The notes beneath the pieces were generated by a model, which ran no database searches, had not been told where the DNA came from, and was given only the letters and a program-made list of their open reading frames with translations. A stretch of DNA of 64,000 bases from Candidatus Omnitrophota bacterium (lineage in GTDB: Bacteria > Omnitrophota > Omnitrophia > Omnitrophales > Aquincolibacteriaceae). The stretch covers positions 74,626-138,625 of the forward strand of contig JACPXM010000020.1 of the NCBI GenBank assembly GCA_016196545.1. The letters are read 5' to 3'. A program made the translations under genes and the position numbers. Positions 1 to 64,000 of the stretch are shown here, piece after piece. Positions within the stretch are counted from its first letter, which is position 1, and the number at the start of each line of letters is the position of its first letter.

Positions 1-599
1 TCGACGAAATCCAAGACATGATAAAAGCCTACCGGGACCGGGCGGTTTGTATGGTCAATCCGCTCCGGTCACGTCTTGCCAGCACGAAGGCCGTGCTCTC
101 CATACTTACAAATCCGGAATACGATCATTTTTTTACCGACAATGAAAACAAAATCAAGCGAGAGCATATTCCCTGGACAAGGCGACTTGCGGATGCCGAG
201 GATTTTTACGGTCATAAAAAAATCTATTTGATCGATTTTCTCAAAGACGAAAAGGAATCCCTTGTGCTTAAACCTTCTTCCGGATCGGGCGGCAAGGACG
301 TCACCATAGGCAGCGAAACTCCGGATCAGGACTGGAACGCCGCCCTTGATAAGGCCGTCAAGGGGGACTGGGTGGTTCAAGAATTTGTGCCGATACCTAT
401 TATGACAGTCCCGGAAGTCATTAACGGGAAACTCGATTTTTCTTACAAGAAGTACAATTTCAATGCCTATGTGTTCGGAGGCAAATATTCGGGTGGGCTG
501 GTGCGATTAAGTAATGAAAGTGTGATCAATATTGCCCGAGGCGGAGGGCTTATTCCCTCGCTTGCCACAGAAGTCATTCCGGAACGCATGGAGGCCTAA
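1..599 (+). CDS. ATP-grasp fold protein, C-terminal part (circularly permuted type-2 ATP-grasp / glutathionylspermidine-synthase-like); 5' end lies outside the window
   Basis: The frame is open from base 3 to TAA at 597-599. It contains 'LVLKPSSGSGGKDVTIG' and 'DWVVQEFVPIP', which resemble the ATP-grasp core. Family assigned from motif memory only. Confidence 0.55.
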   Translation, partial: DEIQDMIKAYRDRAVCMVNPLRSRLASTKAVLSILTNPEYDHFFTDNENKIKREHIPWTRRLADAEDFYGHKKIYLIDFLKDEKESLVLKPSSGSGGKDVTIGSETPDQDWNAALDKAVKGDWVVQEFVPIPIMTVPEVINGKLDFSYKKYNFNAYVFGGKYSGGLVRLSNESVINIARGGGLIPSLATEVIPERMEA

Positions 600-609
600 G
601 GAGGCGGAA

Positions 610-1029
610 ATGCAAATCCCGACCCGCACTTTCAGTCTTGAAGAAGCCAATCAAATTGTTCCCCAGGTCGAAGAGGCTTTCAAACGATTTTTCACGAAAA
701 GGGATTCGCTGGAACGTCACCACGACGCTTTTTTGATGGAAGAGCTCATTGCCTTGCGCACAGCCCACGTCGGAGTTTATGATCCCGGCCGCCATTTGGA
801 CCTTGAGGCGCAAGAGCTCGATAGCGAGGTGCTTTCTTTGGCCAGCGAAATTCGTGCGATTCACCGACTCGGGTGCCGGGTCCGGAATTTAGATCATGGC
901 TGGGTCGATTTTCCTGGCATTCATTTCGGATCTCGAATTTTCTTTTGCTGGCGTCTCGGAGAGAAGCAAATCACGCATTATCATACCGACAAAGACCTTA
1001 CCCCTTCCCGGTTTCTGTTACGGGATTAG
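610..1029 (+). CDS. DUF2203-like small protein
   Basis: ATG at 610 lies 5 nt after AAGGAGG (598-604). The ORF-track start at 532 would overlap the upstream gene. 139 aa; N-terminal 'FSLEEANQIVPQV' and C-terminal 'CWRLGEKQITHYH' fit the DUF2203 pattern. Confidence 0.6.
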   Translation: MQIPTRTFSLEEANQIVPQVEEAFKRFFTKRDSLERHHDAFLMEELIALRTAHVGVYDPGRHLDLEAQELDSEVLSLASEIRAIHRLGCRVRNLDHGWVDFPGIHFGSRIFFCWRLGEKQITHYHTDKDLTPSRFLLRD

Positions 1030-1037
1030 AAACTTTT

Positions 1038-1856
1038 ATGCCGGAACTTCCGGAAGTCGAAACGATTGTGCGTTGGCTTCAAAGAGAAATTCAGGGGTTT
1101 GTTCTTTCAAAAATCGAGATTCGATCCGAAGCGATTTTGAATTCTCCAAAACAAGAAATTGAATCAAAGACCGCCGGTACACGCATCCAGAGGGTTTTTC
1201 GAAAAGGAAAATATCTCGGCATGGATCTCAGCGCCTTTAACACCTTATGGGTGCATCTGGGAATGACCGGACAGCTTGTTTGGCTTCACCCTTCAAAGGC
1301 GCTCGATTCCCATGTTCATGCCCTTATTGAATTTGAAGGAAAATCTGAGAGGCTTGTTTACCGGGACATTCGAAAATTTGGATCCATTTTTCTTACGAAG
1401 GGGAGGTCCTCCGGGATTCCCAGAGGACTTTCGCAATTAGGACCTGAGCCCTTGGAACTGGAATCCAGGGAATTCGTGCGGATCTTTAAAGAAAGAACTG
1501 GAAGAATCAAAAGCCTCTTATTAAACCAACAGCTCCTTGCGGGACTGGGAAATATTTATGCGGATGAAAGTCTGCACCGGGCTGGGATTGATCCCCGGCG
1601 TCGCTCATTCAGAATTCCTCAAAGCCGATTAGAGGCCCTCCTGGGTTCGGTTCGCGAAGTTTTGGAGGAAGCCATTGCTTCGGGCGGATCTACGATTGAT
1701 GATTATTTGCATCCTGACGGCACGCAGGGGACCTTTCAAAAACGCCATCGGGTTTACGGACGCGAAAATCAACCCTGTCCGGTTTGCCAGACTAAGATTC
1801 GAAGGCTCGTCATTGCGGGGCGTAGTAGCCATTTTTGTCCAAGTTGTCAAAAGTAA
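1038..1856 (+). CDS. mutM: formamidopyrimidine-DNA glycosylase
   Basis: Starts 'MPELPEVE' (catalytic Pro2/Glu3). H2TH motif 'LLLNQQLLAGLGNIYADE'. C-terminal zinc finger 'CPVCQTKIRRLVIAGRSSHFCPSCQ'. The ORF-track start at 873 is an upstream extension. Confidence 0.93.
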   Translation: MPELPEVETIVRWLQREIQGFVLSKIEIRSEAILNSPKQEIESKTAGTRIQRVFRKGKYLGMDLSAFNTLWVHLGMTGQLVWLHPSKALDSHVHALIEFEGKSERLVYRDIRKFGSIFLTKGRSSGIPRGLSQLGPEPLELESREFVRIFKERTGRIKSLLLNQQLLAGLGNIYADESLHRAGIDPRRRSFRIPQSRLEALLGSVREVLEEAIASGGSTIDDYLHPDGTQGTFQKRHRVYGRENQPCPVCQTKIRRLVIAGRSSHFCPSCQK

Positions 1857-1971
1857 TAAGGAAATCCCACGTCGCCCGCTAGGCCGCGGGCTCCTGGGAT
1901 CAATTCGCACGGCGGACTTGACGTCGCTTTCAGCTCCGTAAGTCCGGTGCTTATTTAGGAGGATTCACGAA

Positions 1972-2517
1972 GTGATATTACCCAAGAAGATTTTTTTAAC
2001 CAAAGGGGTTGGGGTTCATCGAGAAAAACTTTCCAGCTTTGAGCTGGCCTTGCGCGATGCAGGGATCGCCCCTTTTAATATTGTCCGCGTTTCAAGCATT
2101 TATCCACCCTTTTGCAAACTTATTTCCCGTGAGGCGGGACTCAAATACCTTACCCCCGGCCAAGTGCTTTTCACGGTGGTAGCCGAATGCGCAACCAATG
2201 AACCCAATCGCCTTATCGCCTCCTCGGTGGGGATGGCGCTTCCCAAAAGGCCCGATCAATACGGTTATCTTTCCGAGGCCCACACCTACGGCTGGACCGA
2301 GAAAAAAACAGGGGAATATGCCGAGGATCTTGCGGCCAGCATGCTTGCCACGATTTTAGGCGTCAAGTTTGATCCCGATTCTAGCTATGACAAAAAAAAG
2401 GAACTTTGGAAAATTTCCAATGAAATTGTAAAAACAACCGCCATCACTCAAAGTGCGATCGGCGATAAAAACGGAAACTGGACCACCGTGATTGCCGCGG
2501 CAGTTTTGATTCATTAA
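1972..2517 (+). CDS. pdaD: pyruvoyl-dependent arginine decarboxylase
   Basis: 181 aa. GTG start 9 nt after AGGAGG. 'FNIVRVSSIYPP' carries the Ser-Ser self-cleavage site typical of PvlArgDC. Confidence 0.85.
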   Translation: MILPKKIFLTKGVGVHREKLSSFELALRDAGIAPFNIVRVSSIYPPFCKLISREAGLKYLTPGQVLFTVVAECATNEPNRLIASSVGMALPKRPDQYGYLSEAHTYGWTEKKTGEYAEDLAASMLATILGVKFDPDSSYDKKKELWKISNEIVKTTAITQSAIGDKNGNWTTVIAAAVLIH

Positions 2518-2518
2518 A

Positions 2519-2647
2519 ATGAAAAAATTAGCCTATCATTTTTCCCTCCTTATTTTCTTCGGATTTATTTTTCTGCCTTCCTTTGCGGAGCGGTTTTTTT
2601 CGGGTTTTCTCTCCCTGTCCGTGAAATGGCTGGACCGCTACTGGTAA
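2519..2647 (+). CDS. hypothetical 42-aa hydrophobic micro-protein (below the ORF-track cutoff)
   Basis: My translation of ATG 2519 to TAA 2645-2647 gives MKKLAYHFSLLIFFGFIFLPSFAERFFSGFLSLSVKWLDRYW, with one predicted TM helix. It fills the pdaD-aguB gap. No clear SD. Confidence 0.3.
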   Translation: MKKLAYHFSLLIFFGFIFLPSFAERFFSGFLSLSVKWLDRYW

Positions 2648-2655
2648 TTCCTCTC

Positions 2656-3585
2656 ATGAAAAAAAAATCCCGGCGCGTGGCGCTAATCCAAATGGCCTCG
2701 GAGAAATTTCCTCAAGGCTGTCAGGCGAAAGCCCTTAAGCTTGCGCAAAAGGCCGCCCAGCAGGGCGCCCAAATTATTTGTCTTCAGGAACTCTACCGGA
2801 GCCGCTATTTTTGCGAAGGTTACCGCCACAAAAATTTTGAGCTCGCGGAAAATGTCAACGGGCCTTCCAGGGAGGCCTTTTCCAAACTCGCGAAGAAGAC
2901 AAAATCGGTTATGATCGTTCCCATTTTTGAGAAAAGGGCTGAGGGGGTTTATCACAATAGCGCCCTTGTCCTGGATGCGGACGGATCGATGCGCGGCCTT
3001 TACCGCAAAATGCATATTCCGGATGACCCGCATTTTTACGAAAAATTCTATTTCACCCCGGGTGACCTTGGATTTCAAGCCTTTGACACCGCTTACGGAA
3101 AAATTGGAGTATTAATTTGCTGGGACCAGTGGTTTCCCGAGGCCGCGCGCCTTACAGCGCTGGCGGGTGCACAAATCCTTTTTTATCCCACGGCCATTGG
3201 CTGGCATCATTCAGAAACCCAAACGGCACGCAAGGCCCAGCTCGCGGGCTGGAAAATTGTTCAACAGGGGCATGCCGTAGCCAATGAAGTATTTGTCGCC
3301 GTGGCCAATCGCGTCGGCCGGGAAAAGGGACTTACCTTTTGGGGACACTCTTTTGTGGCAGGGCCCTTTGGAGATATCCTCGCCGAGGCGAGAGAATCTC
3401 ATGAAGAAATTCTTCTTGCGGATTGCGACTTTTCGAAAATCGAGGAAGTACGCCGCCACTGGCCCTTTCTCCGCGACCGGAGAATTGACGCCTACGGAAG
3501 CCTTACAGAACGCTTTTTAAATGATGATCCTAGAAGCAAGAAACCGAAAACAAGAAAAGGGAAAAAGCCCGTTTCTTGTCTCTGA
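2656..3585 (+). CDS. aguB: N-carbamoylputrescine amidase (CN-hydrolase family)
   Basis: Nitrilase-superfamily Glu/Lys/Cys contexts 'CLQELY', 'YRKMHIPD' and 'VLICWDQWFPE'. The ATG at 2656 gives the usual 'RVALIQM' N-terminus. In-frame ATG 2626 is an alternative start. Confidence 0.85.
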   Translation: MKKKSRRVALIQMASEKFPQGCQAKALKLAQKAAQQGAQIICLQELYRSRYFCEGYRHKNFELAENVNGPSREAFSKLAKKTKSVMIVPIFEKRAEGVYHNSALVLDADGSMRGLYRKMHIPDDPHFYEKFYFTPGDLGFQAFDTAYGKIGVLICWDQWFPEAARLTALAGAQILFYPTAIGWHHSETQTARKAQLAGWKIVQQGHAVANEVFVAVANRVGREKGLTFWGHSFVAGPFGDILAEARESHEEILLADCDFSKIEEVRRHWPFLRDRRIDAYGSLTERFLNDDPRSKKPKTRKGKKPVSCL

Positions 3586-3587
3586 CG

Positions 3588-4715
3588 ATGACCCCCGCTA
3601 ACCCTCAATTTTTTTCTTCCAAGGTTCTCAACACTCCTGCTTCTCGAGGGCTTTCCATGCCTCCGGAATGGACGGCGCATGAGGCGACATGGCTTGCCTG
3701 GCCTCATAATCTTGAGACTTGGCCGGGGGGAAAATTAGCAGAAGTTGAAAAAATTTATCTCGCCATGATCGAGGCGCTATTGCCCCATGAAAAGGTGAAG
3801 CTTTTGGTGAAAGATCAAAATGAAAAAGGGCAAGTGCTTATAAAACTCAAAGCAGCGGGGCTTCGAAATCTTAAAAATCTAATTCTTATTCAGAAGCCGA
3901 CCGTCGATGCCTGGATTCGGGATTATGGGCCAACTTTTGTGACAAACCGCCCTCCCCTTCACGCTCTCCCTTTCCCTGAGGAAGAGGGAGGAGGGAGGGA
4001 GAAAAAGGCTTACATTAAATGGATTTTTAATGGTTGGGGGAATAAATATCCTTCTTTTGTTCCGGATACCCGCGTTTTCGAAGATAAAGATTTAATCCCT
4101 GACCGCGGTTTTGAAGCGGGATTTGTTTTGGAAGGCGGATCTATTGAAGTCAATGGCGAAGGGATTTGCATGACGACAGAATCCTGCCTTTTAAACAAAA
4201 ATCGGAACCCTCAGTTTTCTCAAAAGGAGATTGAAGAAAATCTTCGCAAGTTTCTCGGGGTTTCTGAAATCCTTTGGCTTAACGAGGGAATTGCAGGGGA
4301 TGATACCGATGGCCACATTGACGACCTCGCGCGCTTTGTTGCGCCAAAAGTCATTCTTGCAGCCGTTGAAGAAGATTCAAAAGACGGGAACTATTCTGTT
4401 TTGAAGAAAAACTGGGAGATTTTAAAACGGGCGGCTTCCGGAGAGGTAAAACGATTTGATATCCTTGAATTTCCGATGCCTGGAGGGGTCGTAAATGCGG
4501 ATAATGGCGAAAGACTGCCGGCAAGTTATACTAACTTCTATCTTGCTAATGGCGTCGTGCTTCTTCCAGTTTATCGCCACAAAAATGATGAACGGGCTAT
4601 TAAAATCTTAAAAGAATTTTTCCCCCGCCATTTAATGGTGCCGATTGACTGTAACGCGCTTGTGTATGGCCTCGGCGCCCTTCACTGTGTGACCCAGCAA
4701 GAGCCGGTGGTTTAG
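3588..4715 (+). CDS. aguA: agmatine deiminase
   Basis: Motifs 'WLAWPHN', 'DGHIDD' and C-terminal 'GALHCVTQQ' (catalytic Cys). ATG 3588 lies 2 nt after the aguB stop. The ORF-track start is TTG 3576. Confidence 0.88.
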   Translation: MTPANPQFFSSKVLNTPASRGLSMPPEWTAHEATWLAWPHNLETWPGGKLAEVEKIYLAMIEALLPHEKVKLLVKDQNEKGQVLIKLKAAGLRNLKNLILIQKPTVDAWIRDYGPTFVTNRPPLHALPFPEEEGGGREKKAYIKWIFNGWGNKYPSFVPDTRVFEDKDLIPDRGFEAGFVLEGGSIEVNGEGICMTTESCLLNKNRNPQFSQKEIEENLRKFLGVSEILWLNEGIAGDDTDGHIDDLARFVAPKVILAAVEEDSKDGNYSVLKKNWEILKRAASGEVKRFDILEFPMPGGVVNADNGERLPASYTNFYLANGVVLLPVYRHKNDERAIKILKEFFPRHLMVPIDCNALVYGLGALHCVTQQEPVV

Positions 4716-5299
4716 GGATTTTTTTCGAGAAGTTTTTTGACGTGGAGAATTCGCTGAAGGGCGGTCACGTGAGTACCAAGAAAAAGTGCCCAAAGGGCGA
4801 GGGGTAGTAGCGGGACAATGAGCACCCCTAACGCAAGAATGATGACGCGCACAGCCCGTTCAAAAAATCCGACATTGCATTCAAGATTTAATCCCTCCGC
4901 ACGCGCCTTTGCGTAGCTGGTGACAAAAGATCCCAGCAAGGCCCCGAGTGTGAGGAGCATGTACCCGGCCTTCCCCAATTCTGCAAAGAAAAGGATGAGC
5001 CCGCCGAAGAGGAAAAAATCGCAGTAACGGTCAACCGTGGAATCGAGGAAGGCGCCGAATCGCGTTATTTTTCCGGTTTTTCTGGCCAGCGCACCGTCTA
5101 GCAAATCTCCGAGAGAACCCCCAATCAGGACAAGGCCGCCGAAAAAAAGATGTCCGGATGCAAAAATCCATCCCGCGAGAAGACTGAGTGCAAGACCGGC
5201 AAGCGTGAGCTGATTGGGCGTAAAGCCTTTTTTCTCAAACCAGGAGGCAACCTGGTTAATGAGGCCTTCGAATTTGGGTCGCAGGGTCTTATTTAACAT
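4712..5299 (-). CDS. CDP-alcohol phosphatidyltransferase (phosphatidylinositol-phosphate synthase-like)
   Basis: Exact signature D-G-x2-A-R-x8-G-x3-D-x3-D in 'DGALARKTGKITRFGAFLDSTVD'. Multi-pass membrane protein. Its start overlaps the stop of the MIPS gene by 1 nt. Confidence 0.85.
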   Translation of the reverse strand: MLNKTLRPKFEGLINQVASWFEKKGFTPNQLTLAGLALSLLAGWIFASGHLFFGGLVLIGGSLGDLLDGALARKTGKITRFGAFLDSTVDRYCDFFLFGGLILFFAELGKAGYMLLTLGALLGSFVTSYAKARAEGLNLECNVGFFERAVRVIILALGVLIVPLLPLALWALFLGTHVTALQRILHVKKLLEKNP

Positions 5300-6408
5300 T
5301 AACGCGGGCAGGTTCCCTGAATGAATTTTTTTACCAATTCCTTGGCTTCCGTATCCGGAATTTGTTTGGGGGGATGCTTCATCGTGTAAGAAGAGATCGA
5401 AATCAGCGGGCCTCCGATTTTGCGGTCGCGCGCAACACGGCAGGCGCGAATGGCATCGATGGCGCAGCCAGCGCTATTGGGAGAGTCTTCCACAGAAAGC
5501 CTTAATTCTAGATTAATCGGAAATCCTGCAAACCCGCGGCCTTCCATGCGCAAATAACAGACCTTATTGTCATTTTGCCAGGGAACATAATCCGAAGGTC
5601 CAATATGAATATTTTCATCTTCCAAAGGAACCGTCATCTGACTTTGAACCGCTGCAGTTTTTGAAATTTTTTTGGAAAGCAGGCGGGTCCGGTTGAGCAT
5701 GTTTAAGAAATCCGTATTCCCACCGGTATTGAGCTGATAGGTGCGATCGATTTGCATGCCCCGATCATTAAAGAGTTTGGTCAGGACACGATGCACAATC
5801 GTGGCGCCCACCTGAGATTTAATGTCATCGCCAATGCAGGGGATGCGCTTTTGTTCAAAACGCTTGGCCCATTCCTGATTCGAGACAATAAAAACCGGCA
5901 TACAGTTAATGAAGCTGATACCGGTTTTAAGGCAAACTTCGGCGTAATTTTCGGTCGCTTGCTGGGATCCCACAGGAAGATAATTGATCAAAATTTCAGC
6001 ACCGGAATCTCGAAGCACCTTTTCCACGTTGGCGGGCTTTTTATTGGCGACGGCAAAGGTCCGGTCCGCAGGAAAATCCTTCATATGTTCCGATAAGCCG
6101 TCAAGCACGGGTCCCATTTCCACTTTGACTTTGCTTTTGGGAAGCGTGACATTGTAGATGGGGAGGACGCAATTTGGTTTTGCCATCACGGCGACGTCAA
6201 AACGTTCTCCGACTTTGCGCTTATCAATGTCAAAGGCGGCGACCACTTCAATATCTTCCGGAAGATAGCCTCCCAAGTCATAATTCATGAGTCCGAGATG
6301 CTCTTCTTGCTTATGGCCATTGGTTCCGCTTCGATAATATTCGATTCCCTGAACAAGCGAAGATGCGCAATTGCCTACGCCGGCAATCGCCACTCTAATT
6401 TTACTCAT
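5299..6408 (-). CDS. myo-inositol-1-phosphate synthase
   Basis: N-terminal Rossmann motif 'IRVAIAGVGNCASSLVQGIEYY', 369 aa, 'GDDIKSQVGAT' region. SD GGAGGA 8 nt upstream of the ATG. Confidence 0.88.
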   Translation of the reverse strand: MSKIRVAIAGVGNCASSLVQGIEYYRSGTNGHKQEEHLGLMNYDLGGYLPEDIEVVAAFDIDKRKVGERFDVAVMAKPNCVLPIYNVTLPKSKVKVEMGPVLDGLSEHMKDFPADRTFAVANKKPANVEKVLRDSGAEILINYLPVGSQQATENYAEVCLKTGISFINCMPVFIVSNQEWAKRFEQKRIPCIGDDIKSQVGATIVHRVLTKLFNDRGMQIDRTYQLNTGGNTDFLNMLNRTRLLSKKISKTAAVQSQMTVPLEDENIHIGPSDYVPWQNDNKVCYLRMEGRGFAGFPINLELRLSVEDSPNSAGCAIDAIRACRVARDRKIGGPLISISSYTMKHPPKQIPDTEAKELVKKFIQGTCPR

Positions 6409-6645
6409 TTTGTTGAATCCTCCATAAAGACTGCTGGCCTTTCGGCCCGAAATTGTGTTATGGTATTGTGACGAAGAGCTAAAATTATAGCACCGTTCGT
6501 CATAAAATCAAGACGAAATTGAAATTCATAACCTTTTATATTAAAACAAGTTAGATTTGATGCGTCCGATAAAAAATAATAATTTAGGGGCGGGTATCTG
6601 AAATGCTTCGAACCCCCAAGGACGAAAATGAAGGAAGGTAACGGC

Positions 6646-6966
6646 ATGGCCTCTCTCGAAGATTTTAAGAAACTGGATATCAAAATCGCGGAAATTGAAA
6701 CCGTAACCCCTCATCCTAATGCAGACAAGCTTTATGTCTTAGGAATTCGTGTCGGCCAGATTCGGAAAACCCTTGTGGCCGGGATACGCCTTCATTACGG
6801 AGAAGCCGAACTTAAGGGCAAAAAGATTGTCGTGATTGACAATTTGGAACCTGCCATGATTCGAGGCGTTGAGTCTCAAGGGATGCTTTTAGCCGCCTCA
6901 GACGGTGAGCATTTGACCTTGGTGGTGCCCGAACGCCCCATTGCCGACGGGGCCAAGGTCAAATAA
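6646..6966 (+). CDS. tRNA-binding domain protein (CsaA / MetRS-C-terminal EMAP-like)
   Basis: 'DIKIAEIETVTPHPNADKLYVL...VAGI...' matches the OB-fold tRNA-binding domain pattern. ATG 6646 follows GAAGGAAGG. Confidence 0.8.
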   Translation: MASLEDFKKLDIKIAEIETVTPHPNADKLYVLGIRVGQIRKTLVAGIRLHYGEAELKGKKIVVIDNLEPAMIRGVESQGMLLAASDGEHLTLVVPERPIADGAKVK

Positions 6967-6993
6967 GCCAGTGCGACGTTTGATCCATACGAG

Positions 6994-7032
6994 TGTCATC
7001 CTGATCCCGCCCCGGGCGGGATCAGGATGACA
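6994..7032. terminator. bidirectional stem-loop between convergent genes
   Basis: Near-perfect inverted repeat TGTCATCCTGATCCCGCC / GGCGGGATCAGGATGACA around a short CCG centre. It lies between the stops at 6966 (+) and 7068 (-). Confidence 0.7.
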
Positions 7033-7067
7033 CTTTGAAGGGTCACTTGAATTTATCGAACAGAGTA

Positions 7068-7460
7068 CTAGATTGAGAATTCGGGAAGTTCGAAATATTC
7101 CAGCAAATGCTGCCAGGCGGCGTAATGGATGAAAATCAAAAAGCTGGCCAGGGCAATCAAGCTGACATTACGGGTAAAACCCCGCTCATTGAGAAGTTGT
7201 TTGAAAAGAAAGCCGGTCAGGATGGAATAACCGATACACATGGGAAGTAGGAATACAAAATCGTTAATCCCTTCGCGATAAGGAATTTGGATAATATTTT
7301 CGACAATGACCCGGCGCAGCCCGTAGGCTAGATAAAGTACGGGCCCGGCCAGAAAAAGAAAAAGAGAAGGCACCCAGCCTCCTTGATAGCCAAAAAAAAC
7401 TAAAATTCCAAACGGAACAAAATAGCGAATGAGATGATGAATTTTTTTTATTTTAACCAT
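7068..7460 (-). CDS. hypothetical integral membrane protein
   Basis: 130 aa with about 4 hydrophobic segments. No recognisable motif. Confidence 0.6.
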   Translation of the reverse strand: MVKIKKIHHLIRYFVPFGILVFFGYQGGWVPSLFLFLAGPVLYLAYGLRRVIVENIIQIPYREGINDFVFLLPMCIGYSILTGFLFKQLLNERGFTRNVSLIALASFLIFIHYAAWQHLLEYFELPEFSI

Positions 7461-7544
7461 GGATTTTTATACTAAGCATGGGAGCAATTCTTGTCAAAGA
7501 AAACCTCTTATGCTACTATCGGCTCCACCGTAAGGAAATGTTCT

Positions 7545-8864
7545 ATGATTGACATTGAGACCGTAACCATGACTGATTATCGGCCCTTTCGCGCGCATCA
7601 TTACAATCCCTCCAAGATTAATCTAAGTCAGGTGATTGCTCCGCCTTATGACGTGATTTCAGTCCAAGAACAAGAGGATCTCTACGAGCAGTCTCCTTAT
7701 AATGTTGTGCGTCTCATTTTGAATAAGGAGAAGCCCGATGATTCCGATCAAGACAACCGTTACACACGCGCCCGCAATTTTTTTTCCGATTGGTGCCACG
7801 AGCAGATCCTGCTACGCGAGGAAAAACCCTGTTTTTTTCTCTACCGCCAGATTTTCCGCCGTCCCGAGACGGGAGAAAAGCTCTCGCGCTTTTCGCTTTT
7901 AGGAATTTTAAAACTGGAACCCTTTGAGAAGGGAATTGTGGTGGCGCACGAACAGACGCTGGCCCGGCCTAAGGCCGACCGGCGCAGGCTGTTGGAGACG
8001 ACCCAAACGAATTTTTCCCCGGTTTTTGGTCTTTATGAAGACGAGTCGGAAAAACTTCCCCCCCTTTTTTCGGAAATCCTCAAGGCCAAGCCTAATTTTT
8101 ATGCGGTGGAAGGGGATACGGTTCATGAAGTGTGGAAAATCTCGGAGGATTCCTCCCTTCATGAAATTCAGGAATTTATTTCAGGGAAAAATATTTACAT
8201 TGCGGACGGCCATCATCGGTATCAAACCGCACTGGATTATGCCCGGGAAATGCATCGCAAAGAAGGCGTCCCCGAAGCACGGCTTCAGCCTTATGATTTT
8301 GTGCTTATGGCGCTTGTACGGTTTGAAGATGAAGGGCTTGTCCTTCTTCCGACGCATCGGGCCGTGAAACCCTTTTCAGGATTTGATCCAAAAAAACTTC
8401 TGGAAAGTCTAAAACCGTTCTTCAAGGTCGAAGCGGTACCGGGTTCCTTTTTGCAAAAAGGAACCCGGTACCTTCAGGGTTTAACTTCTTTTGATTTGGT
8501 TCTGAAGGACGATGGCTATCACTTGACCCTCGAACATCCCGAAAAAGTAAAAGCACTGATGCCTCCCGGAAAACCGGAAATTTGGTATTCCTTGGATGTT
8601 AACTTGCTCGCTTATCTTATTTTTCATAAACTGATGGACCTTGCGCCCGAGGCATGGGAAACTCAACTTCGGTTTACGCATTCCGAGCAAGAAGTTTTGG
8701 AATGGGTGAAACGTGGAGAGGTCGCGGCTGCATTTTTGCTCCGAGCCCCGCAAGTAAAAATTTTAAAACAGATGGGTGAGGTCAAAGAACTCATGCCCCA
8801 AAAATCCACTTATTTTTATCCCAAACTGGCCAGCGGGCTTGTCTTTTACCATCACCAAGAATAA
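7545..8864 (+). CDS. DUF1015 family protein
   Basis: 'PFRAHHYNP...VIAPPYDVIS' and 'IADGHHRYQTAL' are hallmark DUF1015 motifs. The first in-frame ATG is 7545; the ORF-track start 7491 is TTG. Confidence 0.85.
   Translation: MIDIETVTMTDYRPFRAHHYNPSKINLSQVIAPPYDVISVQEQEDLYEQSPYNVVRLILNKEKPDDSDQDNRYTRARNFFSDWCHEQILLREEKPCFFLYRQIFRRPETGEKLSRFSLLGILKLEPFEKGIVVAHEQTLARPKADRRRLLETTQTNFSPVFGLYEDESEKLPPLFSEILKAKPNFYAVEGDTVHEVWKISEDSSLHEIQEFISGKNIYIADGHHRYQTALDYAREMHRKEGVPEARLQPYDFVLMALVRFEDEGLVLLPTHRAVKPFSGFDPKKLLESLKPFFKVEAVPGSFLQKGTRYLQGLTSFDLVLKDDGYHLTLEHPEKVKALMPPGKPEIWYSLDVNLLAYLIFHKLMDLAPEAWETQLRFTHSEQEVLEWVKRGEVAAAFLLRAPQVKILKQMGEVKELMPQKSTYFYPKLASGLVFYHHQE
8435..8472. repeat. type-2 palindromic element inside the DUF1015 CDS
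   Basis: Perfect 38-bp palindrome GGTACCGGGTTCCTTTTTGCAAAAAGGAACCCGGTACC. Read in frame it encodes VPGSFLQKGTRY. Confidence 0.9.
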
Positions 8865-8871
8865 CAAAACT

Positions 8872-8910
8872 TACCGGTTCCAGGTTGCCACTAACAACCT
8901 GGAACCGGTA
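8872..8910. repeat. type-1 palindromic element (REP/terminator-like), copy a
   Basis: TACCGGTTCCAGGTTG / 7-nt loop / CAACCTGGAACCGGTA, with 16-bp perfect arms. It begins 8 nt after the DUF1015 stop. Confidence 0.9.
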
Positions 8911-8925
8911 GGCTGAAGGAGAATT

Positions 8926-9975
8926 ATGGATATTAATCTTCCGAATGAAGGCTTACCAAAGCTTCCAAAATTTAGCAGCACCAATTGGCTTATCCTTTTT
9001 GTCATTGTGCTCAGTTTTTCCGCCGCCGGAAGCTTGTTTTATCAGGTTGGACCGGATGAAGTGGGGGTGGTGCAGCGATTTGGCAAATACGTGCGTACGG
9101 CTTCTCCCGGACTTCGCATGAAAATCCCCTTTTATATGGAAACCGTGCGCAATGTGAAAGTGACACACGTTTTTAAGGAAGAATTTGGATTTCGTACCGT
9201 GGCGCCCGGCGTCCGAACGGTTTATGCGGGCCGAGAAGGCTATCCCGGCCAAGGGACCATGCGCATGCAGCGCCAGTTTCAGGGTGGGGGCGATCCCTTT
9301 TTGGAAGAATCCCTCATGCTGACGGGGGATTTGAATATGGCGGTTGTGGAGTGGATTGTTCAATACACCGTCAATGACCCCGTGAAATATGCGTTCCGGG
9401 TGCGCAATCCCGGTGAGACCATTCGCAATATGTCTGAGGCCGTGATGCGGCTTGTAATCGGCGACCACACGATTAATGAAGTGCTCACCTCGGGTCGCGT
9501 GGAAATTCAGCAGGAAGCAGAGAAAAAACTTCAGGAGCTTTTAAACGAATACGAAGCTGGCATCGCGATACGCAATGTCATCCTACAAGATGTAACGCCG
9601 CCCAATGAAGTGAAACCTTCGTTCAATGAAGTTAATGAGGCCCGTCAGGAAAAAGAAAAAGTGATTAATCAGGCGTGGGAAGAATACAACCGCGTCATCC
9701 CCAAGGCCAAAGGCCAGGCCGATCAAGTCTTGCGCGAAGCGGAGGGCTATGCCCTTGAGCGAATCAATCGTGCGAAGGGGGACGCCGAACGTTTTAACGT
9801 CACCTTGCAGGCCTACAAAACCGCGCCGCTTGTCACCAAGCGCAGGCTCTACATTGAAATGATGGATAAAGTGCTACCTGCGGTGGAGGACAAGATTTTT
9901 ATCGATGAGGCCCAAAAAGGGATTTTACCCTTCCTCAATTTAGAGCCTCATAAAGACGGAGGGAAAGAGTCATGA
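8926..9975 (+). CDS. hflK: FtsH protease modulator HflK (SPFH/band-7)
   Basis: N-terminal TM helix and an SPFH domain ('VGPDEVGVVQRFGKY', 'NVILQDVTPP'). Followed by an overlapping hflC. Confidence 0.9.
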   Translation: MDINLPNEGLPKLPKFSSTNWLILFVIVLSFSAAGSLFYQVGPDEVGVVQRFGKYVRTASPGLRMKIPFYMETVRNVKVTHVFKEEFGFRTVAPGVRTVYAGREGYPGQGTMRMQRQFQGGGDPFLEESLMLTGDLNMAVVEWIVQYTVNDPVKYAFRVRNPGETIRNMSEAVMRLVIGDHTINEVLTSGRVEIQQEAEKKLQELLNEYEAGIAIRNVILQDVTPPNEVKPSFNEVNEARQEKEKVINQAWEEYNRVIPKAKGQADQVLREAEGYALERINRAKGDAERFNVTLQAYKTAPLVTKRRLYIEMMDKVLPAVEDKIFIDEAQKGILPFLNLEPHKDGGKES

Positions 9976-10907
9976 AACAGGGAATCGCGGGATTATTGAT
10001 TGTTCTTCTTTCGCTTTCGGGTCTTACCCTCATCAACTGTGCCTACACGGTGGATGAAACCGAACAGGTCGTGATCACTCAATTTGGGGAACCTGTCACG
10101 CAGCCCATTTCCACGCCCGGCCTTCATTGGAAGGCACCGTGGTGGAAGGTCCATAAATTCGATAAGCGCATCTTAAACTGGGACGGCTATCCTTCCGAAG
10201 TGCCGACGCGCGACAAAAAATTTATCTGGGTCGATGTTACGGGCCGCTGGCGCATTGACGACCCGCTTCAGTTTTTGCAGACCATGCATAATGAACTCAA
10301 TGCCCAAACCCGCCTGGATGACATTATGGACGGCGTAACGCGCAATTACATCACACGCTACAATCTCGTGGATATTGTCCGAACCTCTAACCGTATTTTA
10401 GAAGTCAAACCGGAAGACGCGGGGGATATTGCCGCCGAAACAGATTATGACAAAATTGAAATCGGCCGGGACGCCATCACCCGCGAAATTTTGGAGACGG
10501 CCAAAAAAATTCTTTCCGAATATGGCATTAAACTGATTGACCTTCGGATCAAGCGAATCAATTACATTGAAAACGTGCGCATCAAGGTTTTTGAGCGAAT
10601 GATCTCGGAGCGCAAACGTGCGGCCGAACAACTGCGTTCCGAAGGCCAGGGCGTGCGCGCCGAAGTCGAAGGTCAAAAGGACAAAGAGCTCAAACGCATT
10701 CAATCCGAGGCCTACCGCGAGGTCCAAAAAATCCGTGGGCAAGCCGACGCCGAATCCACCCAGACTTACGGCCAAGCTTATTCCCAAGATCCGGAATTTT
10801 TCGCTTATATGTCGACCCTGGAAAAATATCCGGCCGCGATTCGAAATGGCCGACTCGTTTTGACCACGGAAAGCGATTTTCTAAAATACCTGAAGAAAGC
10901 CGAGTGA
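9972..10907 (+). CDS. hflC: FtsH protease modulator HflC (SPFH/band-7)
   Basis: ATGA overlap with hflK. N-terminal TM helix. 'YTVDETEQVVITQFGEP' and 'LIDLRIKRINY' fit the SPFH pattern. Confidence 0.9.
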   Translation: MKQGIAGLLIVLLSLSGLTLINCAYTVDETEQVVITQFGEPVTQPISTPGLHWKAPWWKVHKFDKRILNWDGYPSEVPTRDKKFIWVDVTGRWRIDDPLQFLQTMHNELNAQTRLDDIMDGVTRNYITRYNLVDIVRTSNRILEVKPEDAGDIAAETDYDKIEIGRDAITREILETAKKILSEYGIKLIDLRIKRINYIENVRIKVFERMISERKRAAEQLRSEGQGVRAEVEGQKDKELKRIQSEAYREVQKIRGQADAESTQTYGQAYSQDPEFFAYMSTLEKYPAAIRNGRLVLTTESDFLKYLKKAE

Positions 10908-10913
10908 GTGTGA

Positions 10914-12239
10914 TTGCGCACCTTCGAAAGTCCTTTTTCGCCTTGGGATTTATTTAAGGCCCTTTACGGAAATTCTGATTCCTCTTTTTTTCTGGATTCT
11001 GCGGGCTCGCCCGCCAAGGGGCCCGCTTACTCTTATTTAGGCGCCCACCCCTTTGCGGAACTCCGAATGGATCGGGACGGCCTTTTTTTAAAGGAGGGCC
11101 GCCGGCAAAGACAATACCCCGTTTCGAAACTGAGCGGGCTCCTTCGAAGTCTTTTAAAAAAGTACCGTCCAAAAAAAAGATCACGCCTTCCATTTTTTTC
11201 CGGAGGAGCGGTCGGATTTCTTGGCTATGAGATGGCCGCCTTCTTTGAAAAGAAGGTGCGGTTCAGAAAAAAACCCAAACCTCAAACACCCTTCCTTTAT
11301 TTTGGTTTTTACCGGGACTTGATCGTTTACGATCATCGCAAAAAAAAGTATTTTGAACTCGGGTCAAGGCGCCGGCCTTTAATTACCGGGACCCTCGAGG
11401 TTAAAAATGAGCGCTTTCATGTCCACAGATTCCACGCGGAAATGAGCGAAGGGCAGTTTAAGGGAATGATCACCAAGGCCAAACGTTTCATTAAAGCCGG
11501 CGACATTTATCAATCGAATCTTTCCCAGCGATTCTCCTTTGAGTTCAGCGGTTCCCCCTTGGCTCTTTATGAACAGTCGCGCGAAATTAATCCCTCCCCG
11601 TTTGCCGCGTATTTGAGTTTGGGCGATTTGAAACTGATTTCCAATTCCCCCGAGAGGCTGGTCTCAAAAAGGAACCGGCTTTGTGAAACAAAACCCATCG
11701 CGGGAACGAAGCCTATCGGGGTCTCTCCCAAGGCCCTCAAATTGAATCCCAAAGAGCGTGCGGAACATATTATGCTCGTCGACCTGGAACGCAATGACTT
11801 AGGCCGGGTTTGCGATTACCATTCGATCCGCGTCAAGGAATTGATGAAAATTGAAAAATATTCGCATCTCATGCATCTTGTCTCAACCCTCACGGGAACA
11901 CTTAAAAAAAATTGCGACGGCTGGGATCTTCTCAGAGCCGTATTCCCCGGCGGGACCATCACGGGATGTCCTAAAATACGCTGTATGGAAATTATTGATG
12001 AGCTGGAGCCCGTGGGCCGTGGGCTTTACACGGGCTCCCTGGGTTATTTCGGTTTTGACGGCGACTTGGATTTTAATATTGTGATTCGCACCCTGATTCT
12101 AAAAAGGAATAGGGGATGGCTACAGGTCGGTGCCGGGATTGTCCAGGATTCCGACCCACGGCTGGAGTATGAGGAGACCCTCCACAAAGGTGAGGCGCTT
12201 TGTGAAGCGCTCGTCCGGGCAAGCGTTGAAAAGGGATGA
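10914..12239 (+). CDS. pabB: aminodeoxychorismate synthase component I (chorismate-binding enzyme)
   Basis: 'PGGTITGCPKIRCMEIIDELE' and 'RGLYTGSLGYF' are chorismate-binding motifs. TTG start (the in-frame codon before it is a stop). Called pabB rather than trpE because of the overlapping class-IV aminotransferase. Confidence 0.8.
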   Translation: MRTFESPFSPWDLFKALYGNSDSSFFLDSAGSPAKGPAYSYLGAHPFAELRMDRDGLFLKEGRRQRQYPVSKLSGLLRSLLKKYRPKKRSRLPFFSGGAVGFLGYEMAAFFEKKVRFRKKPKPQTPFLYFGFYRDLIVYDHRKKKYFELGSRRRPLITGTLEVKNERFHVHRFHAEMSEGQFKGMITKAKRFIKAGDIYQSNLSQRFSFEFSGSPLALYEQSREINPSPFAAYLSLGDLKLISNSPERLVSKRNRLCETKPIAGTKPIGVSPKALKLNPKERAEHIMLVDLERNDLGRVCDYHSIRVKELMKIEKYSHLMHLVSTLTGTLKKNCDGWDLLRAVFPGGTITGCPKIRCMEIIDELEPVGRGLYTGSLGYFGFDGDLDFNIVIRTLILKRNRGWLQVGAGIVQDSDPRLEYEETLHKGEALCEALVRASVEKG

Positions 12240-13042
12240 CGACTAAAGTATTAAAAATTAAAAACAAGATGGCATTCAGGATATTTTCAGAAAATTCAAT
12301 TGGAATTTTTGAGACCCTGCGTGCCTATCACGGAAAAATTTTCCGGCTCCAGACCCATCTTGAAAGATTGGAGGAAAGCGCAAAAACGGCCGGTGTTGCA
12401 TTGCCCTTCAATCGGGTATTTTTGGGAAAAAAAATTCAAGCGGGTTTAAAAACGCATTCCCACGCCCTTTCGATTCGAGTAACCCTGTTCGGAGGCGAAA
12501 TTCTTATTCATTACAACGTCCGGACGCTCCCCGCTTTGCTTTCTAAAAAGGGTGTTGATTTAAAAACCTCCCCGGTGCAAAGAAATCTTGCGAATGCAGT
12601 TCCTTCGCAGGTCAAAACCAGTGATTATCAAAATCCCCTTTTGGCGACCTTAGAACCCGGCGCCTTATTTGATTGGGTCTTATTGGATAAGAATGGATTT
12701 GTGACCGAGGTGAGGACGGGGAATATTTTTGTCGTTCAAAAAGAAAAGGGAAGGCATCGGGCGCCCCTCCTTGTGACACCGCCTTCCCATGGAATCTTAA
12801 ATGGAGTGACGCGCCGGGTTGTGATAGAATGTGCCCGCGAAGCCGGAATGAAGGTCCAGGAAAGACCTCTCATGCGCCACGAGGTTTACAATGCGGCGGA
12901 AGCCTTTTTAACGAACACCTCTTGGGAAATTCTTCCCATCCGGTCACTCGACCAAAGAAAAATCGGTTTATGCTTACCCGGCAGGATAACAGTCCAACTT
13001 CAGCAACGTTACAAAAAAAAGGTGCAGCGGGAATGCCGTTAA
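12236..13042 (+). CDS. pabC: aminodeoxychorismate lyase / class IV aminotransferase
   Basis: ATGA overlap with pabB. 'GILNGVTRRVV' and 'AAEAFLTNTSWEILPI' fit fold-type IV PLP enzymes. Confidence 0.75.
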   Translation: MTTKVLKIKNKMAFRIFSENSIGIFETLRAYHGKIFRLQTHLERLEESAKTAGVALPFNRVFLGKKIQAGLKTHSHALSIRVTLFGGEILIHYNVRTLPALLSKKGVDLKTSPVQRNLANAVPSQVKTSDYQNPLLATLEPGALFDWVLLDKNGFVTEVRTGNIFVVQKEKGRHRAPLLVTPPSHGILNGVTRRVVIECAREAGMKVQERPLMRHEVYNAAEAFLTNTSWEILPIRSLDQRKIGLCLPGRITVQLQQRYKKKVQRECR

Positions 13043-14652
13043 GAACCATTCATCGGGCGTTAATTAGTGTTTCAGATAAAACGGGGATTCTCGACTTTGC
13101 CCGGCTTCTCCACGGGCTGGGAATTGAAATTCTTTCAACCGGAGGAACCCTCAAAACACTCAAGGCGGGGGGAATTCCTACCACGCCGGTCGAATCCTTC
13201 ACGGGCTTTCCTGAAATACTGGAGGGGCGCGTTAAGACCCTTCACCCCAAAATTCACGGAGGACTTCTCTACCGACGCGATAGAAGCACTCATGTCCAAG
13301 AAGCAAAAAAGCATGGCATTCAGCCGATTGATCTTGTCATTGTCAATCTTTATCCCTTTAAACAAGTCGTGGAGGCCAGGCCCGCGGTGTCTCTGGAGGA
13401 GGCCATCGAAAATATCGATATCGGTGGGCCTTCCATGCTGCGTTCCGCGGCTAAGAATTTTGATGCGGTGACCGTGATTTGCGATCCCGCAGATTACGAA
13501 GAAATCGCGGGCGAGCTCAAAGAGCATAGCGGAAAAATTTCGGAAAAAAGCCGCAAACGGCTTGCCCTTAAGGTCTTTGAGAGAACCGCGGCCTACGATA
13601 AGGCCATTGCGGCTTATTTAAGAAGCGAGCCCAATTACGATCAAGGGTCGAAGTTAGCGCGTCCGATTCCGGGCGAAGAAGCGCTGCCGCTTCCGGATCA
13701 ACTCTCATTTTCCCTCATAAAAGCCAACGATCTGCGTTACGGTGAAAATCCCCATCAGCGTTCCGCACTTTATTTTCCCCTATCGGCTGTCAAGCCCGCG
13801 TTTGAAACTTTGCATGGCAAAGAGCTTTCTTACAATAATTTTCTTGATATCGAAGCGGCTTCGGATGTGTTGCTCGAATTTCCAAAGCCTGCGGCCTGCG
13901 TCATCAAGCATTCCAATCCTTGCGGAATTGCCGAGGCTCCCTCCATTTCGGAGGCGCTCGACAAAGCCATTGAATGCGACTTGATGTCCGCGTTCGGAGG
14001 GATTGTGGGGGTGAATCAGCCTTGCGATCTTGAGACCGCAAAATTGGCTTTCGATCGGCTTTCCTTTTTTGAAGTTTTTGTGGCGCCCTCCTTTGAGCCT
14101 GCCGCCCTGCGTTTGTTAAAAACCCGAAAAAATCTCCGCTTAATTGCGTTTACCGACGGACTTGACGCTTCTCTTATGAAAAAGCCTTGGGACATAAAAT
14201 TTTTGCGAACCGGGATTCTTTTACAAGACAAAAACCTGCCGTTGGGGAATTCCGGAAAGATGAAAAGTAAAATTCATTTTGTCACCAAAATCAAATTGGA
14301 AGAAAAAGAAATGGAGCCACTCCTTTTTGCCTGGCGATGCGTCAAACAGGTAAAGTCCAATGCCATTGTTTTGACACAAGGCTTTCAAACTGTCGGGATC
14401 GGCGCGGGCCAAATGTCCCGGGTGGATTCCGTGGACATCGCATGCCGCAAGGCGGGCTACCGTACCGACGGCGCCTTCCTTGCCAGTGACGCCTTCTTTC
14501 CCATGCCGGACTCCATTGAAATTGCGGCGGACCATAAAATCCGGGCGATTATTCAACCGGGAGGTTCCCTTCGGGATGCGGATGTGATTGCGGCCTGCGA
14601 CCGCTTTGGGATTGCAATGGCCTTTACCGGCGAAAGACACTTTAGACATTAG
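13033..14652 (+). CDS. purH: bifunctional AICAR transformylase / IMP cyclohydrolase
   Basis: 'RALISVSDKTGI', 'KTLHPKIHGG', 'GIGAGQMSRVDS', 'IIQPGGSLRD', ends 'ERHFRH'. The true ATG at 13033 overlaps the pabC stop. ORF-track start 12829 is an upstream extension inside pabC. Confidence 0.93.
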   Translation: MPLRTIHRALISVSDKTGILDFARLLHGLGIEILSTGGTLKTLKAGGIPTTPVESFTGFPEILEGRVKTLHPKIHGGLLYRRDRSTHVQEAKKHGIQPIDLVIVNLYPFKQVVEARPAVSLEEAIENIDIGGPSMLRSAAKNFDAVTVICDPADYEEIAGELKEHSGKISEKSRKRLALKVFERTAAYDKAIAAYLRSEPNYDQGSKLARPIPGEEALPLPDQLSFSLIKANDLRYGENPHQRSALYFPLSAVKPAFETLHGKELSYNNFLDIEAASDVLLEFPKPAACVIKHSNPCGIAEAPSISEALDKAIECDLMSAFGGIVGVNQPCDLETAKLAFDRLSFFEVFVAPSFEPAALRLLKTRKNLRLIAFTDGLDASLMKKPWDIKFLRTGILLQDKNLPLGNSGKMKSKIHFVTKIKLEEKEMEPLLFAWRCVKQVKSNAIVLTQGFQTVGIGAGQMSRVDSVDIACRKAGYRTDGAFLASDAFFPMPDSIEIAADHKIRAIIQPGGSLRDADVIAACDRFGIAMAFTGERHFRH

Positions 14653-14714
14653 TGAAACTTTTATGCTTTACGGATTTTACAGACCGCTTACCTCTTAACG
14701 CTTAACGCTGGTTC

Positions 14715-15977
14715 ATGCAATACTCCGCTTCTCTTCGCTACCTCAATTCCTTTCTAAATCTTGAGCGGATCATCGCTTCTTCCAAAAATCGCCGCTGGAA
14801 TCTTGATCGGATGCGGTTTCTTTTAACTTTATTCGGGCATCCCGAGAAAGCCTTTTATTCCGTAGTGATTGCCGGCACGAAAGGGAAGGGGTCGACGGGA
14901 TTTTTTTTAGAATCAATGCTTAAAGAAAGCGGCCTGCGAACTGGATTTTATTCTTCGCCGCATCTGACCGATCCCCGGGAGCGCATCCGGCTTAACGGAA
15001 AAATAATTTCGAAATCGATATGGACGCACGGGCTTGGTGAAATACATTCAGTTTTAAATCCAAGCAAAATTCCAGGCTCGCTGGGGGCGTTTACCTATTT
15101 TGAAATTTTAACGCTTCTGGCCGTTCTTGTTTTTCGAAGAGAAAAAATTCGAATTGGCATTTTTGAAGTGGGAATGGGAGGGCGGCTCGATGCCACGCGG
15201 CTTGTGAATGCCGAACTCGCCGTCATCACACCGATTGCCTTGGATCATCAGGCGTTTTTGGGAAATACCGTTGCCAAAATTGCGCATGAAAAAGCCGCCG
15301 TCATTGGAAAGGGCGCAACGGTGGTGATGGCTCCCCAACCGCGCGAGGCGCTTTGGGAAATCAAGAAAAGGATTCAACAACAAAAAGCACGGGCCGTTAA
15401 ATTTCAGCCCCTAGGGGCTGAAATGTCAGTGGGCCTCCTCGGAGATTTTCAGAGAATCAACGCGGCTGTTGCCTTAAGAGCCGCTCAAGCTCTGAAAGAA
15501 AAATTTCAGTTTCGTTTGACGGCTAAAAGTATCCTCAAGGGACTCCAGGCCAAAAATTGGCCTGGGCGAATGGAGCTTGTGGGCAGGGCCCCAGCCGTAT
15601 TAATTGACGGCGCCCATAATCCGGTTTCGATCGAAGCGCTTGTGAGAAATTTAAAGCGGGTGTATTCTCAAAAGCCGCGGGTTGTGATTTTTGCCGTTTC
15701 CCGGGACAAGGATTCCAAACAAATGCTTCAAATTTTGAGCCGTTATTTTAAATCGATTGTTTTGACGCGATTCGAGGGTCCTCGTTCGCAGGATTTGTCC
15801 TTATTGTCGGCCCAGGCGACCCCCTATTTTTGGCAAATATTTCTCAGCCAAAACTCGCTTGAAGCATTGCGTCTTGCGAAGAAATTGATTCCGCCTCGGG
15901 GACTGATTGTAGCCACGGGGTCCTTTTATTTGGCGGGGGAAATAAGCCGTTTCCAGAAGGGTCGCAAAAATGGCTGA
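14715..15977 (+). CDS. folC: dihydrofolate synthase / folylpolyglutamate synthase
   Basis: Mur-ligase P-loop 'VIAGTKGKGST' and the 'DGAHNP' motif. Confidence 0.9.
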   Translation: MQYSASLRYLNSFLNLERIIASSKNRRWNLDRMRFLLTLFGHPEKAFYSVVIAGTKGKGSTGFFLESMLKESGLRTGFYSSPHLTDPRERIRLNGKIISKSIWTHGLGEIHSVLNPSKIPGSLGAFTYFEILTLLAVLVFRREKIRIGIFEVGMGGRLDATRLVNAELAVITPIALDHQAFLGNTVAKIAHEKAAVIGKGATVVMAPQPREALWEIKKRIQQQKARAVKFQPLGAEMSVGLLGDFQRINAAVALRAAQALKEKFQFRLTAKSILKGLQAKNWPGRMELVGRAPAVLIDGAHNPVSIEALVRNLKRVYSQKPRVVIFAVSRDKDSKQMLQILSRYFKSIVLTRFEGPRSQDLSLLSAQATPYFWQIFLSQNSLEALRLAKKLIPPRGLIVATGSFYLAGEISRFQKGRKNG

Positions 15978-17370
15978 ATTAAGGATGGAAGACACCATCG
16001 CAGCGCTTGCGACCCCTCCCGGGGAAGGGGCATTAGCCATTCTTCGATTAAGCGGGCCATCAACTTTTCAGATTTTGGAGCAAATTTTCCATCCTTCCAA
16101 GGGCGAAATTGCGGGTTTTCAAACACATTCCCTCCGTTTAGGAAATATTTGCGATCCCACGAGCGGTTTTCCCATTGATCACAGTGTCATTGGAATTTTT
16201 CGTGCGCCCCATTCTTACACCGGGGAAGATGTTGCAGAAATTTACTGCCACGGAGGGACGACCGTGACAAGGCGAATTCTGGAGGTGCTGCTGCGTTCGG
16301 GTGCAAGACATGCCGAGCCGGGAGAATTTACGCGTCGGGCCTTCCTGAATCACAAATTGGATTTGGTGCAGGCGGAGGCGGTTTTGGATTTGATCCGCTC
16401 GAAAAGTGACGGAGCCCTTCGTGTGGCATCACGTCAATTGGCGGGCGCGTTATCGGATAAATTTCATCAGCTCAAATCTTCCCTCATGAAACTGCTTGCC
16501 CATATCGAGGCCTATCTTGATTTTCCCGATGACGATATTGAAGTTTATTCCAGTGAGGATTTCAGGAGACAGTATCAAAGCCTTCAGGCGGAAATAAAGG
16601 CGCTTCGGGAAAGTTTTAGCCGCGGGGTCCTCTTAAGGGAGGGGGCTCTTGTGGCCATTACGGGAAAGCCCAATGTGGGGAAGTCTTCCTTATTTAATGC
16701 CCTGCTTAGCCGCGACAGGGCCCTTGTATCGACCTATGCCGGCACGACACGTGATGTATTGGAAGAGTCGCTGGAAATCGGGGGATGGAGGGTCCGCCTT
16801 ATGGATACCGCAGGACTTTGCTCGGAGGCTGTCCATCCGCTCGATGCCCTGGGAATGAATAAAACTCGTTCGGTACTTGAGGGGGCAGATATTTTCTTTT
16901 ATCTCATAGACGGCTCTTCTGCCCTTGAGGCGGCGGACCGCCGGATTTTTCAAGAAATCATATCCCTGGGAAAAACTGTCATGATTTTGGTGAATAAGGC
17001 GGATTTAGGGCTTCAGGCGGATCTTGCCTGGCTTCAATCTTTCAGCGGGGGTGCGGCGGGACTCTTGAGAATCTCAGCTAAAACCGGTGAGGGGATCGAA
17101 AAGCTCCACGGGCATTTGCTGAAAATCATTCAAGAGCACGTGGGAGTTTCAGAGGGAGAACAAATTACCAGGATACGTCATAAAGATGCCCTCCAAAAAG
17201 CGAGCGAGGCCCTTCATCGATCGCAGCGGGCCTTGGAGGAAAGAAAATCGCTAGAATTTGTCGCGTTGGACCTTAAGGCAGCCTTGGATGAAATGCGCGA
17301 GCTTGTGGGTGAAATTTATTCGGAAGATCTCCTGGATGTCATCTTTTCTGAATTCTGCATCGGGAAATAA
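15970..17370 (+). CDS. mnmE: tRNA uridine-5-carboxymethylaminomethyl modification GTPase
   Basis: 8-nt overlap with folC. G1 'GKPNVGKSSLFNAL', G3 'DTAG', G4 'NKAD', C-terminal 'FCIGK'. Confidence 0.93.
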   Translation: MAELRMEDTIAALATPPGEGALAILRLSGPSTFQILEQIFHPSKGEIAGFQTHSLRLGNICDPTSGFPIDHSVIGIFRAPHSYTGEDVAEIYCHGGTTVTRRILEVLLRSGARHAEPGEFTRRAFLNHKLDLVQAEAVLDLIRSKSDGALRVASRQLAGALSDKFHQLKSSLMKLLAHIEAYLDFPDDDIEVYSSEDFRRQYQSLQAEIKALRESFSRGVLLREGALVAITGKPNVGKSSLFNALLSRDRALVSTYAGTTRDVLEESLEIGGWRVRLMDTAGLCSEAVHPLDALGMNKTRSVLEGADIFFYLIDGSSALEAADRRIFQEIISLGKTVMILVNKADLGLQADLAWLQSFSGGAAGLLRISAKTGEGIEKLHGHLLKIIQEHVGVSEGEQITRIRHKDALQKASEALHRSQRALEERKSLEFVALDLKAALDEMRELVGEIYSEDLLDVIFSEFCIGK

Positions 17371-17389
17371 AATAGGGCACACTGAAGTC

Positions 17390-18577
17390 ATGACAAAAAT
17401 TCCTTTCCACTATCAAATCGTAGCCGGCATCTTCGGCGGAGTTATTTTCGGATTCCTCTTTCCGGATTTTGTTTTTTTGGCCAAACCTTTTGGTGTCATT
17501 TTCCTCAAGCTCCTCAAACTCATGGTGGTTCCGCTTATCTTTGTTTCTCTGGTGGACGGGATCACCCGCGTGGGTTCTGCAGAAAAACTTTCGGTGCTCG
17601 GAATACGCACCACGGTTTTTTATCTGGCAACCAACGGCCTTGCCGTGATCACGAGCCTTATTTTAGTCAACCTTATTCGGCCGGGGGACGGTGTAAAAAT
17701 ATTTGGCGATAAATCCGAAGCGATTCAAACGGTAGGGGGAATGCCGGATCTTATTCCACAGAATTTTTTTCAAGCCCTCGCCAAAGGCGATACGCTTCAA
17801 ATCATCTTTGTCGCGATATTATTCGGGGTGGGTCTGGTGGCGCTCAAGGAAAAGGGCAAAAGGCTTGCAGAATTATTCAGTGACCTTAACGAATGGATTT
17901 TAGTTCTTGTAGGATTCATGATGAAACTTGCACCTCTGGGTGTCTTCGGGCTCTTGGCGGGAATGGTGCAAGCCTTTGACTGGCAAGCAGTTATCGGCGT
18001 TGGAAAATTCGTCCTTACGTTGCTTTTAGGACTTTTGATTCACGGGGGAATAACCCTCCCGCTTTTTTTTAAAACGTTCTCAACGCGGCCGCTTAAGAAA
18101 TTCATAAGCGATATGGAACCTGCGCTTTTCACATCCTTTTCTACGTCTTCTTCCGCGGCCACGCTTCCCGTGACGATGGATTGCATTGAAAAACGCGCGA
18201 AAATTTCAAAAGATATCGCAGGTTTTGTTTTGCCGGTAGGCGCTACGGTGAACATGGATGGAACCGCAATGTATGAAGCCACCGCTTGTCTTTTTATGGC
18301 CCAAGCCCTTGGCATCGATTTAAGTTTGGGTCAGCAGCTCCTTGTTTTTTTCACCGCAGCCCTTGCGGCGATTGGCGCTGCCGCCATTCCCAGCGCAGGA
18401 CTTGTAACGCTTGCGATGGTTTTAACTGCGGTTCATCTTCCCCTGGAGGGGATTGGGTTTCTTCTTGCGATTGACCGTCCGCTGGACATGAGCCGGACCG
18501 TCGTCAATGTCTGGGGGGATATGGTGGCCTGTGCCGTGGTGGAAGGCTTGGAGAAGAAGGAAAAAAAGGATGCGTGA
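17390..18577 (+). CDS. dicarboxylate/amino acid:cation symporter (DAACS family)
   Basis: 'SFSTSSSAATLPVT' and 'VNMDGTAMYE' signature motifs in a multi-pass membrane protein. ATG 17390 gives the normal N-terminus. ORF-track start 17258 lies inside mnmE. Confidence 0.9.
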   Translation: MTKIPFHYQIVAGIFGGVIFGFLFPDFVFLAKPFGVIFLKLLKLMVVPLIFVSLVDGITRVGSAEKLSVLGIRTTVFYLATNGLAVITSLILVNLIRPGDGVKIFGDKSEAIQTVGGMPDLIPQNFFQALAKGDTLQIIFVAILFGVGLVALKEKGKRLAELFSDLNEWILVLVGFMMKLAPLGVFGLLAGMVQAFDWQAVIGVGKFVLTLLLGLLIHGGITLPLFFKTFSTRPLKKFISDMEPALFTSFSTSSSAATLPVTMDCIEKRAKISKDIAGFVLPVGATVNMDGTAMYEATACLFMAQALGIDLSLGQQLLVFFTAALAAIGAAAIPSAGLVTLAMVLTAVHLPLEGIGFLLAIDRPLDMSRTVVNVWGDMVACAVVEGLEKKEKKDA

Positions 18578-18607
18578 AAAATTTTTTAAAAAATTTATTT
18601 TTTTTGT

Positions 18608-18636
18608 TTGACAAGGAGTTCATTCAAGAATAAAAT
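18608..18636 (+). promoter_or_regulatory. sigma70-type promoter (consensus -35, 17-nt spacer, near-consensus -10)
   Basis: TTGACA (18608-18613), a 17-nt spacer, then TAAAAT (18631-18636). Preceded by a long A/T-only tract (18580-18607) resembling an UP element. Confidence 0.6.
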
Positions 18637-18642
18637 TCGTTC

Positions 18643-18821
18643 TCACTTGATGAAGAATTTGTTCTTTGAGTTTTTTTAGCGGTCGCTTTCAAAACGATTC
18701 ACGCGCAACCACCGGTGAGATGTTCATATTACGGATTGGACTCATGCAAGGTCATTGCAACTCACGCGTCACGATTCAATAGAGGATAGTCTCGAAAACA
18801 TTAGAGACTATCCTTTTTTTT
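18643..18821 (+). ncRNA. candidate small RNA or leader transcript, family unknown
   Basis: Bounded by the promoter at 18608-18636 and the intrinsic terminator at 18784-18821. No SD-preceded ORF. Only a 9-codon mini-ORF MKNLFFEFF (18650-18679). The 5' end is estimated. Confidence 0.35.
18784..18821 (+). terminator. rho-independent terminator
   Basis: GGATAGTCTC / 10-nt loop / GAGACTATCC followed by T8. Confidence 0.75.
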
Positions 18822-18988
18822 CCTCAAACAAACCGGTAGCCAGAAAATCGTTTCAAGTCGATCTGCAGGAAAATCAAAAAGAGAGTTCGCAAATAAAAAC
18901 TGTCTTTGGCCTGACAATAAAGACACTTTTAACCCAGAAAAAATAAAGGTAAAGGCTTAAAATTTAAGTGCCGATTTATCCTTTAGCA

Positions 18989-19004
18989 GTACAATATATA
19001 GCGG
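18989..19004. promoter_or_regulatory. NrdR box 1
   Basis: The core CAATATATAG (18992-19001) matches the NrdR-box core CwAtATaTwG 10/10. It lies 80-95 nt upstream of nrdJ. Confidence 0.6.
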
Positions 19005-19019
19005 GTTAAGAGTCTATGA

Positions 19020-19035
19020 CCTCTATATATGGTAA
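19020..19035. promoter_or_regulatory. NrdR box 2
   Basis: The core CTATATATGG (19023-19032) matches 9/10. It is offset 31 bp from box 1, about three helical turns, the usual tandem NrdR arrangement. Confidence 0.55.
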
Positions 19036-19082
19036 GGTTAAATTAAAGATTTAAAAAGATTAAAGCTTATTCGGAGGCCCCC

Positions 19083-22000
19083 ATGGTTGAAAAAATGGCA
19101 GGACAATCAGACGTTCTATCAAAGCAACTGGAGGAAATAAAAGCGGGGGGTGGGATTTCCATTAAAAGGAAATTCACGCGTTCCGGAATCAATCCTTTAG
19201 AGGAGGTTGAGTACACTCAGAGAACTTCTGTCATTACCAACCCGGATGGCTCCGTGGTTTTTAAAATGGAAAACGTGGAAGTTCCCAAGGCCTGGAGCCA
19301 GCTTGCCACTGATATTATCGTTTCCAAATATTTTCGTAAGGCTGGCGTTCCTGGCACGGGCCATGAAACCAGTGCACGTCAGGTTGTTTACCGCATTGCC
19401 CATTCCATTCGGTTGGCGGGTGAAAATTTTGGCGGTTATTTCAAAAGCGCCGAAGATGCCCAAGCCTTTGAAGATGAACTCCTCCATCTTTTGATTCATC
19501 AAAAATGCGTTTTTAATTCTCCCGTCTGGTTTAATTGCGGCCTTCATCTCTATGGCATTGAAGGAAGCGGGGGCAATTGGCATTGGGACCCTCAAACCGG
19601 GACCCTTCAGCAATCGAAAGATTCTTACTCTCATCCGCAGTGCTCTGCCTGCTTCATTCAATCCGTGGGCGATGATTTGATGTCTATTTTCGATTTGGTC
19701 AAATCCGAGGCCCGTCTTTTTAAATACGGTTCCGGAACCGGGACCAATTTTTCAAAACTTCGCGGGCGCCAGGAAAAACTCTCAGGAGGAGGAACTTCCT
19801 CAGGGCTTATGTCTTTCCTTGAGGTTTTAGACCGGGGAGCGGGCGCCACCAAATCCGGAGGAACCACGCGCCGGGCTGCAAAAATGGTGTGTTTGGATAT
19901 GGATCACCCCGAAATCGTAGACTTCATTAATTGGAAAATACGCGAAGAGAAAAAGGTGAAGGCCTTGATTGATGCCGGCTATCCTTCGGATTTTAACGGG
20001 GAGGCCTATAAAACCGTATCCGGCCAAAATTCCAATAATTCCGTCAGAATTTCTGATGAATTTATGAAGGCTTACTTAGAGGACGGAACTTGGAGCACGC
20101 GGATGCGTACGACGGGGGAAATCTGCGAAACCTTCCGGACCCAGGACCTTATGGATCAAATTGCCCAGGCGGCCTGGGGATGTGCGGATCCGGGGGTTCA
20201 GTTTGATTCCATCATTAATGATTGGCACACCTCGGCCAATACCGACCGCATCAATGCTTCAAACCCCTGTTCGGAATATATGTTTTTGGATGACACCGCT
20301 TGCAATCTGGCTTCGATCAATTTAATGAAGTATTTGAGGCCGGACGGCAGCTTCGATATTGAAGCCTACCGCCACACCATACGCATTTTTATCGCTGCAA
20401 TGGAAATTATTGTGGATTTTGCCTCCTATCCCACCGAAAAAATTACCCAAAATAGTCATGACTACCGGCCGCTCGGTCTGGGTTACGCAAATCTCGGTAC
20501 GCTTTTAATGGTCAATAGTATTCCCTATGATAGTCCCGAGGCCTTGGCCATGGCAGGAGCCCTCACGGCGATTATGACGGGCCATGCCTTTAAAACCTCT
20601 GCAGAAATCGCGGGCACAAAAGGGCCTTTTCCGGGATATCCGAAAAATCAAAGCTCCATGCTCCGTGTCATCGGAAAACACCGCGATGCCGCTTACAAAA
20701 TCTCCGAAAAATATTGTCCGGCGGATTGTCTTGAGGCCGCACGCGAGGATTGGGATTTGGCCCTTGAAGCCGGAAGGCGATACGGCTATCGAAATGCCCA
20801 GGCTTCTGTGATTGCGCCCACGGGGACTATCGGATTACTCATGGATTGCGACACGACGGGCATTGAGCCGGATTTCGCGCTTGTGAAATTCAAAAAACTA
20901 GCGGGAGGCGGTTATTTCAAAATCGTGAATCAATCGGTTCCCGCAGCGCTTGAGAAACTCGGTTATTCTGAGACCGAAATTCGCGACATCATTGAATATA
21001 TTTGCGGTACCTCCCGACTTGAGGGAACACCCTGGATCAATCACGAAACCCTGCGACAAAAGGGTCTCAGCGCTGAGGACCTCGTCAAGGTGGAGGCGCT
21101 TTTACCCGCGGCCTTTGATTTGTCTTTCCCCTTTACGAAATGGACGCTCGGGGAAGAAACGCTTAAACGGCTCGGCCTTAAACCCGAAATCTATAACAAA
21201 CCAGGCTTTAATTTGCTTGAGGTGCTAGGATTTTCCAAAGCGGAAATTGAAGAAGCTAATAACATTATTTGCGGCATGATGACCATTGAAGGTGCCCCCC
21301 ATCTAAAGTCCGAGCATTTGCCGGTTTTTGATTGTGCTAATAAATGCGGTCATTACGGAAAACGTTTTATTGAGCCCATGGCCCATATCCGCATGATGGC
21401 CGCAGCCCAGCCGTTTATTTCCGGGGCCATTTCAAAGACCGTAAATCTTCCGCATGAAATTTCTGTGGATGAAATCAAAAATATCTATGTGGAATCCTGG
21501 AAAATGGGCTTAAAGGCTGTGGCGCTTTACCGCGATGGATGCAAACTTTCACAGCCCCTCAACACGAAATCCAAGGACTCTGAAAAACCTGCGGCGTCTA
21601 ACGAGGCAGGGACAAAGCACGCTTCCTCCGCACAGGTGTCGCCTCCGCCTCCGGCCCTCAGCCGCAAACGGCTTCCCAAAAAACGCCGCGGCATTACCGT
21701 CGAAGCGCGTGTCGGGGGCCAGAAAGTGTATCTTCGCACCGGCGAATACAACAATGCAACGCTGGGCGAGATTTTTATTGATATTCACAAGGAAGGCGCC
21801 GCATTCCGGTCCATTATGAACTGTTTCGCAATCGCGGTTTCCCTCGGCCTTCAATACGGTGTACCCCTTGAGGAATTCGTGAATGTATTTACCTTCACGC
21901 GTTTTGAGCCTCAAGGCGCGGTGGACCATCCCAATGTAAAATTTGCCAACTCCATTGTCGATTATATTTTCCGTGTCCTCGGCATGGAATATTTGGGACG

Positions 22001-22355
22001 CACGGATTTTGTGCAGGTACAGCCCGCCCCGGAAGAATTAGAAATTCATAAAAAGGCCTCTCCTTTACCCTCAAAGACGGAAGAAATCACTGCTGGCGGG
22101 GTCTCCATTGTGAATGAATCACCGGTCGTAAAAAAATCCCCGGACGATTCCGGCAACGGACACGGCAAAAACCGCCTTGCCATTGATATCGATACGCCTC
22201 AAGAAATGTATGCGGGTAAGGCGGACTCACTCGATGAACATCTTTCCCACATGATGGGCGATGCCCCTTTTTGCTCAAGCTGCGGCCATGTAACGGTCAG
22301 AAATGGCGCCTGCTACAAGTGCTTGAATTGCGGCAATAGCATGGGATGTTCGTAA
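19083..22355 (+). CDS. nrdJ: adenosylcobalamin-dependent ribonucleoside-diphosphate/triphosphate reductase (class II)
   Basis: 'NPCSEYMFLDDTACNLASINL', 'APTGTIGLLMDCDTTGIEP', 'ISKTVNLP'. Pro/Lys-rich linker and C-terminal Cys4 ribbon 'CSSCGHVTVRNGACYKCLNCG'. ATG 19095 is an alternative start. Confidence 0.92.
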   Translation: MVEKMAGQSDVLSKQLEEIKAGGGISIKRKFTRSGINPLEEVEYTQRTSVITNPDGSVVFKMENVEVPKAWSQLATDIIVSKYFRKAGVPGTGHETSARQVVYRIAHSIRLAGENFGGYFKSAEDAQAFEDELLHLLIHQKCVFNSPVWFNCGLHLYGIEGSGGNWHWDPQTGTLQQSKDSYSHPQCSACFIQSVGDDLMSIFDLVKSEARLFKYGSGTGTNFSKLRGRQEKLSGGGTSSGLMSFLEVLDRGAGATKSGGTTRRAAKMVCLDMDHPEIVDFINWKIREEKKVKALIDAGYPSDFNGEAYKTVSGQNSNNSVRISDEFMKAYLEDGTWSTRMRTTGEICETFRTQDLMDQIAQAAWGCADPGVQFDSIINDWHTSANTDRINASNPCSEYMFLDDTACNLASINLMKYLRPDGSFDIEAYRHTIRIFIAAMEIIVDFASYPTEKITQNSHDYRPLGLGYANLGTLLMVNSIPYDSPEALAMAGALTAIMTGHAFKTSAEIAGTKGPFPGYPKNQSSMLRVIGKHRDAAYKISEKYCPADCLEAAREDWDLALEAGRRYGYRNAQASVIAPTGTIGLLMDCDTTGIEPDFALVKFKKLAGGGYFKIVNQSVPAALEKLGYSETEIRDIIEYICGTSRLEGTPWINHETLRQKGLSAEDLVKVEALLPAAFDLSFPFTKWTLGEETLKRLGLKPEIYNKPGFNLLEVLGFSKAEIEEANNIICGMMTIEGAPHLKSEHLPVFDCANKCGHYGKRFIEPMAHIRMMAAAQPFISGAISKTVNLPHEISVDEIKNIYVESWKMGLKAVALYRDGCKLSQPLNTKSKDSEKPAASNEAGTKHASSAQVSPPPPALSRKRLPKKRRGITVEARVGGQKVYLRTGEYNNATLGEIFIDIHKEGAAFRSIMNCFAIAVSLGLQYGVPLEEFVNVFTFTRFEPQGAVDHPNVKFANSIVDYIFRVLGMEYLGRTDFVQVQPAPEELEIHKKASPLPSKTEEITAGGVSIVNESPVVKKSPDDSGNGHGKNRLAIDIDTPQEMYAGKADSLDEHLSHMMGDAPFCSSCGHVTVRNGACYKCLNCGNSMGCS

Positions 22356-22547
22356 GCCAAGCGATTTGCCGGTAGCTAAAAAACACCTTTCCTGAATAAT
22401 CTTTTATTTCCTGCAAATTTCTTCTAACAATTTCTATCAATGAATGATGCTTCAATTGTATTTCATCCTCTCAAATGTTAACTTTTAACGATCTTTTATT
22501 CACTTTAAAAAAAGACATTTTCGAAATCCGCCAAAGGGGAAAAATCT

Positions 22548-24656
22548 TTGAGAAAAAAAATCAAAATAGGCTTCCTGATTCTCTGTTTAATGCTTTTTGG
22601 CATTCCGTCAAAAATCAATTATGCGGAGGATACTTCAAATAGCTCGGGTAATCAGGAAGTCCTAACGGAGGAAATACCGGACGACGACTTTATCGAGGAA
22701 ATTGAACCCGAAGAAATCGAAGTGGAAGAAATCTTTCCGGAGGAAATCCTGCCGGAAGTTATTGTACCCCAAGAAATCGTACCCGAAGAAATTGAACCGG
22801 ATGATGACTATTATGAAGAAGACGACTCCATCGAAGAGGAAATCGAAGAAATTTTAATTGAGGAAATAGTGCCAGAAATTACCCCTCCCCAAGAGATCGC
22901 GCCCGAAGAAATTGAACCGGATGATGACTTTCTAGATGACGATGATTTCCTAGGGGACGAAATCGAAGTGGAAGAAATCTTTTCGGAGGAAATCCTGCCG
23001 GAAGTTATTGTACCCGAAGGAATCGTACCCAATCCCGCAAAGACTTCGCCCTCTCTTGAGCCCATTTCTTTATCTCCCCTTCCCCCTCCTCCTACAAGCC
23101 CAACTCCGCCAGTCGCTCCCCCCCTCCCCATGAAAGAAACGGAAAAAGAAGAGACCAAGCCATCCTTAGACGACTTTAAAGAAAAATTAGAAGAGGCCTT
23201 TGTGAAGACCAGTGTCACAGCCTACGCCTCAGGGGGTCCTTGCCAGGGTGATTCCGACTGCTTGATCGATCAAATGATGGGAGTAGAAGAAAAGGGCGGG
23301 GCTAAGATTCATACGGGAAAGGGGTTTTGGATGTTTGTTGCCACAAATGACGGTTCTTCTCAAAAGAAGCCCGCTCATCAGGGTAAGTACATGAAGAATC
23401 ATTCTAAGAATGATAAAGAGAAAAGAAACACTGAAGTGGCTTCGTATGCCGAGGTTCTATCCAAAACGGATACGCGGAATACAGAAAAAAAAGAAGATAA
23501 GGAAAATGAGGAAAGAGGGGATAAAGGGAAAGGAAATGATGAAGAAGAACGGGGAAATCGTGATGAAGCCACAGAATTGGTTGTCGATCAGGTTTTGGAT
23601 AAACTCTTTTCGTTACCCGTTAATCCGGACCCCCTTATCCTTCCTGCGACAAGCGGAGAAACCCCTCTTCTAAAGGGGATGGAGACTCCTCCGGCTTTAA
23701 GGGGCCCCCAACCCCTGCCAAATCTAACGAATGTTTCAGCCATGAGGCCTCTCGTCATGCCCGATGATCATTTGACCAAGGCGATTAAAAAGGTCATGAG
23801 GGATGAACCCCTTGTGAATTTAACGCCGCAACTTACAAAGGTTAAAAGTCCGGAGCTCTTTGTCACGCCTTCCAAAGATGCCCTGGATTATTATGAGCAG
23901 CTTCAAAAACAAGGCATTATGCCTCAATATACTGTTACGGTTGTCGTTGTTTTTGAGGGCGGTGTTTCGACCCAGGCCGTGGGTTCCGATGGAAAAACAT
24001 TGTCCGAGAGCTCTCCGACCACAGTTTTCGTAAAGCCGGGACAAATGGCTCAAGTCGTACCCATTGGCAAGGATACCGTTTCACTCAATAAAGGATATGC
24101 CTATTTGGCGCCTCCGGATTACACATCTTCCAAAATCTCGCCCCCCGTCATTTTGGGCCCCCCGGGATTGGGGCAACTTGTTTCACGGGCGATTACTTTT
24201 ATTGAGGACGCAAAATCGCATGTCCGCCATTCCGGGGAAGAAATCCCTCTAACGTCTCCTCATACGCATGGCGCCCTTGTCTTGAAAGTGCAGGGAATGG
24301 ATGCGACGGCTGTTTTTCCCGGGTCTTCTCTGGCTCAACCGATTACGACTGGAATGCCGCTGCCGGAAAAATCTTCCGTCCATACCGGAAAGGGGAGCAG
24401 GGTTGAGGCTGCGATATTTAGTCATGGGCAGTATATCGGCCGAATCAAGATTGATGAAATGACCCATGTTTTAATTGCAGCAATCGCAGAAGAGGATGCC
24501 GATCAGGATACCACAAAGCTGGTTAATGCACTGGGCAAGACTACCGTGGAATTCGAAAAATCCAAGAACAAATCAAAATTTGTCGTTGAAACCCCCACAG
24601 CATCCGCGGCCGTCCGCGGAACCGTATTTGACGTCATTGTCAGGGCGCAAGACTAG
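22548..24656 (+). CDS. secreted FecR-domain protein with acidic PEEI repeats (module A, paralogue 1)
   Basis: TTG start and signal peptide 'MRKKIKIGFLILCLMLFGIPSKINYA'. Acidic repeats, a Pro-rich tract, and a C-terminal FecR-like domain ending 'FVVETPTASAAVRGTVFDV'. Confidence 0.8.
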   Translation: MRKKIKIGFLILCLMLFGIPSKINYAEDTSNSSGNQEVLTEEIPDDDFIEEIEPEEIEVEEIFPEEILPEVIVPQEIVPEEIEPDDDYYEEDDSIEEEIEEILIEEIVPEITPPQEIAPEEIEPDDDFLDDDDFLGDEIEVEEIFSEEILPEVIVPEGIVPNPAKTSPSLEPISLSPLPPPPTSPTPPVAPPLPMKETEKEETKPSLDDFKEKLEEAFVKTSVTAYASGGPCQGDSDCLIDQMMGVEEKGGAKIHTGKGFWMFVATNDGSSQKKPAHQGKYMKNHSKNDKEKRNTEVASYAEVLSKTDTRNTEKKEDKENEERGDKGKGNDEEERGNRDEATELVVDQVLDKLFSLPVNPDPLILPATSGETPLLKGMETPPALRGPQPLPNLTNVSAMRPLVMPDDHLTKAIKKVMRDEPLVNLTPQLTKVKSPELFVTPSKDALDYYEQLQKQGIMPQYTVTVVVVFEGGVSTQAVGSDGKTLSESSPTTVFVKPGQMAQVVPIGKDTVSLNKGYAYLAPPDYTSSKISPPVILGPPGLGQLVSRAITFIEDAKSHVRHSGEEIPLTSPHTHGALVLKVQGMDATAVFPGSSLAQPITTGMPLPEKSSVHTGKGSRVEAAIFSHGQYIGRIKIDEMTHVLIAAIAEEDADQDTTKLVNALGKTTVEFEKSKNKSKFVVETPTASAAVRGTVFDVIVRAQD
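22640..23030 (+). repeat. nested tandem duplications inside the CDS (acidic E/I/P repeat region)
   Basis: The 72-nt block 22713-22784 recurs at 22959-23030 with a few mismatches. CCCGAAGAAATTGAACCGGATGATGACT occurs at 22782-22809 and 22902-22929. Confidence 0.85.
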
Positions 24657-24854
24657 ATTCAGCAAAATCCCACCCATTCAATCAAATACTCTTTCTAAAT
24701 AATTTTAATAATCATAATCGCTTTATCTATAGCAACTTGTAACAATTAAAGCCCTTAAGATTGTATTTCCCCTCATGGGATGCTACTTTTTAACAGGCGT
24801 CCAAATATCAGAATCAAAAACATCTCGAAGGGACGCCGAGGAGGCAAGATAGAA

Positions 24855-26204
24855 GTGAGAAAACAATTCGCTATTGGCTTACTCGCTTTTGGATTGGGAT
24901 GGATGTCATTTCTTGGGCCCTCCCTCTATCTTGAAGCATCCTCTGAAGAGCCTAACGTCCACGATGATATGGGCGAGAAAGGGGAGGATAAAATATCCGA
25001 GAAAGCCGAGAAAGAAGCCGAACGTGCCGCAGAACATGCCGCCAAAGAGGTTTTGGATAAAGTCCTTGAAAAAATTTCGGAGAAAGCCGCTGAAAGAGTG
25101 ATTGATCTAGCGGTCATTTCTCCGGATACGAATTTATACCTTGGCCATGAGGCGGTGGAGCGAGCCTTAGGACAAATTCCGCATGAATTAAAAGGCCCGG
25201 ATCTGGATTTTCTAGCGGCCTTAAAAACTTCCCCTCAAGTTTCGGAGATCGTGCCGGTGCCTGTGGAGCCGGCCCTGGCATTTATAGAGACAAATATTGT
25301 CAATTATACTGCGATTGAATTATGTCAAAGCTCAGATTGTCTTGTGGATCAATTGATGGGAGTGGATAGGGTGACGAACTCTCTTCCCGTGATGGGTTCT
25401 GAAACCTCTGAAATTCTCGCGACTGAAACTCATCCTGAGCCATCCAATATTTCGGGTCCTATGGATCATGCGATTCGCCAAATTATTAAAGATAAACCCA
25501 CGCCTGTATCCGCTTCTTTAGATGCGGTCCAATATTACGAAACACTTCAGGAAAAAGGGGTGATGCCTCAATACACTCAGACCTCCATTGTGGTTTTCGA
25601 AGGATTGGTTTTGACCAATCCTGTGGATCGCTCCTCTCAGGTATCCGGGTCTGAAGAAAATCTCCAGACAGTTTCTGTAAGGCGGGGAGAAATGGCGCGC
25701 ATTGTGCCAGTGGGCGAGAATGATAATCCAATTAATAAAAATTTAACTTCTTTTGCGGCTTCTGAAATCCTTAAGCGAAGTGAAGAAAAAATAGAGCCTC
25801 CCTCGCCGGATACGCATGGGGCTGTCATTTTAAATGTCCTAGGGGAAGATGCCACTGTGATTTTACCCGGAAACCCATCTGCCGAACCTCTCCAAAAAGG
25901 TATGGAGCTTCCGGAGAAGGCCTCCTTGCAGACGGGAGACGGCACTTCGGTGGAGGCCGCTTTTTTTAATCATGGAAAATATATGGGCCGCGTCCAATTG
26001 GACGAAAGTACCCACATCTTAATTGCAAGTCTTGCGGGCACGAGCCCCCAGCAGGACACCACAAAACTGGTCAGCGCCTTGGGTAAAACGACGATTGAAT
26101 TCGAAAAATCAAAAAACGATTCCCAATTTGTGGTAGAAACTCCGACGGCATCTGCCTCGGTGCGAGGAACGGTCTTTCAAGTCAATGTGAGCGGGGAGGA
26201 ATAG
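24855..26204 (+). CDS. secreted FecR-domain protein (module A, paralogue 2)
   Basis: GTG 24855 lies 10 nt after GAGGAGG and yields signal peptide 'VRKQFAIGLLAFGLGWMSFLG'. The C-terminal half is collinear with the previous protein, ending 'FVVETPTASASVRGTVFQV'. ORF-track start is 24780. Confidence 0.8.
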   Translation: MRKQFAIGLLAFGLGWMSFLGPSLYLEASSEEPNVHDDMGEKGEDKISEKAEKEAERAAEHAAKEVLDKVLEKISEKAAERVIDLAVISPDTNLYLGHEAVERALGQIPHELKGPDLDFLAALKTSPQVSEIVPVPVEPALAFIETNIVNYTAIELCQSSDCLVDQLMGVDRVTNSLPVMGSETSEILATETHPEPSNISGPMDHAIRQIIKDKPTPVSASLDAVQYYETLQEKGVMPQYTQTSIVVFEGLVLTNPVDRSSQVSGSEENLQTVSVRRGEMARIVPVGENDNPINKNLTSFAASEILKRSEEKIEPPSPDTHGAVILNVLGEDATVILPGNPSAEPLQKGMELPEKASLQTGDGTSVEAAFFNHGKYMGRVQLDESTHILIASLAGTSPQQDTTKLVSALGKTTIEFEKSKNDSQFVVETPTASASVRGTVFQVNVSGEE

Positions 26205-26211
26205 CTTCTTC

Positions 26212-28056
26212 ATGTCTTTCCTAGCGAGTCTTCCCAAGGTTCCCGACCCGGTCAAAAAAATCCCCCCGCCGGGCTTCCTCAAACGGGAAGACAATCTCTT
26301 CACACGAAAAAGCCGGGACGTGATATCCCTTTTCCGCAACTTGCCGACGGCCTATCTTTATCAGTTACTCGGAAGCGTGCTCATTCTCATTTTTTATCTG
26401 GGTTTACTTAAAACCTCCTTTTTTGTCCGTTTCGAAAATGTGATTTATGATTCTTTTTTCCGTCTCCGGCCGTCTTTGGCTTCACACCCTTCGGTTGTTT
26501 ATATCCAGATTGCCGAAGACAGCATTCAGGACATAGGTCGATGGCCCTGGCCGCGTCATTATCATGCGGTGATGACTCATATTTTGAGCGAATGGCAAGC
26601 GAAGGCCATTGTTTTTGACATGCTTTTTACCGAACCCAGCACGGAGTTTGATGACGGTGCGTTGGAAGAGGCGATGGCGACTTCCCAATCGCCGGTTTAT
26701 CTTCCCGTCCTTTTGGAAAATCGCAAAGGAGAGGAAGTCTGGGTGCATTCGCTTCCCCGTTTTGAAAGCCACGCCAAGGGCGTGGGCCATGTGAACGGCG
26801 TGCCGGATTCGGATGGTGTGATCCGGAGAATCCATCCCTATTTGCAAAGCGAAAGTGAGATTTTTCCTCATTTGGCTCTGCGGCTGGCCTATGATTATGC
26901 CGGCCTCAAACTTCCCCCAGAAAAAAAGCTGCCTTTCCCGCGGGACAGCGAGGGAAATGTGATGGTCAACTATCCTGGAAAATGGGTCCAAACCTTTAAT
27001 CATATTTCGTATCGGGACCTCCTCAAAAGTTTTCAATTGATACGCGAAGGCAAGCCGCCCATTATTTCACCGGAGGTGATCAAGGGGAAGATTTGCCTTA
27101 TCGGTTTGACGGCAACGGGGCTGTGGGATATCAAAGCAAACCCCATCGAAGCGGTTTATCCCGCCATTGGTGTGAATGGCACCGTCATTCAGAATAGTTT
27201 GCAAAATCAATTTATTTCTCCGGCCAATTACGCGCTTAATGCGATTTGCCTGGCCGTGATTGGGATGGTGGCTATTTTCTGCTTTCATCCGTTTCGTAAT
27301 TTTGTTTCTTTTTTGGCGGGGAGTGCCCTTGCGTTGGGCTGGGGGTTGACGGCCTACTTCTTTTTTGCCTGGCACGGCCGCTGGCTTTATGTTTTTCACC
27401 CCATTCTTTTAATTCTGACGTTATTTATTTTTACAGCCATTTATAATTACACCATCGGAAAAAGAGAACGGACTCACCTTTTCAAACTTGCGACGCGGGA
27501 CGGTTTGACAGGACTTTTTGTGATTCGTTATTTCCGGGAAATCTTAAACAAGGCGGTTCAAGATTCCCACATTCAAAAACAGCCGCTCTCGCTTTTAATT
27601 CTCGATATTGATGATTTTAAAAAAATCAATGATACCTACGGCCACCTCGCGGGCGATAAAGTTCTAAAAGAAGTCTCTCATATCATTCACTCCTGCTCGC
27701 GATCAAAGCGCCCCTTTACCCAAACCGATTATGTAGCGCGCTACGGCGGCGAAGAATTTATGGTCATGCTGCGAGGAGCCGCGATTACCGAGTCAGCCTT
27801 TAAGATTGCAAACCGAATCCGCAAAAAAGTCGAGGATACCGCCATCAAATGGGAGCATCATTCGCTCCGTTTTACGGTGAGCATTGGCATTGCTTCATTG
27901 GGGCCGGAGGAGGCCCTCCCGGATCCCATGGTGTCGCGGGCGGATGAAGCGCTTTACCGGGCCAAACGTGAGGGAAAAAATCGCGTTTGCCTGGAACGTT
28001 TATCACTCCATCCTTTTCCCCATCCTTCTGTTGACCAAATCCCTCCTGCGGCATAA
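26212..28056 (+). CDS. CHASE2-domain diguanylate cyclase (GGDEF)
   Basis: CHASE2 hallmark 'IGRWPWPRHYHAVM', three C-terminal TM helices, and a GGDEF domain with 'RYGGEEF'. Confidence 0.88.
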   Translation: MSFLASLPKVPDPVKKIPPPGFLKREDNLFTRKSRDVISLFRNLPTAYLYQLLGSVLILIFYLGLLKTSFFVRFENVIYDSFFRLRPSLASHPSVVYIQIAEDSIQDIGRWPWPRHYHAVMTHILSEWQAKAIVFDMLFTEPSTEFDDGALEEAMATSQSPVYLPVLLENRKGEEVWVHSLPRFESHAKGVGHVNGVPDSDGVIRRIHPYLQSESEIFPHLALRLAYDYAGLKLPPEKKLPFPRDSEGNVMVNYPGKWVQTFNHISYRDLLKSFQLIREGKPPIISPEVIKGKICLIGLTATGLWDIKANPIEAVYPAIGVNGTVIQNSLQNQFISPANYALNAICLAVIGMVAIFCFHPFRNFVSFLAGSALALGWGLTAYFFFAWHGRWLYVFHPILLILTLFIFTAIYNYTIGKRERTHLFKLATRDGLTGLFVIRYFREILNKAVQDSHIQKQPLSLLILDIDDFKKINDTYGHLAGDKVLKEVSHIIHSCSRSKRPFTQTDYVARYGGEEFMVMLRGAAITESAFKIANRIRKKVEDTAIKWEHHSLRFTVSIGIASLGPEEALPDPMVSRADEALYRAKREGKNRVCLERLSLHPFPHPSVDQIPPAA

Positions 28057-28114
28057 AATTTCAGACAAAAAGCAGAAGACATAAGACCAACTATTGTTTG
28101 TGTCACCTCCCTCC

Positions 28115-28156
28115 CCCCACCCGGTGTGTAAAAGCTTTTTCACACCGGGGGTGGGG
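28115..28156. repeat. CACCCGGTGTG-type hairpin element, copy 1 (terminator-like)
   Basis: CCCCACCCGGTGTG / TAAAAGCTTTTT / CACACCGGGGGTGGGG. The same arms and loop core recur at 58183-58215. Confidence 0.8.
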
Positions 28157-28239
28157 TGTAAACTTCAAAAGACTAAAAGTTGAATTTTCTTCTTTAAGTC
28201 TGTAGTCTGTGGTCTTACGTCTTGAGAAAGAATGGCAGT

Positions 28240-28326
28240 GGAGGAGTGGCAGAGTGGTCGAATGCGGCGGTCTCGAAAACCGTTAGGGCCGTAAGGTCCT
28301 CGCAGGTTCGAATCCTGCCTCCTCCG
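28240..28326 (+). tRNA. tRNA-Ser (anticodon CGA)
   Basis: Acceptor stem GGAGGAG/CTCCTCC plus discriminator G. Anticodon loop CTCGAAA. Long variable arm (class II). T-arm GCAGGTTCGAATCCTGC. CCA is not encoded. Confidence 0.93.
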
Positions 28327-28351
28327 TAACCTGGAAGGATCCCATTAAACT

Positions 28352-29992
28352 ATGAGTTATCTTATTTTTGCGCGCAAATTCCGGCCGCAACATTTTGACG
28401 ATGTCGTGGGTCAGGAACCGATTATGACCACGCTCAAAAATTCCATTGAGCAGGAACGCGTCTCGCAGAATTTCATTTTTTCGGGGCCCCGCGGTGTGGG
28501 CAAAACTACGACCGCGCGAATTTTGGCGAAGGCCCTCAATTGTGCCAAGGGGCCGACGGTGAGCCCTTGCGGAAAATGCACGGCCTGCATGGAAATCACC
28601 CAGGGGAATTCTCTGGATGTCTTGGAAATTGACGGGGCCTCCAATCGCGGGATTGATGAGATACGGAATCTGCGCGAGACCGTCAAATTTAAGCCGGTGT
28701 CCGGCCGTTTAAAAATTTACATTATCGATGAAGTTCATATGCTTACCCCCGAGGCCTTCAACGCGCTTTTAACGACCCTGGAAGAGCCGCCCCCCCATGT
28801 AAAATTCATTTTTGCGACCACTGAGCTTCACAAGGTCCCGGCGACCATCCTTTCCCGCTGCCAGCGTTTTTCTTTTAAAAGGATAAAGACTCAGGAAATC
28901 GCCAAAAAACTGGAGGAAATTGCCAAAAAGGAAAAAATTTCCTGTGAAAAGGCGGCGCTCTTTTTGATGGCCAAGGCCGGTGACGGATCACTTCGCGATG
29001 CCGAGGGGCTTCTGGATCAAATGGCGAGTTTCGCGGAAGAGAAAATCAAGGAAGAGGATGTGCTCGCCGCCTTAGGGCTTGCCGCAGAGTCTTTGTATTT
29101 TGAGGTGCTCACCGCCATTCGCGAAAAAGATGTGCAGAAACTTTTCGAAATTACAGACGGACTTTATGATCAAGGGCGCGATATGGCGCAATTTGCCGCC
29201 GGCCTTCTGGAGTTTTTTCGCAATCTCCTACTCTTCCAATGCGCTCAGAAGCCGGAAGCATTTATTGATATGAGCGAAGAGGCGCTTGGCGAGTTAAAGA
29301 AACATAAAAGCGATTTTACGCGCGGTGAGCTTTTATTGGCCACTACCTTTTTGAATCAATTACAAAATCAAATCCGGCGGGCCTTGACATCCCCTAAGAT
29401 GCTGGTTGAAATTGTGCTTTTGAAGCTGGTGCATTTGGAGGGTTTGAGGTCCGTGGAGGAATTGATAGCTCCGCCTGGCCGAGGGGGCATCGGGCCTGGG
29501 AAAGAAAAAAATCTAAAGGATGCAGGCTTCCAACGGGAATCGGAACCTATTGGGATTTCTCAGGCCAGCCCGTCGGCTTCATCCAATTCAAATTCCAAGC
29601 CCCAGGCTCCAAACCCCGGGCAACAGTCTTCCGTCTCTTCCTCATGGCCTCAGATTATTGAATATGTCAAAACCAAACGGATGTCTACCGGCATTTTTCT
29701 TTCTGAAGCCGAACCCGTGGAAGCAGGCGCCGGAGTTGCGACGCTGGGTCTTCCCTCAGAATTCGCTTTCCATAAAGACATGCTTGAGAAGGAAGTGAAT
29801 CGCCGATTGGTGGAAGAGGCCTTTGAGACTGTCTTGGGCCAGAAATGGCGAATTTCTTTTGTGGTGACTCAAACGGAGAGATCCGAAACTCCAGTTTCCG
29901 CTCCGGCCCCTGAAGAGGCCAAAGTTTCTGAAATTATTACCCAGGCCTTGAATATTTTTGAGGGCGCGAAAATTATTCGTAAGGAATCATGA
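28352..29992 (+). CDS. dnaX: DNA polymerase III subunit gamma/tau
   Basis: Walker A 'GPRGVGKTT', zinc module 'CGKCTAC', Walker B 'IIDEVHML', and 'ILSRCQRF'. Confidence 0.93.
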   Translation: MSYLIFARKFRPQHFDDVVGQEPIMTTLKNSIEQERVSQNFIFSGPRGVGKTTTARILAKALNCAKGPTVSPCGKCTACMEITQGNSLDVLEIDGASNRGIDEIRNLRETVKFKPVSGRLKIYIIDEVHMLTPEAFNALLTTLEEPPPHVKFIFATTELHKVPATILSRCQRFSFKRIKTQEIAKKLEEIAKKEKISCEKAALFLMAKAGDGSLRDAEGLLDQMASFAEEKIKEEDVLAALGLAAESLYFEVLTAIREKDVQKLFEITDGLYDQGRDMAQFAAGLLEFFRNLLLFQCAQKPEAFIDMSEEALGELKKHKSDFTRGELLLATTFLNQLQNQIRRALTSPKMLVEIVLLKLVHLEGLRSVEELIAPPGRGGIGPGKEKNLKDAGFQRESEPIGISQASPSASSNSNSKPQAPNPGQQSSVSSSWPQIIEYVKTKRMSTGIFLSEAEPVEAGAGVATLGLPSEFAFHKDMLEKEVNRRLVEEAFETVLGQKWRISFVVTQTERSETPVSAPAPEEAKVSEIITQALNIFEGAKIIRKES

Positions 29993-30588
29993 AACGCTAC
30001 GCGGATTGGATGCAGCAGCTGGTGGAGGCCCTGAGCCGTCTTCCGGGCATCGGGAAGCGTTCCGCCGAGCGCATCGTATTTTATCTTTTGAAATCCAAAA
30101 AAGACGAGGTCCTCGAACTTTCTTCACTGATTCGCTCAGTGAAGGAAAATGTTTTTTTCTGCGAGATTTGCCACAACTTTGCCGACAGCAAAATTTGCTA
30201 CATTTGTTCCGATCCCGCCCGTGACCACGGACTTATCTGTGTGGTGGAAGATCCCAAGGACGTCATTTCCATCGAAAAGACAGGAAGCTTTGTCGGTATT
30301 TATCACGTGCTCTTGGGGGCCCTCTCGGCGCTTGAAGGTGTGGGGCCGGAAGATATTCGTATTCACGATTTGGTCCAACGCATAAAAAAAGACAGAGTTC
30401 GCGAGGTCATTTTGGCTACCAATCCCAATACCGAAGGAGAGACTACGGCCCTTTATCTTTCCAAATTATTGAGGCCCCTCAAGGTCAAGGTGTCCCGCAT
30501 TGCCCGCGGCATTCCGGTCGGAAGCCACATTGAATATACCGACCAGGCTACGCTTTCCCGCGCTCTTGAGGACCGCCTGCCAGTGTGA
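29989..30588 (+). CDS. recR: recombination protein RecR
   Basis: ATGA overlap with dnaX. C4 zinc finger 'CEICHNFADSKICYICSD'. Toprim region 'ICVVEDPKDV...ILATNPNTEGE'. Confidence 0.93.
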   Translation: MKRYADWMQQLVEALSRLPGIGKRSAERIVFYLLKSKKDEVLELSSLIRSVKENVFFCEICHNFADSKICYICSDPARDHGLICVVEDPKDVISIEKTGSFVGIYHVLLGALSALEGVGPEDIRIHDLVQRIKKDRVREVILATNPNTEGETTALYLSKLLRPLKVKVSRIARGIPVGSHIEYTDQATLSRALEDRLPV

Positions 30589-30778
30589 TGGCCCGCTCGA
30601 GATTGTACGACATGTCGCACAATATATGTGACATTGCGACCGGCAAAATAAAAGAAGCGGCTATTGCAAAATGGAAGCAGAACCCTTGTTTACCGTATAA
30701 ATAATAGAAACAACCGTGATCAATTCAAATCATTTTTTAGCTTGTTATCGGTTTGTCTAAAACTGTTCGCACGTTACA

Positions 30779-30807
30779 TTGACATTACAGAGCGAGTATG
30801 TTATTTT
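30779..30807 (+). promoter_or_regulatory. extended -10 sigma70-type promoter inside the 5' end of the long ORF
   Basis: TTGACA (30779-30784), a 17-nt spacer ending in TGt, then TATTTT (30802-30807). If used, translation must begin downstream, at TTG 30817 or GTG 30877. Confidence 0.45.
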
Positions 30808-30876
30808 TTTTCCAATTTGAACCTTGTTTCTCTTTCCATCATCAAGAATCAGCCTAGGTTAAAGAGAAATTTTTTT

Positions 30877-33800
30877 GTGTCTTTATTTAAAGGTTTCACA
30901 AAGACCTTCATTCACCGATTCGTAGCCCTTTTGACGGCGGTTTTGTTCTCGTGCAATTCCCTTGTCTATTCCTCCGCCGTTTCCTTTCCTACAACTGAAA
31001 ATTCAGCCCTTTTTCTTAAAACTCCTGATGTGCCTTCTTCTCTTGGGAGTGTCGATGCGCTTTATCTTCCCCCCACTCCTAGCTCATTCCAGCCTTTCAT
31101 TTTAATTCAGGACGCCCATGCTCATCGCGAGGCCCAGGCGAACATTCACGGTCTATTGAATCACTTGGCCAAACAACAGGTTGTCCACGCAGTTACCGCA
31201 GAAGCCGCTTCAGGAAAAATAAATCCCCATATCTTCGATTTCTTTAAAGATTCTAAACTCAACCGCGCCGTGATTGATGGCCTGGCTGCCAAAGGCGAAC
31301 TCACCGGCGCGGAACTTTTTGCTTTGACATCTTCCCATAAAATCCCGGTCTATGGCATTGAAGATGAAGATTTATATACCGCGAGTTTTCGGTTTTTTTA
31401 TGACATCAAACAAAAACAAAAATCGAATGAAAGTATTCTTCAATCTTACCGCGGCGCGCTTTTTGATTTGGAAAAAAGGTTTTTCAACAAGGATTTAAAC
31501 CACCTTGTTCAAAAAAAGCGAGATTGGGAAGAGCGAAGGGACGAAGATCTCGATTATTTCCACGTCTTGAAAAGTTTTTCTGAAAAATATCTCAGGCTTG
31601 ATCTCTCGGACGTCCGTCATCAATTTGATTGGCCAAACTTGACGCGTTTGTTCAAAGTTGAGGAGCTGGAACAGGGAGTCCAAGGAGAAGAAACAAAAAA
31701 AGACATCGAGGTGCTCCTAAAAGAGATCGAAAAACGAGTGTACGCGCCCAAAATGAAGCGCTTTCTTTCCAAGGGATTGCGTCAGATCGAAGAGATTTCA
31801 AATCCGCGCAAATTTTTTGAAACCCTTTATGAAGAAAGCCGGCGCGCAGAAATCGTATGGGTCAATTATCCCCATTTTCTAAAATGGGCGGGGACGGTCA
31901 TTCTCCGCTCCGAGATCCAGATTCAGGGAGTGGAAAAAGAAAGGGCCAAACTGGAAGCGCGTTTATTCCGAAGATTGTCCCGCCCTGAAAAAGAAAAAAA
32001 GATTTTGGCTTTGGGCCACGATCTGGATCTTTTAAAGAGATTTTTTTCACTCGAGCTCAGTCGAGAGGATTATCACCATTATTCTAAAATCAAAAAGCGA
32101 TTGATGCCTAAAACCTTTCAGGTCCGCTTTCGTGAATTGAACCACAATTTGGAGCACCTTCCTCGGAAAACTTGGAAAGATGCAGCGCGCTTTTATCATT
32201 TAACCCTCGGGCGCGACCGCGCCTTAGTTGAAAATGCCTTGAAGATTTCTTCCTCATCTCATCAAGCCACGGTTCTTATCGCCGGCGGGTTTCACACGCC
32301 CGGTCTTGAAAAACAGCTTCGAGAAAAACAAATTCCCTATGCCGTCATTAGCCCGCGCATTCAAAATTTTGAAGACGACGGTTTTTATGAAAAGGTGATG
32401 TTGGGACAAAATACCCTCGGCGCCTGGCTTTTGACGCGGCTTGAAGCCTTACCTCCCGGCAACCTTCGAGCAAGACGCCAGGCCGTACTTTCAGAGGCCC
32501 TTTCGAAGGTCTCCCGATCCGAAATGAGAGAAGGAGTCCGTTCTTTTATCACAACCGGCTTGGCACCTCATGAAGAACTCGAGGTGCTTCGACAATTTCG
32601 AAAACAGATCGAACGAAACGATTTCCCGCTGCTGGTCATTTTTTCCGATCATCACGGGACCATTGAAAAATTAGACGCCTACATCCTCGATGCCATGCGC
32701 CGCGCCCTGCCGGACAAAGTGCCGGAATTTACATTGGATCGCCAAGAAGCCGACAAAAATCCGGAAAAGAAATTTTGGGATGTAAATGGATCTTTGGAAG
32801 AACAACTTTCATATCATGGGATAAGCCTGAATGACGACTTCGACGGAAAACTCTTTTTCGAAAATCTTGGGGATTTTATGGACCGGGGCCCAAAAGGCAT
32901 TCGTGTTTTCGAACGATCGATGGAGCTGCGCGATGCCGGTCTTTCAGAAATCGTTCTCGGAAATCATGATATTTACATCATGTTAAATCTCATGGGATTT
33001 CATCTGCCATGGTATGAAGGTTATAACTTTTATGGCTATTCGGATGTCTATGACAATAAATACGGTAATATCCAAGAGCAGGTGAGGCACTTTCGGGAAA
33101 CCCATCGCGAGACGCGTACCGCCGAGTGGTGGGCAGAGCGCCTGGCGGAATTTCGCGCTTTTCATGATCAACAGCAGAAAACATTGTGGAAGCCTTTGAA
33201 CATTTTGGTCAATGGTTGGAACGAATCCCTGGAAGAGAAAATGCCTGGGAAAGGTCTTTTCGCCCAAGTTTCAGCGAGTCTCATTACTCCCAAACAAAAA
33301 GACCTTTGGAATAAATTCCGCGGCTGGAACCTTGTTGACGTGTATACGGGCGTCAGAGCCGTTGGGGTTGTTTCCGTCCAGTGGTGGGAAAACCTTCTGG
33401 AAGATTTTGAAGAGTCGTTTACAGAAATACAAAAGCATCCTGATTATCAAGAGAACCGTCCGGCCAACCAAGCGTGGACACAAGCTATTTCTATAATGAA
33501 AAATCAAATTATTCCCCGTTTAAAACAGGATCTTCAAGGGCATCTCGAACGAGGGGAGTGGTGGTGGCGAGCTTTTGAAGCCATCCATGCCCAAAATTAC
33601 ACCTCTGCTGAATGGTTAATCATGGATTGGCTCTTTCATCCCGGCTGGGGGCCTACGGTCTTGGCCGAACTCAATGAGAGAATTAAAGACGACTCCCTAA
33701 AAGTGACGCCCGCCAATTATTTGAAAAATTCTATCTTAAAAATGATCGGGCAAACTTATCGCAATGTCTTCAAACTTCATTTGCGGGATATTTATCAAAA

Positions 33801-36800
33801 TCACGCCACGCATGCCTTTTTGCCGATCGACATGAAGACGGGCGAATTTTATTTTAAGTACCAAGGCGTTGAGTATCGCGCAAAGGGGGACTCCAATCAT
33901 CCTTCGGTATGGCAGGGGTTAAATGTCTTGGCTCAGCACATTCGTGACCCTAAACGTTCGATGAAAGAAAATTATGAGGCCCTTATTTTAATCATGAGCT
34001 GGTATTCGGATAACAACCCCATTCTCAAACCGCCGCGCGTTACTGAAGCGATCAATCAATTCGGTCCGGAGGATTTGGCGCAGGTGAATGGTTTTAATCG
34101 TTTATTTTTTGGACATATTCCTTTTCATGAATTCTATAAACTTGGCCAGGAAAAATTGGGAATCATTAGCGGCTATCAAACCGGTGGTCGGATTTTTGAT
34201 ACCGATCATGGTGCAGGCGTTAAATTCGGCGGACGCGGTGCCTTCGTTCGTGTTCAAGATGAAGTTGTCCTTCGCGGATTTGAGCATGAACGTGCCAATG
34301 GCATTAAAGATAATCCTTCTACTGTGCGGACAGTCGATGGGCCAAACGGACAAATTTCTGAGGAGGTATTATTTAGAAATCCGGGGATAAATCACGACGA
34401 TTTTTTGCCGGAATTAAGGCGCAATCTTGAAACGCGCATCACAGAACTGGAACAGCCCGTGCGTTCAGAAGTTCGAGATGAAATCCCTGCTTATATTGTC
34501 GACTTTTTAGAAAAGGAGCTCGGAATATCAGTTCAGAATCTTTCTGCAGATCAGAAAACAACGCTTGAAAAACATGTTTCCTTCTTCTCGAGTTTGAATA
34601 ACTTTCGATTTTATCCGCGTCGGGAGGTCTTTAAGCAACTTTTAGAATCTTCGAATTTTTCTATTCTGGATTCTTCTGAGAAATTCGCGACGGCAATGCT
34701 GGACAAGGGCATCTTCGATCGAGATCCGGATTCGGACATCAACGCCTATCTTCTTGGAAGCCTTCAAAAAATTTTTTCTTCCTTCCGGCCAAATAAAACT
34801 CTTTCAGAAAAAACTTTGGCGATTGGGGAAGACATGCTTAAGCATGATAGGAATTATGCCACTCAAATTTATACGGCTGAACTTTTGGGAAGTTTGGAGC
34901 CCACAGAAAAAATCATTGAAGCGCTTTTGCGCCTGGCTTCTCCCGGCATGAATAACGGCATCCGGGATAAGGCCTTCTTCAGCATGAAAGGCAATGGGAA
35001 TCGAGTGGCACCCTATTTAATTAAGCGCATCGGGATGACGGCCGATCGCCGCTCGCGCGATTATTACGTCTCTTTACTTGAAAAGGTGACGGAACCCAGC
35101 TTTCAAACTCTCGTCTGGTTTCTGGCGGGGCATCAAGATACGGCAGAAAAACTAAATGCAATTATAGAAAGTGAACCGATTGGTTTTCAGCAATGGGTTT
35201 CCTCGGCCCTTTTTATGGTTCGAGGGACGCCGAGCATTAGGCAAACTATGGATGAGCGCATCCGTCATTTGGACCTGTTCAAGGCATTTTTGGGCCGGGA
35301 AACCTTTCTGAATCTCATTCGGTTTTGGGGTTTTTCAATGGTCTCTCACTGGGCTCAAATGAAGAATGACGAATCCCAAAAAGAACTTTTTCAAATTCTT
35401 GCCGGTCTTGAACGTAAAGACCCCGCTCAATCTTCGCTTGCAGAGCTGATTCATCTTGTTCGCGCTCATCCTGAAAAATTGCGCGCCTTGCTTCTTTTGA
35501 TTACTTCCGGACATGGTTTTGATTCTGTCGGTGTTCGCGAATTGCTGGATTTAATTATTCAGAACCCCGCTCAGTCCACAGAATTAATGGCCTTTTTGAT
35601 TACTTTGCTCAGGCTTCAGCCAGTGAGTTTTAAGGAAGAGGAATTCGTTCAGGAATGGATTTCTAAATTGCTGCATAGCCCTATTGAGCCCGTCTATTAC
35701 CTTGCTCGCAAGCTGGCCATGAGCATTCCCCACCCCACGAATACCAATCCTGTGTTAGAGCAAAACATCCGGAAATTTTCAGCCGAGTTGGACGATGCCG
35801 GAAAGAATGAAAACAGACTTTTCCGTTACATTCGTCTCGAACTTCACCGCTCGCCTTCAACCGACGATCTGGATTTGGTGGCGACCATTCTCGACGTTTT
35901 GATCCGTCTACAACACCCCCATCGAGCCATGCGAATTAAAGAATCCGAGATTGACGATTATTTAGGTCATCTGGTTCGCGCGGAAGCAAAAAAAGAAGTT
36001 TATCAGGCCCTCGTTTCGCCACTTTCCCAAGGCGTTGGGCAAATTCTTAATCAGGAATTTTTGAAGGCATCGGAAAAGACGTCTTGGAGGGATTATTTCC
36101 TTGCACATGTTCCCGATTGGGAGGCGAGCCCAAGCGATGAAGCATCGCAGCCTTATTATTATGCCAAGCTCTTGATTCAGGTGCTTCAGGCCGTCCATGC
36201 TCGATATGCCTTGAATATTGAAAGGATCGCTCAAAATCTTCCTAGCGCCGTTCGTGAAAAAATCGAGCAAGGTGAAATCCTTCCTGCACTCATTGATTTA
36301 AATGAAACACGGGAAGCCAATAAAAGAATGCTTTTGGTTGCGTCTACGCTTGACCCCATAAAGGAATATTACATCAAGCGTCACCAGGCAACCGATGAAT
36401 GGGGATTTTTGGCTTATGGTTTTTATGGAAATTATAAAGAAGAGAAATTTGACCTTTTTGAACAGGACAGGCTGATTCAGACCTACACGGAAATCCTTCA
36501 AGATCGATATCTGACAAAAGAGATTCCAAAAAAAATTGAGGAAATTAGAAAGTGGGCCGAGGCTCAGAAGACGAACGGCATTCCCGAGGAATCTCCATTG
36601 CGCTCAAAGGAGCAGGTGGATCAAGCGATCCGTATCCCGTTGCAAGAGATCCTGGAAGGCCTTTATTGGTTGGTTGATGAAATGGATACAGAAGGCTTGC
36701 TTAATCAAAAGCTCGTTTCTCTCAATCGAGTTTTGCGGACAGAAAATTTTGACCTTCAGCAGGTCACCAATATTCTGACGATGATGCAAGATGAAGCCAC

Positions 36801-39800
36801 CCGACTTTATGATTTTTTTAATTTTAATTTTTCCACATTCCCGGAACATCTTGCCTTAAGTTTAGGGCGCGATCGCATCAATCCTCGTTTTTTAAAGCCT
36901 GGAGACGAGAAAAAAACAGACGAAGAATGGGCAAAGCGCGTCCGCGAAACCTTTCTCGGTGACCTTTGGGCCGATGAGCGGAAAATTTTTTACTTCAATT
37001 CGTATCTTAGTCAGCTTAGACAACTCCTGGTCGAAGGCTTATATCCTTGGAGATTTAAGTATATCCGGTTGGCCAAGGCGGCGTTGCCACTTGATCTGAT
37101 TACCGAAGAAAACGTTGATCAGCAGGGCGTCTCTGCCGTGCGAACCGGCACGAAAGCCCACGAGCTTTTTTGGCTGCGCAAAAAAGGATTACCCATTCCG
37201 CCCCTGGTGGTTCTGCCCATCGACTTGCCTGACCGCGTTAAGATTGATCCCACCAATCCTATTTTTAGGCAAAAAGTTTTGGACGCTATTCTTCATTTGG
37301 AAAAGGCCTCGGGCAAAATATTCCCGTTTCATCTCTCTGCTTTAAATGAAGAAGAAGAAAAGAAAGTGCGAGAATTTCGCGCTGCAAACCAAATTGAACC
37401 TTCCGGGCCAATGCTGAATTTTTCAACGCGTAGCGGGTCTCTAGAATCGATGCCGGGCATGATGGATACGATTTTAGACCTGCCCTTTAATGATCAAATT
37501 GTTGAAGAGCTTGTCAGTAAAGATGAAGACTTGCATTTCGTTTTGGACACGTACCGGCGTTTTTTAGCCTCTTTTGGAGCGGCTCATTATGGCATGGATC
37601 GCCGCGCTTTTTCTGACATCATCGATGCCATGAAACAGGAAGTGACCAACCGCAAAGCAAAAAAATCAGAAATCACGATCGCGGAGTTTGAGGTTGAAGA
37701 TTTACAAAAAGTTGTAAATAAATTTAAGCAATACATCAGTGTGAGACATGCTGATTTTTTAAAAATAGATCCTTTCTCGCAGGTGACGCATGCTGTCAAA
37801 GCCATTTATGATTCTTGGGAAAGTGAAGGGGCTAAAGAATTTCGAGAGAAATTTGGCCTTTCGCCACGCTGGAGAACGGGCGTTACGCTTCAAGCCATGG
37901 TATTCGGTAACGCAGGTTTGGATTCCGGAACAGGCGTTATTTTTTCTAGCGATCCTGAATCCGAAATCTACAGTCCTTATGGAACATGGAAATGGAATTC
38001 TCAAGGAGAGGATGTGGTGGGAGGGTTGGTAGGGATTTTTCAACCCCTTAACAAGCTTCATGGAGAAAATAGCATCGAAGTGGTTCATTCTGAATTTTTT
38101 GATGAAATTACGGACATTGCCCGAGCCATTCAAAGATTAGGAAAAGTTCCTCAGGATATAGAAATCACAAGAGAGCAGGGGAAAAATTGGGTTCTTCAAA
38201 CCCGCGCTTTAGTCAATACGGGACACGGAATTAAGAAAACCATTCGACTTGATAAACTGCCGGAAGGAAGCGTTGCCAAGGTCGCCAGTCAAGGCGTCCC
38301 CGTGTCGCCTAACGCAGCGGTAGGAAGATTGCTGGATGCTCGAAATATGACAGGTCTAGAGCTCAGGTCTGAAGTGAATAAGTTAAGGAAATGGATGAAT
38401 GATCATGGAGAGGAAACGTTGGACATTATCCTTGCCTTTGACTACGTCACCGATCAAGACGCGGCAGAGAAATTATATCTAGAAAATGTCAAAGGCCTCA
38501 TTAACTCGAAAGTGGGAATCAGCACTCATGCCAGTTTGGTTGCAGGGCGCCTGGGGCTCGCGTATGTGAGCCAGGTCGACATTGTTTTTGCTTCCGAGGA
38601 TAAGGATGCGACGTTAGGGGGTAAGAAAATCGATTTTGGTATAAATAGTCCTATTATTAGCATCGATGGGTATTCGCCGTCAAAGAGTGAGACAAGCGGT
38701 CAGGTCCTATGGGGAGAACTGCCTTTTGATTATGCTGTGACCACTCCTTTGCCAGCAAATGGCAATGGAAACGGCCGCTCGGAGGTTCGCCCCCTTTCAT
38801 TCCCGGCGCGGGTGGCGATTAGTCTTGGGGCATACCGGATTAATAAAAAGGGAATAGTTTCGGATATTCTGGAATCCAATTTTGATGATTCTCTGGAAGT
38901 GGCAGTGAATACAGTGCACAATCGAATTTTCGATGCCTATTTGCGAGGTCTCATCGGCAATCCGAATATCTCTTTGACCGACCTTTACGGTGTTGAAAGT
39001 GTGGAACGTTTTTTCTCCTCTCTTCATAATCCTTTTCACGGCCGGTTCCCGGCGTCCTCTTTGAACTTGAAAGAAGAAAACGGTCAGGCCGTCCTGGAAA
39101 TTAATGGTCATGAAATCAGAATTCATGAACAGGTTCCCGAGTCCGCGACGTTGCGGCGATTTCAAACCGAAGTTCTAATCGATCTAAGTAATATGAATCT
39201 TACCGACGAGAACCCTGGCTTTCGGGCAGCGCGACTCAGAGAACTCCAAAAAGAGGCCGAGCTTAAACACGTCATTGATTTTCGAGGTGATGAAGACCCT
39301 ACAGAGGATCCCGATGCTTCTTATCATGCCTTGGTTTCTCCTTTGACGCTTGCCTCAGCCCACATTCTTCGTGTCGTGGAAAAGAAGTTTAATGGCGATT
39401 TCGATTTTGTCAGCGGTTTACTCGGCGCTCGGCCGATCACCGGCGATTCGGGAAAAATCAATTTTCGCAAATCAAGCCTGCTCGAATATGACATCGCTAA
39501 GGGAGCTGGAAGTGCCCTGTTGTCCCTCATTCCAAAGCAGGATTCCCGTTTTAAAGCAGTGGCCAAAGAACTTAAAGCTATTAAGTCCGACAAACATCTG
39601 ACGGATAAGGAAAAGGAGTCGAAAAGACAGAAGCTTATTTATCAAAGCGTGAACCAGCATTTTGAAAAAGCAGCGCAGGAAACTCCCGATATCCTGCGTT
39701 ACGCCGACGAGGAGCATTTGAGCTCTCTGCTCGTGATTCGGGATTCTCAAGTTGTCGTTTTTGATAGTCAAGCCACGGACATCCGTGAAAACGGACAGGT

Positions 39801-42282
39801 GGAGCTCTATTTTCATTTTAGTGATGCGGGTTATGCAGCGGCGCTCAATCGTTTGATTAAAGAAAACCAGACCCAAGAGCAGCAAGAAAAATTTTCTGGA
39901 GGCACGATCCCCGCGAATACTACAACGAGAATTGCTAAACAAGTGAAGGAAGGAGACGAGATTCGCTTTGCCATTATTGGAGCGCGCGGTCGAATCGGCA
40001 AACAGCTTCACCAATTACTGACCAGTGATCCGAATTATGTGCCCGTCTTCTATCTGGGAGTTCAAGACCTTGACACTTTTTTACTGCAATTTCGTGAAGA
40101 CCTTTCGCAAGGACCTATGCATACCGTTCGAGGCGATGAGATTTATGAACTTGAAAAAGGGACCGGGGAAAATAAAGACAAGCTCCGCTTGCGAAACAAG
40201 AAAACAGGGGAATATTTGGCCGATTCTTACGGCAAGACGATTTTAATCTCTTATTACCATATCCAACAAAGGAAGGATGAAGTCGGCGATGCCTTTGAAA
40301 GGCGCATTCGTGAAACATTGGGAGATAAGAAGATTGACCAAGTCGAGGTGATTTTTAATGCTTCAGGTTTTGCGCTCGATAAAAATGACAACTATTATAA
40401 TGCGTTCAAAGATGGTAAAAACTTAAAACTTGTTCACTTCACTTCGCCGGCTAAAGGGGAGGTGGATGTTACGATTGTGCGTGGAGTCAACGAAGATAAA
40501 CTGGTTCATTTAGTTGAATCCGAACCTTCTAAAACACTTTTTTGTTCCGATGCGTCGTGCACAACCACCGCGCTTGGCCGTGCCTTAATCGAATTGGACC
40601 GATTTCTCCAGACCTCTGAACAACAAGTCGAGTATATTCGCTTTGTCACTCACCATAGCATGACGCCGAGTCAAGGTGAACTCTATGGAGCTCCTTCGGC
40701 GGGGAAATCTTTGCGCACTGCCAATGATCCGAAAATGGCTGCTGTGTTAGAAAGTACGGGAGCCAATAAAGTACTTGCTGAAGTTTGGCCCAGCTTCAAA
40801 GGAAGCCTCGGGGGAGTTTCACACCGAGATGGAAATTATGGTGGGTCGATTGTCTTTGTCCACGCCTTGGTCCGGTCCAAGGCGGGTGTTTATCCCACAG
40901 CAGATTCCATTAACCGACATTTTGAGGCCTTGGCCAAAACCCCTGCGCTAAAAGGGATTTTGTCGTTTGATCCTCATGCCTCATCGACTGCTCAAATTGT
41001 AGGAAACCGAACAGCTTCGATTTTTCTTCCTCAATTTACTCGAATAGAAACAGGTGAGGAAGGAGCGGCGGTGACTATTGCCTTGGGGTATGACAATGAA
41101 GCCGGTTATGCTCAAGCTGTCGTTGACATCGATAAGCTTGCCGCTCTTGTTCGTCGAGGTGGTATTTCATCGGGAAGCCCCTCCGTCCAATCTGCTCCTC
41201 AACCTGTACCCCCCGCTTTTCTTGAGCCGGTTCGCTCCTTGGCTCTTCGGCTTCAGGCCTATGAGCACCAGCTCGACTCGGATGCCTCTTCGATTGCATT
41301 CATTCAGGTTTTGGAAAAAAAGGCCTCGAGTTTCGGAAATTATAGTGAACCGCATCATTTGCTAGAGATTTTAGATCAAACCATTATCCATTTAAGCCGT
41401 GCCTGGGAAGCCACTGAAAATAAAATCCAGAGCACGATCCTCGACGATTTGTTAGATACTTATTCTGAACTCGAACGTCTTGCGAATGGCAAGACCCGTT
41501 CCGAAACGCGCTCGCAGGAACGAAAGATCGAAAAATGGGAAAAAAAATTGCAAGGGTTCCGCTCCAAGCTTCGGGAATCGGACATGGTCGTTGCGGAACT
41601 TGCGGCATTTAGGTTTGTGTCTCCGGAATTGATCAGGTTCCGCGATTTCTTTGAAGAGCAACTGCTAAAGGTACCGGGTCCCCCTACTTCGGGGACCCGG
41701 TACCGACTGCTTTTGACCGAGGCGACATCTTCCCAAACACCCCGCATTGTCGTTATCATGAACATCAATGGCCGGTTTCCTCAGTTGAATACTGAGGATT
41801 TCAAGGCTATGGAACTTGCAGAAGGCAGCCGCGTGGTTGTATTGGATTCCACCATGAGTCAATCCTCAGCATGGGACGGGTACTCTAAACTCGCCTTTGC
41901 GGAGAGCTTCCGCATCGCCACTGCGATTCCCAATCTTGCTGAACTCAAACGAATTCTAAGTCGATTTCCAGGGCATGTCCCTGTCCTTCTTTTTCCATCC
42001 GGCTTTTCGGAAGCCGTGGCGGATCAATATAAAAGTGCATCGGCGGAAACCGGATTTGCGGGTATTGTGCCGAATGGCATCAATGCCCGCCGTGCCTTTT
42101 CCTATTTGGTAGGACATCATCTTCCGGCCAGTGTCATTCGCGAAGTGCCAGATCAATTTTTAGGAATGCGGAATAACGCAAAAGGTCTTTCTCCTATTTG
42201 GGTCCCGTTTGGGTTGGAACGCGCCTTCACGGGCTGGATGGCTCAATTTTTAAATTCTCGTCTTGCCGAAACCTCTGCCTAA
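30877..42282 (+). CDS. giant multidomain protein: signal-anchor, ChaN/TraB-like domain, class-3-FBPase-like metallophosphoesterase, helical repeats, PPDK-type ATP-grasp plus phosphohistidine domains, GAPDH-like domain, unknown C-terminal domain
   Basis: The frame is open without a stop from TTG 30664 to TAA 42282. I prefer GVG-type start GTG 30877, which is downstream of the predicted promoter and gives a Lys/Arg-rich n-region plus hydrophobic 'FVALLTAVLFSCNSLVYSSA'. Domain motifs are listed in the domain features below. Confidence 0.85.
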   Translation: MSLFKGFTKTFIHRFVALLTAVLFSCNSLVYSSAVSFPTTENSALFLKTPDVPSSLGSVDALYLPPTPSSFQPFILIQDAHAHREAQANIHGLLNHLAKQQVVHAVTAEAASGKINPHIFDFFKDSKLNRAVIDGLAAKGELTGAELFALTSSHKIPVYGIEDEDLYTASFRFFYDIKQKQKSNESILQSYRGALFDLEKRFFNKDLNHLVQKKRDWEERRDEDLDYFHVLKSFSEKYLRLDLSDVRHQFDWPNLTRLFKVEELEQGVQGEETKKDIEVLLKEIEKRVYAPKMKRFLSKGLRQIEEISNPRKFFETLYEESRRAEIVWVNYPHFLKWAGTVILRSEIQIQGVEKERAKLEARLFRRLSRPEKEKKILALGHDLDLLKRFFSLELSREDYHHYSKIKKRLMPKTFQVRFRELNHNLEHLPRKTWKDAARFYHLTLGRDRALVENALKISSSSHQATVLIAGGFHTPGLEKQLREKQIPYAVISPRIQNFEDDGFYEKVMLGQNTLGAWLLTRLEALPPGNLRARRQAVLSEALSKVSRSEMREGVRSFITTGLAPHEELEVLRQFRKQIERNDFPLLVIFSDHHGTIEKLDAYILDAMRRALPDKVPEFTLDRQEADKNPEKKFWDVNGSLEEQLSYHGISLNDDFDGKLFFENLGDFMDRGPKGIRVFERSMELRDAGLSEIVLGNHDIYIMLNLMGFHLPWYEGYNFYGYSDVYDNKYGNIQEQVRHFRETHRETRTAEWWAERLAEFRAFHDQQQKTLWKPLNILVNGWNESLEEKMPGKGLFAQVSASLITPKQKDLWNKFRGWNLVDVYTGVRAVGVVSVQWWENLLEDFEESFTEIQKHPDYQENRPANQAWTQAISIMKNQIIPRLKQDLQGHLERGEWWWRAFEAIHAQNYTSAEWLIMDWLFHPGWGPTVLAELNERIKDDSLKVTPANYLKNSILKMIGQTYRNVFKLHLRDIYQNHATHAFLPIDMKTGEFYFKYQGVEYRAKGDSNHPSVWQGLNVLAQHIRDPKRSMKENYEALILIMSWYSDNNPILKPPRVTEAINQFGPEDLAQVNGFNRLFFGHIPFHEFYKLGQEKLGIISGYQTGGRIFDTDHGAGVKFGGRGAFVRVQDEVVLRGFEHERANGIKDNPSTVRTVDGPNGQISEEVLFRNPGINHDDFLPELRRNLETRITELEQPVRSEVRDEIPAYIVDFLEKELGISVQNLSADQKTTLEKHVSFFSSLNNFRFYPRREVFKQLLESSNFSILDSSEKFATAMLDKGIFDRDPDSDINAYLLGSLQKIFSSFRPNKTLSEKTLAIGEDMLKHDRNYATQIYTAELLGSLEPTEKIIEALLRLASPGMNNGIRDKAFFSMKGNGNRVAPYLIKRIGMTADRRSRDYYVSLLEKVTEPSFQTLVWFLAGHQDTAEKLNAIIESEPIGFQQWVSSALFMVRGTPSIRQTMDERIRHLDLFKAFLGRETFLNLIRFWGFSMVSHWAQMKNDESQKELFQILAGLERKDPAQSSLAELIHLVRAHPEKLRALLLLITSGHGFDSVGVRELLDLIIQNPAQSTELMAFLITLLRLQPVSFKEEEFVQEWISKLLHSPIEPVYYLARKLAMSIPHPTNTNPVLEQNIRKFSAELDDAGKNENRLFRYIRLELHRSPSTDDLDLVATILDVLIRLQHPHRAMRIKESEIDDYLGHLVRAEAKKEVYQALVSPLSQGVGQILNQEFLKASEKTSWRDYFLAHVPDWEASPSDEASQPYYYAKLLIQVLQAVHARYALNIERIAQNLPSAVREKIEQGEILPALIDLNETREANKRMLLVASTLDPIKEYYIKRHQATDEWGFLAYGFYGNYKEEKFDLFEQDRLIQTYTEILQDRYLTKEIPKKIEEIRKWAEAQKTNGIPEESPLRSKEQVDQAIRIPLQEILEGLYWLVDEMDTEGLLNQKLVSLNRVLRTENFDLQQVTNILTMMQDEATRLYDFFNFNFSTFPEHLALSLGRDRINPRFLKPGDEKKTDEEWAKRVRETFLGDLWADERKIFYFNSYLSQLRQLLVEGLYPWRFKYIRLAKAALPLDLITEENVDQQGVSAVRTGTKAHELFWLRKKGLPIPPLVVLPIDLPDRVKIDPTNPIFRQKVLDAILHLEKASGKIFPFHLSALNEEEEKKVREFRAANQIEPSGPMLNFSTRSGSLESMPGMMDTILDLPFNDQIVEELVSKDEDLHFVLDTYRRFLASFGAAHYGMDRRAFSDIIDAMKQEVTNRKAKKSEITIAEFEVEDLQKVVNKFKQYISVRHADFLKIDPFSQVTHAVKAIYDSWESEGAKEFREKFGLSPRWRTGVTLQAMVFGNAGLDSGTGVIFSSDPESEIYSPYGTWKWNSQGEDVVGGLVGIFQPLNKLHGENSIEVVHSEFFDEITDIARAIQRLGKVPQDIEITREQGKNWVLQTRALVNTGHGIKKTIRLDKLPEGSVAKVASQGVPVSPNAAVGRLLDARNMTGLELRSEVNKLRKWMNDHGEETLDIILAFDYVTDQDAAEKLYLENVKGLINSKVGISTHASLVAGRLGLAYVSQVDIVFASEDKDATLGGKKIDFGINSPIISIDGYSPSKSETSGQVLWGELPFDYAVTTPLPANGNGNGRSEVRPLSFPARVAISLGAYRINKKGIVSDILESNFDDSLEVAVNTVHNRIFDAYLRGLIGNPNISLTDLYGVESVERFFSSLHNPFHGRFPASSLNLKEENGQAVLEINGHEIRIHEQVPESATLRRFQTEVLIDLSNMNLTDENPGFRAARLRELQKEAELKHVIDFRGDEDPTEDPDASYHALVSPLTLASAHILRVVEKKFNGDFDFVSGLLGARPITGDSGKINFRKSSLLEYDIAKGAGSALLSLIPKQDSRFKAVAKELKAIKSDKHLTDKEKESKRQKLIYQSVNQHFEKAAQETPDILRYADEEHLSSLLVIRDSQVVVFDSQATDIRENGQVELYFHFSDAGYAAALNRLIKENQTQEQQEKFSGGTIPANTTTRIAKQVKEGDEIRFAIIGARGRIGKQLHQLLTSDPNYVPVFYLGVQDLDTFLLQFREDLSQGPMHTVRGDEIYELEKGTGENKDKLRLRNKKTGEYLADSYGKTILISYYHIQQRKDEVGDAFERRIRETLGDKKIDQVEVIFNASGFALDKNDNYYNAFKDGKNLKLVHFTSPAKGEVDVTIVRGVNEDKLVHLVESEPSKTLFCSDASCTTTALGRALIELDRFLQTSEQQVEYIRFVTHHSMTPSQGELYGAPSAGKSLRTANDPKMAAVLESTGANKVLAEVWPSFKGSLGGVSHRDGNYGGSIVFVHALVRSKAGVYPTADSINRHFEALAKTPALKGILSFDPHASSTAQIVGNRTASIFLPQFTRIETGEEGAAVTIALGYDNEAGYAQAVVDIDKLAALVRRGGISSGSPSVQSAPQPVPPAFLEPVRSLALRLQAYEHQLDSDASSIAFIQVLEKKASSFGNYSEPHHLLEILDQTIIHLSRAWEATENKIQSTILDDLLDTYSELERLANGKTRSETRSQERKIEKWEKKLQGFRSKLRESDMVVAELAAFRFVSPELIRFRDFFEEQLLKVPGPPTSGTRYRLLLTEATSSQTPRIVVIMNINGRFPQLNTEDFKAMELAEGSRVVVLDSTMSQSSAWDGYSKLAFAESFRIATAIPNLAELKRILSRFPGHVPVLLFPSGFSEAVADQYKSASAETGFAGIVPNGINARRAFSYLVGHHLPASVIREVPDQFLGMRNNAKGLSPIWVPFGLERAFTGWMAQFLNSRLAETSA
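31090..32370 (+). other. domain in giant ORF: ChaN/TraB/Tiki/erythromycin-esterase-like (tentative)
   Basis: Bracketed by 'PFILIQDAHAHREAQ' and 'ATVLIAGGFHTPGLEKQLREKQIPYAVI'. These resemble the N-terminal (G/D)xH and C-terminal GxxH-x-G motifs of that superfamily. Confidence 0.35.
32620..34330 (+). other. domain in giant ORF: calcineurin-type metallophosphoesterase with class-3 FBPase (Fbp/YydE, FBPase_2)-like motif order
   Basis: 'VIFSDHHG' (32644), 'LGDFMDRGP' (32869), 'LGNHD' (32959), 'THAFLPIDMKTGEF', 'FGHIPFH' (34108), 'DTDHGAGVKFGG'. B. subtilis Fbp has the same order: SDLHGE, GDIYDRGP, WGNHD, IHGCIPVDENG, NGHTPV, IDGGFSKAY. Confidence 0.65.
37126..38215 (+). other. domain in giant ORF: PPDK/PEP-synthase N-terminal ATP-grasp (nucleotide-binding) domain
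   Basis: 'STRSGSLESMPGMMDTILDLPFND' (PPDK has SVRSGARxSMPGMMDTVLNLGLN). 'LQAMVFGNAGLDSGTGVIFSSDP'. 'NSQGEDVVGG'. 'NWVLQTR'. Confidence 0.85.
38280..38720 (+). other. domain in giant ORF: PEP-utilising enzyme mobile (swivelling phosphohistidine) domain
   Basis: 'SPNAAVGRLL' and 'SKVGISTHASLVAGRLGLAYV' (PPDK has GGMTSHAAVVARGMGKPCV). The His codon is at 38527-38529. 'ISIDGYSPSKSETSGQV'. Confidence 0.8.
39961..41150 (+). other. domain in giant ORF: glyceraldehyde-3-phosphate dehydrogenase-like domain
   Basis: 'IRFAIIGARGRIGKQL' (GAPDH has INGFGRIGR). 'SDASCTTTALG' with the Cys codon at 40558. 'FVTHHSMT' (TTVHAxT). 'ALGYDNEAGYAQ' (WYDNEWGYS). Confidence 0.8.
41670..41704. repeat. type-2 palindromic element inside the giant CDS
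   Basis: GGTACCGGGTCCCC / 7-nt loop / GGGGACCCGGTACC, with perfect 14-bp arms. Read in frame it encodes VPGPPTSGTRY. Confidence 0.9.
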
Positions 42283-42391
42283 TTTGTATAAGACTCCTAG
42301 TGCAAAGCGCTTTCGCTTTTCTTCCCCTCTTAGCACCTGCTCATCTCGTGACTGCGTTCCAGGCCACAAGCCGCGCCGCGTAAACCCCTGC

Positions 42392-42424
42392 CGGTTCCAG
42401 GTTGCCGGCGGTAACCTGGAACCG
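42392..42424. repeat. type-1 palindromic element, copy b
   Basis: CGGTTCCAGGTTGCC / GGC / GGTAACCTGGAACCG, with one G-T mismatch. It lies 110 nt after the giant ORF stop and is followed by a T-rich tract. Confidence 0.85.
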
Positions 42425-42470
42425 TTTGCTTCGTTTGCTTTTCTTCTTCTGATTCGATAAGATTATCCCA

Positions 42471-43211
42471 ATGCCGAAGCGCCGCATTTTGATTTTGGAG
42501 AAGAAAGCAAGCCGGTGGCCAAAATTCCTTGAGGAATTTTTTGAGGACACACCCTCGGAATTAAAAGTCACGGAGGACGCCGCCCTCGCCGGAGAAATTT
42601 TAGACCGTCTTCATCCCGACCTTGTGTTTTTTAATCACGCGCTCGTTTCCCCGGCATTTTTACAGAAGGTCCGGGTCCATCGACAGACGCGATCCGAGCT
42701 TCGTTTTACGGCGATTGGGGCTGTAAAAAATGCGAACCCCTCTTCTTTGGAAGCCGATATGGCCTTTGAAGAGCCGCCCGCGTTTTTGGAATTTCAAAAA
42801 CGGATGATCCGTGAACTTCCCATGCCGGAGAAATTGTATTTGCTTGTCGTCGATGACGACCCGGAAATCGGAGCCATGATCCGTGATTTTCTCGAGGGGA
42901 GGACGCATCCGGCCTTTGAGATTGCCACTGCGGAAAACGGAAAAAAAGGCCTGGAATCCATTTTACGGCGAAAACCCGATGTGCTGGTCATGGATGTGAA
43001 AATGCCGGAAATGGACGGCCGTGAACTTTACCGGAGAATCCGCGGCCAGCAACTCATGCTTCCCACCATTATTTTTTTCGATCCGATTTCCGGCGCGGAA
43101 ATGGCGGAAATCCGAAAATATGGAAGACCGGCCGTGGTGGACAAAAGTTCCCGCCACGCCTCGCTTCCGGACCTTACGGCCCTCATCTTAAAAATGGCCT
43201 ATTTTGGATGA
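42471..43211 (+). CDS. response regulator with degenerate N-terminal receiver-like domain plus canonical receiver; no output domain
   Basis: C-terminal REC motifs 'LLVVDDDPEIG', 'DVLVMDVKMPEMDG' and a 'DKS' Lys region. The N-terminal half ('RILILEKK...DLVFFN') has receiver-like spacing but lacks the acidic pocket. Confidence 0.75.
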   Translation: MPKRRILILEKKASRWPKFLEEFFEDTPSELKVTEDAALAGEILDRLHPDLVFFNHALVSPAFLQKVRVHRQTRSELRFTAIGAVKNANPSSLEADMAFEEPPAFLEFQKRMIRELPMPEKLYLLVVDDDPEIGAMIRDFLEGRTHPAFEIATAENGKKGLESILRRKPDVLVMDVKMPEMDGRELYRRIRGQQLMLPTIIFFDPISGAEMAEIRKYGRPAVVDKSSRHASLPDLTALILKMAYFG

Positions 43212-44368
43212 AAGAGGACAGAGGACTGAGTCAATCGATCTCTTGGATTCACCTTTTCTGTCTTCTGTTTTCTGTCGTCTGCCCTCTATTCTTTAACGGC
43301 TGCGCATTTCTTATTCGCCGTCCCTCGTATTCGGTGAAAGCCCCGGCTGGCGCCGAGTCTCCTTTTCGCGGGGTTTATCACATTCACAGCGAATTTTCCT
43401 CGGATTCCAAGGCCTCTCTGAGGCAAGTTCTTAAAACGGGTGAAAAATCGAAACTCGATTTTGTGCTCCTCACCGATCACAACAACATGCGTGCCAAAGA
43501 GGCCTACGAATTGATGAAGTGGCCGGCGGAGGGAGGCCGACCGAAGCAGCCCCTTTTGATCACGGGCATTGAAATCTCCGCGCCGGACGGCCACATGACG
43601 GCCTTCGGCATTTCGGAGCCCCCACCGAAAGGTATGAACTCTCAAGATTTGATTGACTGGATTCATCAAAAGGGAGGATATTTGGTGTTGGCGCATCCAA
43701 TTTGTCAAAGACGGCCGTGGACGAATTGGGAAATTCAGGGCTTTGACGGGCTTGAGGTTTATAATTTCGCGCATACATTTTATCCGGAAAATAAATTGAC
43801 GCTCACGCTTAAGGCGATGCTCTTCACGCCCAAAATGTTTCTCAAGCATTATCAGAAAATTAATCCCTCCTGGCGCCAGAAATGGGACGAGCTTCTTATG
43901 ACCGAGAAGGTATCGGCCTTTGCGGCCAATGACGCCCACCTTCACTGGAAATGGCTGGGGATTGCTCCGGAAAGTTACATCCTTCAATTTCAGTCGGTGA
44001 ATCATTATGTCTTCTCAGAGGTCTTTGAGGAACGGGCCCTGCTTGAGGCGCTTGGCGAAGGGAGAAGTTTTTTTGCCTTTGAAACGCGCGGCGAGGCCCG
44101 TGATTTTCAGTTCAGGGCAGAGGCAGGGGGAAAGGAATTTTCGATGGGAGAAGAGGTGCCTGGCTCCCGTGGAGAACCGGCCACCGTCAGGTTTTTGGTT
44201 TCCGTGCCTCAAGACGGGGAGCTTCGGCTCCTTCATCGAGGAGAAATCATTGCGCAAGCCGAGGGACGCGCACTGACACATTCCGTAGAAAAACCGGGTG
44301 CCTACCGCGTGGAAGTGTATAAAAAAGACAAACCCTGGATTATCTCCAATCCGATTTATGTGGAATAA
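43208..44368 (+). CDS. PHP-domain (CehA/McbA-like) metal-dependent phosphoesterase, membrane/lipid anchored
   Basis: ATGA overlap with the upstream gene. 'GVYHIHSEFSSDS' and 'FVLLTDHNN' are PHP motifs. N-terminal hydrophobic segment ending 'FFNGC'. Confidence 0.7.
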   Translation: MKEDRGLSQSISWIHLFCLLFSVVCPLFFNGCAFLIRRPSYSVKAPAGAESPFRGVYHIHSEFSSDSKASLRQVLKTGEKSKLDFVLLTDHNNMRAKEAYELMKWPAEGGRPKQPLLITGIEISAPDGHMTAFGISEPPPKGMNSQDLIDWIHQKGGYLVLAHPICQRRPWTNWEIQGFDGLEVYNFAHTFYPENKLTLTLKAMLFTPKMFLKHYQKINPSWRQKWDELLMTEKVSAFAANDAHLHWKWLGIAPESYILQFQSVNHYVFSEVFEERALLEALGEGRSFFAFETRGEARDFQFRAEAGGKEFSMGEEVPGSRGEPATVRFLVSVPQDGELRLLHRGEIIAQAEGRALTHSVEKPGAYRVEVYKKDKPWIISNPIYVE

Positions 44369-45467
44369 AAGTCACAAGGCGACAAAGTCACAAGTCACAA
44401 GAGAACAAGTAAAAAGGATTTTAACTTGTGTCCTTGGGACCTTATGCGCCGGCGCTCTTTTTTTCTCTGGTTGCGCTGCCTACCACCCCCTGGTTTCCAA
44501 AATGCCCGCCCCGCTTCCGGAATTTTATCGGCACTATTATGATTATCCCACCTCGGATTTTACGAGCACCTTGATTCAAACGCAGGACGGCGGAAGTTAT
44601 GTGATCAAGACCTATGAATTTCCTTTCAGTCTTCCTCAAGATATTGCGCTGGAAAGTCCGGAGGCCTTTAAACGGAATACCGAGGAGCTCGCGAAAACCG
44701 ATCAAAAAACCGCGAAAGATCAAAAGTTAAGGTACTTGAACCGTGTGGACCTTTATGTTCCTAAAAAAATCAAATCCGGGGAAAAACGTCCCGCCATTCT
44801 TGTCTCCCCGATTTTAGGGGGGAACATGGTGGTGGATCGGTTTTGCAATTATTATGCGGGACGCGGCTACGTGGCCGCACTGGTTCACCGTAAGCGCTTA
44901 CTTTGGGACGACGGGCGCGAAGATATTCAACAAATGGAAGATTACATGCGTAGCTCTATTATTCGTTTGCGTCAAGCCGTTGATTGGCTTGAAAAACAGC
45001 CTGAAGTGGATTCCGAACGGCTCGGGGCCTTTGGAATCAGTTACGGTGCGATTCTTCATTCGGTGTTAGCGGCGGTAGAGCCGCGTATTCAATATCATGT
45101 ACTGGCCATGCCGGCGGCCCCGCTGCCGGAAGTTATGATGCATTGTCCGGATTCGGCTTGCGTCAAAATCATGAAACATGTAAAGGAAAAATACGGATGG
45201 TCGGACGCGAAAATTTTTCTGGATTTAAAGCGCGTTCTCAAAACCGATCCTATTCGTTTAGCGGGCGCCATTAAGCGCGATCGCGTGGAAATTTATATCG
45301 CGCTCTTTGACCGGGTGGTGGGCGCCGGCCGGTCTTGGAAACTTTGGCATGACATGGGCAAACCCAGACTCAGGCTTTTACCCTTTGGTCATTATGGCGG
45401 TATTTTCGTATTTCCTTATTTACAAACGCAGTCATTCTCAGCCCTCAAAAAGCACCTCCAAAACTAA
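44358..45467 (+). CDS. alpha/beta hydrolase lipoprotein (dienelactone-hydrolase-like)
   Basis: ATG 44358 overlaps the upstream stop (ATGTGGAATAA). Lipobox-like 'LFFSGC'. Nucleophile elbow 'GISYG'. ORF-track start 44298 lies inside the upstream gene. Confidence 0.7.
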   Translation: MWNKSHKATKSQVTREQVKRILTCVLGTLCAGALFFSGCAAYHPLVSKMPAPLPEFYRHYYDYPTSDFTSTLIQTQDGGSYVIKTYEFPFSLPQDIALESPEAFKRNTEELAKTDQKTAKDQKLRYLNRVDLYVPKKIKSGEKRPAILVSPILGGNMVVDRFCNYYAGRGYVAALVHRKRLLWDDGREDIQQMEDYMRSSIIRLRQAVDWLEKQPEVDSERLGAFGISYGAILHSVLAAVEPRIQYHVLAMPAAPLPEVMMHCPDSACVKIMKHVKEKYGWSDAKIFLDLKRVLKTDPIRLAGAIKRDRVEIYIALFDRVVGAGRSWKLWHDMGKPRLRLLPFGHYGGIFVFPYLQTQSFSALKKHLQN

Positions 45468-45524
45468 CAAAACCTACCGGTTCCAGGTTGCCGATGGCAA
45501 CCTGGAACCGGTAGGTTTTGTTAG
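45464..45524. terminator. type-1 palindromic element, copy c: 61-bp perfect palindrome acting as a probable bidirectional terminator
   Basis: CTAACAAAACCTACCGGTTCCAGGTTGCC / GAT / GGCAACCTGGAACCGGTAGGTTTTGTTAG, with 29-bp perfect arms. TAA (45465-45467) of the + gene and TAA (complement of 45521-45523) of the - gene both lie in the arms. Confidence 0.85.
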
Positions 45525-48313
45525 AATTCGTTCCAATTGAATTTGATATAACGGCTTTCCGCGGCCTTTTGATTCCCTTCGGCGTTGGCCACCCAGAAAT
45601 CTGGGAAGGCGTAAATCACACTTTGAATATTGGAGGAGGGTGCGATTTCGCGGGCAATCGTCTTTGCAATCTCGGGATTTAATTTTCCGTAATGGTCCTC
45701 AACCAGCCGTCCCTGCTTTAAATAGCGGATTTCATAGGCGCTTCCCGCTGGAATTTCAAGGCCCTTTTTTTTGGGATTTCCTTTAGAGGCCCATTGCAAG
45801 TCCCGAATCCCAGGATCCAGCGCCGTATCGCCGCGGAAAACTGCATTTTCCAGGACGAGGGCGTAGGGCGCCATTTTTTCTCTTTCGTCGGAATCCGAAA
45901 ACCAAGCGAGATGATTTTTTGTGGTCTCAATGGAGATGGCTTTTTTTCTAAGGGCGTCCGCGATGACGTAATGATAGCCTCGCGTGCGGTCAATATTTTT
46001 TAAAAGTTGGAGGCCTTCTTCAATATCCCCCGCCGTTTCTAAAATCCGTTTAAGCGCAAAGGGCATGGGAACGCCTGACATGGTTTCATCCGCGGAAGTC
46101 GCGCCAATTTGCCCGACAGAAATTCCCTTTTCATTGATTCCCGAGAGCACGCCGGAAAATCCATAATAGCCAATATTGACATAAGCCTTCCTTCCCGGAA
46201 TATGGATAAATTTCACTGCAGCATGCTCATGAATTCCCATTTTGCGATTCCAGTCGAGATTTCGAATCGCGATGAGACTCCCGTCCTCGGTGGCGGCGCC
46301 CCAATAGGCACCGTTGGAGCAAAATGTGGGATAAAGTTCCGGCAGGGCATGAATGCGTTTGATTTTTCCGAAGGAGATTCCCGCCCCATCCGCGATTCCC
46401 TTCATGTGAAGGTATTCATCGTAAGCGATAAAGGGCTCCATTTTTTTCCAGGCGCGTCCTGAAATCCAACGAATGATGAGGCGGTTCATGAAAGGAAGAT
46501 AACGCAGCTCCTTACGAAAATAGCGGAAAATATCATCCACCCCTTGTTTGATTTGAGGCCCCAAAAGACGGCCTTCTTCAAAACCCACGTGATAAGGATC
46601 TCCCCTGAGTTTTAAAACCGGGAGGCCTTCGCGAGAGAGCAATTCTCCAGCCGGCTGGATAAAGACCTTTTCTTCAGGCGCCACTAACTTTTCTAAAATC
46701 CGATCAAAGGTCCTTTGTACAAAATAGTCCATTTGAGGCCCAAAAAAACTAACAGTGGATTCGTAATGATCCCGATTTTTCCAGTGCCGCCGGGGGACCA
46801 CATAACCGATATAATCGTTGGCAAAACCAATCACAAAAGGTTGAAAAAATTTAGCGCGCATCCGATTCTCGATTTCGAGGCCCGTTTCGGAGTGGAGTTC
46901 GCCGGGAAAGGCAAGAAAGAGAAAAGGACCGAGCCTGATTTCTTGAAAATAAGATTTTCTCGGAAAAAATCGATTGCCCAGGAGGGAGGGGATACGCAAG
47001 AATCCCGCGCGGATTTTGGTTCGAGGGAGTTTAACCTTTTCTATTTGTCCCCGCCAGGGGCCGCTCAAGGAAATCCCTGAAAATTTCATGAATTCAATTT
47101 CTTGGGAAAGCCGGAAACCGTAGGCGTCCATTTTTTCAAATCGATTTTCGAATCCCTCAAAATGGGGACGAAGGTCGGCTGCGGCCCCGTTGGCGAATAG
47201 GGCCACGGCCCCTGGAAATTTTTTCTCAAGCTTTCCGCTCAAGGCGCCCGGAAAGTCAGCGGAAAATTCCATGTTCGATGCCGGAAGCAGGGTGGGGTGG
47301 GCGGCCATCATCACAAGAAATCCCACAGGAGTGTCCCCCGCAGCTTGGAAGCGCAGTACGCGCATCTTGTCCGGGATATCCAAACGGGCGTCCATTCGGT
47401 TTTCAACCAGATCCCGGATATCCGATTCGCCGTATTGAGCGCTGACGGGGATTTTTTCATCGAGTGCATCAAGCGCAGCCCGCGCCATGCTGTTGGAAAC
47501 AAATTCGAAAACTTCTTTGCGAGCTTTCCCCATAATAAAACGTTCCCAAAACCGGCCTCCAAGGGCGCCGGCGCCGGAGTGGGTGTGGGTCGCAAAAAGC
47601 ACAAGCCCTTCCTCCCGAAATGATTTTTTGGTGCGGATTTTTTTAAGGACGGCCTTTCTCAGTTTTTCGTCAATGAGAACAAGATCCGCAGAAACAAAGA
47701 CAAATTGCTTTTCCCCTTTTGAAAGGGCAAGTGCCCGTGCAAAGAGGGGATCATGAATTCCGGTGGAGGGCCTGCCCTTGCGTTTTCCGAATCCTGCCAG
47801 CGGTGTTCCCACCGCGGGCGTAATTTCCGCCTTTGCCGTTCCCACATAAAGCGACTCGCTTCCGCTTTCCGCCCAAATTGGTTTCGAGAAAGATAGAATG
47901 CCGATTAAAAAAATCACTAAAGCGCTAATCCCACTCGCTCCTGCGCTCCGGATGCGGAAAGGTCTAAGGGCAATTCGGCGGGGGCCCCACCTGATTCCCG
48001 CCCTTTGTATCGACGGGCTCAGGTTTTCCCCTCGCCGATATTGCCCAAGACTTTCACGCATCCTGCGCGAAGTCACTCGTTGAGGATTAGCGCTTTTTTT
48101 GACTAGCGTTTTTGATTCAAGAACCGGAGGTTTTCTTGCGTTGTCTGAAGGCAGCTCGGAGTCGCTGATTTCTATGGCAATGAAATCAGCGGAGGCTCCG
48201 CGCAGCGAAGGCCACTCAAACCGATGTTTAATTTGTGGCCTGAGCGGTGCCGCAAGACAATACAAGAAAACCTCTCTGTCATTTATCTGATGATTAAAAT
48301 GCTCTTTGTGCAT
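45521..48313 (-). CDS. fusion protein: neutral/alkaline-ceramidase-like N-terminal domain plus C45-family (acyl-CoA:6-APA acyltransferase-like) Ntn-hydrolase domain
   Basis: 'GTAKAEITPAVGTPLAGFG', 'DPLFARALAL', 'LFATHTHSGAG' (ceramidase-N pattern). 'TFCSNGAYWG', 'AIRNLDWN', 'GINEKGISVG' (C45 pattern). TM helix 'ISALVIFLIGILSF'. The start is uncertain: ATG 48313 has AAGAGG 7 nt upstream, and 48382 and 48061 are also in frame. Confidence 0.75.
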   Translation of the reverse strand: MHKEHFNHQINDREVFLYCLAAPLRPQIKHRFEWPSLRGASADFIAIEISDSELPSDNARKPPVLESKTLVKKSANPQRVTSRRMRESLGQYRRGENLSPSIQRAGIRWGPRRIALRPFRIRSAGASGISALVIFLIGILSFSKPIWAESGSESLYVGTAKAEITPAVGTPLAGFGKRKGRPSTGIHDPLFARALALSKGEKQFVFVSADLVLIDEKLRKAVLKKIRTKKSFREEGLVLFATHTHSGAGALGGRFWERFIMGKARKEVFEFVSNSMARAALDALDEKIPVSAQYGESDIRDLVENRMDARLDIPDKMRVLRFQAAGDTPVGFLVMMAAHPTLLPASNMEFSADFPGALSGKLEKKFPGAVALFANGAAADLRPHFEGFENRFEKMDAYGFRLSQEIEFMKFSGISLSGPWRGQIEKVKLPRTKIRAGFLRIPSLLGNRFFPRKSYFQEIRLGPFLFLAFPGELHSETGLEIENRMRAKFFQPFVIGFANDYIGYVVPRRHWKNRDHYESTVSFFGPQMDYFVQRTFDRILEKLVAPEEKVFIQPAGELLSREGLPVLKLRGDPYHVGFEEGRLLGPQIKQGVDDIFRYFRKELRYLPFMNRLIIRWISGRAWKKMEPFIAYDEYLHMKGIADGAGISFGKIKRIHALPELYPTFCSNGAYWGAATEDGSLIAIRNLDWNRKMGIHEHAAVKFIHIPGRKAYVNIGYYGFSGVLSGINEKGISVGQIGATSADETMSGVPMPFALKRILETAGDIEEGLQLLKNIDRTRGYHYVIADALRKKAISIETTKNHLAWFSDSDEREKMAPYALVLENAVFRGDTALDPGIRDLQWASKGNPKKKGLEIPAGSAYEIRYLKQGRLVEDHYGKLNPEIAKTIAREIAPSSNIQSVIYAFPDFWVANAEGNQKAAESRYIKFNWNEF

Positions 48314-48341
48314 GAGGGAGCCTCTTGTAAGATTGTAGCCG

Positions 48342-48803
48342 ATGAAACGCGCCAGGGAAATTGTAATTTCGGTATTTGTCATGGGCTGGTTCGCTCTTTT
48401 CCATTATGAGGCGCTCCGGCCACTTTATCTCACGCATTGGCTCAAACGCGATTTGCCCAAAACCCCTCTCTTTTTTCCCTCCAACGGTTGGACCATGTAT
48501 TACAGTATTGGCAATTTTTGGATGACGGCCGAGGTGTATGGGCAAAAGGAGGAAGGGGGAAAGCCCGAACGAATTCCTGCAGAAAAAATTTTTAAACTCG
48601 CCTTTTTAAAGGCAGATTTCTTCCGGCGTAACACAATCGGAAAGATCCTTGAGCCTGAAGCCCAAAAGTCCTTTTGTGAATATCTGAAACGGCAGCTTCC
48701 GGAATACCAATCCTTTGCGGTCATGAAATCCGGCTATACTCAGCTTGTTCCTGAGCGCAGTGAAAAGCAATATTTTCCACCCTCCTTTATATGTTCAAGA
48801 TAA
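48342..48803 (+). CDS. hypothetical membrane-anchored protein
   Basis: 153 aa with one N-terminal TM helix ('IVISVFVMGWFALF'). Its stop overlaps the start of the next ORF by 13 nt. No known motif. Confidence 0.55.
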   Translation: MKRAREIVISVFVMGWFALFHYEALRPLYLTHWLKRDLPKTPLFFPSNGWTMYYSIGNFWMTAEVYGQKEEGGKPERIPAEKIFKLAFLKADFFRRNTIGKILEPEAQKSFCEYLKRQLPEYQSFAVMKSGYTQLVPERSEKQYFPPSFICSR

Positions 48804-49624
48804 CAAAAAATCGAAACCCAAAAGGTACCCGGTTCCCGCAATTAGGGAACCCGGTACCGGTAGGCTTTGATCTGACGCCTTTCCGCGTCGCGATTGCCTT
48901 TTGTTTCGCGTTTCATATGCTCCCCTCCTTTTTATTTTTTAAAGAGAACTATCTTGCAGGCTCCTTCCGGTTTCAGGAACATGATTTTTTCCCGGGTTGG
49001 CTTCTTGCCCTTGCGGATCAGAGCCCAGACCTGCTTCTTATAAGCCTTTTGATGTTGATGATGATATTTTGGTTTGGATTTTTGATGGGATTCAAAACCC
49101 AAATCAGCGCTTTCGCTTTGACGCTTTGTGCCTATTTTTTTTATGCGCGAAACGCGTTTTATCTGAAAACGCTGGCCTGGGACATGCTTTTGGTAACGCT
49201 TGTGCCGTTTTGTGGGTTTGCCTCACACCCCCTTTTGTTGAGGCGGCTTTTGAGGCTGCAATTTACCTTCATCTATATGTATGCAGCATTGAATAAAATC
49301 ATTCCCGGAAATTGGATGCGGGAAAACCCTCTTCATTATCTCATGCACTATCCGGATCAAAGTGTGATGCGAGGGGAGGCCCTCAAGGGGCTTTTCAGCT
49401 TCCGGCCCGAATTATGTTATTTGCTTGGAATTCTAATCGTCAGCTTTGAATTCATACTTCCCGTGCTCTTATGGATTCCGCGCTGGTCTCGATGGGGAAT
49501 CGCAGCCGGGATTTTGTTTCATTTGATGCTCTCGCTACTCTTTCATGTCCCGCTTCTTTTCCTTTTGCTTTTCGCCGCCTACGGCCTGCTTTTTGGTCTC
49601 TCGGTACCAAGTTGTCGGCGCTAA
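48791..49624 (+). CDS. multi-pass membrane protein, HTTM/SdpB-like (tentative)
   Basis: 'DLTPFRVAIAFCFAF' resembles the first HTTM helix and is followed by about 6 more TM segments. ATG 48791 is the only ATG upstream of that helix. Confidence 0.55.
   Translation: MFKITKNRNPKGTRFPQLGNPVPVGFDLTPFRVAIAFCFAFHMLPSFLFFKENYLAGSFRFQEHDFFPGWLLALADQSPDLLLISLLMLMMIFWFGFLMGFKTQISAFALTLCAYFFYARNAFYLKTLAWDMLLVTLVPFCGFASHPLLLRRLLRLQFTFIYMYAALNKIIPGNWMRENPLHYLMHYPDQSVMRGEALKGLFSFRPELCYLLGILIVSFEFILPVLLWIPRWSRWGIAAGILFHLMLSLLFHVPLLFLLLFAAYGLLFGLSVPSCRR
48824..48858. repeat. type-2 palindromic element at the 5' end of the HTTM-like CDS
   Basis: GGTACCCGGTTCCC / 7-nt loop / GGGAACCCGGTACC, arms matching 13/14. 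Followed by GGTAGG as in type-1 copies. Read in frame it encodes GTRFPQLGNPVP. Confidence 0.85.
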
Positions 49625-49703
49625 TTCCCACCTCCTCCTTTTTGAAGTTGATTCTTAAGAAGGCATCCCCTATCATAAGGCCGTTTTAGCCTTCAGGGAG
49701 GTA

Positions 49704-49943
49704 ATGATGCGATCTATCCTAGTTGCCATTTTCAGCACGCTGCTTCTATCTTCTTGCATCCCGTTCCGGTCTCAAGCTCCGGATTCCGAAGTCGATACTC
49801 AATTGGGAGTGGAGGCCGACGAAGAAGCTGTGAATGCCCAAGACGCGCTTAGTGATTTACGCGAGGAGAAACTCAAAGAGCAACAGAGATCTTTGGAGCG
49901 GCATATCACAGACACTGGTTACAATCCATCCGTGAATGAATAA
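49704..49943 (+). CDS. small lipoprotein
   Basis: Signal peptide plus lipobox 'LLLSSC'. AGGGAGG at 49695-49701 favours the second ATG (49707). Acidic helical mature part. Confidence 0.7.
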   Translation: MMRSILVAIFSTLLLSSCIPFRSQAPDSEVDTQLGVEADEEAVNAQDALSDLREEKLKEQQRSLERHITDTGYNPSVNE

Positions 49944-51696
49944 AATATCTGAGGAAGCAGCCCCAAAATTTAAAAACGCCGGAGTTTTTTTATTTCTGGC
50001 TGTTTTGCTTTGTCTTTTCGCTTCCTCCTCTTTGGCGGAGGATCAAGACATCACTCTCGAAGAGCTCTCCAAAACCGAAGCTGCAAAACTTTATGTGACT
50101 AAGCAATATTTACAATCCCTTCAGGAATTCCAGAAACTCGAATCGCAATATCCAAAAAGTGTTGTGATCAAACGTTACATCGCCTCCCTCTATGACGCGC
50201 TCCGCCGCTGGGACGAGGCGGTTCAGAAACTCATTGAGGCACTTCGCATTGACCCCGACGATTTGATTAGCCGCCAGCTTCTTGGGGATATTTATGTGAA
50301 GCAGGCGGAGCTTGACAAGGCTCGTAAAGAATTTGAAACGCTCGTTTCTAAAGATAAAGAGGGTTCGTTTGGAAAATACGCGCAAAAAAAAATCGAGGAA
50401 ATCAATCAGCTTACGTCGCTCCCTTCCGCAGACGCGGGCCGCAGGCTCGCGATACAGGATTTTATGAAATCCAAGCCCGCGCAGGATTTTGCCCACGGTA
50501 AATACGAGGAGGCGTTGAAGGGTTTTGAAGGGCTTTTGGCTCAATATCCCGACGATATTCTCGTTCGTCGCTTCCGCGCGATTGCGCTGCTCCGGTTGGG
50601 GAAAAAAGAGGAATCGCTTGGAGCCTTGCAGGATGCCTTAAAGCTCGCGCCCGAAAATGTGGCCCTTCATTTTTATTTGGGGCAGACCCATCTTGAAATG
50701 AAGAAAATGGAAGAGGCCCGAAAGGAATTCCAATGGGTGATTGCCCATGATGAAACCAGTTATAAAATCCGCGCTCAGCGGGCCATTTTTCAGACCTTGG
50801 GTCAGGCGGCCGGTCCAGCCAAGCGATTGGGTATCAATATCAGTCAAGGTATTGAATACGATACTAATGCCACCTATAAGGCCGAAGACCCGGCCTTTGC
50901 TACAGCGGGTGATCAAAATTCTTTCAAATTTTCCACCACCGTCACCGGAACGTATCGGCTCCATCAAAAGAGAAAATGGACTTTTACGGGGGACGGACTT
51001 TATGCCCAAACGCTCTATACTGATTTTCCGAATTTGCAAACCTATACCTTTGGAGGCGGCATTTCAGGGCTTTACACCCTAACCCTTTTTAAAAAACCGG
51101 CCTTTCTTAATATTCGAGAAGGGGTAACGGAAACACTTTTAAAAAACACGTTCTATGTTTTTTCAAACAGTCTGTCTGCAAGCTTCATTTATATTCCCCA
51201 TAAGCGGTTGAGGAACACGCTGACTTATCGTTTCGGTTATTCCGAATATGATAACGATGGCCTGGCACCGGATTTTCAACGCCGCGACGGTTTTACCCAA
51301 GCGCTCAGTTTTTCCAATGCCCTGTATTTCAATGACAAAAGAAACTTTTATATGAATTTAAATTACGATTATGAAAGGGGGAGTACCGAGGGTGTTAATT
51401 ACATCAAGGATGTGCACGGAATTAATACCGCTCTGCATTTCCCCCTCATTGAAAAAGTTGAAGGAGAATTGACCTTTAAATTCAAGGATTCCTATTATCC
51501 AAAATTTAGCCGCTCTACCACGTTAACGCCGGGCCGACGCGATGAACAATTCCTCTACACGGCACAACTTTCCCGCCCCCTGGGTAAATACTTGACGCTC
51601 AATCTCTATTACACTCGGGATATTACCAACGCCGAGCACAATCAGTATCAATACCGCAAACATCAATTCGGCAGTACTCTCACCTACAAGTACTAG
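49936..51696 (+). CDS. outer-membrane protein: N-terminal TPR repeats plus C-terminal beta-barrel (Slam/DUF560-like architecture, tentative)
   Basis: Signal peptide 'VFLFLAVLLCLFASSSLA'. About 250 aa of TPR-like repeats. The C-terminal ~300 aa has alternating hydrophobic/aromatic strands and ends 'STLTYKY' (OMP-type terminal aromatic). 8-nt overlap with the lipoprotein gene. Confidence 0.7.
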   Translation: MNKISEEAAPKFKNAGVFLFLAVLLCLFASSSLAEDQDITLEELSKTEAAKLYVTKQYLQSLQEFQKLESQYPKSVVIKRYIASLYDALRRWDEAVQKLIEALRIDPDDLISRQLLGDIYVKQAELDKARKEFETLVSKDKEGSFGKYAQKKIEEINQLTSLPSADAGRRLAIQDFMKSKPAQDFAHGKYEEALKGFEGLLAQYPDDILVRRFRAIALLRLGKKEESLGALQDALKLAPENVALHFYLGQTHLEMKKMEEARKEFQWVIAHDETSYKIRAQRAIFQTLGQAAGPAKRLGINISQGIEYDTNATYKAEDPAFATAGDQNSFKFSTTVTGTYRLHQKRKWTFTGDGLYAQTLYTDFPNLQTYTFGGGISGLYTLTLFKKPAFLNIREGVTETLLKNTFYVFSNSLSASFIYIPHKRLRNTLTYRFGYSEYDNDGLAPDFQRRDGFTQALSFSNALYFNDKRNFYMNLNYDYERGSTEGVNYIKDVHGINTALHFPLIEKVEGELTFKFKDSYYPKFSRSTTLTPGRRDEQFLYTAQLSRPLGKYLTLNLYYTRDITNAEHNQYQYRKHQFGSTLTYKY

Positions 51697-51705
51697 CAAA
51701 CCCTA

Positions 51706-51740
51706 CTGGTTCCAGACTAAAGCCGGCAACCTGGAACCGG
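51706..51740. repeat. type-1 palindromic element, degenerate copy d
   Basis: The right arm GGCAACCTGGAACCGG is intact and the left arm is reduced to CTGGTTCCAG. It lies 10 nt after the OMP stop. Confidence 0.7.
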
Positions 51741-51922
51741 GATTTAGTTATAGCATTAACTAGCATATACTATCATTCCCTTGTAACCGCTAAATCCTTA
51801 GATATCCTTTAACTTAGGAATTCTAGGATCCCATTTTGGGACTTGAATTTAGCTATTCCATATTATTGGGCGTAAGGACAAGCAATTTGCTGTGTGCCCA
51901 AAACGTTGGAAAGGGAGAAGCT

Positions 51923-53380
51923 ATGAAAACTTTATCTGCAAAGATTAAAAATGGTGCTCTGGCAATTTTTCTTACAGGCTTAATTTTTCCTTCGGGATTT
52001 TCTTATGCCCAAATCCAGTCGCTCAGTCCTGAGGCTAAGGCGCAGGCCTTGCTTCAGGCCGCAAGAGCGGAGCATGCCCAAAGCGGAATTGCTGATACCG
52101 AATCCTCAAAATCGGATACGCTGAGGGACCAAAGGGCGATCGTGATTCGCGTGGAAGGGGATGTCAAAATTCTTAAAGCAAATACCGAAGAATGGAAATC
52201 CGCAAAAAAAGAAATGATTCTTGAAACCGGAGATCAACTATTGACTGGTGAAAACAGTTTTATTGAATTTTCCTACGATGAATTTTTCCTCAACATTGCA
52301 AAAATCGACCAAAAGACAAAAGCCGAATTCCGTTCCATTGAACCCACGGATCTTTATATGGAAGACGGGACCATTTTTAGTGCGCTCGACGGCCTTGGCG
52401 GAAATAAATATTCCATTTCAACCCCCACGGCGGTTGCAGCCGTCCGAGGCACTCATTTGTATACAACCGCTGAAAATGGTGCCTTTGTGGATGTCGCCGT
52501 GGTTCCGGACAGCCGGGAATATCAAAGCTCCGTGGAAGTTATTTTCGAAGGACAAAACTTTGTGATTCAAGAAGGAGAACAACTTGCCTTCGGAGGGGAT
52601 GCTCCCAAGATCGAGGCCGTGCGGCCTGAAATTGGTTCCTTTGCCATGACCACTATGAATCACGTGCAAGAAAATTATCAGGGCTTTCGCGAAGGCGGTT
52701 TTCAGTTAATGAAAGAAAATCGTCCCGAGGAAATGCCCGCCTTGACGGGCTCCGATGAAAGAAAGACAGTTTATGACGGCAATCCCCCGGGAGACAATGG
52801 ACCCGGAAGCCCGATGGATTCTAACTTACAGGGAGGATCCGGAGGAGACTTTAGAAACATGGGAGCTCCGGATGCCTTTATCGATCAAGCTTTGTATTCT
52901 CCCGATCAGGATTTGGTTGCCCCGATGATGCTTCCTATGATGTATCACGATCCCGCGAATCCGTCCGAAACGTATACAGCAAATTTTGGGAATTTTTCAG
53001 CAACGACGGGGCCTCTTGCGGGCTACGACCCTACGTTGGCTCAGACTCCGGACTCGTATGCGAATATGCCGCATGATCCGTCGATGTACGCTGCCATGCC
53101 GGCTGGCGTGCCCATGCCTGGCTATGATCCGGCGATGACGGCAGGAGCCGCCACAAGTTATTATGATCCGGCAACCATGACAGGCGCTTACGCCACTTAT
53201 GATCCGAATATGGCCTATGTGCCTCCACCGACGGACACGTACATGCCTCCACCGGATTCTTATATTCCGCCGCCGGATACTTATTACAGTTCGCAGGACA
53301 CAGCTCAATATACCACTTATACCCCTCCGCCAGCGGGAGGAACATGCACGGATGAATATGGGCATTCTTATCCTTGTTAG
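51923..53380 (+). CDS. secreted FecR-domain protein with Pro/Tyr/Met-rich tail (module B, paralogue 1)
   Basis: ATG 51923 follows GGGAGAAG. Signal peptide 'MKTLSAKIKNGALAIFLTGLIFPSGFSYA'. FecR pattern 'ETGDQLLTGENSFIEF...ISTPTAVAAVRGTHLY'. Tail of 'YDPxM' / 'PPPD(T/S)Y' repeats ending 'CTDEYGHSYPC'. Confidence 0.85.
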   Translation: MKTLSAKIKNGALAIFLTGLIFPSGFSYAQIQSLSPEAKAQALLQAARAEHAQSGIADTESSKSDTLRDQRAIVIRVEGDVKILKANTEEWKSAKKEMILETGDQLLTGENSFIEFSYDEFFLNIAKIDQKTKAEFRSIEPTDLYMEDGTIFSALDGLGGNKYSISTPTAVAAVRGTHLYTTAENGAFVDVAVVPDSREYQSSVEVIFEGQNFVIQEGEQLAFGGDAPKIEAVRPEIGSFAMTTMNHVQENYQGFREGGFQLMKENRPEEMPALTGSDERKTVYDGNPPGDNGPGSPMDSNLQGGSGGDFRNMGAPDAFIDQALYSPDQDLVAPMMLPMMYHDPANPSETYTANFGNFSATTGPLAGYDPTLAQTPDSYANMPHDPSMYAAMPAGVPMPGYDPAMTAGAATSYYDPATMTGAYATYDPNMAYVPPPTDTYMPPPDSYIPPPDTYYSSQDTAQYTTYTPPPAGGTCTDEYGHSYPC

Positions 53381-53416
53381 AGACTGAGAAATAAAAATTG
53401 AAATAAGGAGAAAAAA

Positions 53417-55546
53417 ATGAACTCAAAATCGAAAGCACTTTTAAGAATCCTAACCGCAGTTTTTATGATTTTCTTTATGGGAATTCCCGCGCCTCAACTT
53501 CGCGCGCAGGCAGAGTCTGTCCAGGGACAGCTTCCCGGATTATCAGCGAACGCCAAAGCGGCGGATCTCGGTCATAATGCCAAGAATCTTTCCGTTAAAA
53601 AAGATTCACTTACAGACCATCAAGCCGTGATTTTTGAAGTCAAAGGAGATGTTCGGCTTCTTAAAAACGGTGACGGCGAATGGAAAAAAGCCGAAAAGGG
53701 CCTGCTCCTGGAGGCTGGCGATCAAATCCTTACGGGAGAAAAAAGTTCACTGGAATTTGCCTACGATGAATTCTTTCTCAACATAGTTCGCATTGACGAA
53801 AAGACGAAGGCAGAATTCCGTTCCATTGAACCCACGGATCTTTATATGGAAGACGGGACCATTTTTAGCGCCTTAGATGGCCTCGGAGAAGCGGGTAAAT
53901 ATCAAATTTCAACTCCCACCGCTGTGGCTGCCGTACGCGGCACCGAGTTTATCGCGATGGACAATATTTTTGCGACCAACGATCAAGGCGATGCGGCTAA
54001 TCACGCCGTGGATGTCAATGGCACGCTGGTGCCCGAAGGAATGATGTTGGGCCCTGGAGGTCTTGGGGAAATCACGCCTGAGATTCAAAATCTTATGGAT
54101 CAGGGATTAGGAAATTTATCGGAAAATATCGATTCTAATTTACAACAACAGGGTCTTGAGGCATTAGGTTTTGAGGCTCCTGCGGAATCTCAAAATCAAA
54201 ATTTAGAAGGCGACAAACCCGCAGAAGATCAAGCGCCTGAAGCTGAAGGTGATGACAATAAGAACTTCGGCGGCAATCCGCCTAATGATGGTTCTGGCGG
54301 TGGTCCGAATTCAGAAGGAGATCAAGCCTCGGGTCCTTTATCGCTTCATTCGGAGCAAGCGGCGGATACAAAAACGGAGGCCATGATTGATCACGCAGTG
54401 GATGCCTTAATACCGCCTGAAGATTTTCAAAGTCCGGAAGGTTCATCTTTACCCACGGCCTTTAATCAAAATGAAAATGCCGAGGAAGGCGAAGATTCTG
54501 AAAGTAATCAAGGACAGGGAGAAAATCAAAAATTTTTCGGTGATAAAGGGGCTCAGAAACTTGGCGCAGCTAATCTTCCATTGGGCAATGGGCCGGCGCC
54601 TACAGGACCCAACAATACCTTTATGCTCAATGGCCCGGCTTTTCAAGCCCCTGCTTTTGGAGAGAATGGACCTCAGCCTCCCATGGGACCGGGCCCAGTC
54701 GATCAGCCTCCCGCGGTTCATATGGATAGCCTTATGCAATTTTTTGCCGTAGGAGACGGATTTAATCACGATCCCCTGCAAGAAGGGGCCATGCCTCAAA
54801 TGGAGCATTTTGATTTTGCAGGATTCTTTGATAATTTGGGTTTTGAGCCGGAAAAAGCGGAGCAGTTAGCCACGAACTTTACACAGGGATTTACCACCAT
54901 GATGGAACACCCGGACTTTAACCCCACAGGGTTTATTGGAGGCGCAACCTACACTGAAATGGGTCCCATGCCTATGATGGGTCCTATGATGGGTGGCGAA
55001 TTTGGTACTTTCCTAGGAGATGGTACCGGCCAATATACAGGCACCTTTGGGGATTATGAAGGAGGTGCCTTTGAAAATTATGTGGGCGGGGAGTATATCG
55101 ATCCCGTTGCTTACCTTGAGGGTCTGAATTTGAATGAATTGGCCCAGGAATACCTTTATGGGGATGCGGCCTACATTTATGACGCTGCACTTTCCTATCA
55201 AAATCCCTATTATTTTTCTGTCCTGTATTATCTGGAACAGGATCTTACCGCCACGGAAAAAAACCAGCTCTTGACGCAGCAAGTCGCAGAAATTTTGCGC
55301 GGCGCCGCGGTTTTAGGCGAATTCGATGCGGACGTGGATGATGAAAGAATTAGCGGCGTTCGCTATTTTGCCGACCCGACCCATACCTTTGTCAATGCGA
55401 CTTACGATAAAATTTTGGATGACCCCAATGCGACAAGCAATGGCGCTCCTCCGCTCCAGGTGTCAGGGCCAACATCGGAAGATAATTTCTTCATTTATGA
55501 TGTTTGCGCCCACAATACTAACGATTCAGAAGGAAGTAATTGCTAA
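53417..55546 (+). CDS. secreted FecR-domain protein with Gly/Pro/Met/Asn-rich tail (module B, paralogue 2)
   Basis: Signal peptide 'LLRILTAVFMIFFMGIPAPQLRA'. FecR pattern 'EAGDQILTGEKSSLEF...ISTPTAVAAVRGTEFI'. Ends 'CAHNTNDSEGSNC'. Confidence 0.85.
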   Translation: MNSKSKALLRILTAVFMIFFMGIPAPQLRAQAESVQGQLPGLSANAKAADLGHNAKNLSVKKDSLTDHQAVIFEVKGDVRLLKNGDGEWKKAEKGLLLEAGDQILTGEKSSLEFAYDEFFLNIVRIDEKTKAEFRSIEPTDLYMEDGTIFSALDGLGEAGKYQISTPTAVAAVRGTEFIAMDNIFATNDQGDAANHAVDVNGTLVPEGMMLGPGGLGEITPEIQNLMDQGLGNLSENIDSNLQQQGLEALGFEAPAESQNQNLEGDKPAEDQAPEAEGDDNKNFGGNPPNDGSGGGPNSEGDQASGPLSLHSEQAADTKTEAMIDHAVDALIPPEDFQSPEGSSLPTAFNQNENAEEGEDSESNQGQGENQKFFGDKGAQKLGAANLPLGNGPAPTGPNNTFMLNGPAFQAPAFGENGPQPPMGPGPVDQPPAVHMDSLMQFFAVGDGFNHDPLQEGAMPQMEHFDFAGFFDNLGFEPEKAEQLATNFTQGFTTMMEHPDFNPTGFIGGATYTEMGPMPMMGPMMGGEFGTFLGDGTGQYTGTFGDYEGGAFENYVGGEYIDPVAYLEGLNLNELAQEYLYGDAAYIYDAALSYQNPYYFSVLYYLEQDLTATEKNQLLTQQVAEILRGAAVLGEFDADVDDERISGVRYFADPTHTFVNATYDKILDDPNATSNGAPPLQVSGPTSEDNFFIYDVCAHNTNDSEGSNC

Positions 55547-55564
55547 GAGAAATTATTGAGTTAA

Positions 55565-57709
55565 GTGGAAGAAGAACTTAATCAGAAACAGGAAATAAAA
55601 TCGGAAGAGACTCATGAAGAAATTCATGAAGAGCCTGAGTCTCAGTCTGAAGCTGCAGCCCCTTTATCCAAACCTCTCAAAGAAGACCCAAAAAAAGTAG
55701 AATTCACCCCCGCATCCTTATTTAAAAAGCTTGCGGATATTTGTACCGACCGGCGCCGCATTTATGAAGTTCTTGTGGGGCTCTTCCTTCTCCTTGTGAT
55801 GTCCGGTGTCGCCTCCCAGCGCTGGCTGGATCCTTTTGAAAATCTTTTTCTGGATTTACGCTTTCAAGTCCGCGGGGAGAAGCCCTTCCCGCAAGAAATT
55901 ACTCTTGTGGGGATCGATGAACCCAGCCTCGATGTGTTCGGCCGCTGGCCCTGGCCGCGCGACCGTCACGCAGCGCTCATCAATATTCTGCGTCAGACCC
56001 CTTTCCGCCCGGCGGTGGTTGGCTTTGATATTTTATTTGAAAATAAGAATACTTCAGATCCCAAAGGGGATGATGCTCTCGTTTATCAGTCAGGCCAATT
56101 AAAAGAACAAATGATCATGGCCTATTTTTTTGAAAAGGGCTCGGCGCGAAGCTATGAAAAAGATGGGGAAAAGGAACTCTTGTTGGAACGTTTTGCCTTT
56201 CCTCCGTCTAAGGACGACCCTGAAAAGCTTGAATCCTACGATAAAGTTTCTCTTCCCTTTCTTGAGCTTTCCCGATCGAGCGGACTGGCCTTTGCCAACA
56301 CCCCAACGGATAGCGACGGCCGCACGCGATATGCTCAGCTTCTGGGCCGATATGACGGAAAAATTTATCCTTCCATGGATTTACTGGCCATTCTCGCCTA
56401 CCTTGAAGTGGATATTAAAGATGTGCAGATTGAAAGACGTGCCATTGTCATCGAGCAAAGCAAAGTAGGCCGCAAAGTCATCCCCGTGAATAAAAAGGGT
56501 GAACTTTTAATCAATTATTACGGTGAGTCCGATGACATTCCCTCCGTCTCCTTTGTTGGAATTTTGGAAGGCGCCAAGGCTTGGATGGGCGGCGGTAAGG
56601 CCCAGGATTTAAAAGCCTTAAAGGGAAAAATCGTCTTGGTGGGTATTACGGCGCTGGGAATGGGGATTGACCGGCGGGCCACGCCCTTTCATCAGTATGA
56701 GCCCGGCATTAGCCTTCACGCGCAAGTGCTGGCCAATATTTTGGAAAATGAGTATTTGCGGCGAGCCCCAGGATGGGCTTCTTATTTGGCCTTGATTGTG
56801 ACGGGATTTTGCGTGATTCTCGCGACTATGTTCAAAAAAATAAATCGCTCCCTTCCCACGGTTTTGGCGCTTCAATTGCTCTATTTCCTTGTGGCGCAAA
56901 TTTTTTTTAGCCACGGCGTTTGGATTGATGTGGCAGTGCAGGAAGTGACGATGCTCACCCTTTTTACGGGCATCAGTTCCTTTCGTTATTTTTTGGCTCT
57001 TGAGGAGCTCAAACGTACCCAGGAGCAGCTGATTCAGTCCACAAAAATGGCTTCCCTCGGACAACTTTCGGCTGGGATCGCCCATGAATTCCGCAATATT
57101 TTAAATGCCGTGAACCTTCACATTGAATATTGCAGCCTCCCGGGGACACCTCCTGAAAGGGTGATCAAATATTTGGGAACGGTGAAAGGGATTATGACCA
57201 ACGCTAATTTGATTTTGAACGGGCTTCTCACCTTTGCCCGCAAAAGCGAATCGGTGAAGACTCCGGGACGTATGAAAAAAACAGTTGAAGATACGGTGCT
57301 TTTGGTGCAAAAGGCCATGCTTCAGCACACGATTGAATTAAAGACGGAACTTGAAGAAGTCCCCAAAATTGCATATGATTCAGGGCAGATTTCACAAGTC
57401 ATTATGAATTTAATCAACAATGGCCGGGACGCATTTAAAGATAAGCCCGAAGGGCGCGAAATTACGCTTCGATTGAAATCCGTTCCAAATGGTATTCAGC
57501 TGGATATCGCCGATAACGGATGCGGCATCCCCCCTCAAGTCATGAAACGCCTTTTTGAACCCTTTGTGACCAGTAAGCCGGCGGGCAAGGGGACGGGCCT
57601 GGGTCTTTCGGTCTGTCACGGCATTATTCGTAATCACGGAGGCGATATCAAAGTCACCACCGCCCAGGGCAAAGGCACGACCTGGCACATCTTTTTACCC
57701 CAAACATGA
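55565..57709 (+). CDS. CHASE2-domain sensor histidine kinase
   Basis: GTG start. Acidic N-terminal tail. CHASE2 hallmark 'FGRWPWPRDRHAALI'. TM helices. H-box 'GIAHEFRNILN'. N/G boxes 'NLINNGRDA', 'DNGCGI', 'GTGLGLSV'. Confidence 0.9.
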   Translation: MEEELNQKQEIKSEETHEEIHEEPESQSEAAAPLSKPLKEDPKKVEFTPASLFKKLADICTDRRRIYEVLVGLFLLLVMSGVASQRWLDPFENLFLDLRFQVRGEKPFPQEITLVGIDEPSLDVFGRWPWPRDRHAALINILRQTPFRPAVVGFDILFENKNTSDPKGDDALVYQSGQLKEQMIMAYFFEKGSARSYEKDGEKELLLERFAFPPSKDDPEKLESYDKVSLPFLELSRSSGLAFANTPTDSDGRTRYAQLLGRYDGKIYPSMDLLAILAYLEVDIKDVQIERRAIVIEQSKVGRKVIPVNKKGELLINYYGESDDIPSVSFVGILEGAKAWMGGGKAQDLKALKGKIVLVGITALGMGIDRRATPFHQYEPGISLHAQVLANILENEYLRRAPGWASYLALIVTGFCVILATMFKKINRSLPTVLALQLLYFLVAQIFFSHGVWIDVAVQEVTMLTLFTGISSFRYFLALEELKRTQEQLIQSTKMASLGQLSAGIAHEFRNILNAVNLHIEYCSLPGTPPERVIKYLGTVKGIMTNANLILNGLLTFARKSESVKTPGRMKKTVEDTVLLVQKAMLQHTIELKTELEEVPKIAYDSGQISQVIMNLINNGRDAFKDKPEGREITLRLKSVPNGIQLDIADNGCGIPPQVMKRLFEPFVTSKPAGKGTGLGLSVCHGIIRNHGGDIKVTTAQGKGTTWHIFLPQT

Positions 57710-57713
57710 AATT

Positions 57714-57790
57714 CAAAAGTCAAAAATTAAAAGTCAAAAGTACAAGGCAAAAGTCAAAATTTATTTTTAACTTTTTACTTTTGAGTTTTG
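57714..57790. repeat. A/T-rich repeat cluster: three direct AAAAGTCAAAA copies plus inverted partners
   Basis: AAAAGTCAAAA occurs at 57715-57725, 57729-57739 and 57749-57759. AACTTTTTACTTTT (57769-57782) and TTTTGAGTTTTG (57779-57790) are imperfect reverse complements of the first two copies. This fills the HK-RR intergenic gap. Confidence 0.8.
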
Positions 57791-57800
57791 ATTTAGCGAG

Positions 57801-58175
57801 ATGCGCATAATGGCGCGCGGAACGATACTCCTCATTGACGACGAAATCGACATACGCGGATTCCTCAAAGATTTTTTTGAGGACCGCGATTTTAATGTCG
57901 AAACGGCCTCGGACGGCGCGGAGGGCGTTGAAAAATTTAAGAAAGGAAAATTCGATTTGGTCGTAAGCGATATGCTCATGCCAAAATTGATCGGTTTGGA
58001 AGTTTTAAGGCAAATCCGTGCGGCAAAGCCGGATCAGCGTGTGATCATGATGACCGGTGTTAAAGAAGAATCCATGATGGCGAAGGCCAAAGAGCTTGGC
58101 TGTCATGACTATTTGACGAAACCCGTTCAATTGGCTCAACTCGTTGAAAAGATAACAGAGTGTTTTCCGGAATAG
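57801..58175 (+). CDS. single-domain (CheY-like) response regulator
   Basis: 'ILLIDDE', 'DLVVSDMLMP', 'IMMTG' and 'LTKP' receiver motifs. 124 aa with no output domain. Confidence 0.9.
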   Translation: MRIMARGTILLIDDEIDIRGFLKDFFEDRDFNVETASDGAEGVEKFKKGKFDLVVSDMLMPKLIGLEVLRQIRAAKPDQRVIMMTGVKEESMMAKAKELGCHDYLTKPVQLAQLVEKITECFPE

Positions 58176-58182
58176 CCCTGCT

Positions 58183-58215
58183 CACCCGGTGTGAAAAGCA
58201 TTTACACACCGGGTG
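58183..58215. repeat. CACCCGGTGTG-type hairpin element, copy 2 (terminator-like)
   Basis: CACCCGGTGTG / AAAAGCATTTA / CACACCGGGTG. It begins 8 nt after the response-regulator stop. Confidence 0.8.
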
Positions 58216-58284
58216 TGTGGGTTAATATAAAAATTGCTTCGATAATGTATCTCTCTGAAGTAAAATACGGCACTTGAGGTACCT

Positions 58285-60261
58285 TTGAAGAGCTTTTTAA
58301 AAGTATTTTATAAATTCCTTTTTTTCTTCATTTTATTTCCTCATTTCCTTCCCGCTGAAATTGAAAAGGGCCTTTCTGACGAGGCGCTTTTGGATTTGAT
58401 TCAAAGGCGAAGTTTCCGCTATTTTGAAATCGAAAAAAATCCCAAATCAGGACTTGTTTATGATCGCGCCCATAATTTTAAATCGGGCGCTCTTCGAGCT
58501 CCGGCAAGCATTGCGGCAACGGGATTTGCCTTAACGGCCTACGGGGTTGCGGTTCACCGAAATTGGATGGACCGCGCCAGCGCCCAGGAAATAACCCGGC
58601 GAACGCTTGAAACCTTTCTCACCCAAGTCGACCAGGAGCATGGATTTTTTTATCATTTTCTTGATCCCGTGACTGCGAAAAGGGTGAATCACTCTGAACT
58701 TTCCCCCATCGATACTGCTCTTTTTTTGGCAGGTGTTTTATTTGCCGCGGAATTTTATGAAGATCCTCCTATTCGCGATTTGGCCATGGAGATTTATGAA
58801 AGGGTGGATTGGCCCTGGATGCTTTCAGGCGGTGAAACATTTCGTTTGGCATGGTCCCCGGAGAATGGGTTTGATCGCAATCGCTGGGATCATTACAATG
58901 AATCCCTGATTCTTTATCTTCTCGCAATCGGTTCGCCCACGCATCCGATCCCCGCCTCAAGCTGGAAGGTTCTTCGGCGACCCGTCGGGAGTTACCGCAA
59001 TTACCGTTTAATCCAGTCTCCGCCGCTTTTCACCCATCAATATTCGCATATTTGGATTGATTTCCATGGAAAAAATGACGGATTTGCAGATTATTTTCAA
59101 AACTCCGTGCAGGCTTCCCTTGCAAACCGCGCCTTTGCCATCGATCAAAGCGCTAATTTTCAAAGCTACGGTCCTAATTCCTGGGGGTTTACGGCCTCTG
59201 ATGCCCCTTTTGGTTATAAGGCCTACGGGGCGCCTCCGGGTTGGGCGGAGCATGACGGCACGATAGCTCCAACCGGTTGTGGGAGTTCCATCGTCTTCAC
59301 ACCCAAAGAGTCGGTGGAATGCCTTAGGCATTTTTATGAAAATTTGGGGGACAGGCTTTGGGGAGAATACGGATTTTCCGATGCCTTCAATCTGGACCGG
59401 GACTGGTTTGCCCCGGAAGTGATTGGAATCGATCAAGGCGCGCTTTTATCGATGATTGAAAATCACCGCAGCGCTCTGATTTGGGAAACCATGACTCGAA
59501 ATACCTTTCTTCAAAGCGCGATGAAAAAAGTGGGCTTTGTCGCCGGTCCTAAAGAACTCCCTTGGCCTGAGCCGCCTCACTATGAAGTTCCTTATATGCT
59601 GGGAGGTCCTGAGATTGACGGCTATTTGAAGGAATGGCCTTCGGCTTACCCTGTGATTATTCTCGATAAAAACCAAATCGAAGGAGGTGAGGTCAAAGAC
59701 GATCAGGACCTGAAGGGGGAAATCCGCTTTGCCTGGGATGAAGAAGCGCTTTATTTTTCAGTGAAAGTGACGGATGATAGTCTGAATTTGAAGAAGACCG
59801 GAAAGAATATCTGGCAAGATGATTGCATTGAAATCTTTGTGGATCCCGCAGGGGACGGACTTTTTTGGTACGATGAAAGCGATTTTCAAATTGGATTTCG
59901 TCCCGAAGCAAATTCCGAAGAGGTCCTCGCCTGGTCATGGTTTCAAGGGGGAATGGATCCCGCGTCCAAGTCGCTCGTGAGGGCGCATGGGTTCACTTAC
60001 GAAAACGGTTATATTCTGGAAGCTGCAATTCGCTGGAAAATGCTCGGCCTGAAGCCCGTCGCGGGATCCGAGTTCCGGCTTTCGGCGGCTCTTCACGACC
60101 TCGACAAAGACCGAAGCCAAGCCAAACTTCAATGGTTTTTCCGTAACGAGGAGGCCTGGAAACGGTTTGTGCTTGGGAAACTGCGTTTGAAAGGTGGCGA
60201 AGGCATTCACGGCCATGAAACTCAAAAGGAAGATTTAAAAATTTCTCAGGAGGATTTTTAA
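58285..60261 (+). CDS. secreted glucoamylase-family (DUF3131 / GH144 beta-1,2-glucanase-like) protein with C-terminal CBM9-like domain
   Basis: TTG start and a signal peptide. 'SFRYFEIEKNPKSGLVYDR', 'SIAATGFALTAYG', 'HGFFYHFLD', 'SPIDTALFLAG'. C-terminal 'EIDGYLKEWP...IRFAWDEEALYFSVKVTDD...DDCIEIFVDP' fits the CBM9 pattern. Confidence 0.8.
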   Translation: MKSFLKVFYKFLFFFILFPHFLPAEIEKGLSDEALLDLIQRRSFRYFEIEKNPKSGLVYDRAHNFKSGALRAPASIAATGFALTAYGVAVHRNWMDRASAQEITRRTLETFLTQVDQEHGFFYHFLDPVTAKRVNHSELSPIDTALFLAGVLFAAEFYEDPPIRDLAMEIYERVDWPWMLSGGETFRLAWSPENGFDRNRWDHYNESLILYLLAIGSPTHPIPASSWKVLRRPVGSYRNYRLIQSPPLFTHQYSHIWIDFHGKNDGFADYFQNSVQASLANRAFAIDQSANFQSYGPNSWGFTASDAPFGYKAYGAPPGWAEHDGTIAPTGCGSSIVFTPKESVECLRHFYENLGDRLWGEYGFSDAFNLDRDWFAPEVIGIDQGALLSMIENHRSALIWETMTRNTFLQSAMKKVGFVAGPKELPWPEPPHYEVPYMLGGPEIDGYLKEWPSAYPVIILDKNQIEGGEVKDDQDLKGEIRFAWDEEALYFSVKVTDDSLNLKKTGKNIWQDDCIEIFVDPAGDGLFWYDESDFQIGFRPEANSEEVLAWSWFQGGMDPASKSLVRAHGFTYENGYILEAAIRWKMLGLKPVAGSEFRLSAALHDLDKDRSQAKLQWFFRNEEAWKRFVLGKLRLKGGEGIHGHETQKEDLKISQEDF

Positions 60262-60266
60262 TTTCG

Positions 60267-60905
60267 ATGAAAAGAAAAAAAAGGCAAACCCTCTACGAAA
60301 TTTTGACCGTGCATTCCACCACCGCCCGAAAAAAAGACCTTCACGCGGAAAAAATCGAAATCGGAAAACAGGTCCGCCTCCTGCGAAAAACAAAGAATCT
60401 TTCCGGAGTTGAGTTTTGTCGCAGGGCCGGGAATTTAAATCCAAAAACTTTGACGGCGGTTGAAAAAGGACGCATTAAGAACCCCTCGGTTCAAACCCTA
60501 AAATCCTTGGCCCATGGCTTGGATATGACGATCAGTGACCTCTTCCGGACGATTGAAGTAGAATTTGACCGAAACATTTATGCCAGTTCCCAGCGCGGAT
60601 TTTATGAAATCAATTTTTACAGCGGAGTTAAAATGATTTCACTGACGCCGTTTATCCATGAATTTTTTTGCGGGAAGCTTATTTTAGGGGCCCGCAAACG
60701 CGTGGATCAAACCCTCTTAAAACACCCGCGCCCCTTTTTTATTTCTAATCTCATCGGACGTTTTGAAATCACGGTTGAAGATAAAAAAATCCCCCTGAAG
60801 GAGGGGGAAAATCTCTATTTTAATGGTGCGTTCCGGCATCTCTTTTATAACCCTCTTGAAAGGGAATCCACGCTTCTGGTGGTGACGGCACCTTCCTTTG
60901 TTTAG
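60267..60905 (+). CDS. XRE-family HTH transcriptional regulator with C-terminal cupin domain
   Basis: 'IGKQVRLLRKTKNLSGVEFCRRAG...LTAVEKGRIKNPSVQTLKSLAHGLDMTISDLF' is an HTH_3 pattern. The C-terminal beta-rich ~100 aa is cupin-like. Confidence 0.75.
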   Translation: MKRKKRQTLYEILTVHSTTARKKDLHAEKIEIGKQVRLLRKTKNLSGVEFCRRAGNLNPKTLTAVEKGRIKNPSVQTLKSLAHGLDMTISDLFRTIEVEFDRNIYASSQRGFYEINFYSGVKMISLTPFIHEFFCGKLILGARKRVDQTLLKHPRPFFISNLIGRFEITVEDKKIPLKEGENLYFNGAFRHLFYNPLERESTLLVVTAPSFV

Positions 60906-60972
60906 GATGTGGGTTATTTTAAGTCAGGTGAAGCTTAAGCCGATACTAAGATGATTCTCTAGATTTTAACCT

Positions 60973-62604
60973 ATGAAAATTGTGATTCCACTTGTCCTGA
61001 GTTTGTTGGTAGGCGCGGCCGTGGGTGCCGAAGAGGCGAAGGTTTCGCCCGTGACCCTGGAGAAAGAAAACGTCAAGGGCCAAGTCAAGGTCCTGCGCGA
61101 AAAACGGTTTCATCAAATGCCCTATCTCGACCGAGACTATGTGCGCAAGACCCTCAGCGAAAAAAAAGTCAGGGCGCAAATAGCCTTTGGTTCGGAGGGC
61201 ATCAAAAACCTTTCCGAAATTATCGATTATGCCCTCCGGATTCACACGCCGGCCCGCGCGGCTCACGAACGCATCGCATTGGCCCGGCGCCGAATTATCG
61301 CAGCGCTTCGGGGCCTTTTTCCGGAAGCGAATTTCGAAATGAATGAGCGCGAAGGCGTACTCTCGGATGATCAATACAACTCGTTTAATTACCGTTTTAG
61401 TTTTAAACAGCCTCTTTTTAGAGGGGGCATTTTGTGGAACACGCTTTTGCAGGAAAAGGCGGGACTTGAAGCAGCGGAAAAAGAATACGACGCTGCGTTG
61501 AGCGACCTTATTAGCGAACTTGCGGCTGCCTACTTTGAATTCAACCGTGCGAGCCAAATCTTGAAAGACCAGCAGGAATCGGTAGAAAAGGTCAAGCGGT
61601 TTTCCGACCTTTCCCGCCAAAAATTGGAAGCGGAAATTATTTCTGAAATTGAGAATCTCAACACCCAGTCGCTTGTGAGCCAGATGGAATATGACCTTGA
61701 AACTTCCAAACAGGAATTTGAACTCGCCCAGCTTGAATTATCCAAATTTTTGGATTTGATGGGCCATACGACCTTTTCGGTTGAAAGTCCTTATGCCTTA
61801 AAAGACCTCATCGCCAAATCGGAAGTTGAGGAAGAAGCCGGCTCTTATGATTTTGAAGGGGAAATCAAATTGCCAGCGTTGGTCGAGCTCGTGGACCTGG
61901 CCTATCAAAATCGCCCAGAATTAAGGGTGGAGGCCGCCAAACTTCAGTCGGCGCGGCTTGAGGAGCGTGTCAAGTGGGGGGCGATGCTCCCCCAGGCGGA
62001 TATTACGCTTGAGTTTGGAAAATTGGGAGAAGCCTTTGATGTTTTTTCCATGGATCCCGGCCTGCGTACGGAATTCCGTTTGGCCCTTGAAATGAATTGG
62101 AATGCGGCCGGCAACAAAGTCGGTTATACTTTTGAAAACGATGAGCGCGCACCTTCGGTGACACAGTTCCTTTCAGGCAGTGGTTCTCAAGTGACCCGCA
62201 ACACGTTGAAGGCCGGGCTTCTGGACGGATTAGGTGACTGGGTGTCCGCCAAAGAAGCGGAAGTGGAGCGTCTCGATCAGGTGATTGAGCTTGAAAAGGC
62301 CGAGAAGGAAGCCGTGCATGACGTCAAACAGGCCTATTTTGATTTCGAGAAATCCCGTATTCAGGTCAAATCGTCCGTTCAGCGGGTCGGCTATCGTAAG
62401 AGGCTTCTCGAACTTCAAGTGCACAAGCTTGAAAAAAATGAGATTCAAATTTCCGAATACGTCCAGGCCGAATTGGATTTGACCCAGGAAATTGCATCCC
62501 TTCACAAAGCCCTTGCAGAATACTACACGGCCAAGGCGAAATTGAATCATTCGGTGGGCATTCGTAATTTCTTAAAAATCGAGACCCTGGTTGATGGAAA
62601 ATAA
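60973..62604 (+). CDS. TolC-family outer-membrane efflux protein
   Basis: Signal peptide 'MKIVIPLVLSLLVGAAVGA'. Two repeated coiled-coil/beta halves with motifs such as 'AYQNRPELR'. Followed by MFP and RND genes. Confidence 0.85.
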   Translation: MKIVIPLVLSLLVGAAVGAEEAKVSPVTLEKENVKGQVKVLREKRFHQMPYLDRDYVRKTLSEKKVRAQIAFGSEGIKNLSEIIDYALRIHTPARAAHERIALARRRIIAALRGLFPEANFEMNEREGVLSDDQYNSFNYRFSFKQPLFRGGILWNTLLQEKAGLEAAEKEYDAALSDLISELAAAYFEFNRASQILKDQQESVEKVKRFSDLSRQKLEAEIISEIENLNTQSLVSQMEYDLETSKQEFELAQLELSKFLDLMGHTTFSVESPYALKDLIAKSEVEEEAGSYDFEGEIKLPALVELVDLAYQNRPELRVEAAKLQSARLEERVKWGAMLPQADITLEFGKLGEAFDVFSMDPGLRTEFRLALEMNWNAAGNKVGYTFENDERAPSVTQFLSGSGSQVTRNTLKAGLLDGLGDWVSAKEAEVERLDQVIELEKAEKEAVHDVKQAYFDFEKSRIQVKSSVQRVGYRKRLLELQVHKLEKNEIQISEYVQAELDLTQEIASLHKALAEYYTAKAKLNHSVGIRNFLKIETLVDGK

Positions 62605-63943
62605 TCCCATGATTCAGCCTCCCGACCCTCCCCAAAAAAATCCGATGGAAAAATTGACCATTATCCTTGCGAAGCTTTTGATTTTTTTCAAGGAACTAGG
62701 GGCCAAGGTGCTTCAAAAATATCCCATCGTGATGCAGAAAATCGAAAAATTTTCAGAGGAAAAAATTGAGCCCAAACTCCCGGCCAAGGCCAAGGATGTT
62801 GTGGCCAAGAACCGGCGTATCCTCATTTGGGCCGTTGCGCTCTTTATCTTATTTGTGCTTTTCCGCGGCTGCTTGGGTGGGGACAGGCCTTCCCTAAGTC
62901 TTGAAGATACCGTAAGCCGACAAACCGAAGCCAAGGATGCGCCCGTGGCGATTAAGGGATTTAAAGTAGGACGTTTTAATTATGAAGATTCCTTGCGTGA
63001 GCTTGGAACGATTAAAGGGGCGCTTGAATTTAAGCTGAGTTTTGAAATTCCCGGAGTTATCAGTTCCATCAATTACCGGGAAGGGGAGCGCTATGAAGAA
63101 GGGGCGCTTTTAGTCTCTCTTCGGCAGGATGATATCCTGCTGCGCTTGAAGCGCGCCCAGGCCGAGCATAATAAATTCGAAACCCAGGCCAAGATCAATG
63201 AAGAAAAAGTGAACGAGCATGAAAAACTTCTCGCCATGGGGGCCATTCCGAAGTCAACACTTGATAAAGTCAAACTGGAACATGATTCCTCCAAATATGA
63301 AGCCGAGGCTGCCAAACTGGAAATGAAAGCCAATGAGGCCATGCTTGAAAAATCGAATCTTTATGCCCCTTCGGCCGGAATGATTGGCGAGCTTTATGTC
63401 GAAGAGGGCGAGACTGTCACCCCGAATACGCTGCTGGGTTCGCATGTCATGACCGAATATGTCTATGCCGAATTTGGAGTCGTGGAGCGCGATGTTAATA
63501 AAATCGCCCTCGGCCAGAAGGCGCGCGTTTTTGTGGACGCCTATCAAGACAAGACCTTTGAAGGGGTGATAGAAAATGTTTCGCCCGTGGTTACGGGCAC
63601 AAGCCGCACGGCGACAGTCAAGGTCAGGGTTGAAAACCCGGACCGGCTGCTTTTACCCGGCATGTTCGCCCGCGTGAGTATTCTCCTTTACAACAAGAAA
63701 AACGCCTTGGTGGTCCCCACCGACGCCCTTCAAGGCCCGCAAGGGGAACAATTTATCTATGCGATTGATTCTGAAAAAAATGTTGCAGTAAAGCGCCCTG
63801 TGACAGTCGGTTACACCCGTGAAGACTATTCCCAGATTGACGCTGGCTTAAGCGACGGGGAAGTGGTTGCAGTCTCCGGGATTGAACGTCTCGAAGATGG
63901 CAAGAAAATCCGGCTTCAGGAGATTGAAGAAGCTGAAATTTAA
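62594..63943 (+). CDS. efflux RND transporter periplasmic adaptor (MFP/HlyD family)
   Basis: TM anchor 'ILIWAVALFILFVLF'. Lipoyl/hairpin/beta-barrel order: 'ISSINYREGERYEEGALLVSL', a coiled coil, 'APSAGMIGELYVEEGETV', 'LLPGMFARV'. Overlaps the TolC stop. Confidence 0.85.
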   Translation: MENNPMIQPPDPPQKNPMEKLTIILAKLLIFFKELGAKVLQKYPIVMQKIEKFSEEKIEPKLPAKAKDVVAKNRRILIWAVALFILFVLFRGCLGGDRPSLSLEDTVSRQTEAKDAPVAIKGFKVGRFNYEDSLRELGTIKGALEFKLSFEIPGVISSINYREGERYEEGALLVSLRQDDILLRLKRAQAEHNKFETQAKINEEKVNEHEKLLAMGAIPKSTLDKVKLEHDSSKYEAEAAKLEMKANEAMLEKSNLYAPSAGMIGELYVEEGETVTPNTLLGSHVMTEYVYAEFGVVERDVNKIALGQKARVFVDAYQDKTFEGVIENVSPVVTGTSRTATVKVRVENPDRLLLPGMFARVSILLYNKKNALVVPTDALQGPQGEQFIYAIDSEKNVAVKRPVTVGYTREDYSQIDAGLSDGEVVAVSGIERLEDGKKIRLQEIEEAEI

Positions 63944-63955
63944 TACTCTCCTCCC

Positions 63956-64000
63956 ATGAGTTTACCCCAATTTGCGGTACGGCAAAAAGTTACAGTGGTC
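63956..64000 (+). CDS. efflux RND permease, N-terminal 15 codons only (continues beyond the window)
   Basis: 'MSLPQFAVRQKVTVV' resembles the usual RND N-terminus. Its position after the TolC and MFP genes supports the call. Confidence 0.55.
   Translation, partial: MSLPQFAVRQKVTVV

Follow-up and report, generated by a model that had tools for sequence, protein, structure and literature searches.

Small hairpin repeats of a putative dispersed family in three coding regions of an Omnitrophota genome

To our knowledge, palindromic repeats that are translated within genes have been documented mainly in Rickettsia. The initial annotation of a 64-kb stretch of DNA from an uncultured Omnitrophota bacterium (the window, which is the whole stretch analysed here) described three palindromes, termed type-2, that lie in frame inside three coding regions, and it compared their behaviour to that of the RPEs known from Rickettsia. 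This raises the question of whether the three palindromes are copies of one repeat, whether they entered their host genes as insertions, and which known system they resemble most. The window belongs to a 202,760-bp contig (locus tags of the source assembly, HYZ85_), has a G+C content of about 48% and carries ordinary housekeeping genes.

The three palindromes and their intergenic kin

The pattern GGTACCSGGTYCC...GGRACCSGGTACC occurs in the 64-kb window as the three palindromes only, with total sizes of 38, 35 and 35 bp. Their sequences and coordinates had been given exactly in the initial annotation, as had the uninterrupted palindrome of copy 1 and the perfect arms of copy 2 (Table 1). When up to two mismatches are allowed, the type-2 arm motif matches the window eight times against 1.6 matches expected, a number reached in 0 of 100 shuffles. 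Seven of these matches are inside the three palindromes, namely the six arms and a reverse-strand re-match of the left arm of copy 3, while the eighth, at position 872, has two mismatches and lies outside them. An exact type-2 arm without its partner was not found in the 64-kb window. A single motif of the uptake-sequence or HIP1 kind was also considered and ruled out, since half-sites never stand alone.

The outer 10–13 nt of the arms are identical at three unlinked loci. The conserved outer 10 nt read GGTACCGGGT in inverted orientation, and the spacing between these conserved parts is 18, 15 and 15 nt in copies 1, 2 and 3. The inner stem and the loop vary among the copies with self-complementarity kept, as in the compensatory pair TCC/GGA versus CCCC/GGGG. 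Judged by their asymmetric loops, the copies are present in both orientations. GGTACC sites are concentrated here, with 6 of the 10 sites of the window falling within these elements. The hexamer GGTACC is itself palindromic.

Table 1 Coordinates of the type-2 and type-1 palindromes and of the host genes (positions in the window).
Feature	Position	Strand	Description
Type-2 hairpin, copy 1	8435..8472	.	Perfect 38-bp palindrome GGTACCGGGTTCCTTTTTG/CAAAAAGGAACCCGGTACC, 19-bp arms, no loop
Type-2 hairpin, copy 2	41670..41704	.	14-bp perfect arms GGTACCGGGTCCCC/GGGGACCCGGTACC, 7-nt loop CTACTTC
Type-2 hairpin, copy 3	48824..48858	.	14-nt arms GGTACCCGGTTCCC/GGGAACCCGGTACC, one C:C mismatch, 7-nt loop GCAATTA
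DUF1015 gene, host of copy 1	7545..8864	+	NCBI MBI3316682.1, 439 aa; PF06245, E 2e-85; P0001 100% identical
Giant gene, host of copy 2	30877..42282	+	NCBI MBI3316697.1, 3801 aa; P0123 100% identical
HTTM-like membrane protein gene, host of copy 3	48791..49624	+	277 aa from ATG 48791; PF05090
Type-1 palindrome	8872..8910	.	Intergenic, just after DUF1015 stop; -32.9 kcal/mol
Type-1 palindrome	42392..42424	.	Intergenic, after the stop codon of the giant gene
Type-1 palindrome, full 61-bp form	45464..45524	.	29-bp arms, A-tract and T-tract, between convergent genes
Type-1 palindrome, degenerate copy	51701..51741	.	Intergenic

In total, the 64 kb contain three type-2 copies, all of them in an ORF, and four copies of a second family, type-1, all of them intergenic, with the core ACCGGTTCCAGGTTGCC. 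The full type-1 form folds at -55.3 kcal/mol (z -11.8) and, by its sequence, looks like a bidirectional terminator. The initial annotation had noted that the arms of both families contain ACCGG(G)TTCC. This similarity is real and unlikely to arise by chance: the match of type-2 to the type-1 arm TACCGG(G)TTCC is equalled by only 20–41 of 20000 random or shuffled 13-mers (p ~0.001–0.002). The type-1 tail that had been reported for the third copy, ACCGGTAGGCT, is present as well, with GGTAGGCT following directly after the palindrome. The right end of copy 3, GGAACC-CGGTACC-GGTAGGCT, differs from the type-1 right end GGAACC-GGTAGGCT only by 7 additional bases. Together, the arm similarity and the right end of copy 3 indicate that the two families are related, and copy 3 looks like an intermediate between them.

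RNA folding gave energies of -31.0 kcal/mol for copy 1 (z -5.5), -34.8 for copy 2 (z -6.4) and -26.2 for copy 3 (z -3.7). In a sliding-window hairpin census of the whole window these copies rank 5th, 3rd and 13th, respectively, and of the eight strongest hairpins only two are in coding DNA, both type-2. The window is also rich in perfect inverted repeats (arm of at least 10, loop of at most 12), with 10 found versus 1.4 ± 1.0 in simulated sequence. A hairpin at 48163–48191 was examined as a further coding copy and excluded, being probably upstream of the true start of a ceramidase-like gene. At the gathering score, Rfam 15 has no match to type-2, its sole match in the window being one tRNA at 28240–28326.

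An intrinsic (Rho-independent) terminator consists of a GC-rich hairpin followed immediately by a U-tract. None of the type-2 copies is followed by a T-run on either strand, and the copies should therefore not terminate transcription.

Reading frame, host sites and relatives

Copies 1 and 2 lie deep inside long ORFs, that of the giant gene being open from 30664 and including the domains PPDK_N and Gp_dh_C, and they are read as VPGSFLQKGTRY and VPGPPTSGTRY. From ATG 48791, copy 3 is read as GTRFPQLGNPVP; all three peptides agree with those of the initial annotation. In the NCBI annotation, on the other hand, the HTTM-like gene begins at ATG 48917 (P0121, 235 aa), so that copy 3 falls outside the CDS. 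Three observations favour the upstream start over that of NCBI. The alignment to the only HTTM-like homologue, P0122 (45% identity), runs through FRxxIAxCxAFHM, upstream of the NCBI-called start; the P0122 locus, L007, shows synteny with the window and an identical arrangement, in which the start codon overlaps the stop of the preceding 151-aa gene; and the Logan assembly of run SRR12113416 yields an independent 277-aa call. Thus ATG 48791 is most likely the start of the gene, in which case copy 3 is translated, and the NCBI start was apparently pushed downstream of the hairpin, an effect of such repeats on gene calling. The claim that none of the palindromes interrupts its frame accordingly stands for copies 1 and 2, and for copy 3 it depends on this comparatively supported start. 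A contig of the same Logan assembly, L044, is 100% identical to positions 48574–51431 of the window, including copy 3 and its mismatch, and copy 3 is therefore not peculiar to one assembler.

Two reading frames are used, copies 1 and 2 being read as VPG...GTRY and copy 3 as GTRF...GNPVP, which rules out a selected peptide motif. Stop-free frames number 6 of 6 in copy 1, 5 of 6 in copy 2 and 4 of 6 in copy 3. We rejected an adaptation to be stop-free in all frames, as such counts are unremarkable for GC-rich sequences of 35 nt.

The DUF1015 segment between conserved anchors measures 23 aa versus a median of 24 (range 20–29) in 25 orthologues; judging from these, the segment that copy 1 occupies is hypervariable and normal in length. 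The orthologues thus carry residues at this site in similar number, but these are unrelated in sequence to the copy 1 peptide, so that the counter-argument foreseen in the initial annotation, that orthologues would have homologous residues here, applies to length and not to sequence. The residues A-V-P, encoded at the left end of copy 1, are found in orthologue P0008 as well (EAVP). In the AF2 model of the protein (mean pLDDT 86), residues 298–309 form a short helix and a loop between strands E293–298 and E315–320, and the block 301–310 is the internal stretch of 10 residues with the lowest confidence (pLDDT 54).

Homologues of the C-terminal part of the giant ORF were found by a HMMER representative search. 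Copy 2 is located in a linker whose length varies and which connects a conserved AFRFV.P.L motif to the conserved C-terminal module of ~190 aa, and this linker is shorter in the window than in most homologues. Copy 3 lies in the N-terminal tail of its protein, within a net insertion of 54 bp (18 codons) compared to the closest relative, L007. All host positions are thus non-conserved linkers or tails, and the three palindromes form one family inside coding regions, as had been proposed.

The proposal that they add 11–13 residues to their hosts fares less well: it agrees with the 54 bp at copy 3, and it conflicts with the ordinary length of the DUF1015 segment and with the short linker of the giant ORF. 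Judged by these comparisons, a net insertion is visible at one of the three sites; the other two look like replacements. A flanking direct repeat, the 6-nt ACTGCT, is found beside copy 2 and not beside copies 1 and 3, so that no consistent target-site duplication was found across the three copies. We also discarded the possibility that the palindromes are relics of gene fusion or of internal terminators: a 50%-identical homologue of the giant protein has the same fused architecture without the hairpin, and DUF1015 is a single conserved family.

The closest relative at the DUF1015 locus, the syntenic contig L006 (Logan run SRR22388038; DUF1015 69% identical), does not have the type-2 sequence. 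At the same position, another perfect hairpin is present, GGTCTGACCCC-GAAGTAA-GGGGTCAGACC. In a hairpin-energy scan, the strongest DUF1015 hairpin starts at nt 884–885 of the gene in both the window and L006 (-30.9 and -24.8 kcal/mol, respectively), and no hairpin occurs there in orthologues L039, L040 and L041 (54–56% identity). Reverse-complemented, the L006 inner stem-loop, CCCC-GAAGTAA-GGGG, matches CCCC-CTACTTC-GGGG of copy 2 at 6 of 7 loop bases, an agreement whose chance probability we estimate to be below about 1%. There is no type-1 palindrome after the DUF1015 stop codon of L006.

Other relatives present a comparable picture. L007 lacks copy 3; the N-terminal coding part of its ceramidase-like gene contains a hairpin with arms of ~17–20 bp (one mismatch), which has CTAACAAAAC in common with type-1. 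The syntenic relative L042 has a giant protein with 50% identity, and the strongest hairpin of L042 lies in the dnaX linker. It is GGTACCTGCCTCCTCAG-CCCCT-CTGAGGAACCAGGTACC, has 39 nt and GGTACC ends, and is read as VPASSAPLRNQVP; the linker, in which KVP occurs three times around the hairpin, is no longer than the hairpin-free dnaX linker of the window. A role of this hairpin as a frameshift stimulator was dismissed, as the sequence upstream of it has no slippery site of the form X XXY YYZ. The 15-kb syntenic locus of a more distant MAG, L043, contains no such hairpins. The hairpins are lineage-specific.

Beyond these relatives, a scan of genome contigs for the GGTACCSGGTYCC pattern returned five unrelated loci with terminator-like hairpins (in Saccharibacteria, a Pseudobdellovibrionaceae MAG and Luteitalea). 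Of the 31 loci returned by a metagenome scan, most were an unrelated heptad-like repeat of high GC and none was a relative of the window; a scan of viral sequences for the pattern gave no match. The 64-kb window itself is free of transposase and RAYT genes.

Origin of the hairpins

Identical arms at unlinked loci, variable interiors that stay self-complementary, restriction to a lineage and sites that differ between relatives together point to a dispersed family that is copied between loci. Our preferred explanation, in which we place about even confidence, is that the three palindromes are a small dispersed hairpin repeat family, REP/REPIN-like or a minimal MITE, that is tolerated in, or overwrites, permissive coding linkers. 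As part of this explanation, type-2 would be derived from the intergenic terminator-like type-1 palindromes or share ancestry with them.

A hairpin-dependent process would pass copies between loci, with the copying carried out either by a HUH/RAYT-type single-strand transposase or by microhomology-driven template switching or gene conversion from another copy. In coding DNA, a copy would survive only when it is in frame, stop-free and in a structurally permissive segment, such as the surface connection of DUF1015, the inter-domain linker of the giant protein or the N-terminal tail of the HTTM-like protein. Purifying selection would thus explain why in-frame, stop-free copies are seen in permissive linkers only. 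The surviving copies would be transcribed and translated as 11–13 arbitrary residues, and the hairpins may be neutral passengers of their hosts.

Several points run contrary to this explanation, among them the lack of a consistent target-site duplication, of a transposase or RAYT gene in the 64-kb window and of more than three type-2 copies there, and a size below that of well-characterised MITEs. Two of the three sites, and the dnaX of L042, show no net gain, which speaks against simple cut-and-paste or copy-in insertion, and the unrelated stem of the sister genome at the same DUF1015 site could indicate a site-specific function. The lack of a length gain at two or three sites, together with the different sister hairpin at the same site, means that simple insertion fits poorly.

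These same observations underlie the strongest rival, which we regard as rather unlikely: that the hairpins arise by overwriting and not by insertion, template switching or gene conversion making and homogenising them without a transposase. Here a linker with microhomology (e.g., GTACC in Val-Pro or Gly-Thr codons) would be overwritten with the sequence of another hairpin copy or of its own opposite arm, which replaces it at constant length and restores perfect pairing. The unchanged lengths of the DUF1015 segment, the giant-ORF linker and the L042 dnaX linker are what such a process would leave, as is a copy 1 palindrome that is perfect over 38 bp with its centre included. The window and L006 have perfect hairpins with different stems at one site, the L006 loop being inverted relative to copy 2, and possible microhomology is visible in the A-V-P that P0008 has in common with the left end of copy 1, in the palindromic nature of GGTACC and in the repeated KVP around the L042 dnaX hairpin. 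However, template switching at a single locus cannot give three unlinked loci the same 13-nt arms. Copying between loci has to be added, which brings this reading close to the preferred one; the net 54-bp insertion around copy 3 also speaks against overwriting.

A bolder form of this idea, which we hold to be rather improbable, is that the whole family spreads by overwriting coding linkers. Microhomology-primed copying would bring in a hairpin, template switching would keep its stem perfect, and 11–13 residues would be rewritten with the length unchanged; in sister genomes, different members of the family would repeatedly have rewritten residues ~298–309 of DUF1015. If overwriting were true, selfish palindromes could colonise genes independently of a transposase and would be a source of abrupt change in protein linkers.

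We find it similarly doubtful that selection maintains the hairpins at these positions as functional structures of mRNA or DNA, with roles in RNase III/RNase E processing or stability, in ribosome pausing at domain boundaries or as a barrier to antisense transcription. Their energies of -26 to -35 kcal/mol, perfect stems and compensatory differences between copies would suit such roles, and so would the two sister genomes that keep a strong DUF1015 hairpin at one position despite a wholly changed stem. All copies are at domain or segment boundaries, but tolerance explains this location equally well. The genes do not generally need the hairpins, since the DUF1015 orthologues L039, L040 and L041 and, for copy 3, L007 are without them, and a site-specific mRNA function is for that reason less likely. 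Nor do the hairpins come with a slippery sequence, a U-tract or an Rfam family match, and by their asymmetric loops they occur in both orientations.

Much less probable is a reading of the arms as sites for a dimeric DNA-binding protein (a regulator, a partition or nucleoid protein, or a restriction-modification component for GGTACC or CCSGG) that fall in genes by chance. The conserved part being the inverted outer 10 nt, and more than half of the GGTACC sites of the window (6 of 10) lying in the elements, would agree with it; the spacing between the conserved arm parts varies, though, half-sites are never isolated, and protein binding does not require a self-complementary interior.

Finally, it is extremely unlikely that the palindromes are artefacts of assembly or library preparation, such as fold-back chimeras, even though the source is a metagenome-assembled genome, chimeric reads can yield perfect palindromes and the full DUF1015 protein is absent from Logan assembly records: all three are in frame with collinear, orthologue-matching coding sequence on both sides, all have the same specific arm sequence, relatives from other runs have analogous coding hairpins, and copy 3, to which independent support is confined, recurs base for base in the Logan assembly of SRR12113416. 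From the missing DUF1015 protein we suspect, rather, that perfect palindromes may break k-mer assemblies.

Comparison with known repeat systems

Among terminator-like mobile hairpins and MITEs, PMC10969869 lists SPRITE of S. pneumoniae and the Correia elements. Type-1 resembles such hairpins in having an A-tract, a GC-rich stem and a T-tract, like bidirectional intrinsic terminators, and hairpins with GGTACCSGGTYCC arms, mostly flanked by AAA/TTT, occur downstream of stop codons in MAGs, Saccharibacteria among them. Type-2, in contrast, has lost the T-tract and sits inside genes. The signature of a MITE is a pair of terminal inverted repeats with a target-site duplication; type-2 has inverted arms, with a direct repeat beside copy 2 only, and is smaller than any well-characterised MITE known to us.

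Template switching is reported to produce perfect stems and multi-base compensatory changes and to invert loops (PMC8794818). Perfect stems, multi-base compensatory differences, an inverted loop and length-neutral replacement are all seen here. That mechanism acts within one locus, however, whereas the type-2 arms at three unlinked loci need copying between loci.

REPs are present in tens to hundreds per genome, and RAYT is an IS200/IS605-like Y1 transposase whose gene is usually flanked by REPs. REPs and REPINs are overwhelmingly extragenic and are mobilised by RAYT transposases (PMC3116915, PMC3337134), and REPINs have conserved ends and a unique spacer that still forms a hairpin (PMC3337134). 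Type-2 falls in the size class of a single REP and likewise combines conserved ends with a variable, self-complementary spacer. There are several related families in one genome, they are lineage-specific, and the type-1 copies are extragenic with a GTAG/CTAC foot. On the other hand, type-2 is inside an ORF in all three cases and not extragenic, and a RAYT gene is missing from the 64-kb window. On this comparison of features, REPs and REPINs are the closest analogue of type-2.

RPEs (Ogata et al. 2000, 2002), according to the summary in PMC10969869, are palindromes of ~100–150 bp that lie in frame within protein-coding genes, in segments compatible with the fold, and also in non-coding DNA; they encode a conserved peptide specific to each family and make net insertions of 30–50 residues. 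Type-2 is similarly palindromic, in genes, in frame, in fold-compatible segments and accompanied by kin in non-coding DNA. Yet its 35–38 bp are a quarter of the RPE size, its copies have only 10–13 nt of their arms in common and, with two frames in use, no conserved peptide, two of the three do not lengthen the host protein, and the host belongs to Omnitrophota instead of Rickettsiales. The RPE-like behaviour proposed in the initial annotation thus holds for the in-frame position within coding regions and fails for size and for a conserved peptide. As these two features disagree and insertion is ambiguous, type-2 resembles an RPE in its behaviour without belonging to the RPEs.

The type-2 sites go beyond the textbook insertion in that the host protein is no longer than its orthologues and sister genomes have different hairpins at the same site, and both features could throw light on the co-evolution of repeats with coding sequence. 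Compared to the RPEs, these much smaller in-gene repeats, carried by free-living or episymbiotic Omnitrophota, would widen the known range of the phenomenon.

Hairpins in coding DNA of the relatives

We find hairpins within the coding sequences of three syntenic relatives. The DUF1015 gene of the closest relative (L006) contains a perfect hairpin at 1404-1432 with 11-bp arms and a 7-nt loop, its extended arms spanning 1392-1444. This hairpin occupies the same codon position as the type-2 copy of the window's DUF1015 gene but is a different hairpin. The type-2 copy in the giant ORF of the window has an inner stem-loop to which that of L006 is the reverse complement.

In the relative L042 (Logan SRR13608701), a 39-nt hairpin with GGTACC on both ends lies at 1342-1380, in the inter-domain linker of dnaX; it is translated in frame and does not make the linker longer than that of the window dnaX. 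The third case, in the relative L007, is the hairpin AGAGCGCCTAACAAAAC...GTTTTGTTAGGCGCTCT at 2291-2346, with arms of about 17-20 bp and one mismatch. It is located in the N-terminal (signal-peptide) coding part of a ceramidase-like gene, the signal peptide of which is about 16 residues longer than that of L042.

Similar arms in unrelated genomes and other palindromes in the window

Hairpins with arms matching the searched pattern GGTACCSGGTYCC were detected in unrelated phyla (L001, L004 and L005, all Saccharibacteria MAGs, as well as L003 and L010), with three copies in one Saccharibacteria MAG. They lie immediately 3' of stop codons, mostly flanked by AAA and TTT, and apparently act as terminators. 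In JGI metagenomes with a G+C of about 0.65, a heptad-like dispersed repeat is present in L009, L011, L012, L014 and most of L016-L038, composed of the units GGTACC, GGGTTCC, AGGTCCC, GGGTACC, TGGCACC, TGGGACC and CGGTACC. Its flanks are conserved, and the many contigs derive from one sample set. The sequence ACCGGGTTCCAGGT is common to this repeat and to the type-1 and type-2 arms of the window.

Further palindromes in the window
Feature	Position	Location	Sequence or stability
Type 3 hairpins	28113-28156 and 58183-58215	intergenic	core CACCCGGTGTG...CACACCGGGTG
Perfect palindrome, 21-bp arms	6992-7034	intergenic, convergent neighbours	-41.7 kcal/mol
Perfect 24-bp palindrome	15401-15424	inside Mur-ligase/FolC-like gene (14715-15977)	ATTTCAGCCCCTAGGGGCTGAAAT

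The type 3 hairpins, which also contain ACCCGGT, sit on the downstream (3') side of two genes, one encoding a GGDEF protein and the other a response regulator. The palindrome with 21-bp arms, flanked by a tRNA_bind gene (6628-6966) and the ORF 7068-7460(-), has a sequence unrelated to those of types 1-3. The one inside the Mur-ligase/FolC-like gene is a further intragenic perfect palindrome of a different family.

The HTTM-like gene, the giant ORF and dnaX

For the HTTM-like gene, NCBI probably places the start (48917, 235 aa) too far downstream, and we prefer the ATG at 48791. This codon overlaps the stop of the 153-aa gene that precedes it, an arrangement also seen in L007, and yields a 277-aa product that takes in the conserved first hydrophobic segment.

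PPDK_N and GAPDH C-terminal-like domains are present in the giant ORF (30664-42282, 3801-3872 aa). Its C-terminus is formed by a conserved module of about 190 aa; elsewhere this module makes up separate proteins of 176-271 aa or terminates other giant proteins.

In the window dnaX (28352-29992), an A7 run, GAAAAAAAT, is located at 29504-29512, directly 3' of DnaX domain III; if one A is lost, the frame continues as AAA ATC TAA and stops at once. The run may be a tau/gamma recoding site, by analogy with dnaX of E. coli and Thermus.

Follow-up and report, generated by a model that had tools for sequence, protein, structure and literature searches.

A divergent GAPDH-family domain in tandem with a degenerate paralogue in a giant modular protein of an Omnitrophota bacterium

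In the window, the whole 64,000-nucleotide stretch of a Candidatus Omnitrophota contig that was analysed, one open reading frame (30664..42282, + strand; 3872 codons from the first TTG) encloses a GAPDH-like segment. The database copy of this giant protein, P0004, has 3801 aa and starts at 30877, and the orthologues L001, L002 and P0005 have an architecture identical to that of the full reading frame. Inspection and hydropathy revealed a Sec-signal-peptide-like N-terminus (30877..30990, +; MSLFKGFTKTFIHR-FVALLTAVLFSCNSLVY-SSA/VS), no hydrophobic segments elsewhere in the protein, and a similar N-terminal pattern in 21 of 21 related giant proteins inspected. Both ends carry 'bookend' domains common to many giant proteins. 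The N-terminal one (30961..32514, +) has no match in Pfam or NCBIfam, and the C-terminal alpha/beta domain (41512..42279, +; ending in ETSA), modelled by AF2 with a pLDDT of 85.5, matches neither a sequence nor a fold in the PDB. Giant proteins with this C-terminal domain all terminate in [SA]A. The host protein is a member of a signal-peptide-led giant-protein family with common N- and C-terminal domains and a variable cargo of sugar-phosphate enzymes, related members holding up to five pathway enzymes.

Between the modules stands a strongly enriched punctuation motif, R-[SA]-E-[VLM]-R. RSEMR (aa 618-622; 32515..32529, +) is followed by a metallophosphoesterase-like module (32530..34461, +) with DHH, GDxxDRG and GNHD motifs, which has weak matches (Pfam Metallophos, E 0.045; ApaH, E 0.0012; PDB 4j6o, E 0.014) and is 64% identical to its counterpart in P0005. 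RSEVR (aa 1267-1271; 34462..34476, +) then leads into a region of ~860 aa (34477..37053, +), provisionally called 'helical', that is kept in orthologues and for which a search for a family match returned none. A second RSEVR (aa 2705-2709; 38776..38790, +) separates the swivel domain of a dikinase-like module from the GAPDH-related part, and a relaxed form, RSETR (aa 3612-3616; 41497..41511, +), follows a tail (41164..41496, +) conserved in the closest orthologue only. The sole further RSELR within the window lies in the downstream response-regulator gene (42471..43211, +), which is syntenic in L001.

The dikinase-like module (37054..38763, +) comprises a PPDK-type ATP-grasp nucleotide-binding domain and a phosphohistidine swivel motif, GISTH2622ASLVAGR (His codon 38527-38529, +). 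It matched TIGR01828 (E 8.7e-61, model positions 66-358 of 865), PF01326 and PPDKs in the PDB (E 1.3e-42, with the swivel aligned); comparison with Pfam, NCBIfam and the PDB found no PEP/pyruvate-binding domain. The original prediction had placed the GAPDH-like domain downstream of a phosphotransfer module. Such a module is present, but the prediction overlooked that RSEVR and a full-length, catalytically dead GAPDH paralogue lie in between.

The segment at 39958..41163 (+; aa 3099-3500) is a real, full-length, two-domain but very divergent GAPDH-family domain, and its homology to GAPDH is far beyond chance. A domain of this kind near the C-terminus of the giant protein had been predicted, with limits (39961-41150) that proved slightly too narrow; frame +1 of that interval has no stops and contains every string then quoted (IIGARGRIGK, SDASCTTTALG, VTHHSMT, HRDG and GYDNEAGY). 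NCBIfam TIGR01534 (GAPDH-I) matched with E 3.4e-35, at a score of 122 bits that is far under the equivalog cut-off of 367. Pfam Gp_dh_C, whose gathering score is 24.4, was hit at 35.6 bits, and Gp_dh_N had no match in the giant protein at E<=1. A phmmer search of the PDB retrieved 135 GAPDH chains (best 1cer, E 8.8e-18), and when the family alignment was compared with canonical GAPDHs in hhalign, the probability was 100% (E 1.4e-48, 327 columns). Similarly, the top Foldseek matches of the AF2 model in the PDB were all GAPDHs, with a TM (target) of 0.80-0.83; structural matches included 1dbv (an engineered D32G NADP-switch mutant of B. stearothermophilus GAPDH), B. subtilis GapB (8wwz) and streptococcal surface dehydrogenase. 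Alignment to the GAPDH, Epd and ASADH families, suggested in the original prediction, favoured GAPDH models (112-122 bits) over those of erythrose-4-P dehydrogenase (Epd; only 25-29 bits), and none of the ASADH models matched the giant protein at E<=1. The phylogenetic placement also suggested there put the domain on a deep branch of the NJ tree, separate from canonical type I GAPDH, within a tandem clade that was monophyletic in 49 of 50 bootstraps.

The catalytic pair aligned as predicted. HMMER equates the domain's Cys (aa 3299; 40558-40560, +) with Cys149, and His176 is matched by the second His of VTHHSMT (aa 3331; 40654-40656, +). A residue table of 10 orthologues (28-65% identity) showed both to be invariant in 10/10, together with T179 (aa 3334), R231 (aa 3388), S148, T150, G209, N313 (aa 3478), E314 and Y317, while T208 is Thr in nine and Ser in one; the anion-site residues are mostly kept. 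The earlier equation of 'RVPT' with 'HRDG' was one residue off, since 'LRVPT' matches 'HRDGN', with its Arg on Arg231, and the Ps-site arginine is retained. Other positions are non-canonical: 'RVPT' reads 'RDGN', Arg195 is Thr, Asp181 is Ser, Arg197 is Asn and Asn152 is Thr. The S-loop is three residues longer, with an AF2 pLDDT below 50. With these changes at Arg195, Asp181 and Arg197 and this longer S-loop, the domain may handle its substrate or phosphate differently. An insertion of about 50 aa before the Cys had also been proposed. From glycine loop to Cys there are indeed 193 residues where a canonical GAPDH has 144 (net +49), but this excess is made up of six or more small insertions, most of which fall in the stretch from reference residue 55 to 80.

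The type I GxGxxG loop is replaced by GxxGxxG (aa 3106; GxxGRIG in 10/10 orthologues), and Gly takes the place of Asp32 (aa 3131; 10/10), where strand betaB of the AF2 model ends. Since every orthologue combines this loop with Gly in place of the NADP-excluding acidic Asp32, the domain can probably use NADP(H) in the manner of anabolic GAPDHs. The Asp32 carboxylate is likewise missing from NADP-accepting or anabolic GAPDHs (GapB, chloroplast GapA/B and the D32G/L187A/P188S mutant 1dbv), which are among the best structural matches; GapB is an anabolic NADP-dependent enzyme. In comparison with these, the cofactor preference suggested here is read from sequence, and the S-loop, which binds the 2'-phosphate, lies in a low-confidence region of the model.

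Immediately upstream of the GAPDH-like domain, ~360 residues (38791..39873, +) form a second, full-length but degenerate GAPDH fold. Against canonical GAPDH, hhalign gave a probability of 99.35% (E 6.4e-21, 302 columns); the canonical GAPDH HMM also matches its C-terminal half (i-E 1.3e-4), and AF2 gives the expected strand/helix alternation. Cys149 has become Pro (VSPLT) and His176 Arg, and the glycine loop is gone. The canonical anion-site residues are missing as well, with the S-loop and TGAAK region largely deleted and the Arg231 position not conserved. Judged by these substitutions, the pseudo-GAPDH is a catalytically dead GAPDH paralogue. The two domains occur together in 10/10 members and form a conserved tandem, the best-conserved stretch of the giant protein: identity is highest in the GAPDH-like segment (50-65%) and next highest in the pseudo-GAPDH (42-52%), while most other segments show 23-50%. 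An AF2 model of both modules reached a pTM of 0.73 across 800 residues, a value that suggests defined packing and is the evidence for a pseudo-dimer.

Taken together, these features make it reasonably probable that the segment is a divergent, catalytically competent member of the phosphorylating-GAPDH family, carried as a tandem cargo module. Cys149 and His176 would act as nucleophile and base, converting a triose phosphate first to a thiohemiacetal and from there to a thioacyl-enzyme; the simplest reaction would be glyceraldehyde-3-P <-> 1,3-bisphosphoglycerate. Rather than being a free homotetramer subunit, the domain would have the upstream dead paralogue as its covalent partner, in a 'one live, one dead' pseudo-dimer inherited as a unit. 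The tandem is one cargo module beside the metallophosphoesterase-like and PPDK-like modules, led by the signal-peptide-like N-terminus. If that start reflects real export, NAD(P), Pi and ATP would be out of reach, unless the protein is destined for another cell or the sequence serves as an anchor. A core glycolytic enzyme has thus become part of a modular giant protein with several enzyme domains, close to the end of its ~3,800 residues.

The coupled phosphorylation and reduction suggested in the original prediction would amount to making G3P from 3-PG without PGK and with formation of AMP: the ATP-grasp domain would phosphorylate the swivel His, the phosphate would pass to a carboxylate (3-phosphoglycerate, for instance), perhaps while this is bound on the pseudo-GAPDH, and the GAPDH-like domain would at once reduce the acyl phosphate. 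Consistent with this, the conserved swivel motif comes without a PEP/pyruvate-binding domain, and the module lies immediately 5' of the tandem in all seven core-clade members (the window protein, L001, L002, P0005, P0006, P0008 and the truncated P0007, whose first residues are the last part of the swivel region). Further, PGK domains occur in the other GAPDH-bearing giants P0012, P0018 and P0050 and are absent from the tandem proteins having the dikinase-like module, and most orthologues lack a strict R[SA]E[VLM]R between module and tandem. Some dikinase-type modules phosphorylate other acceptors, for example those of rifampicin phosphotransferase and phenylphosphate synthase; these share with the present module an ATP-grasp domain and swivel His without a PEP/pyruvate domain, and homology of the module region to their acceptor domains was not seen. 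However, the distant members P0010 and P0011 have the tandem without any PPDK-like module, so adjacency could be simple inheritance, and the vertical relatedness of the clade makes it weak evidence in any case. The RSEVR between the two in the window protein and the loss of anion-site residues from the pseudo-GAPDH also count against coupling, which we consider unlikely.

It is quite unlikely that the same chemistry serves another phosphorylated aldehyde, or that the domain is a non-phosphorylating dehydrogenase like erythrose-4-P dehydrogenase. The deep branch, the sub-cut-off score, the longer S-loop and the changes at Arg195, Asp181, Asn152 and 'RVPT' would fit such a shift, but most of each anion site is preserved (S148, T150, T208 and G209; T179 and R231), Epd models score much worse than GAPDH models, and the domains that accompany it in related giants are without exception triose/hexose phosphate pathway enzymes. 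Finally, the tandem could have a structural, binding or adhesive role in a giant protein that is exported, its catalytic residues a relic, in the manner of the moonlighting surface GAPDHs of streptococci. The signal-peptide-like start, the structural match to the streptococcal enzyme, the evident loss of catalysis in one of two copies and published work placing enzyme domains of Omnitrophota giants outside the cytoplasm all point that way. Against it, the catalytic and cofactor-positioning residues are all invariant even in orthologues of 28-35% identity, no other part of the protein is as strongly conserved as this domain, and the adjacent pseudo-copy displays relaxed constraint; a non-catalytic tandem is therefore very unlikely.

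Compared with type I phosphorylating GAPDH (TIGR01534; PF00044 and PF02800; T. aquaticus 1cer, B. stearothermophilus 1gd1), the GAPDH-like domain shares the two-domain fold and the residues found invariant above, but is only ~22-26% identical and follows a dead paralogue on the same 3.8-kaa chain, whereas the type I enzyme is a free subunit of ~335 aa. Natural glycolytic fusions include PGK-TIM of Thermotoga maritima and TPI-GAPDH of stramenopiles. Like the giant protein, these join neighbouring triose-phosphate steps on one polypeptide; they are two-enzyme cytosolic proteins, whereas here GAPDH and pseudo-GAPDH sit in a modular giant with a signal-peptide-like start.

Giant 'Archaeovorin' or 'multi-enzyme metabolic cluster' proteins of Omnitrophota have been described with TIM, GPI, FBPase, PGM, FBA, hexokinase/ROK and PPDK domains tiled along signal-peptide/TM-bearing proteins (bioRxiv 10.1101/2023.11.21.568195; 10.64898/2026.06.07.730766). 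Sugar-enzyme and PPDK domains are therefore already reported for such giants; the GAPDH tandem and the punctuation motif are unreported, as GAPDH domains, a pseudo-GAPDH tandem, common end domains and the motif go unmentioned in both papers. Both suspect cleavage into products, at points that the 2023 paper (10.1101/2023.11.21.568195) states to be unknown. The published giants have at least 10,000 aa, and at least 30,000 in the 2023 paper, against 3.8 kaa for the present protein.

The giant ORF that carries the GAPDH-like stretch (39961-41150, in its frame) extends from 30664 to 42282 on the + strand and comprises 3872 codons from the first TTG. The protein P0004 of a public representative library is identical but begins 71 codons further on, at 30877, which makes it 3801 aa long. 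Two MAG contigs (L001 and L002) contain orthologues in the same module order, and one of them also shares the downstream genes. This agreement between contigs shows that the giant ORF is genuine rather than a product of assembly error.

The GAPDH-like, or live, domain was located at 39958-41163 (aa 3099-3500). The original prediction of such a domain is borne out, since the ORF translation contains every string quoted for it and five independent counts place the likeness to GAPDH beyond chance. An NCBIfam search of the window protein with the type I GAPDH model TIGR01534 gave E 3.4e-35 (121.8 bits over the full protein, 112.5 from the domain by itself). These scores are below the curated equivalog cut-off of 367.2, and the plain name 'GAPDH' is therefore unsuitable for this domain. 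In Pfam, the window protein passed the gathering score of Gp_dh_C (35.6 against 24.4 bits). Gp_dh_N showed no match to it at E<=1, yet the N-domain aligns by profile-profile comparison and by structure, and Gp_dh_N does match the orthologue P0009. A phmmer search found 135 solved GAPDH chains, led by that of T. aquaticus (1cer, E 8.8e-18). Similarly, a profile of ten orthologues aligned by hhalign with a canonical GAPDH profile over 327 columns, spanning the cofactor and catalytic domains (probability 100%, E 1.4e-48), and the PDB matches of an AF2 model (pLDDT 78, pTM 0.73) were all GAPDH, at target-normalised TM of 0.80-0.83 (Foldseek). In the comparison with the Epd and ASADH families that had been proposed alongside the prediction, GAPDH models scored best: Epd models (TIGR01532 / NF010058) reached 24.6-29.5 bits against a cut-off of about 530, far under the GAPDH-I score, and no ASADH model was among the NCBIfam or Pfam matches at E<=1. 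No canonical gap gene or other GAPDH was found elsewhere in the window. A word-indexed protein search was nearly blind to this domain family, returning three ordinary GAPDHs and, from the alignment query, only the related protein P0007; an exhaustive HMMER search was required to recover the family's members.

Residue conservation was tabulated over ten proteins, namely that of the window and nine orthologues at 28-65% identity. In a HMMER alignment to 1cer, the Cys of SDASCTTT corresponds to Cys149, the second His of VTHHSMT to His176 and the Thr after it to Thr179, so that the catalytic Cys and His are retained, as had been claimed. Ser148, Cys149, Thr150, His176, Thr179, Gly209, Arg231, Asn313, Glu314 and Tyr317 are invariant in all ten proteins, and position 208 is Thr except in one protein, which has Ser. 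The counterpart of WYDNEWGY is GYDNEAGY, of which N, E and Y are invariant. The Ps/Pi anion-site residues of GAPDH are Thr179, Arg231, Ser148, Thr150, Thr208 and Gly209, with Arg195 and Asp181 in the bacterial enzymes. When these residues were scored, as the original prediction had advised, most proved to be kept: Thr179, Arg231, Ser148, Thr150, Thr208 and Gly209 are present, together with Arg194, and the changes are Arg195 to Thr, Asp181 to Ser and Arg197 to Asn. The supposed replacement of 'RVPT' by 'HRDG' resulted from a register that was one residue off; the Arg of 'HRDG' is Arg231, and the Ps-site arginine is thus not lost. The S-loop is three residues longer than in the reference and is the sole poorly modelled part of the live domain in the AF2 model. 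Overall, the domain has an intact Cys/His dyad and a complete GAPDH fold, and most of its anion-site and nicotinamide-positioning residues are under strong purifying selection.

The NAD-type fingerprint (GxGxxG plus Asp32) is absent from the live domain. Its loop, GARGRIG, reads GxxGxxG, with GxxGRIG replacing the canonical GxGRIG glycine loop in the orthologue table, and position 32 is Gly in all ten proteins. This Gly is placed by the AF2 model at the C-terminal end of strand betaB, which in NAD-dependent Rossmann folds is the site of the ribose-binding carboxylate. The domain does have a dinucleotide fold, with a specificity that probably differs from that of NAD-type GAPDH. The spacing between the glycine loop and the Cys is 193 residues against 144 in canonical GAPDH. 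The insertion of roughly 50 aa predicted before the Cys is accurate as a net excess (+49), but it is spread over at least six short insertions, chiefly at reference residues 55-80 with smaller ones after 142 and 167.

In a neighbour-joining tree, the live domains of these tandems form one clade in 49 of 50 bootstraps. The sister clade holds the live domains of three further giants, and in at least P0018 among them a Cys-less copy likewise precedes the live one. Both clades lie well outside the canonical type I GAPDHs.

The original interpretation, partly supported overall, had missed a second, degenerate GAPDH fold of about 360 residues directly upstream of the live domain (38791-39873, aa 2710-3070). 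The family profile of this pseudo-GAPDH aligned with canonical GAPDH by hhalign over 302 columns (probability 99.35%, E 6.4e-21), and its C-terminal half is also matched by a plain GAPDH HMM. The position of Cys149 is occupied by Pro or another non-nucleophile in every orthologue (VSPLT, ASPLT, ATPVT and others), and His176 is replaced by Arg in the core clade. Further, the glycine loop is lost, and the S-loop and the TGAAK region are mostly deleted. The dead and live copies co-occur in all ten proteins, where they are the two best-conserved segments (50-65% identity for the live and 42-52% for the pseudo copy, against 23-50% for most other segments). The AF2 model spans both modules (800 residues), and its pTM of 0.73 suggests defined mutual packing of the two copies, so that the tandem may form a covalent pseudo-dimer.

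Several other modules precede this tandem. The start, which by inspection resembles a Sec signal peptide (30877-30990), is followed by an N-terminal domain of about 500 aa without a family match (30961-32514), an RSEMR motif (32515-32529) and a metallophosphoesterase-like module of 640 aa (32530-34461) with DHH, GDFMDRG and GNHD motifs and marginal family matches only. This module is 64% identical in the related giant P0005, and P0038 and P0059 also carry it. Its assignment as a class III (Firmicute) FBPase was not supported: there was no PF06874 match at E<=1, and in BLAST an approximate B. subtilis Fbp sequence had nothing in common with it beyond the generic GDxxDRG...GNHD motif (E 0.002). 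An RSEVR motif (34462-34476) and about 860 aa without a family match lead to a PPDK-type ATP-grasp domain with a swivel-His motif (37054-38763; His2622 at 38527-38529). The nucleotide domain of this PPDK-like module is clear (model positions 66-358 of 865, E 8.7e-61; E 1.3e-42 to solved PPDKs); the swivel match is weak, and its His motif aligns. The C-terminal PEP/pyruvate-binding domain of PPDK had no match in the module in Pfam, NCBIfam and PDB searches, and the full three-part arrangement of a PPDK is thus not present. A further RSEVR motif (38776-38790) stands before the pseudo-GAPDH. Beyond the live domain, a short tail, a relaxed RSETR motif (41497-41511) and a C-terminal alpha/beta domain of about 200 aa (41512-42279) complete the protein.

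We propose that the live domain would act on a triose phosphate through covalent thiohemiacetal and thioacyl intermediates, in the simplest case interconverting G3P and 1,3-BPG. It would also tolerate NADP(H), because of the change of Asp32 to Gly and the GxxGxxG loop, and would act as the active half of a single-chain pseudo-dimer. Taken jointly, these three proposals seem to us moderately likely. The original prediction had linked the upstream PPDK-like module functionally to the live domain, as a coupled dikinase-reductase. Such coupling would be in keeping with a dikinase-like module that is without its normal acceptor domain, with the absence of PGK from these tandem-bearing proteins and with the order of dikinase-like module and tandem, which is kept in all seven core-clade members. 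However, two related giants (P0010 and P0011) have the tandem without the dikinase-like module, and no recognisable phosphate site is left in the pseudo-GAPDH; we regard the coupling as unlikely.

Two other explanations owe their place mainly to the divergent S-loop, the change at Arg195 and the signal-peptide-like start. One is that the live domain acts on an altered substrate, which appears quite unlikely, and the other is that the domain has a purely structural or adhesive role, which we consider very improbable. Triose-phosphate catalysis by the live half of a pseudo-dimer remains the preferred reading.

The motif R-[SA]-E-[VLM]-R, which punctuates the protein, occurs three times in the window protein, besides the one relaxed copy, and 5-11 times in several relatives; residue shuffles gave an expectation of 0.01-0.07 per protein. 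Among the 155 proteins examined, 69 instances were found in 19, with up to 11 in each where about 0.03 would be expected, all 19 being members of this giant family, whole or fragmentary. Motif-bearing sequences include those of L001 and L002 and the giants P0015, P0016, P0021, P0059 and P0103. In the window protein, P0015 and P0021, all copies fall at the borders of recognised domains and none within a domain, and position -1 favours a small residue. The single other copy in the 15.7 kaa of window ORFs belongs to the response-regulator gene just downstream (42471-43211, + strand), where RSELR stands upstream of the receiver domain (aa 125-227). The motif codons vary synonymously, so that selection acts on the peptide, and this variation is free, including AGC against TCN serine codons. 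A nucleotide signal, consisting of a Shine-Dalgarno sequence and an internal ATG, GTG or TTG start, was accordingly rejected; the codons are CGN TCN GAR NTN CGN. Six of the seven copies in L002 (positions 1814-11728) are one identical 15-mer, CGCGCCGAGGTGCGG (RAEVR), and the codons differ in the window and in L001. Relatives that do not have the shared end domains seem, by eye, to use recurrent linkers of their own, such as PRGGAP (P0035/P0090) and A[RK]DGG (P0061).

The exhaustive HMMER search with local domain mapping revealed that the N- and C-terminal domains are common to many giants with differing cargo. The cargo of P0038 is a phosphoesterase module only, while P0021 carries a PPDK-like module, a GAPDH-like domain and two CsrA domains, and P0015 carries WD40, GlpX-type FBPase, methyltransferase and hexokinase domains. 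In other metagenomic giants, whole stretches of glycolysis or gluconeogenesis are fused: P0012 has four GAPDH domains and PGK, P0018 has cupin GPI, pseudo-GAPDH, GAPDH, TIM and PGK, and P0050 has TIM, PGK, GAPDH and FBP aldolase/phosphatase. A terminal ...[SA]A-COOH is common to all the giants with the shared end domains. AF2 confidently models the C-terminal domain as an alpha/beta fold (pLDDT 85.5); a PDB search by sequence gave no match, nor did one by fold (best E 0.02, TM below 0.35). The idea that it is a protease or some known secretion domain was rejected, as it is without conserved catalytic residues. At the other end, all 21 giants inspected have a basic stretch, 15-20 hydrophobic residues and a small-x-small motif, often ...WA|AP, by inspection in the classical manner of Sec signal peptides. 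It is an odd start for proteins made up largely of enzymes that depend on NAD(P) and ATP.

The motif may represent processing or docking sites. On a tentative and rather doubtful extension of this idea, the giant ORF would be a polyprotein with a Sec-type leader for export or anchoring, cleaved at the motif into sugar-phosphate enzymes that include an NADP(H)-using pseudo-GAPDH and GAPDH heterodimer of about 100 kDa. If true, the cleavage points reported as missing in the 2023 study of Omnitrophota giants would be at hand, and a predatory or episymbiotic cell would be deploying enzymes of core carbon metabolism outside its own cytoplasm.

That study, a preprint, reported TIM, GPI, FBPase, PGM, FBA and PPDK domains in Omnitrophota 'Archaeovorin' proteins, which were predicted to be extracellular and suspected of post-translational cleavage at unknown points (bioRxiv 10.1101/2023.11.21.568195). 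A 2026 preprint described a 'multi-enzyme metabolic cluster' class among Omnitrophota proteins of 10 kaa or more (bioRxiv 10.64898/2026.06.07.730766). As in the 'Archaeovorins', many different enzyme domains tile the window protein after a signal-peptide-like start (by inspection), although at 3,801-3,872 aa it is under their 10,000 aa or more. The accessible text of either preprint has no mention of GAPDH domains in giants, of PF02800, PF00044 or PF01326, or of polyproteins, and no description of the tandem, the shared end domains or the motif was found there. A literature search for a pseudo-GAPDH tandem or the R-[SA]-E-[VLM]-R motif also returned nothing relevant. Since these preprints report giants with enzyme domains, the general phenomenon is known, and the live domain is, relative to their accessible text, a new and divergent GAPDH variant.

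GAPDH is among the most conserved and best understood enzymes, and the present proteins apparently hold a deep, distinct branch of it that is found only as a covalent pair of one live and one dead copy, within modular giants that appear to be exported. Of the present results, the tandem with its pseudo-GAPDH, the motif and the common end domains most deserve further work. The tandem offers a natural experiment on how far a GAPDH active site depends on its partner subunit. The motif and the end domains provide handles on the choice between one chain and a polyprotein, as candidate cleavage or docking sites and as boundaries of defined, expressible units. To the enzymes recorded in giant proteins of uncultivated bacteria, the window protein adds GAPDH, and its relatives add PGK, TIM, GPI, FBP aldolase/phosphatase, hexokinase and CsrA.

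The rest of the window is ordinary chromosome, with fpg, aguAB, hflKC, purH, folC, dnaX and recR, as well as an inositol-3-phosphate synthase homologue, a trpE/pabB-family gene and a class II ribonucleotide reductase (RNR) gene. The order of giant, regulator, alpha/beta hydrolase and ceramidase-like gene (the last on the minus strand) is kept in L001, relative to which a PHP-domain gene (43208-44368) is specific to the window. Between the class II RNR gene and dnaX (22548-28056) are genes for two FecR-domain proteins and a CHASE2-GGDEF diguanylate cyclase. A single tRNA gene (28240-28326), the only Rfam match in the window, is located just upstream of dnaX.
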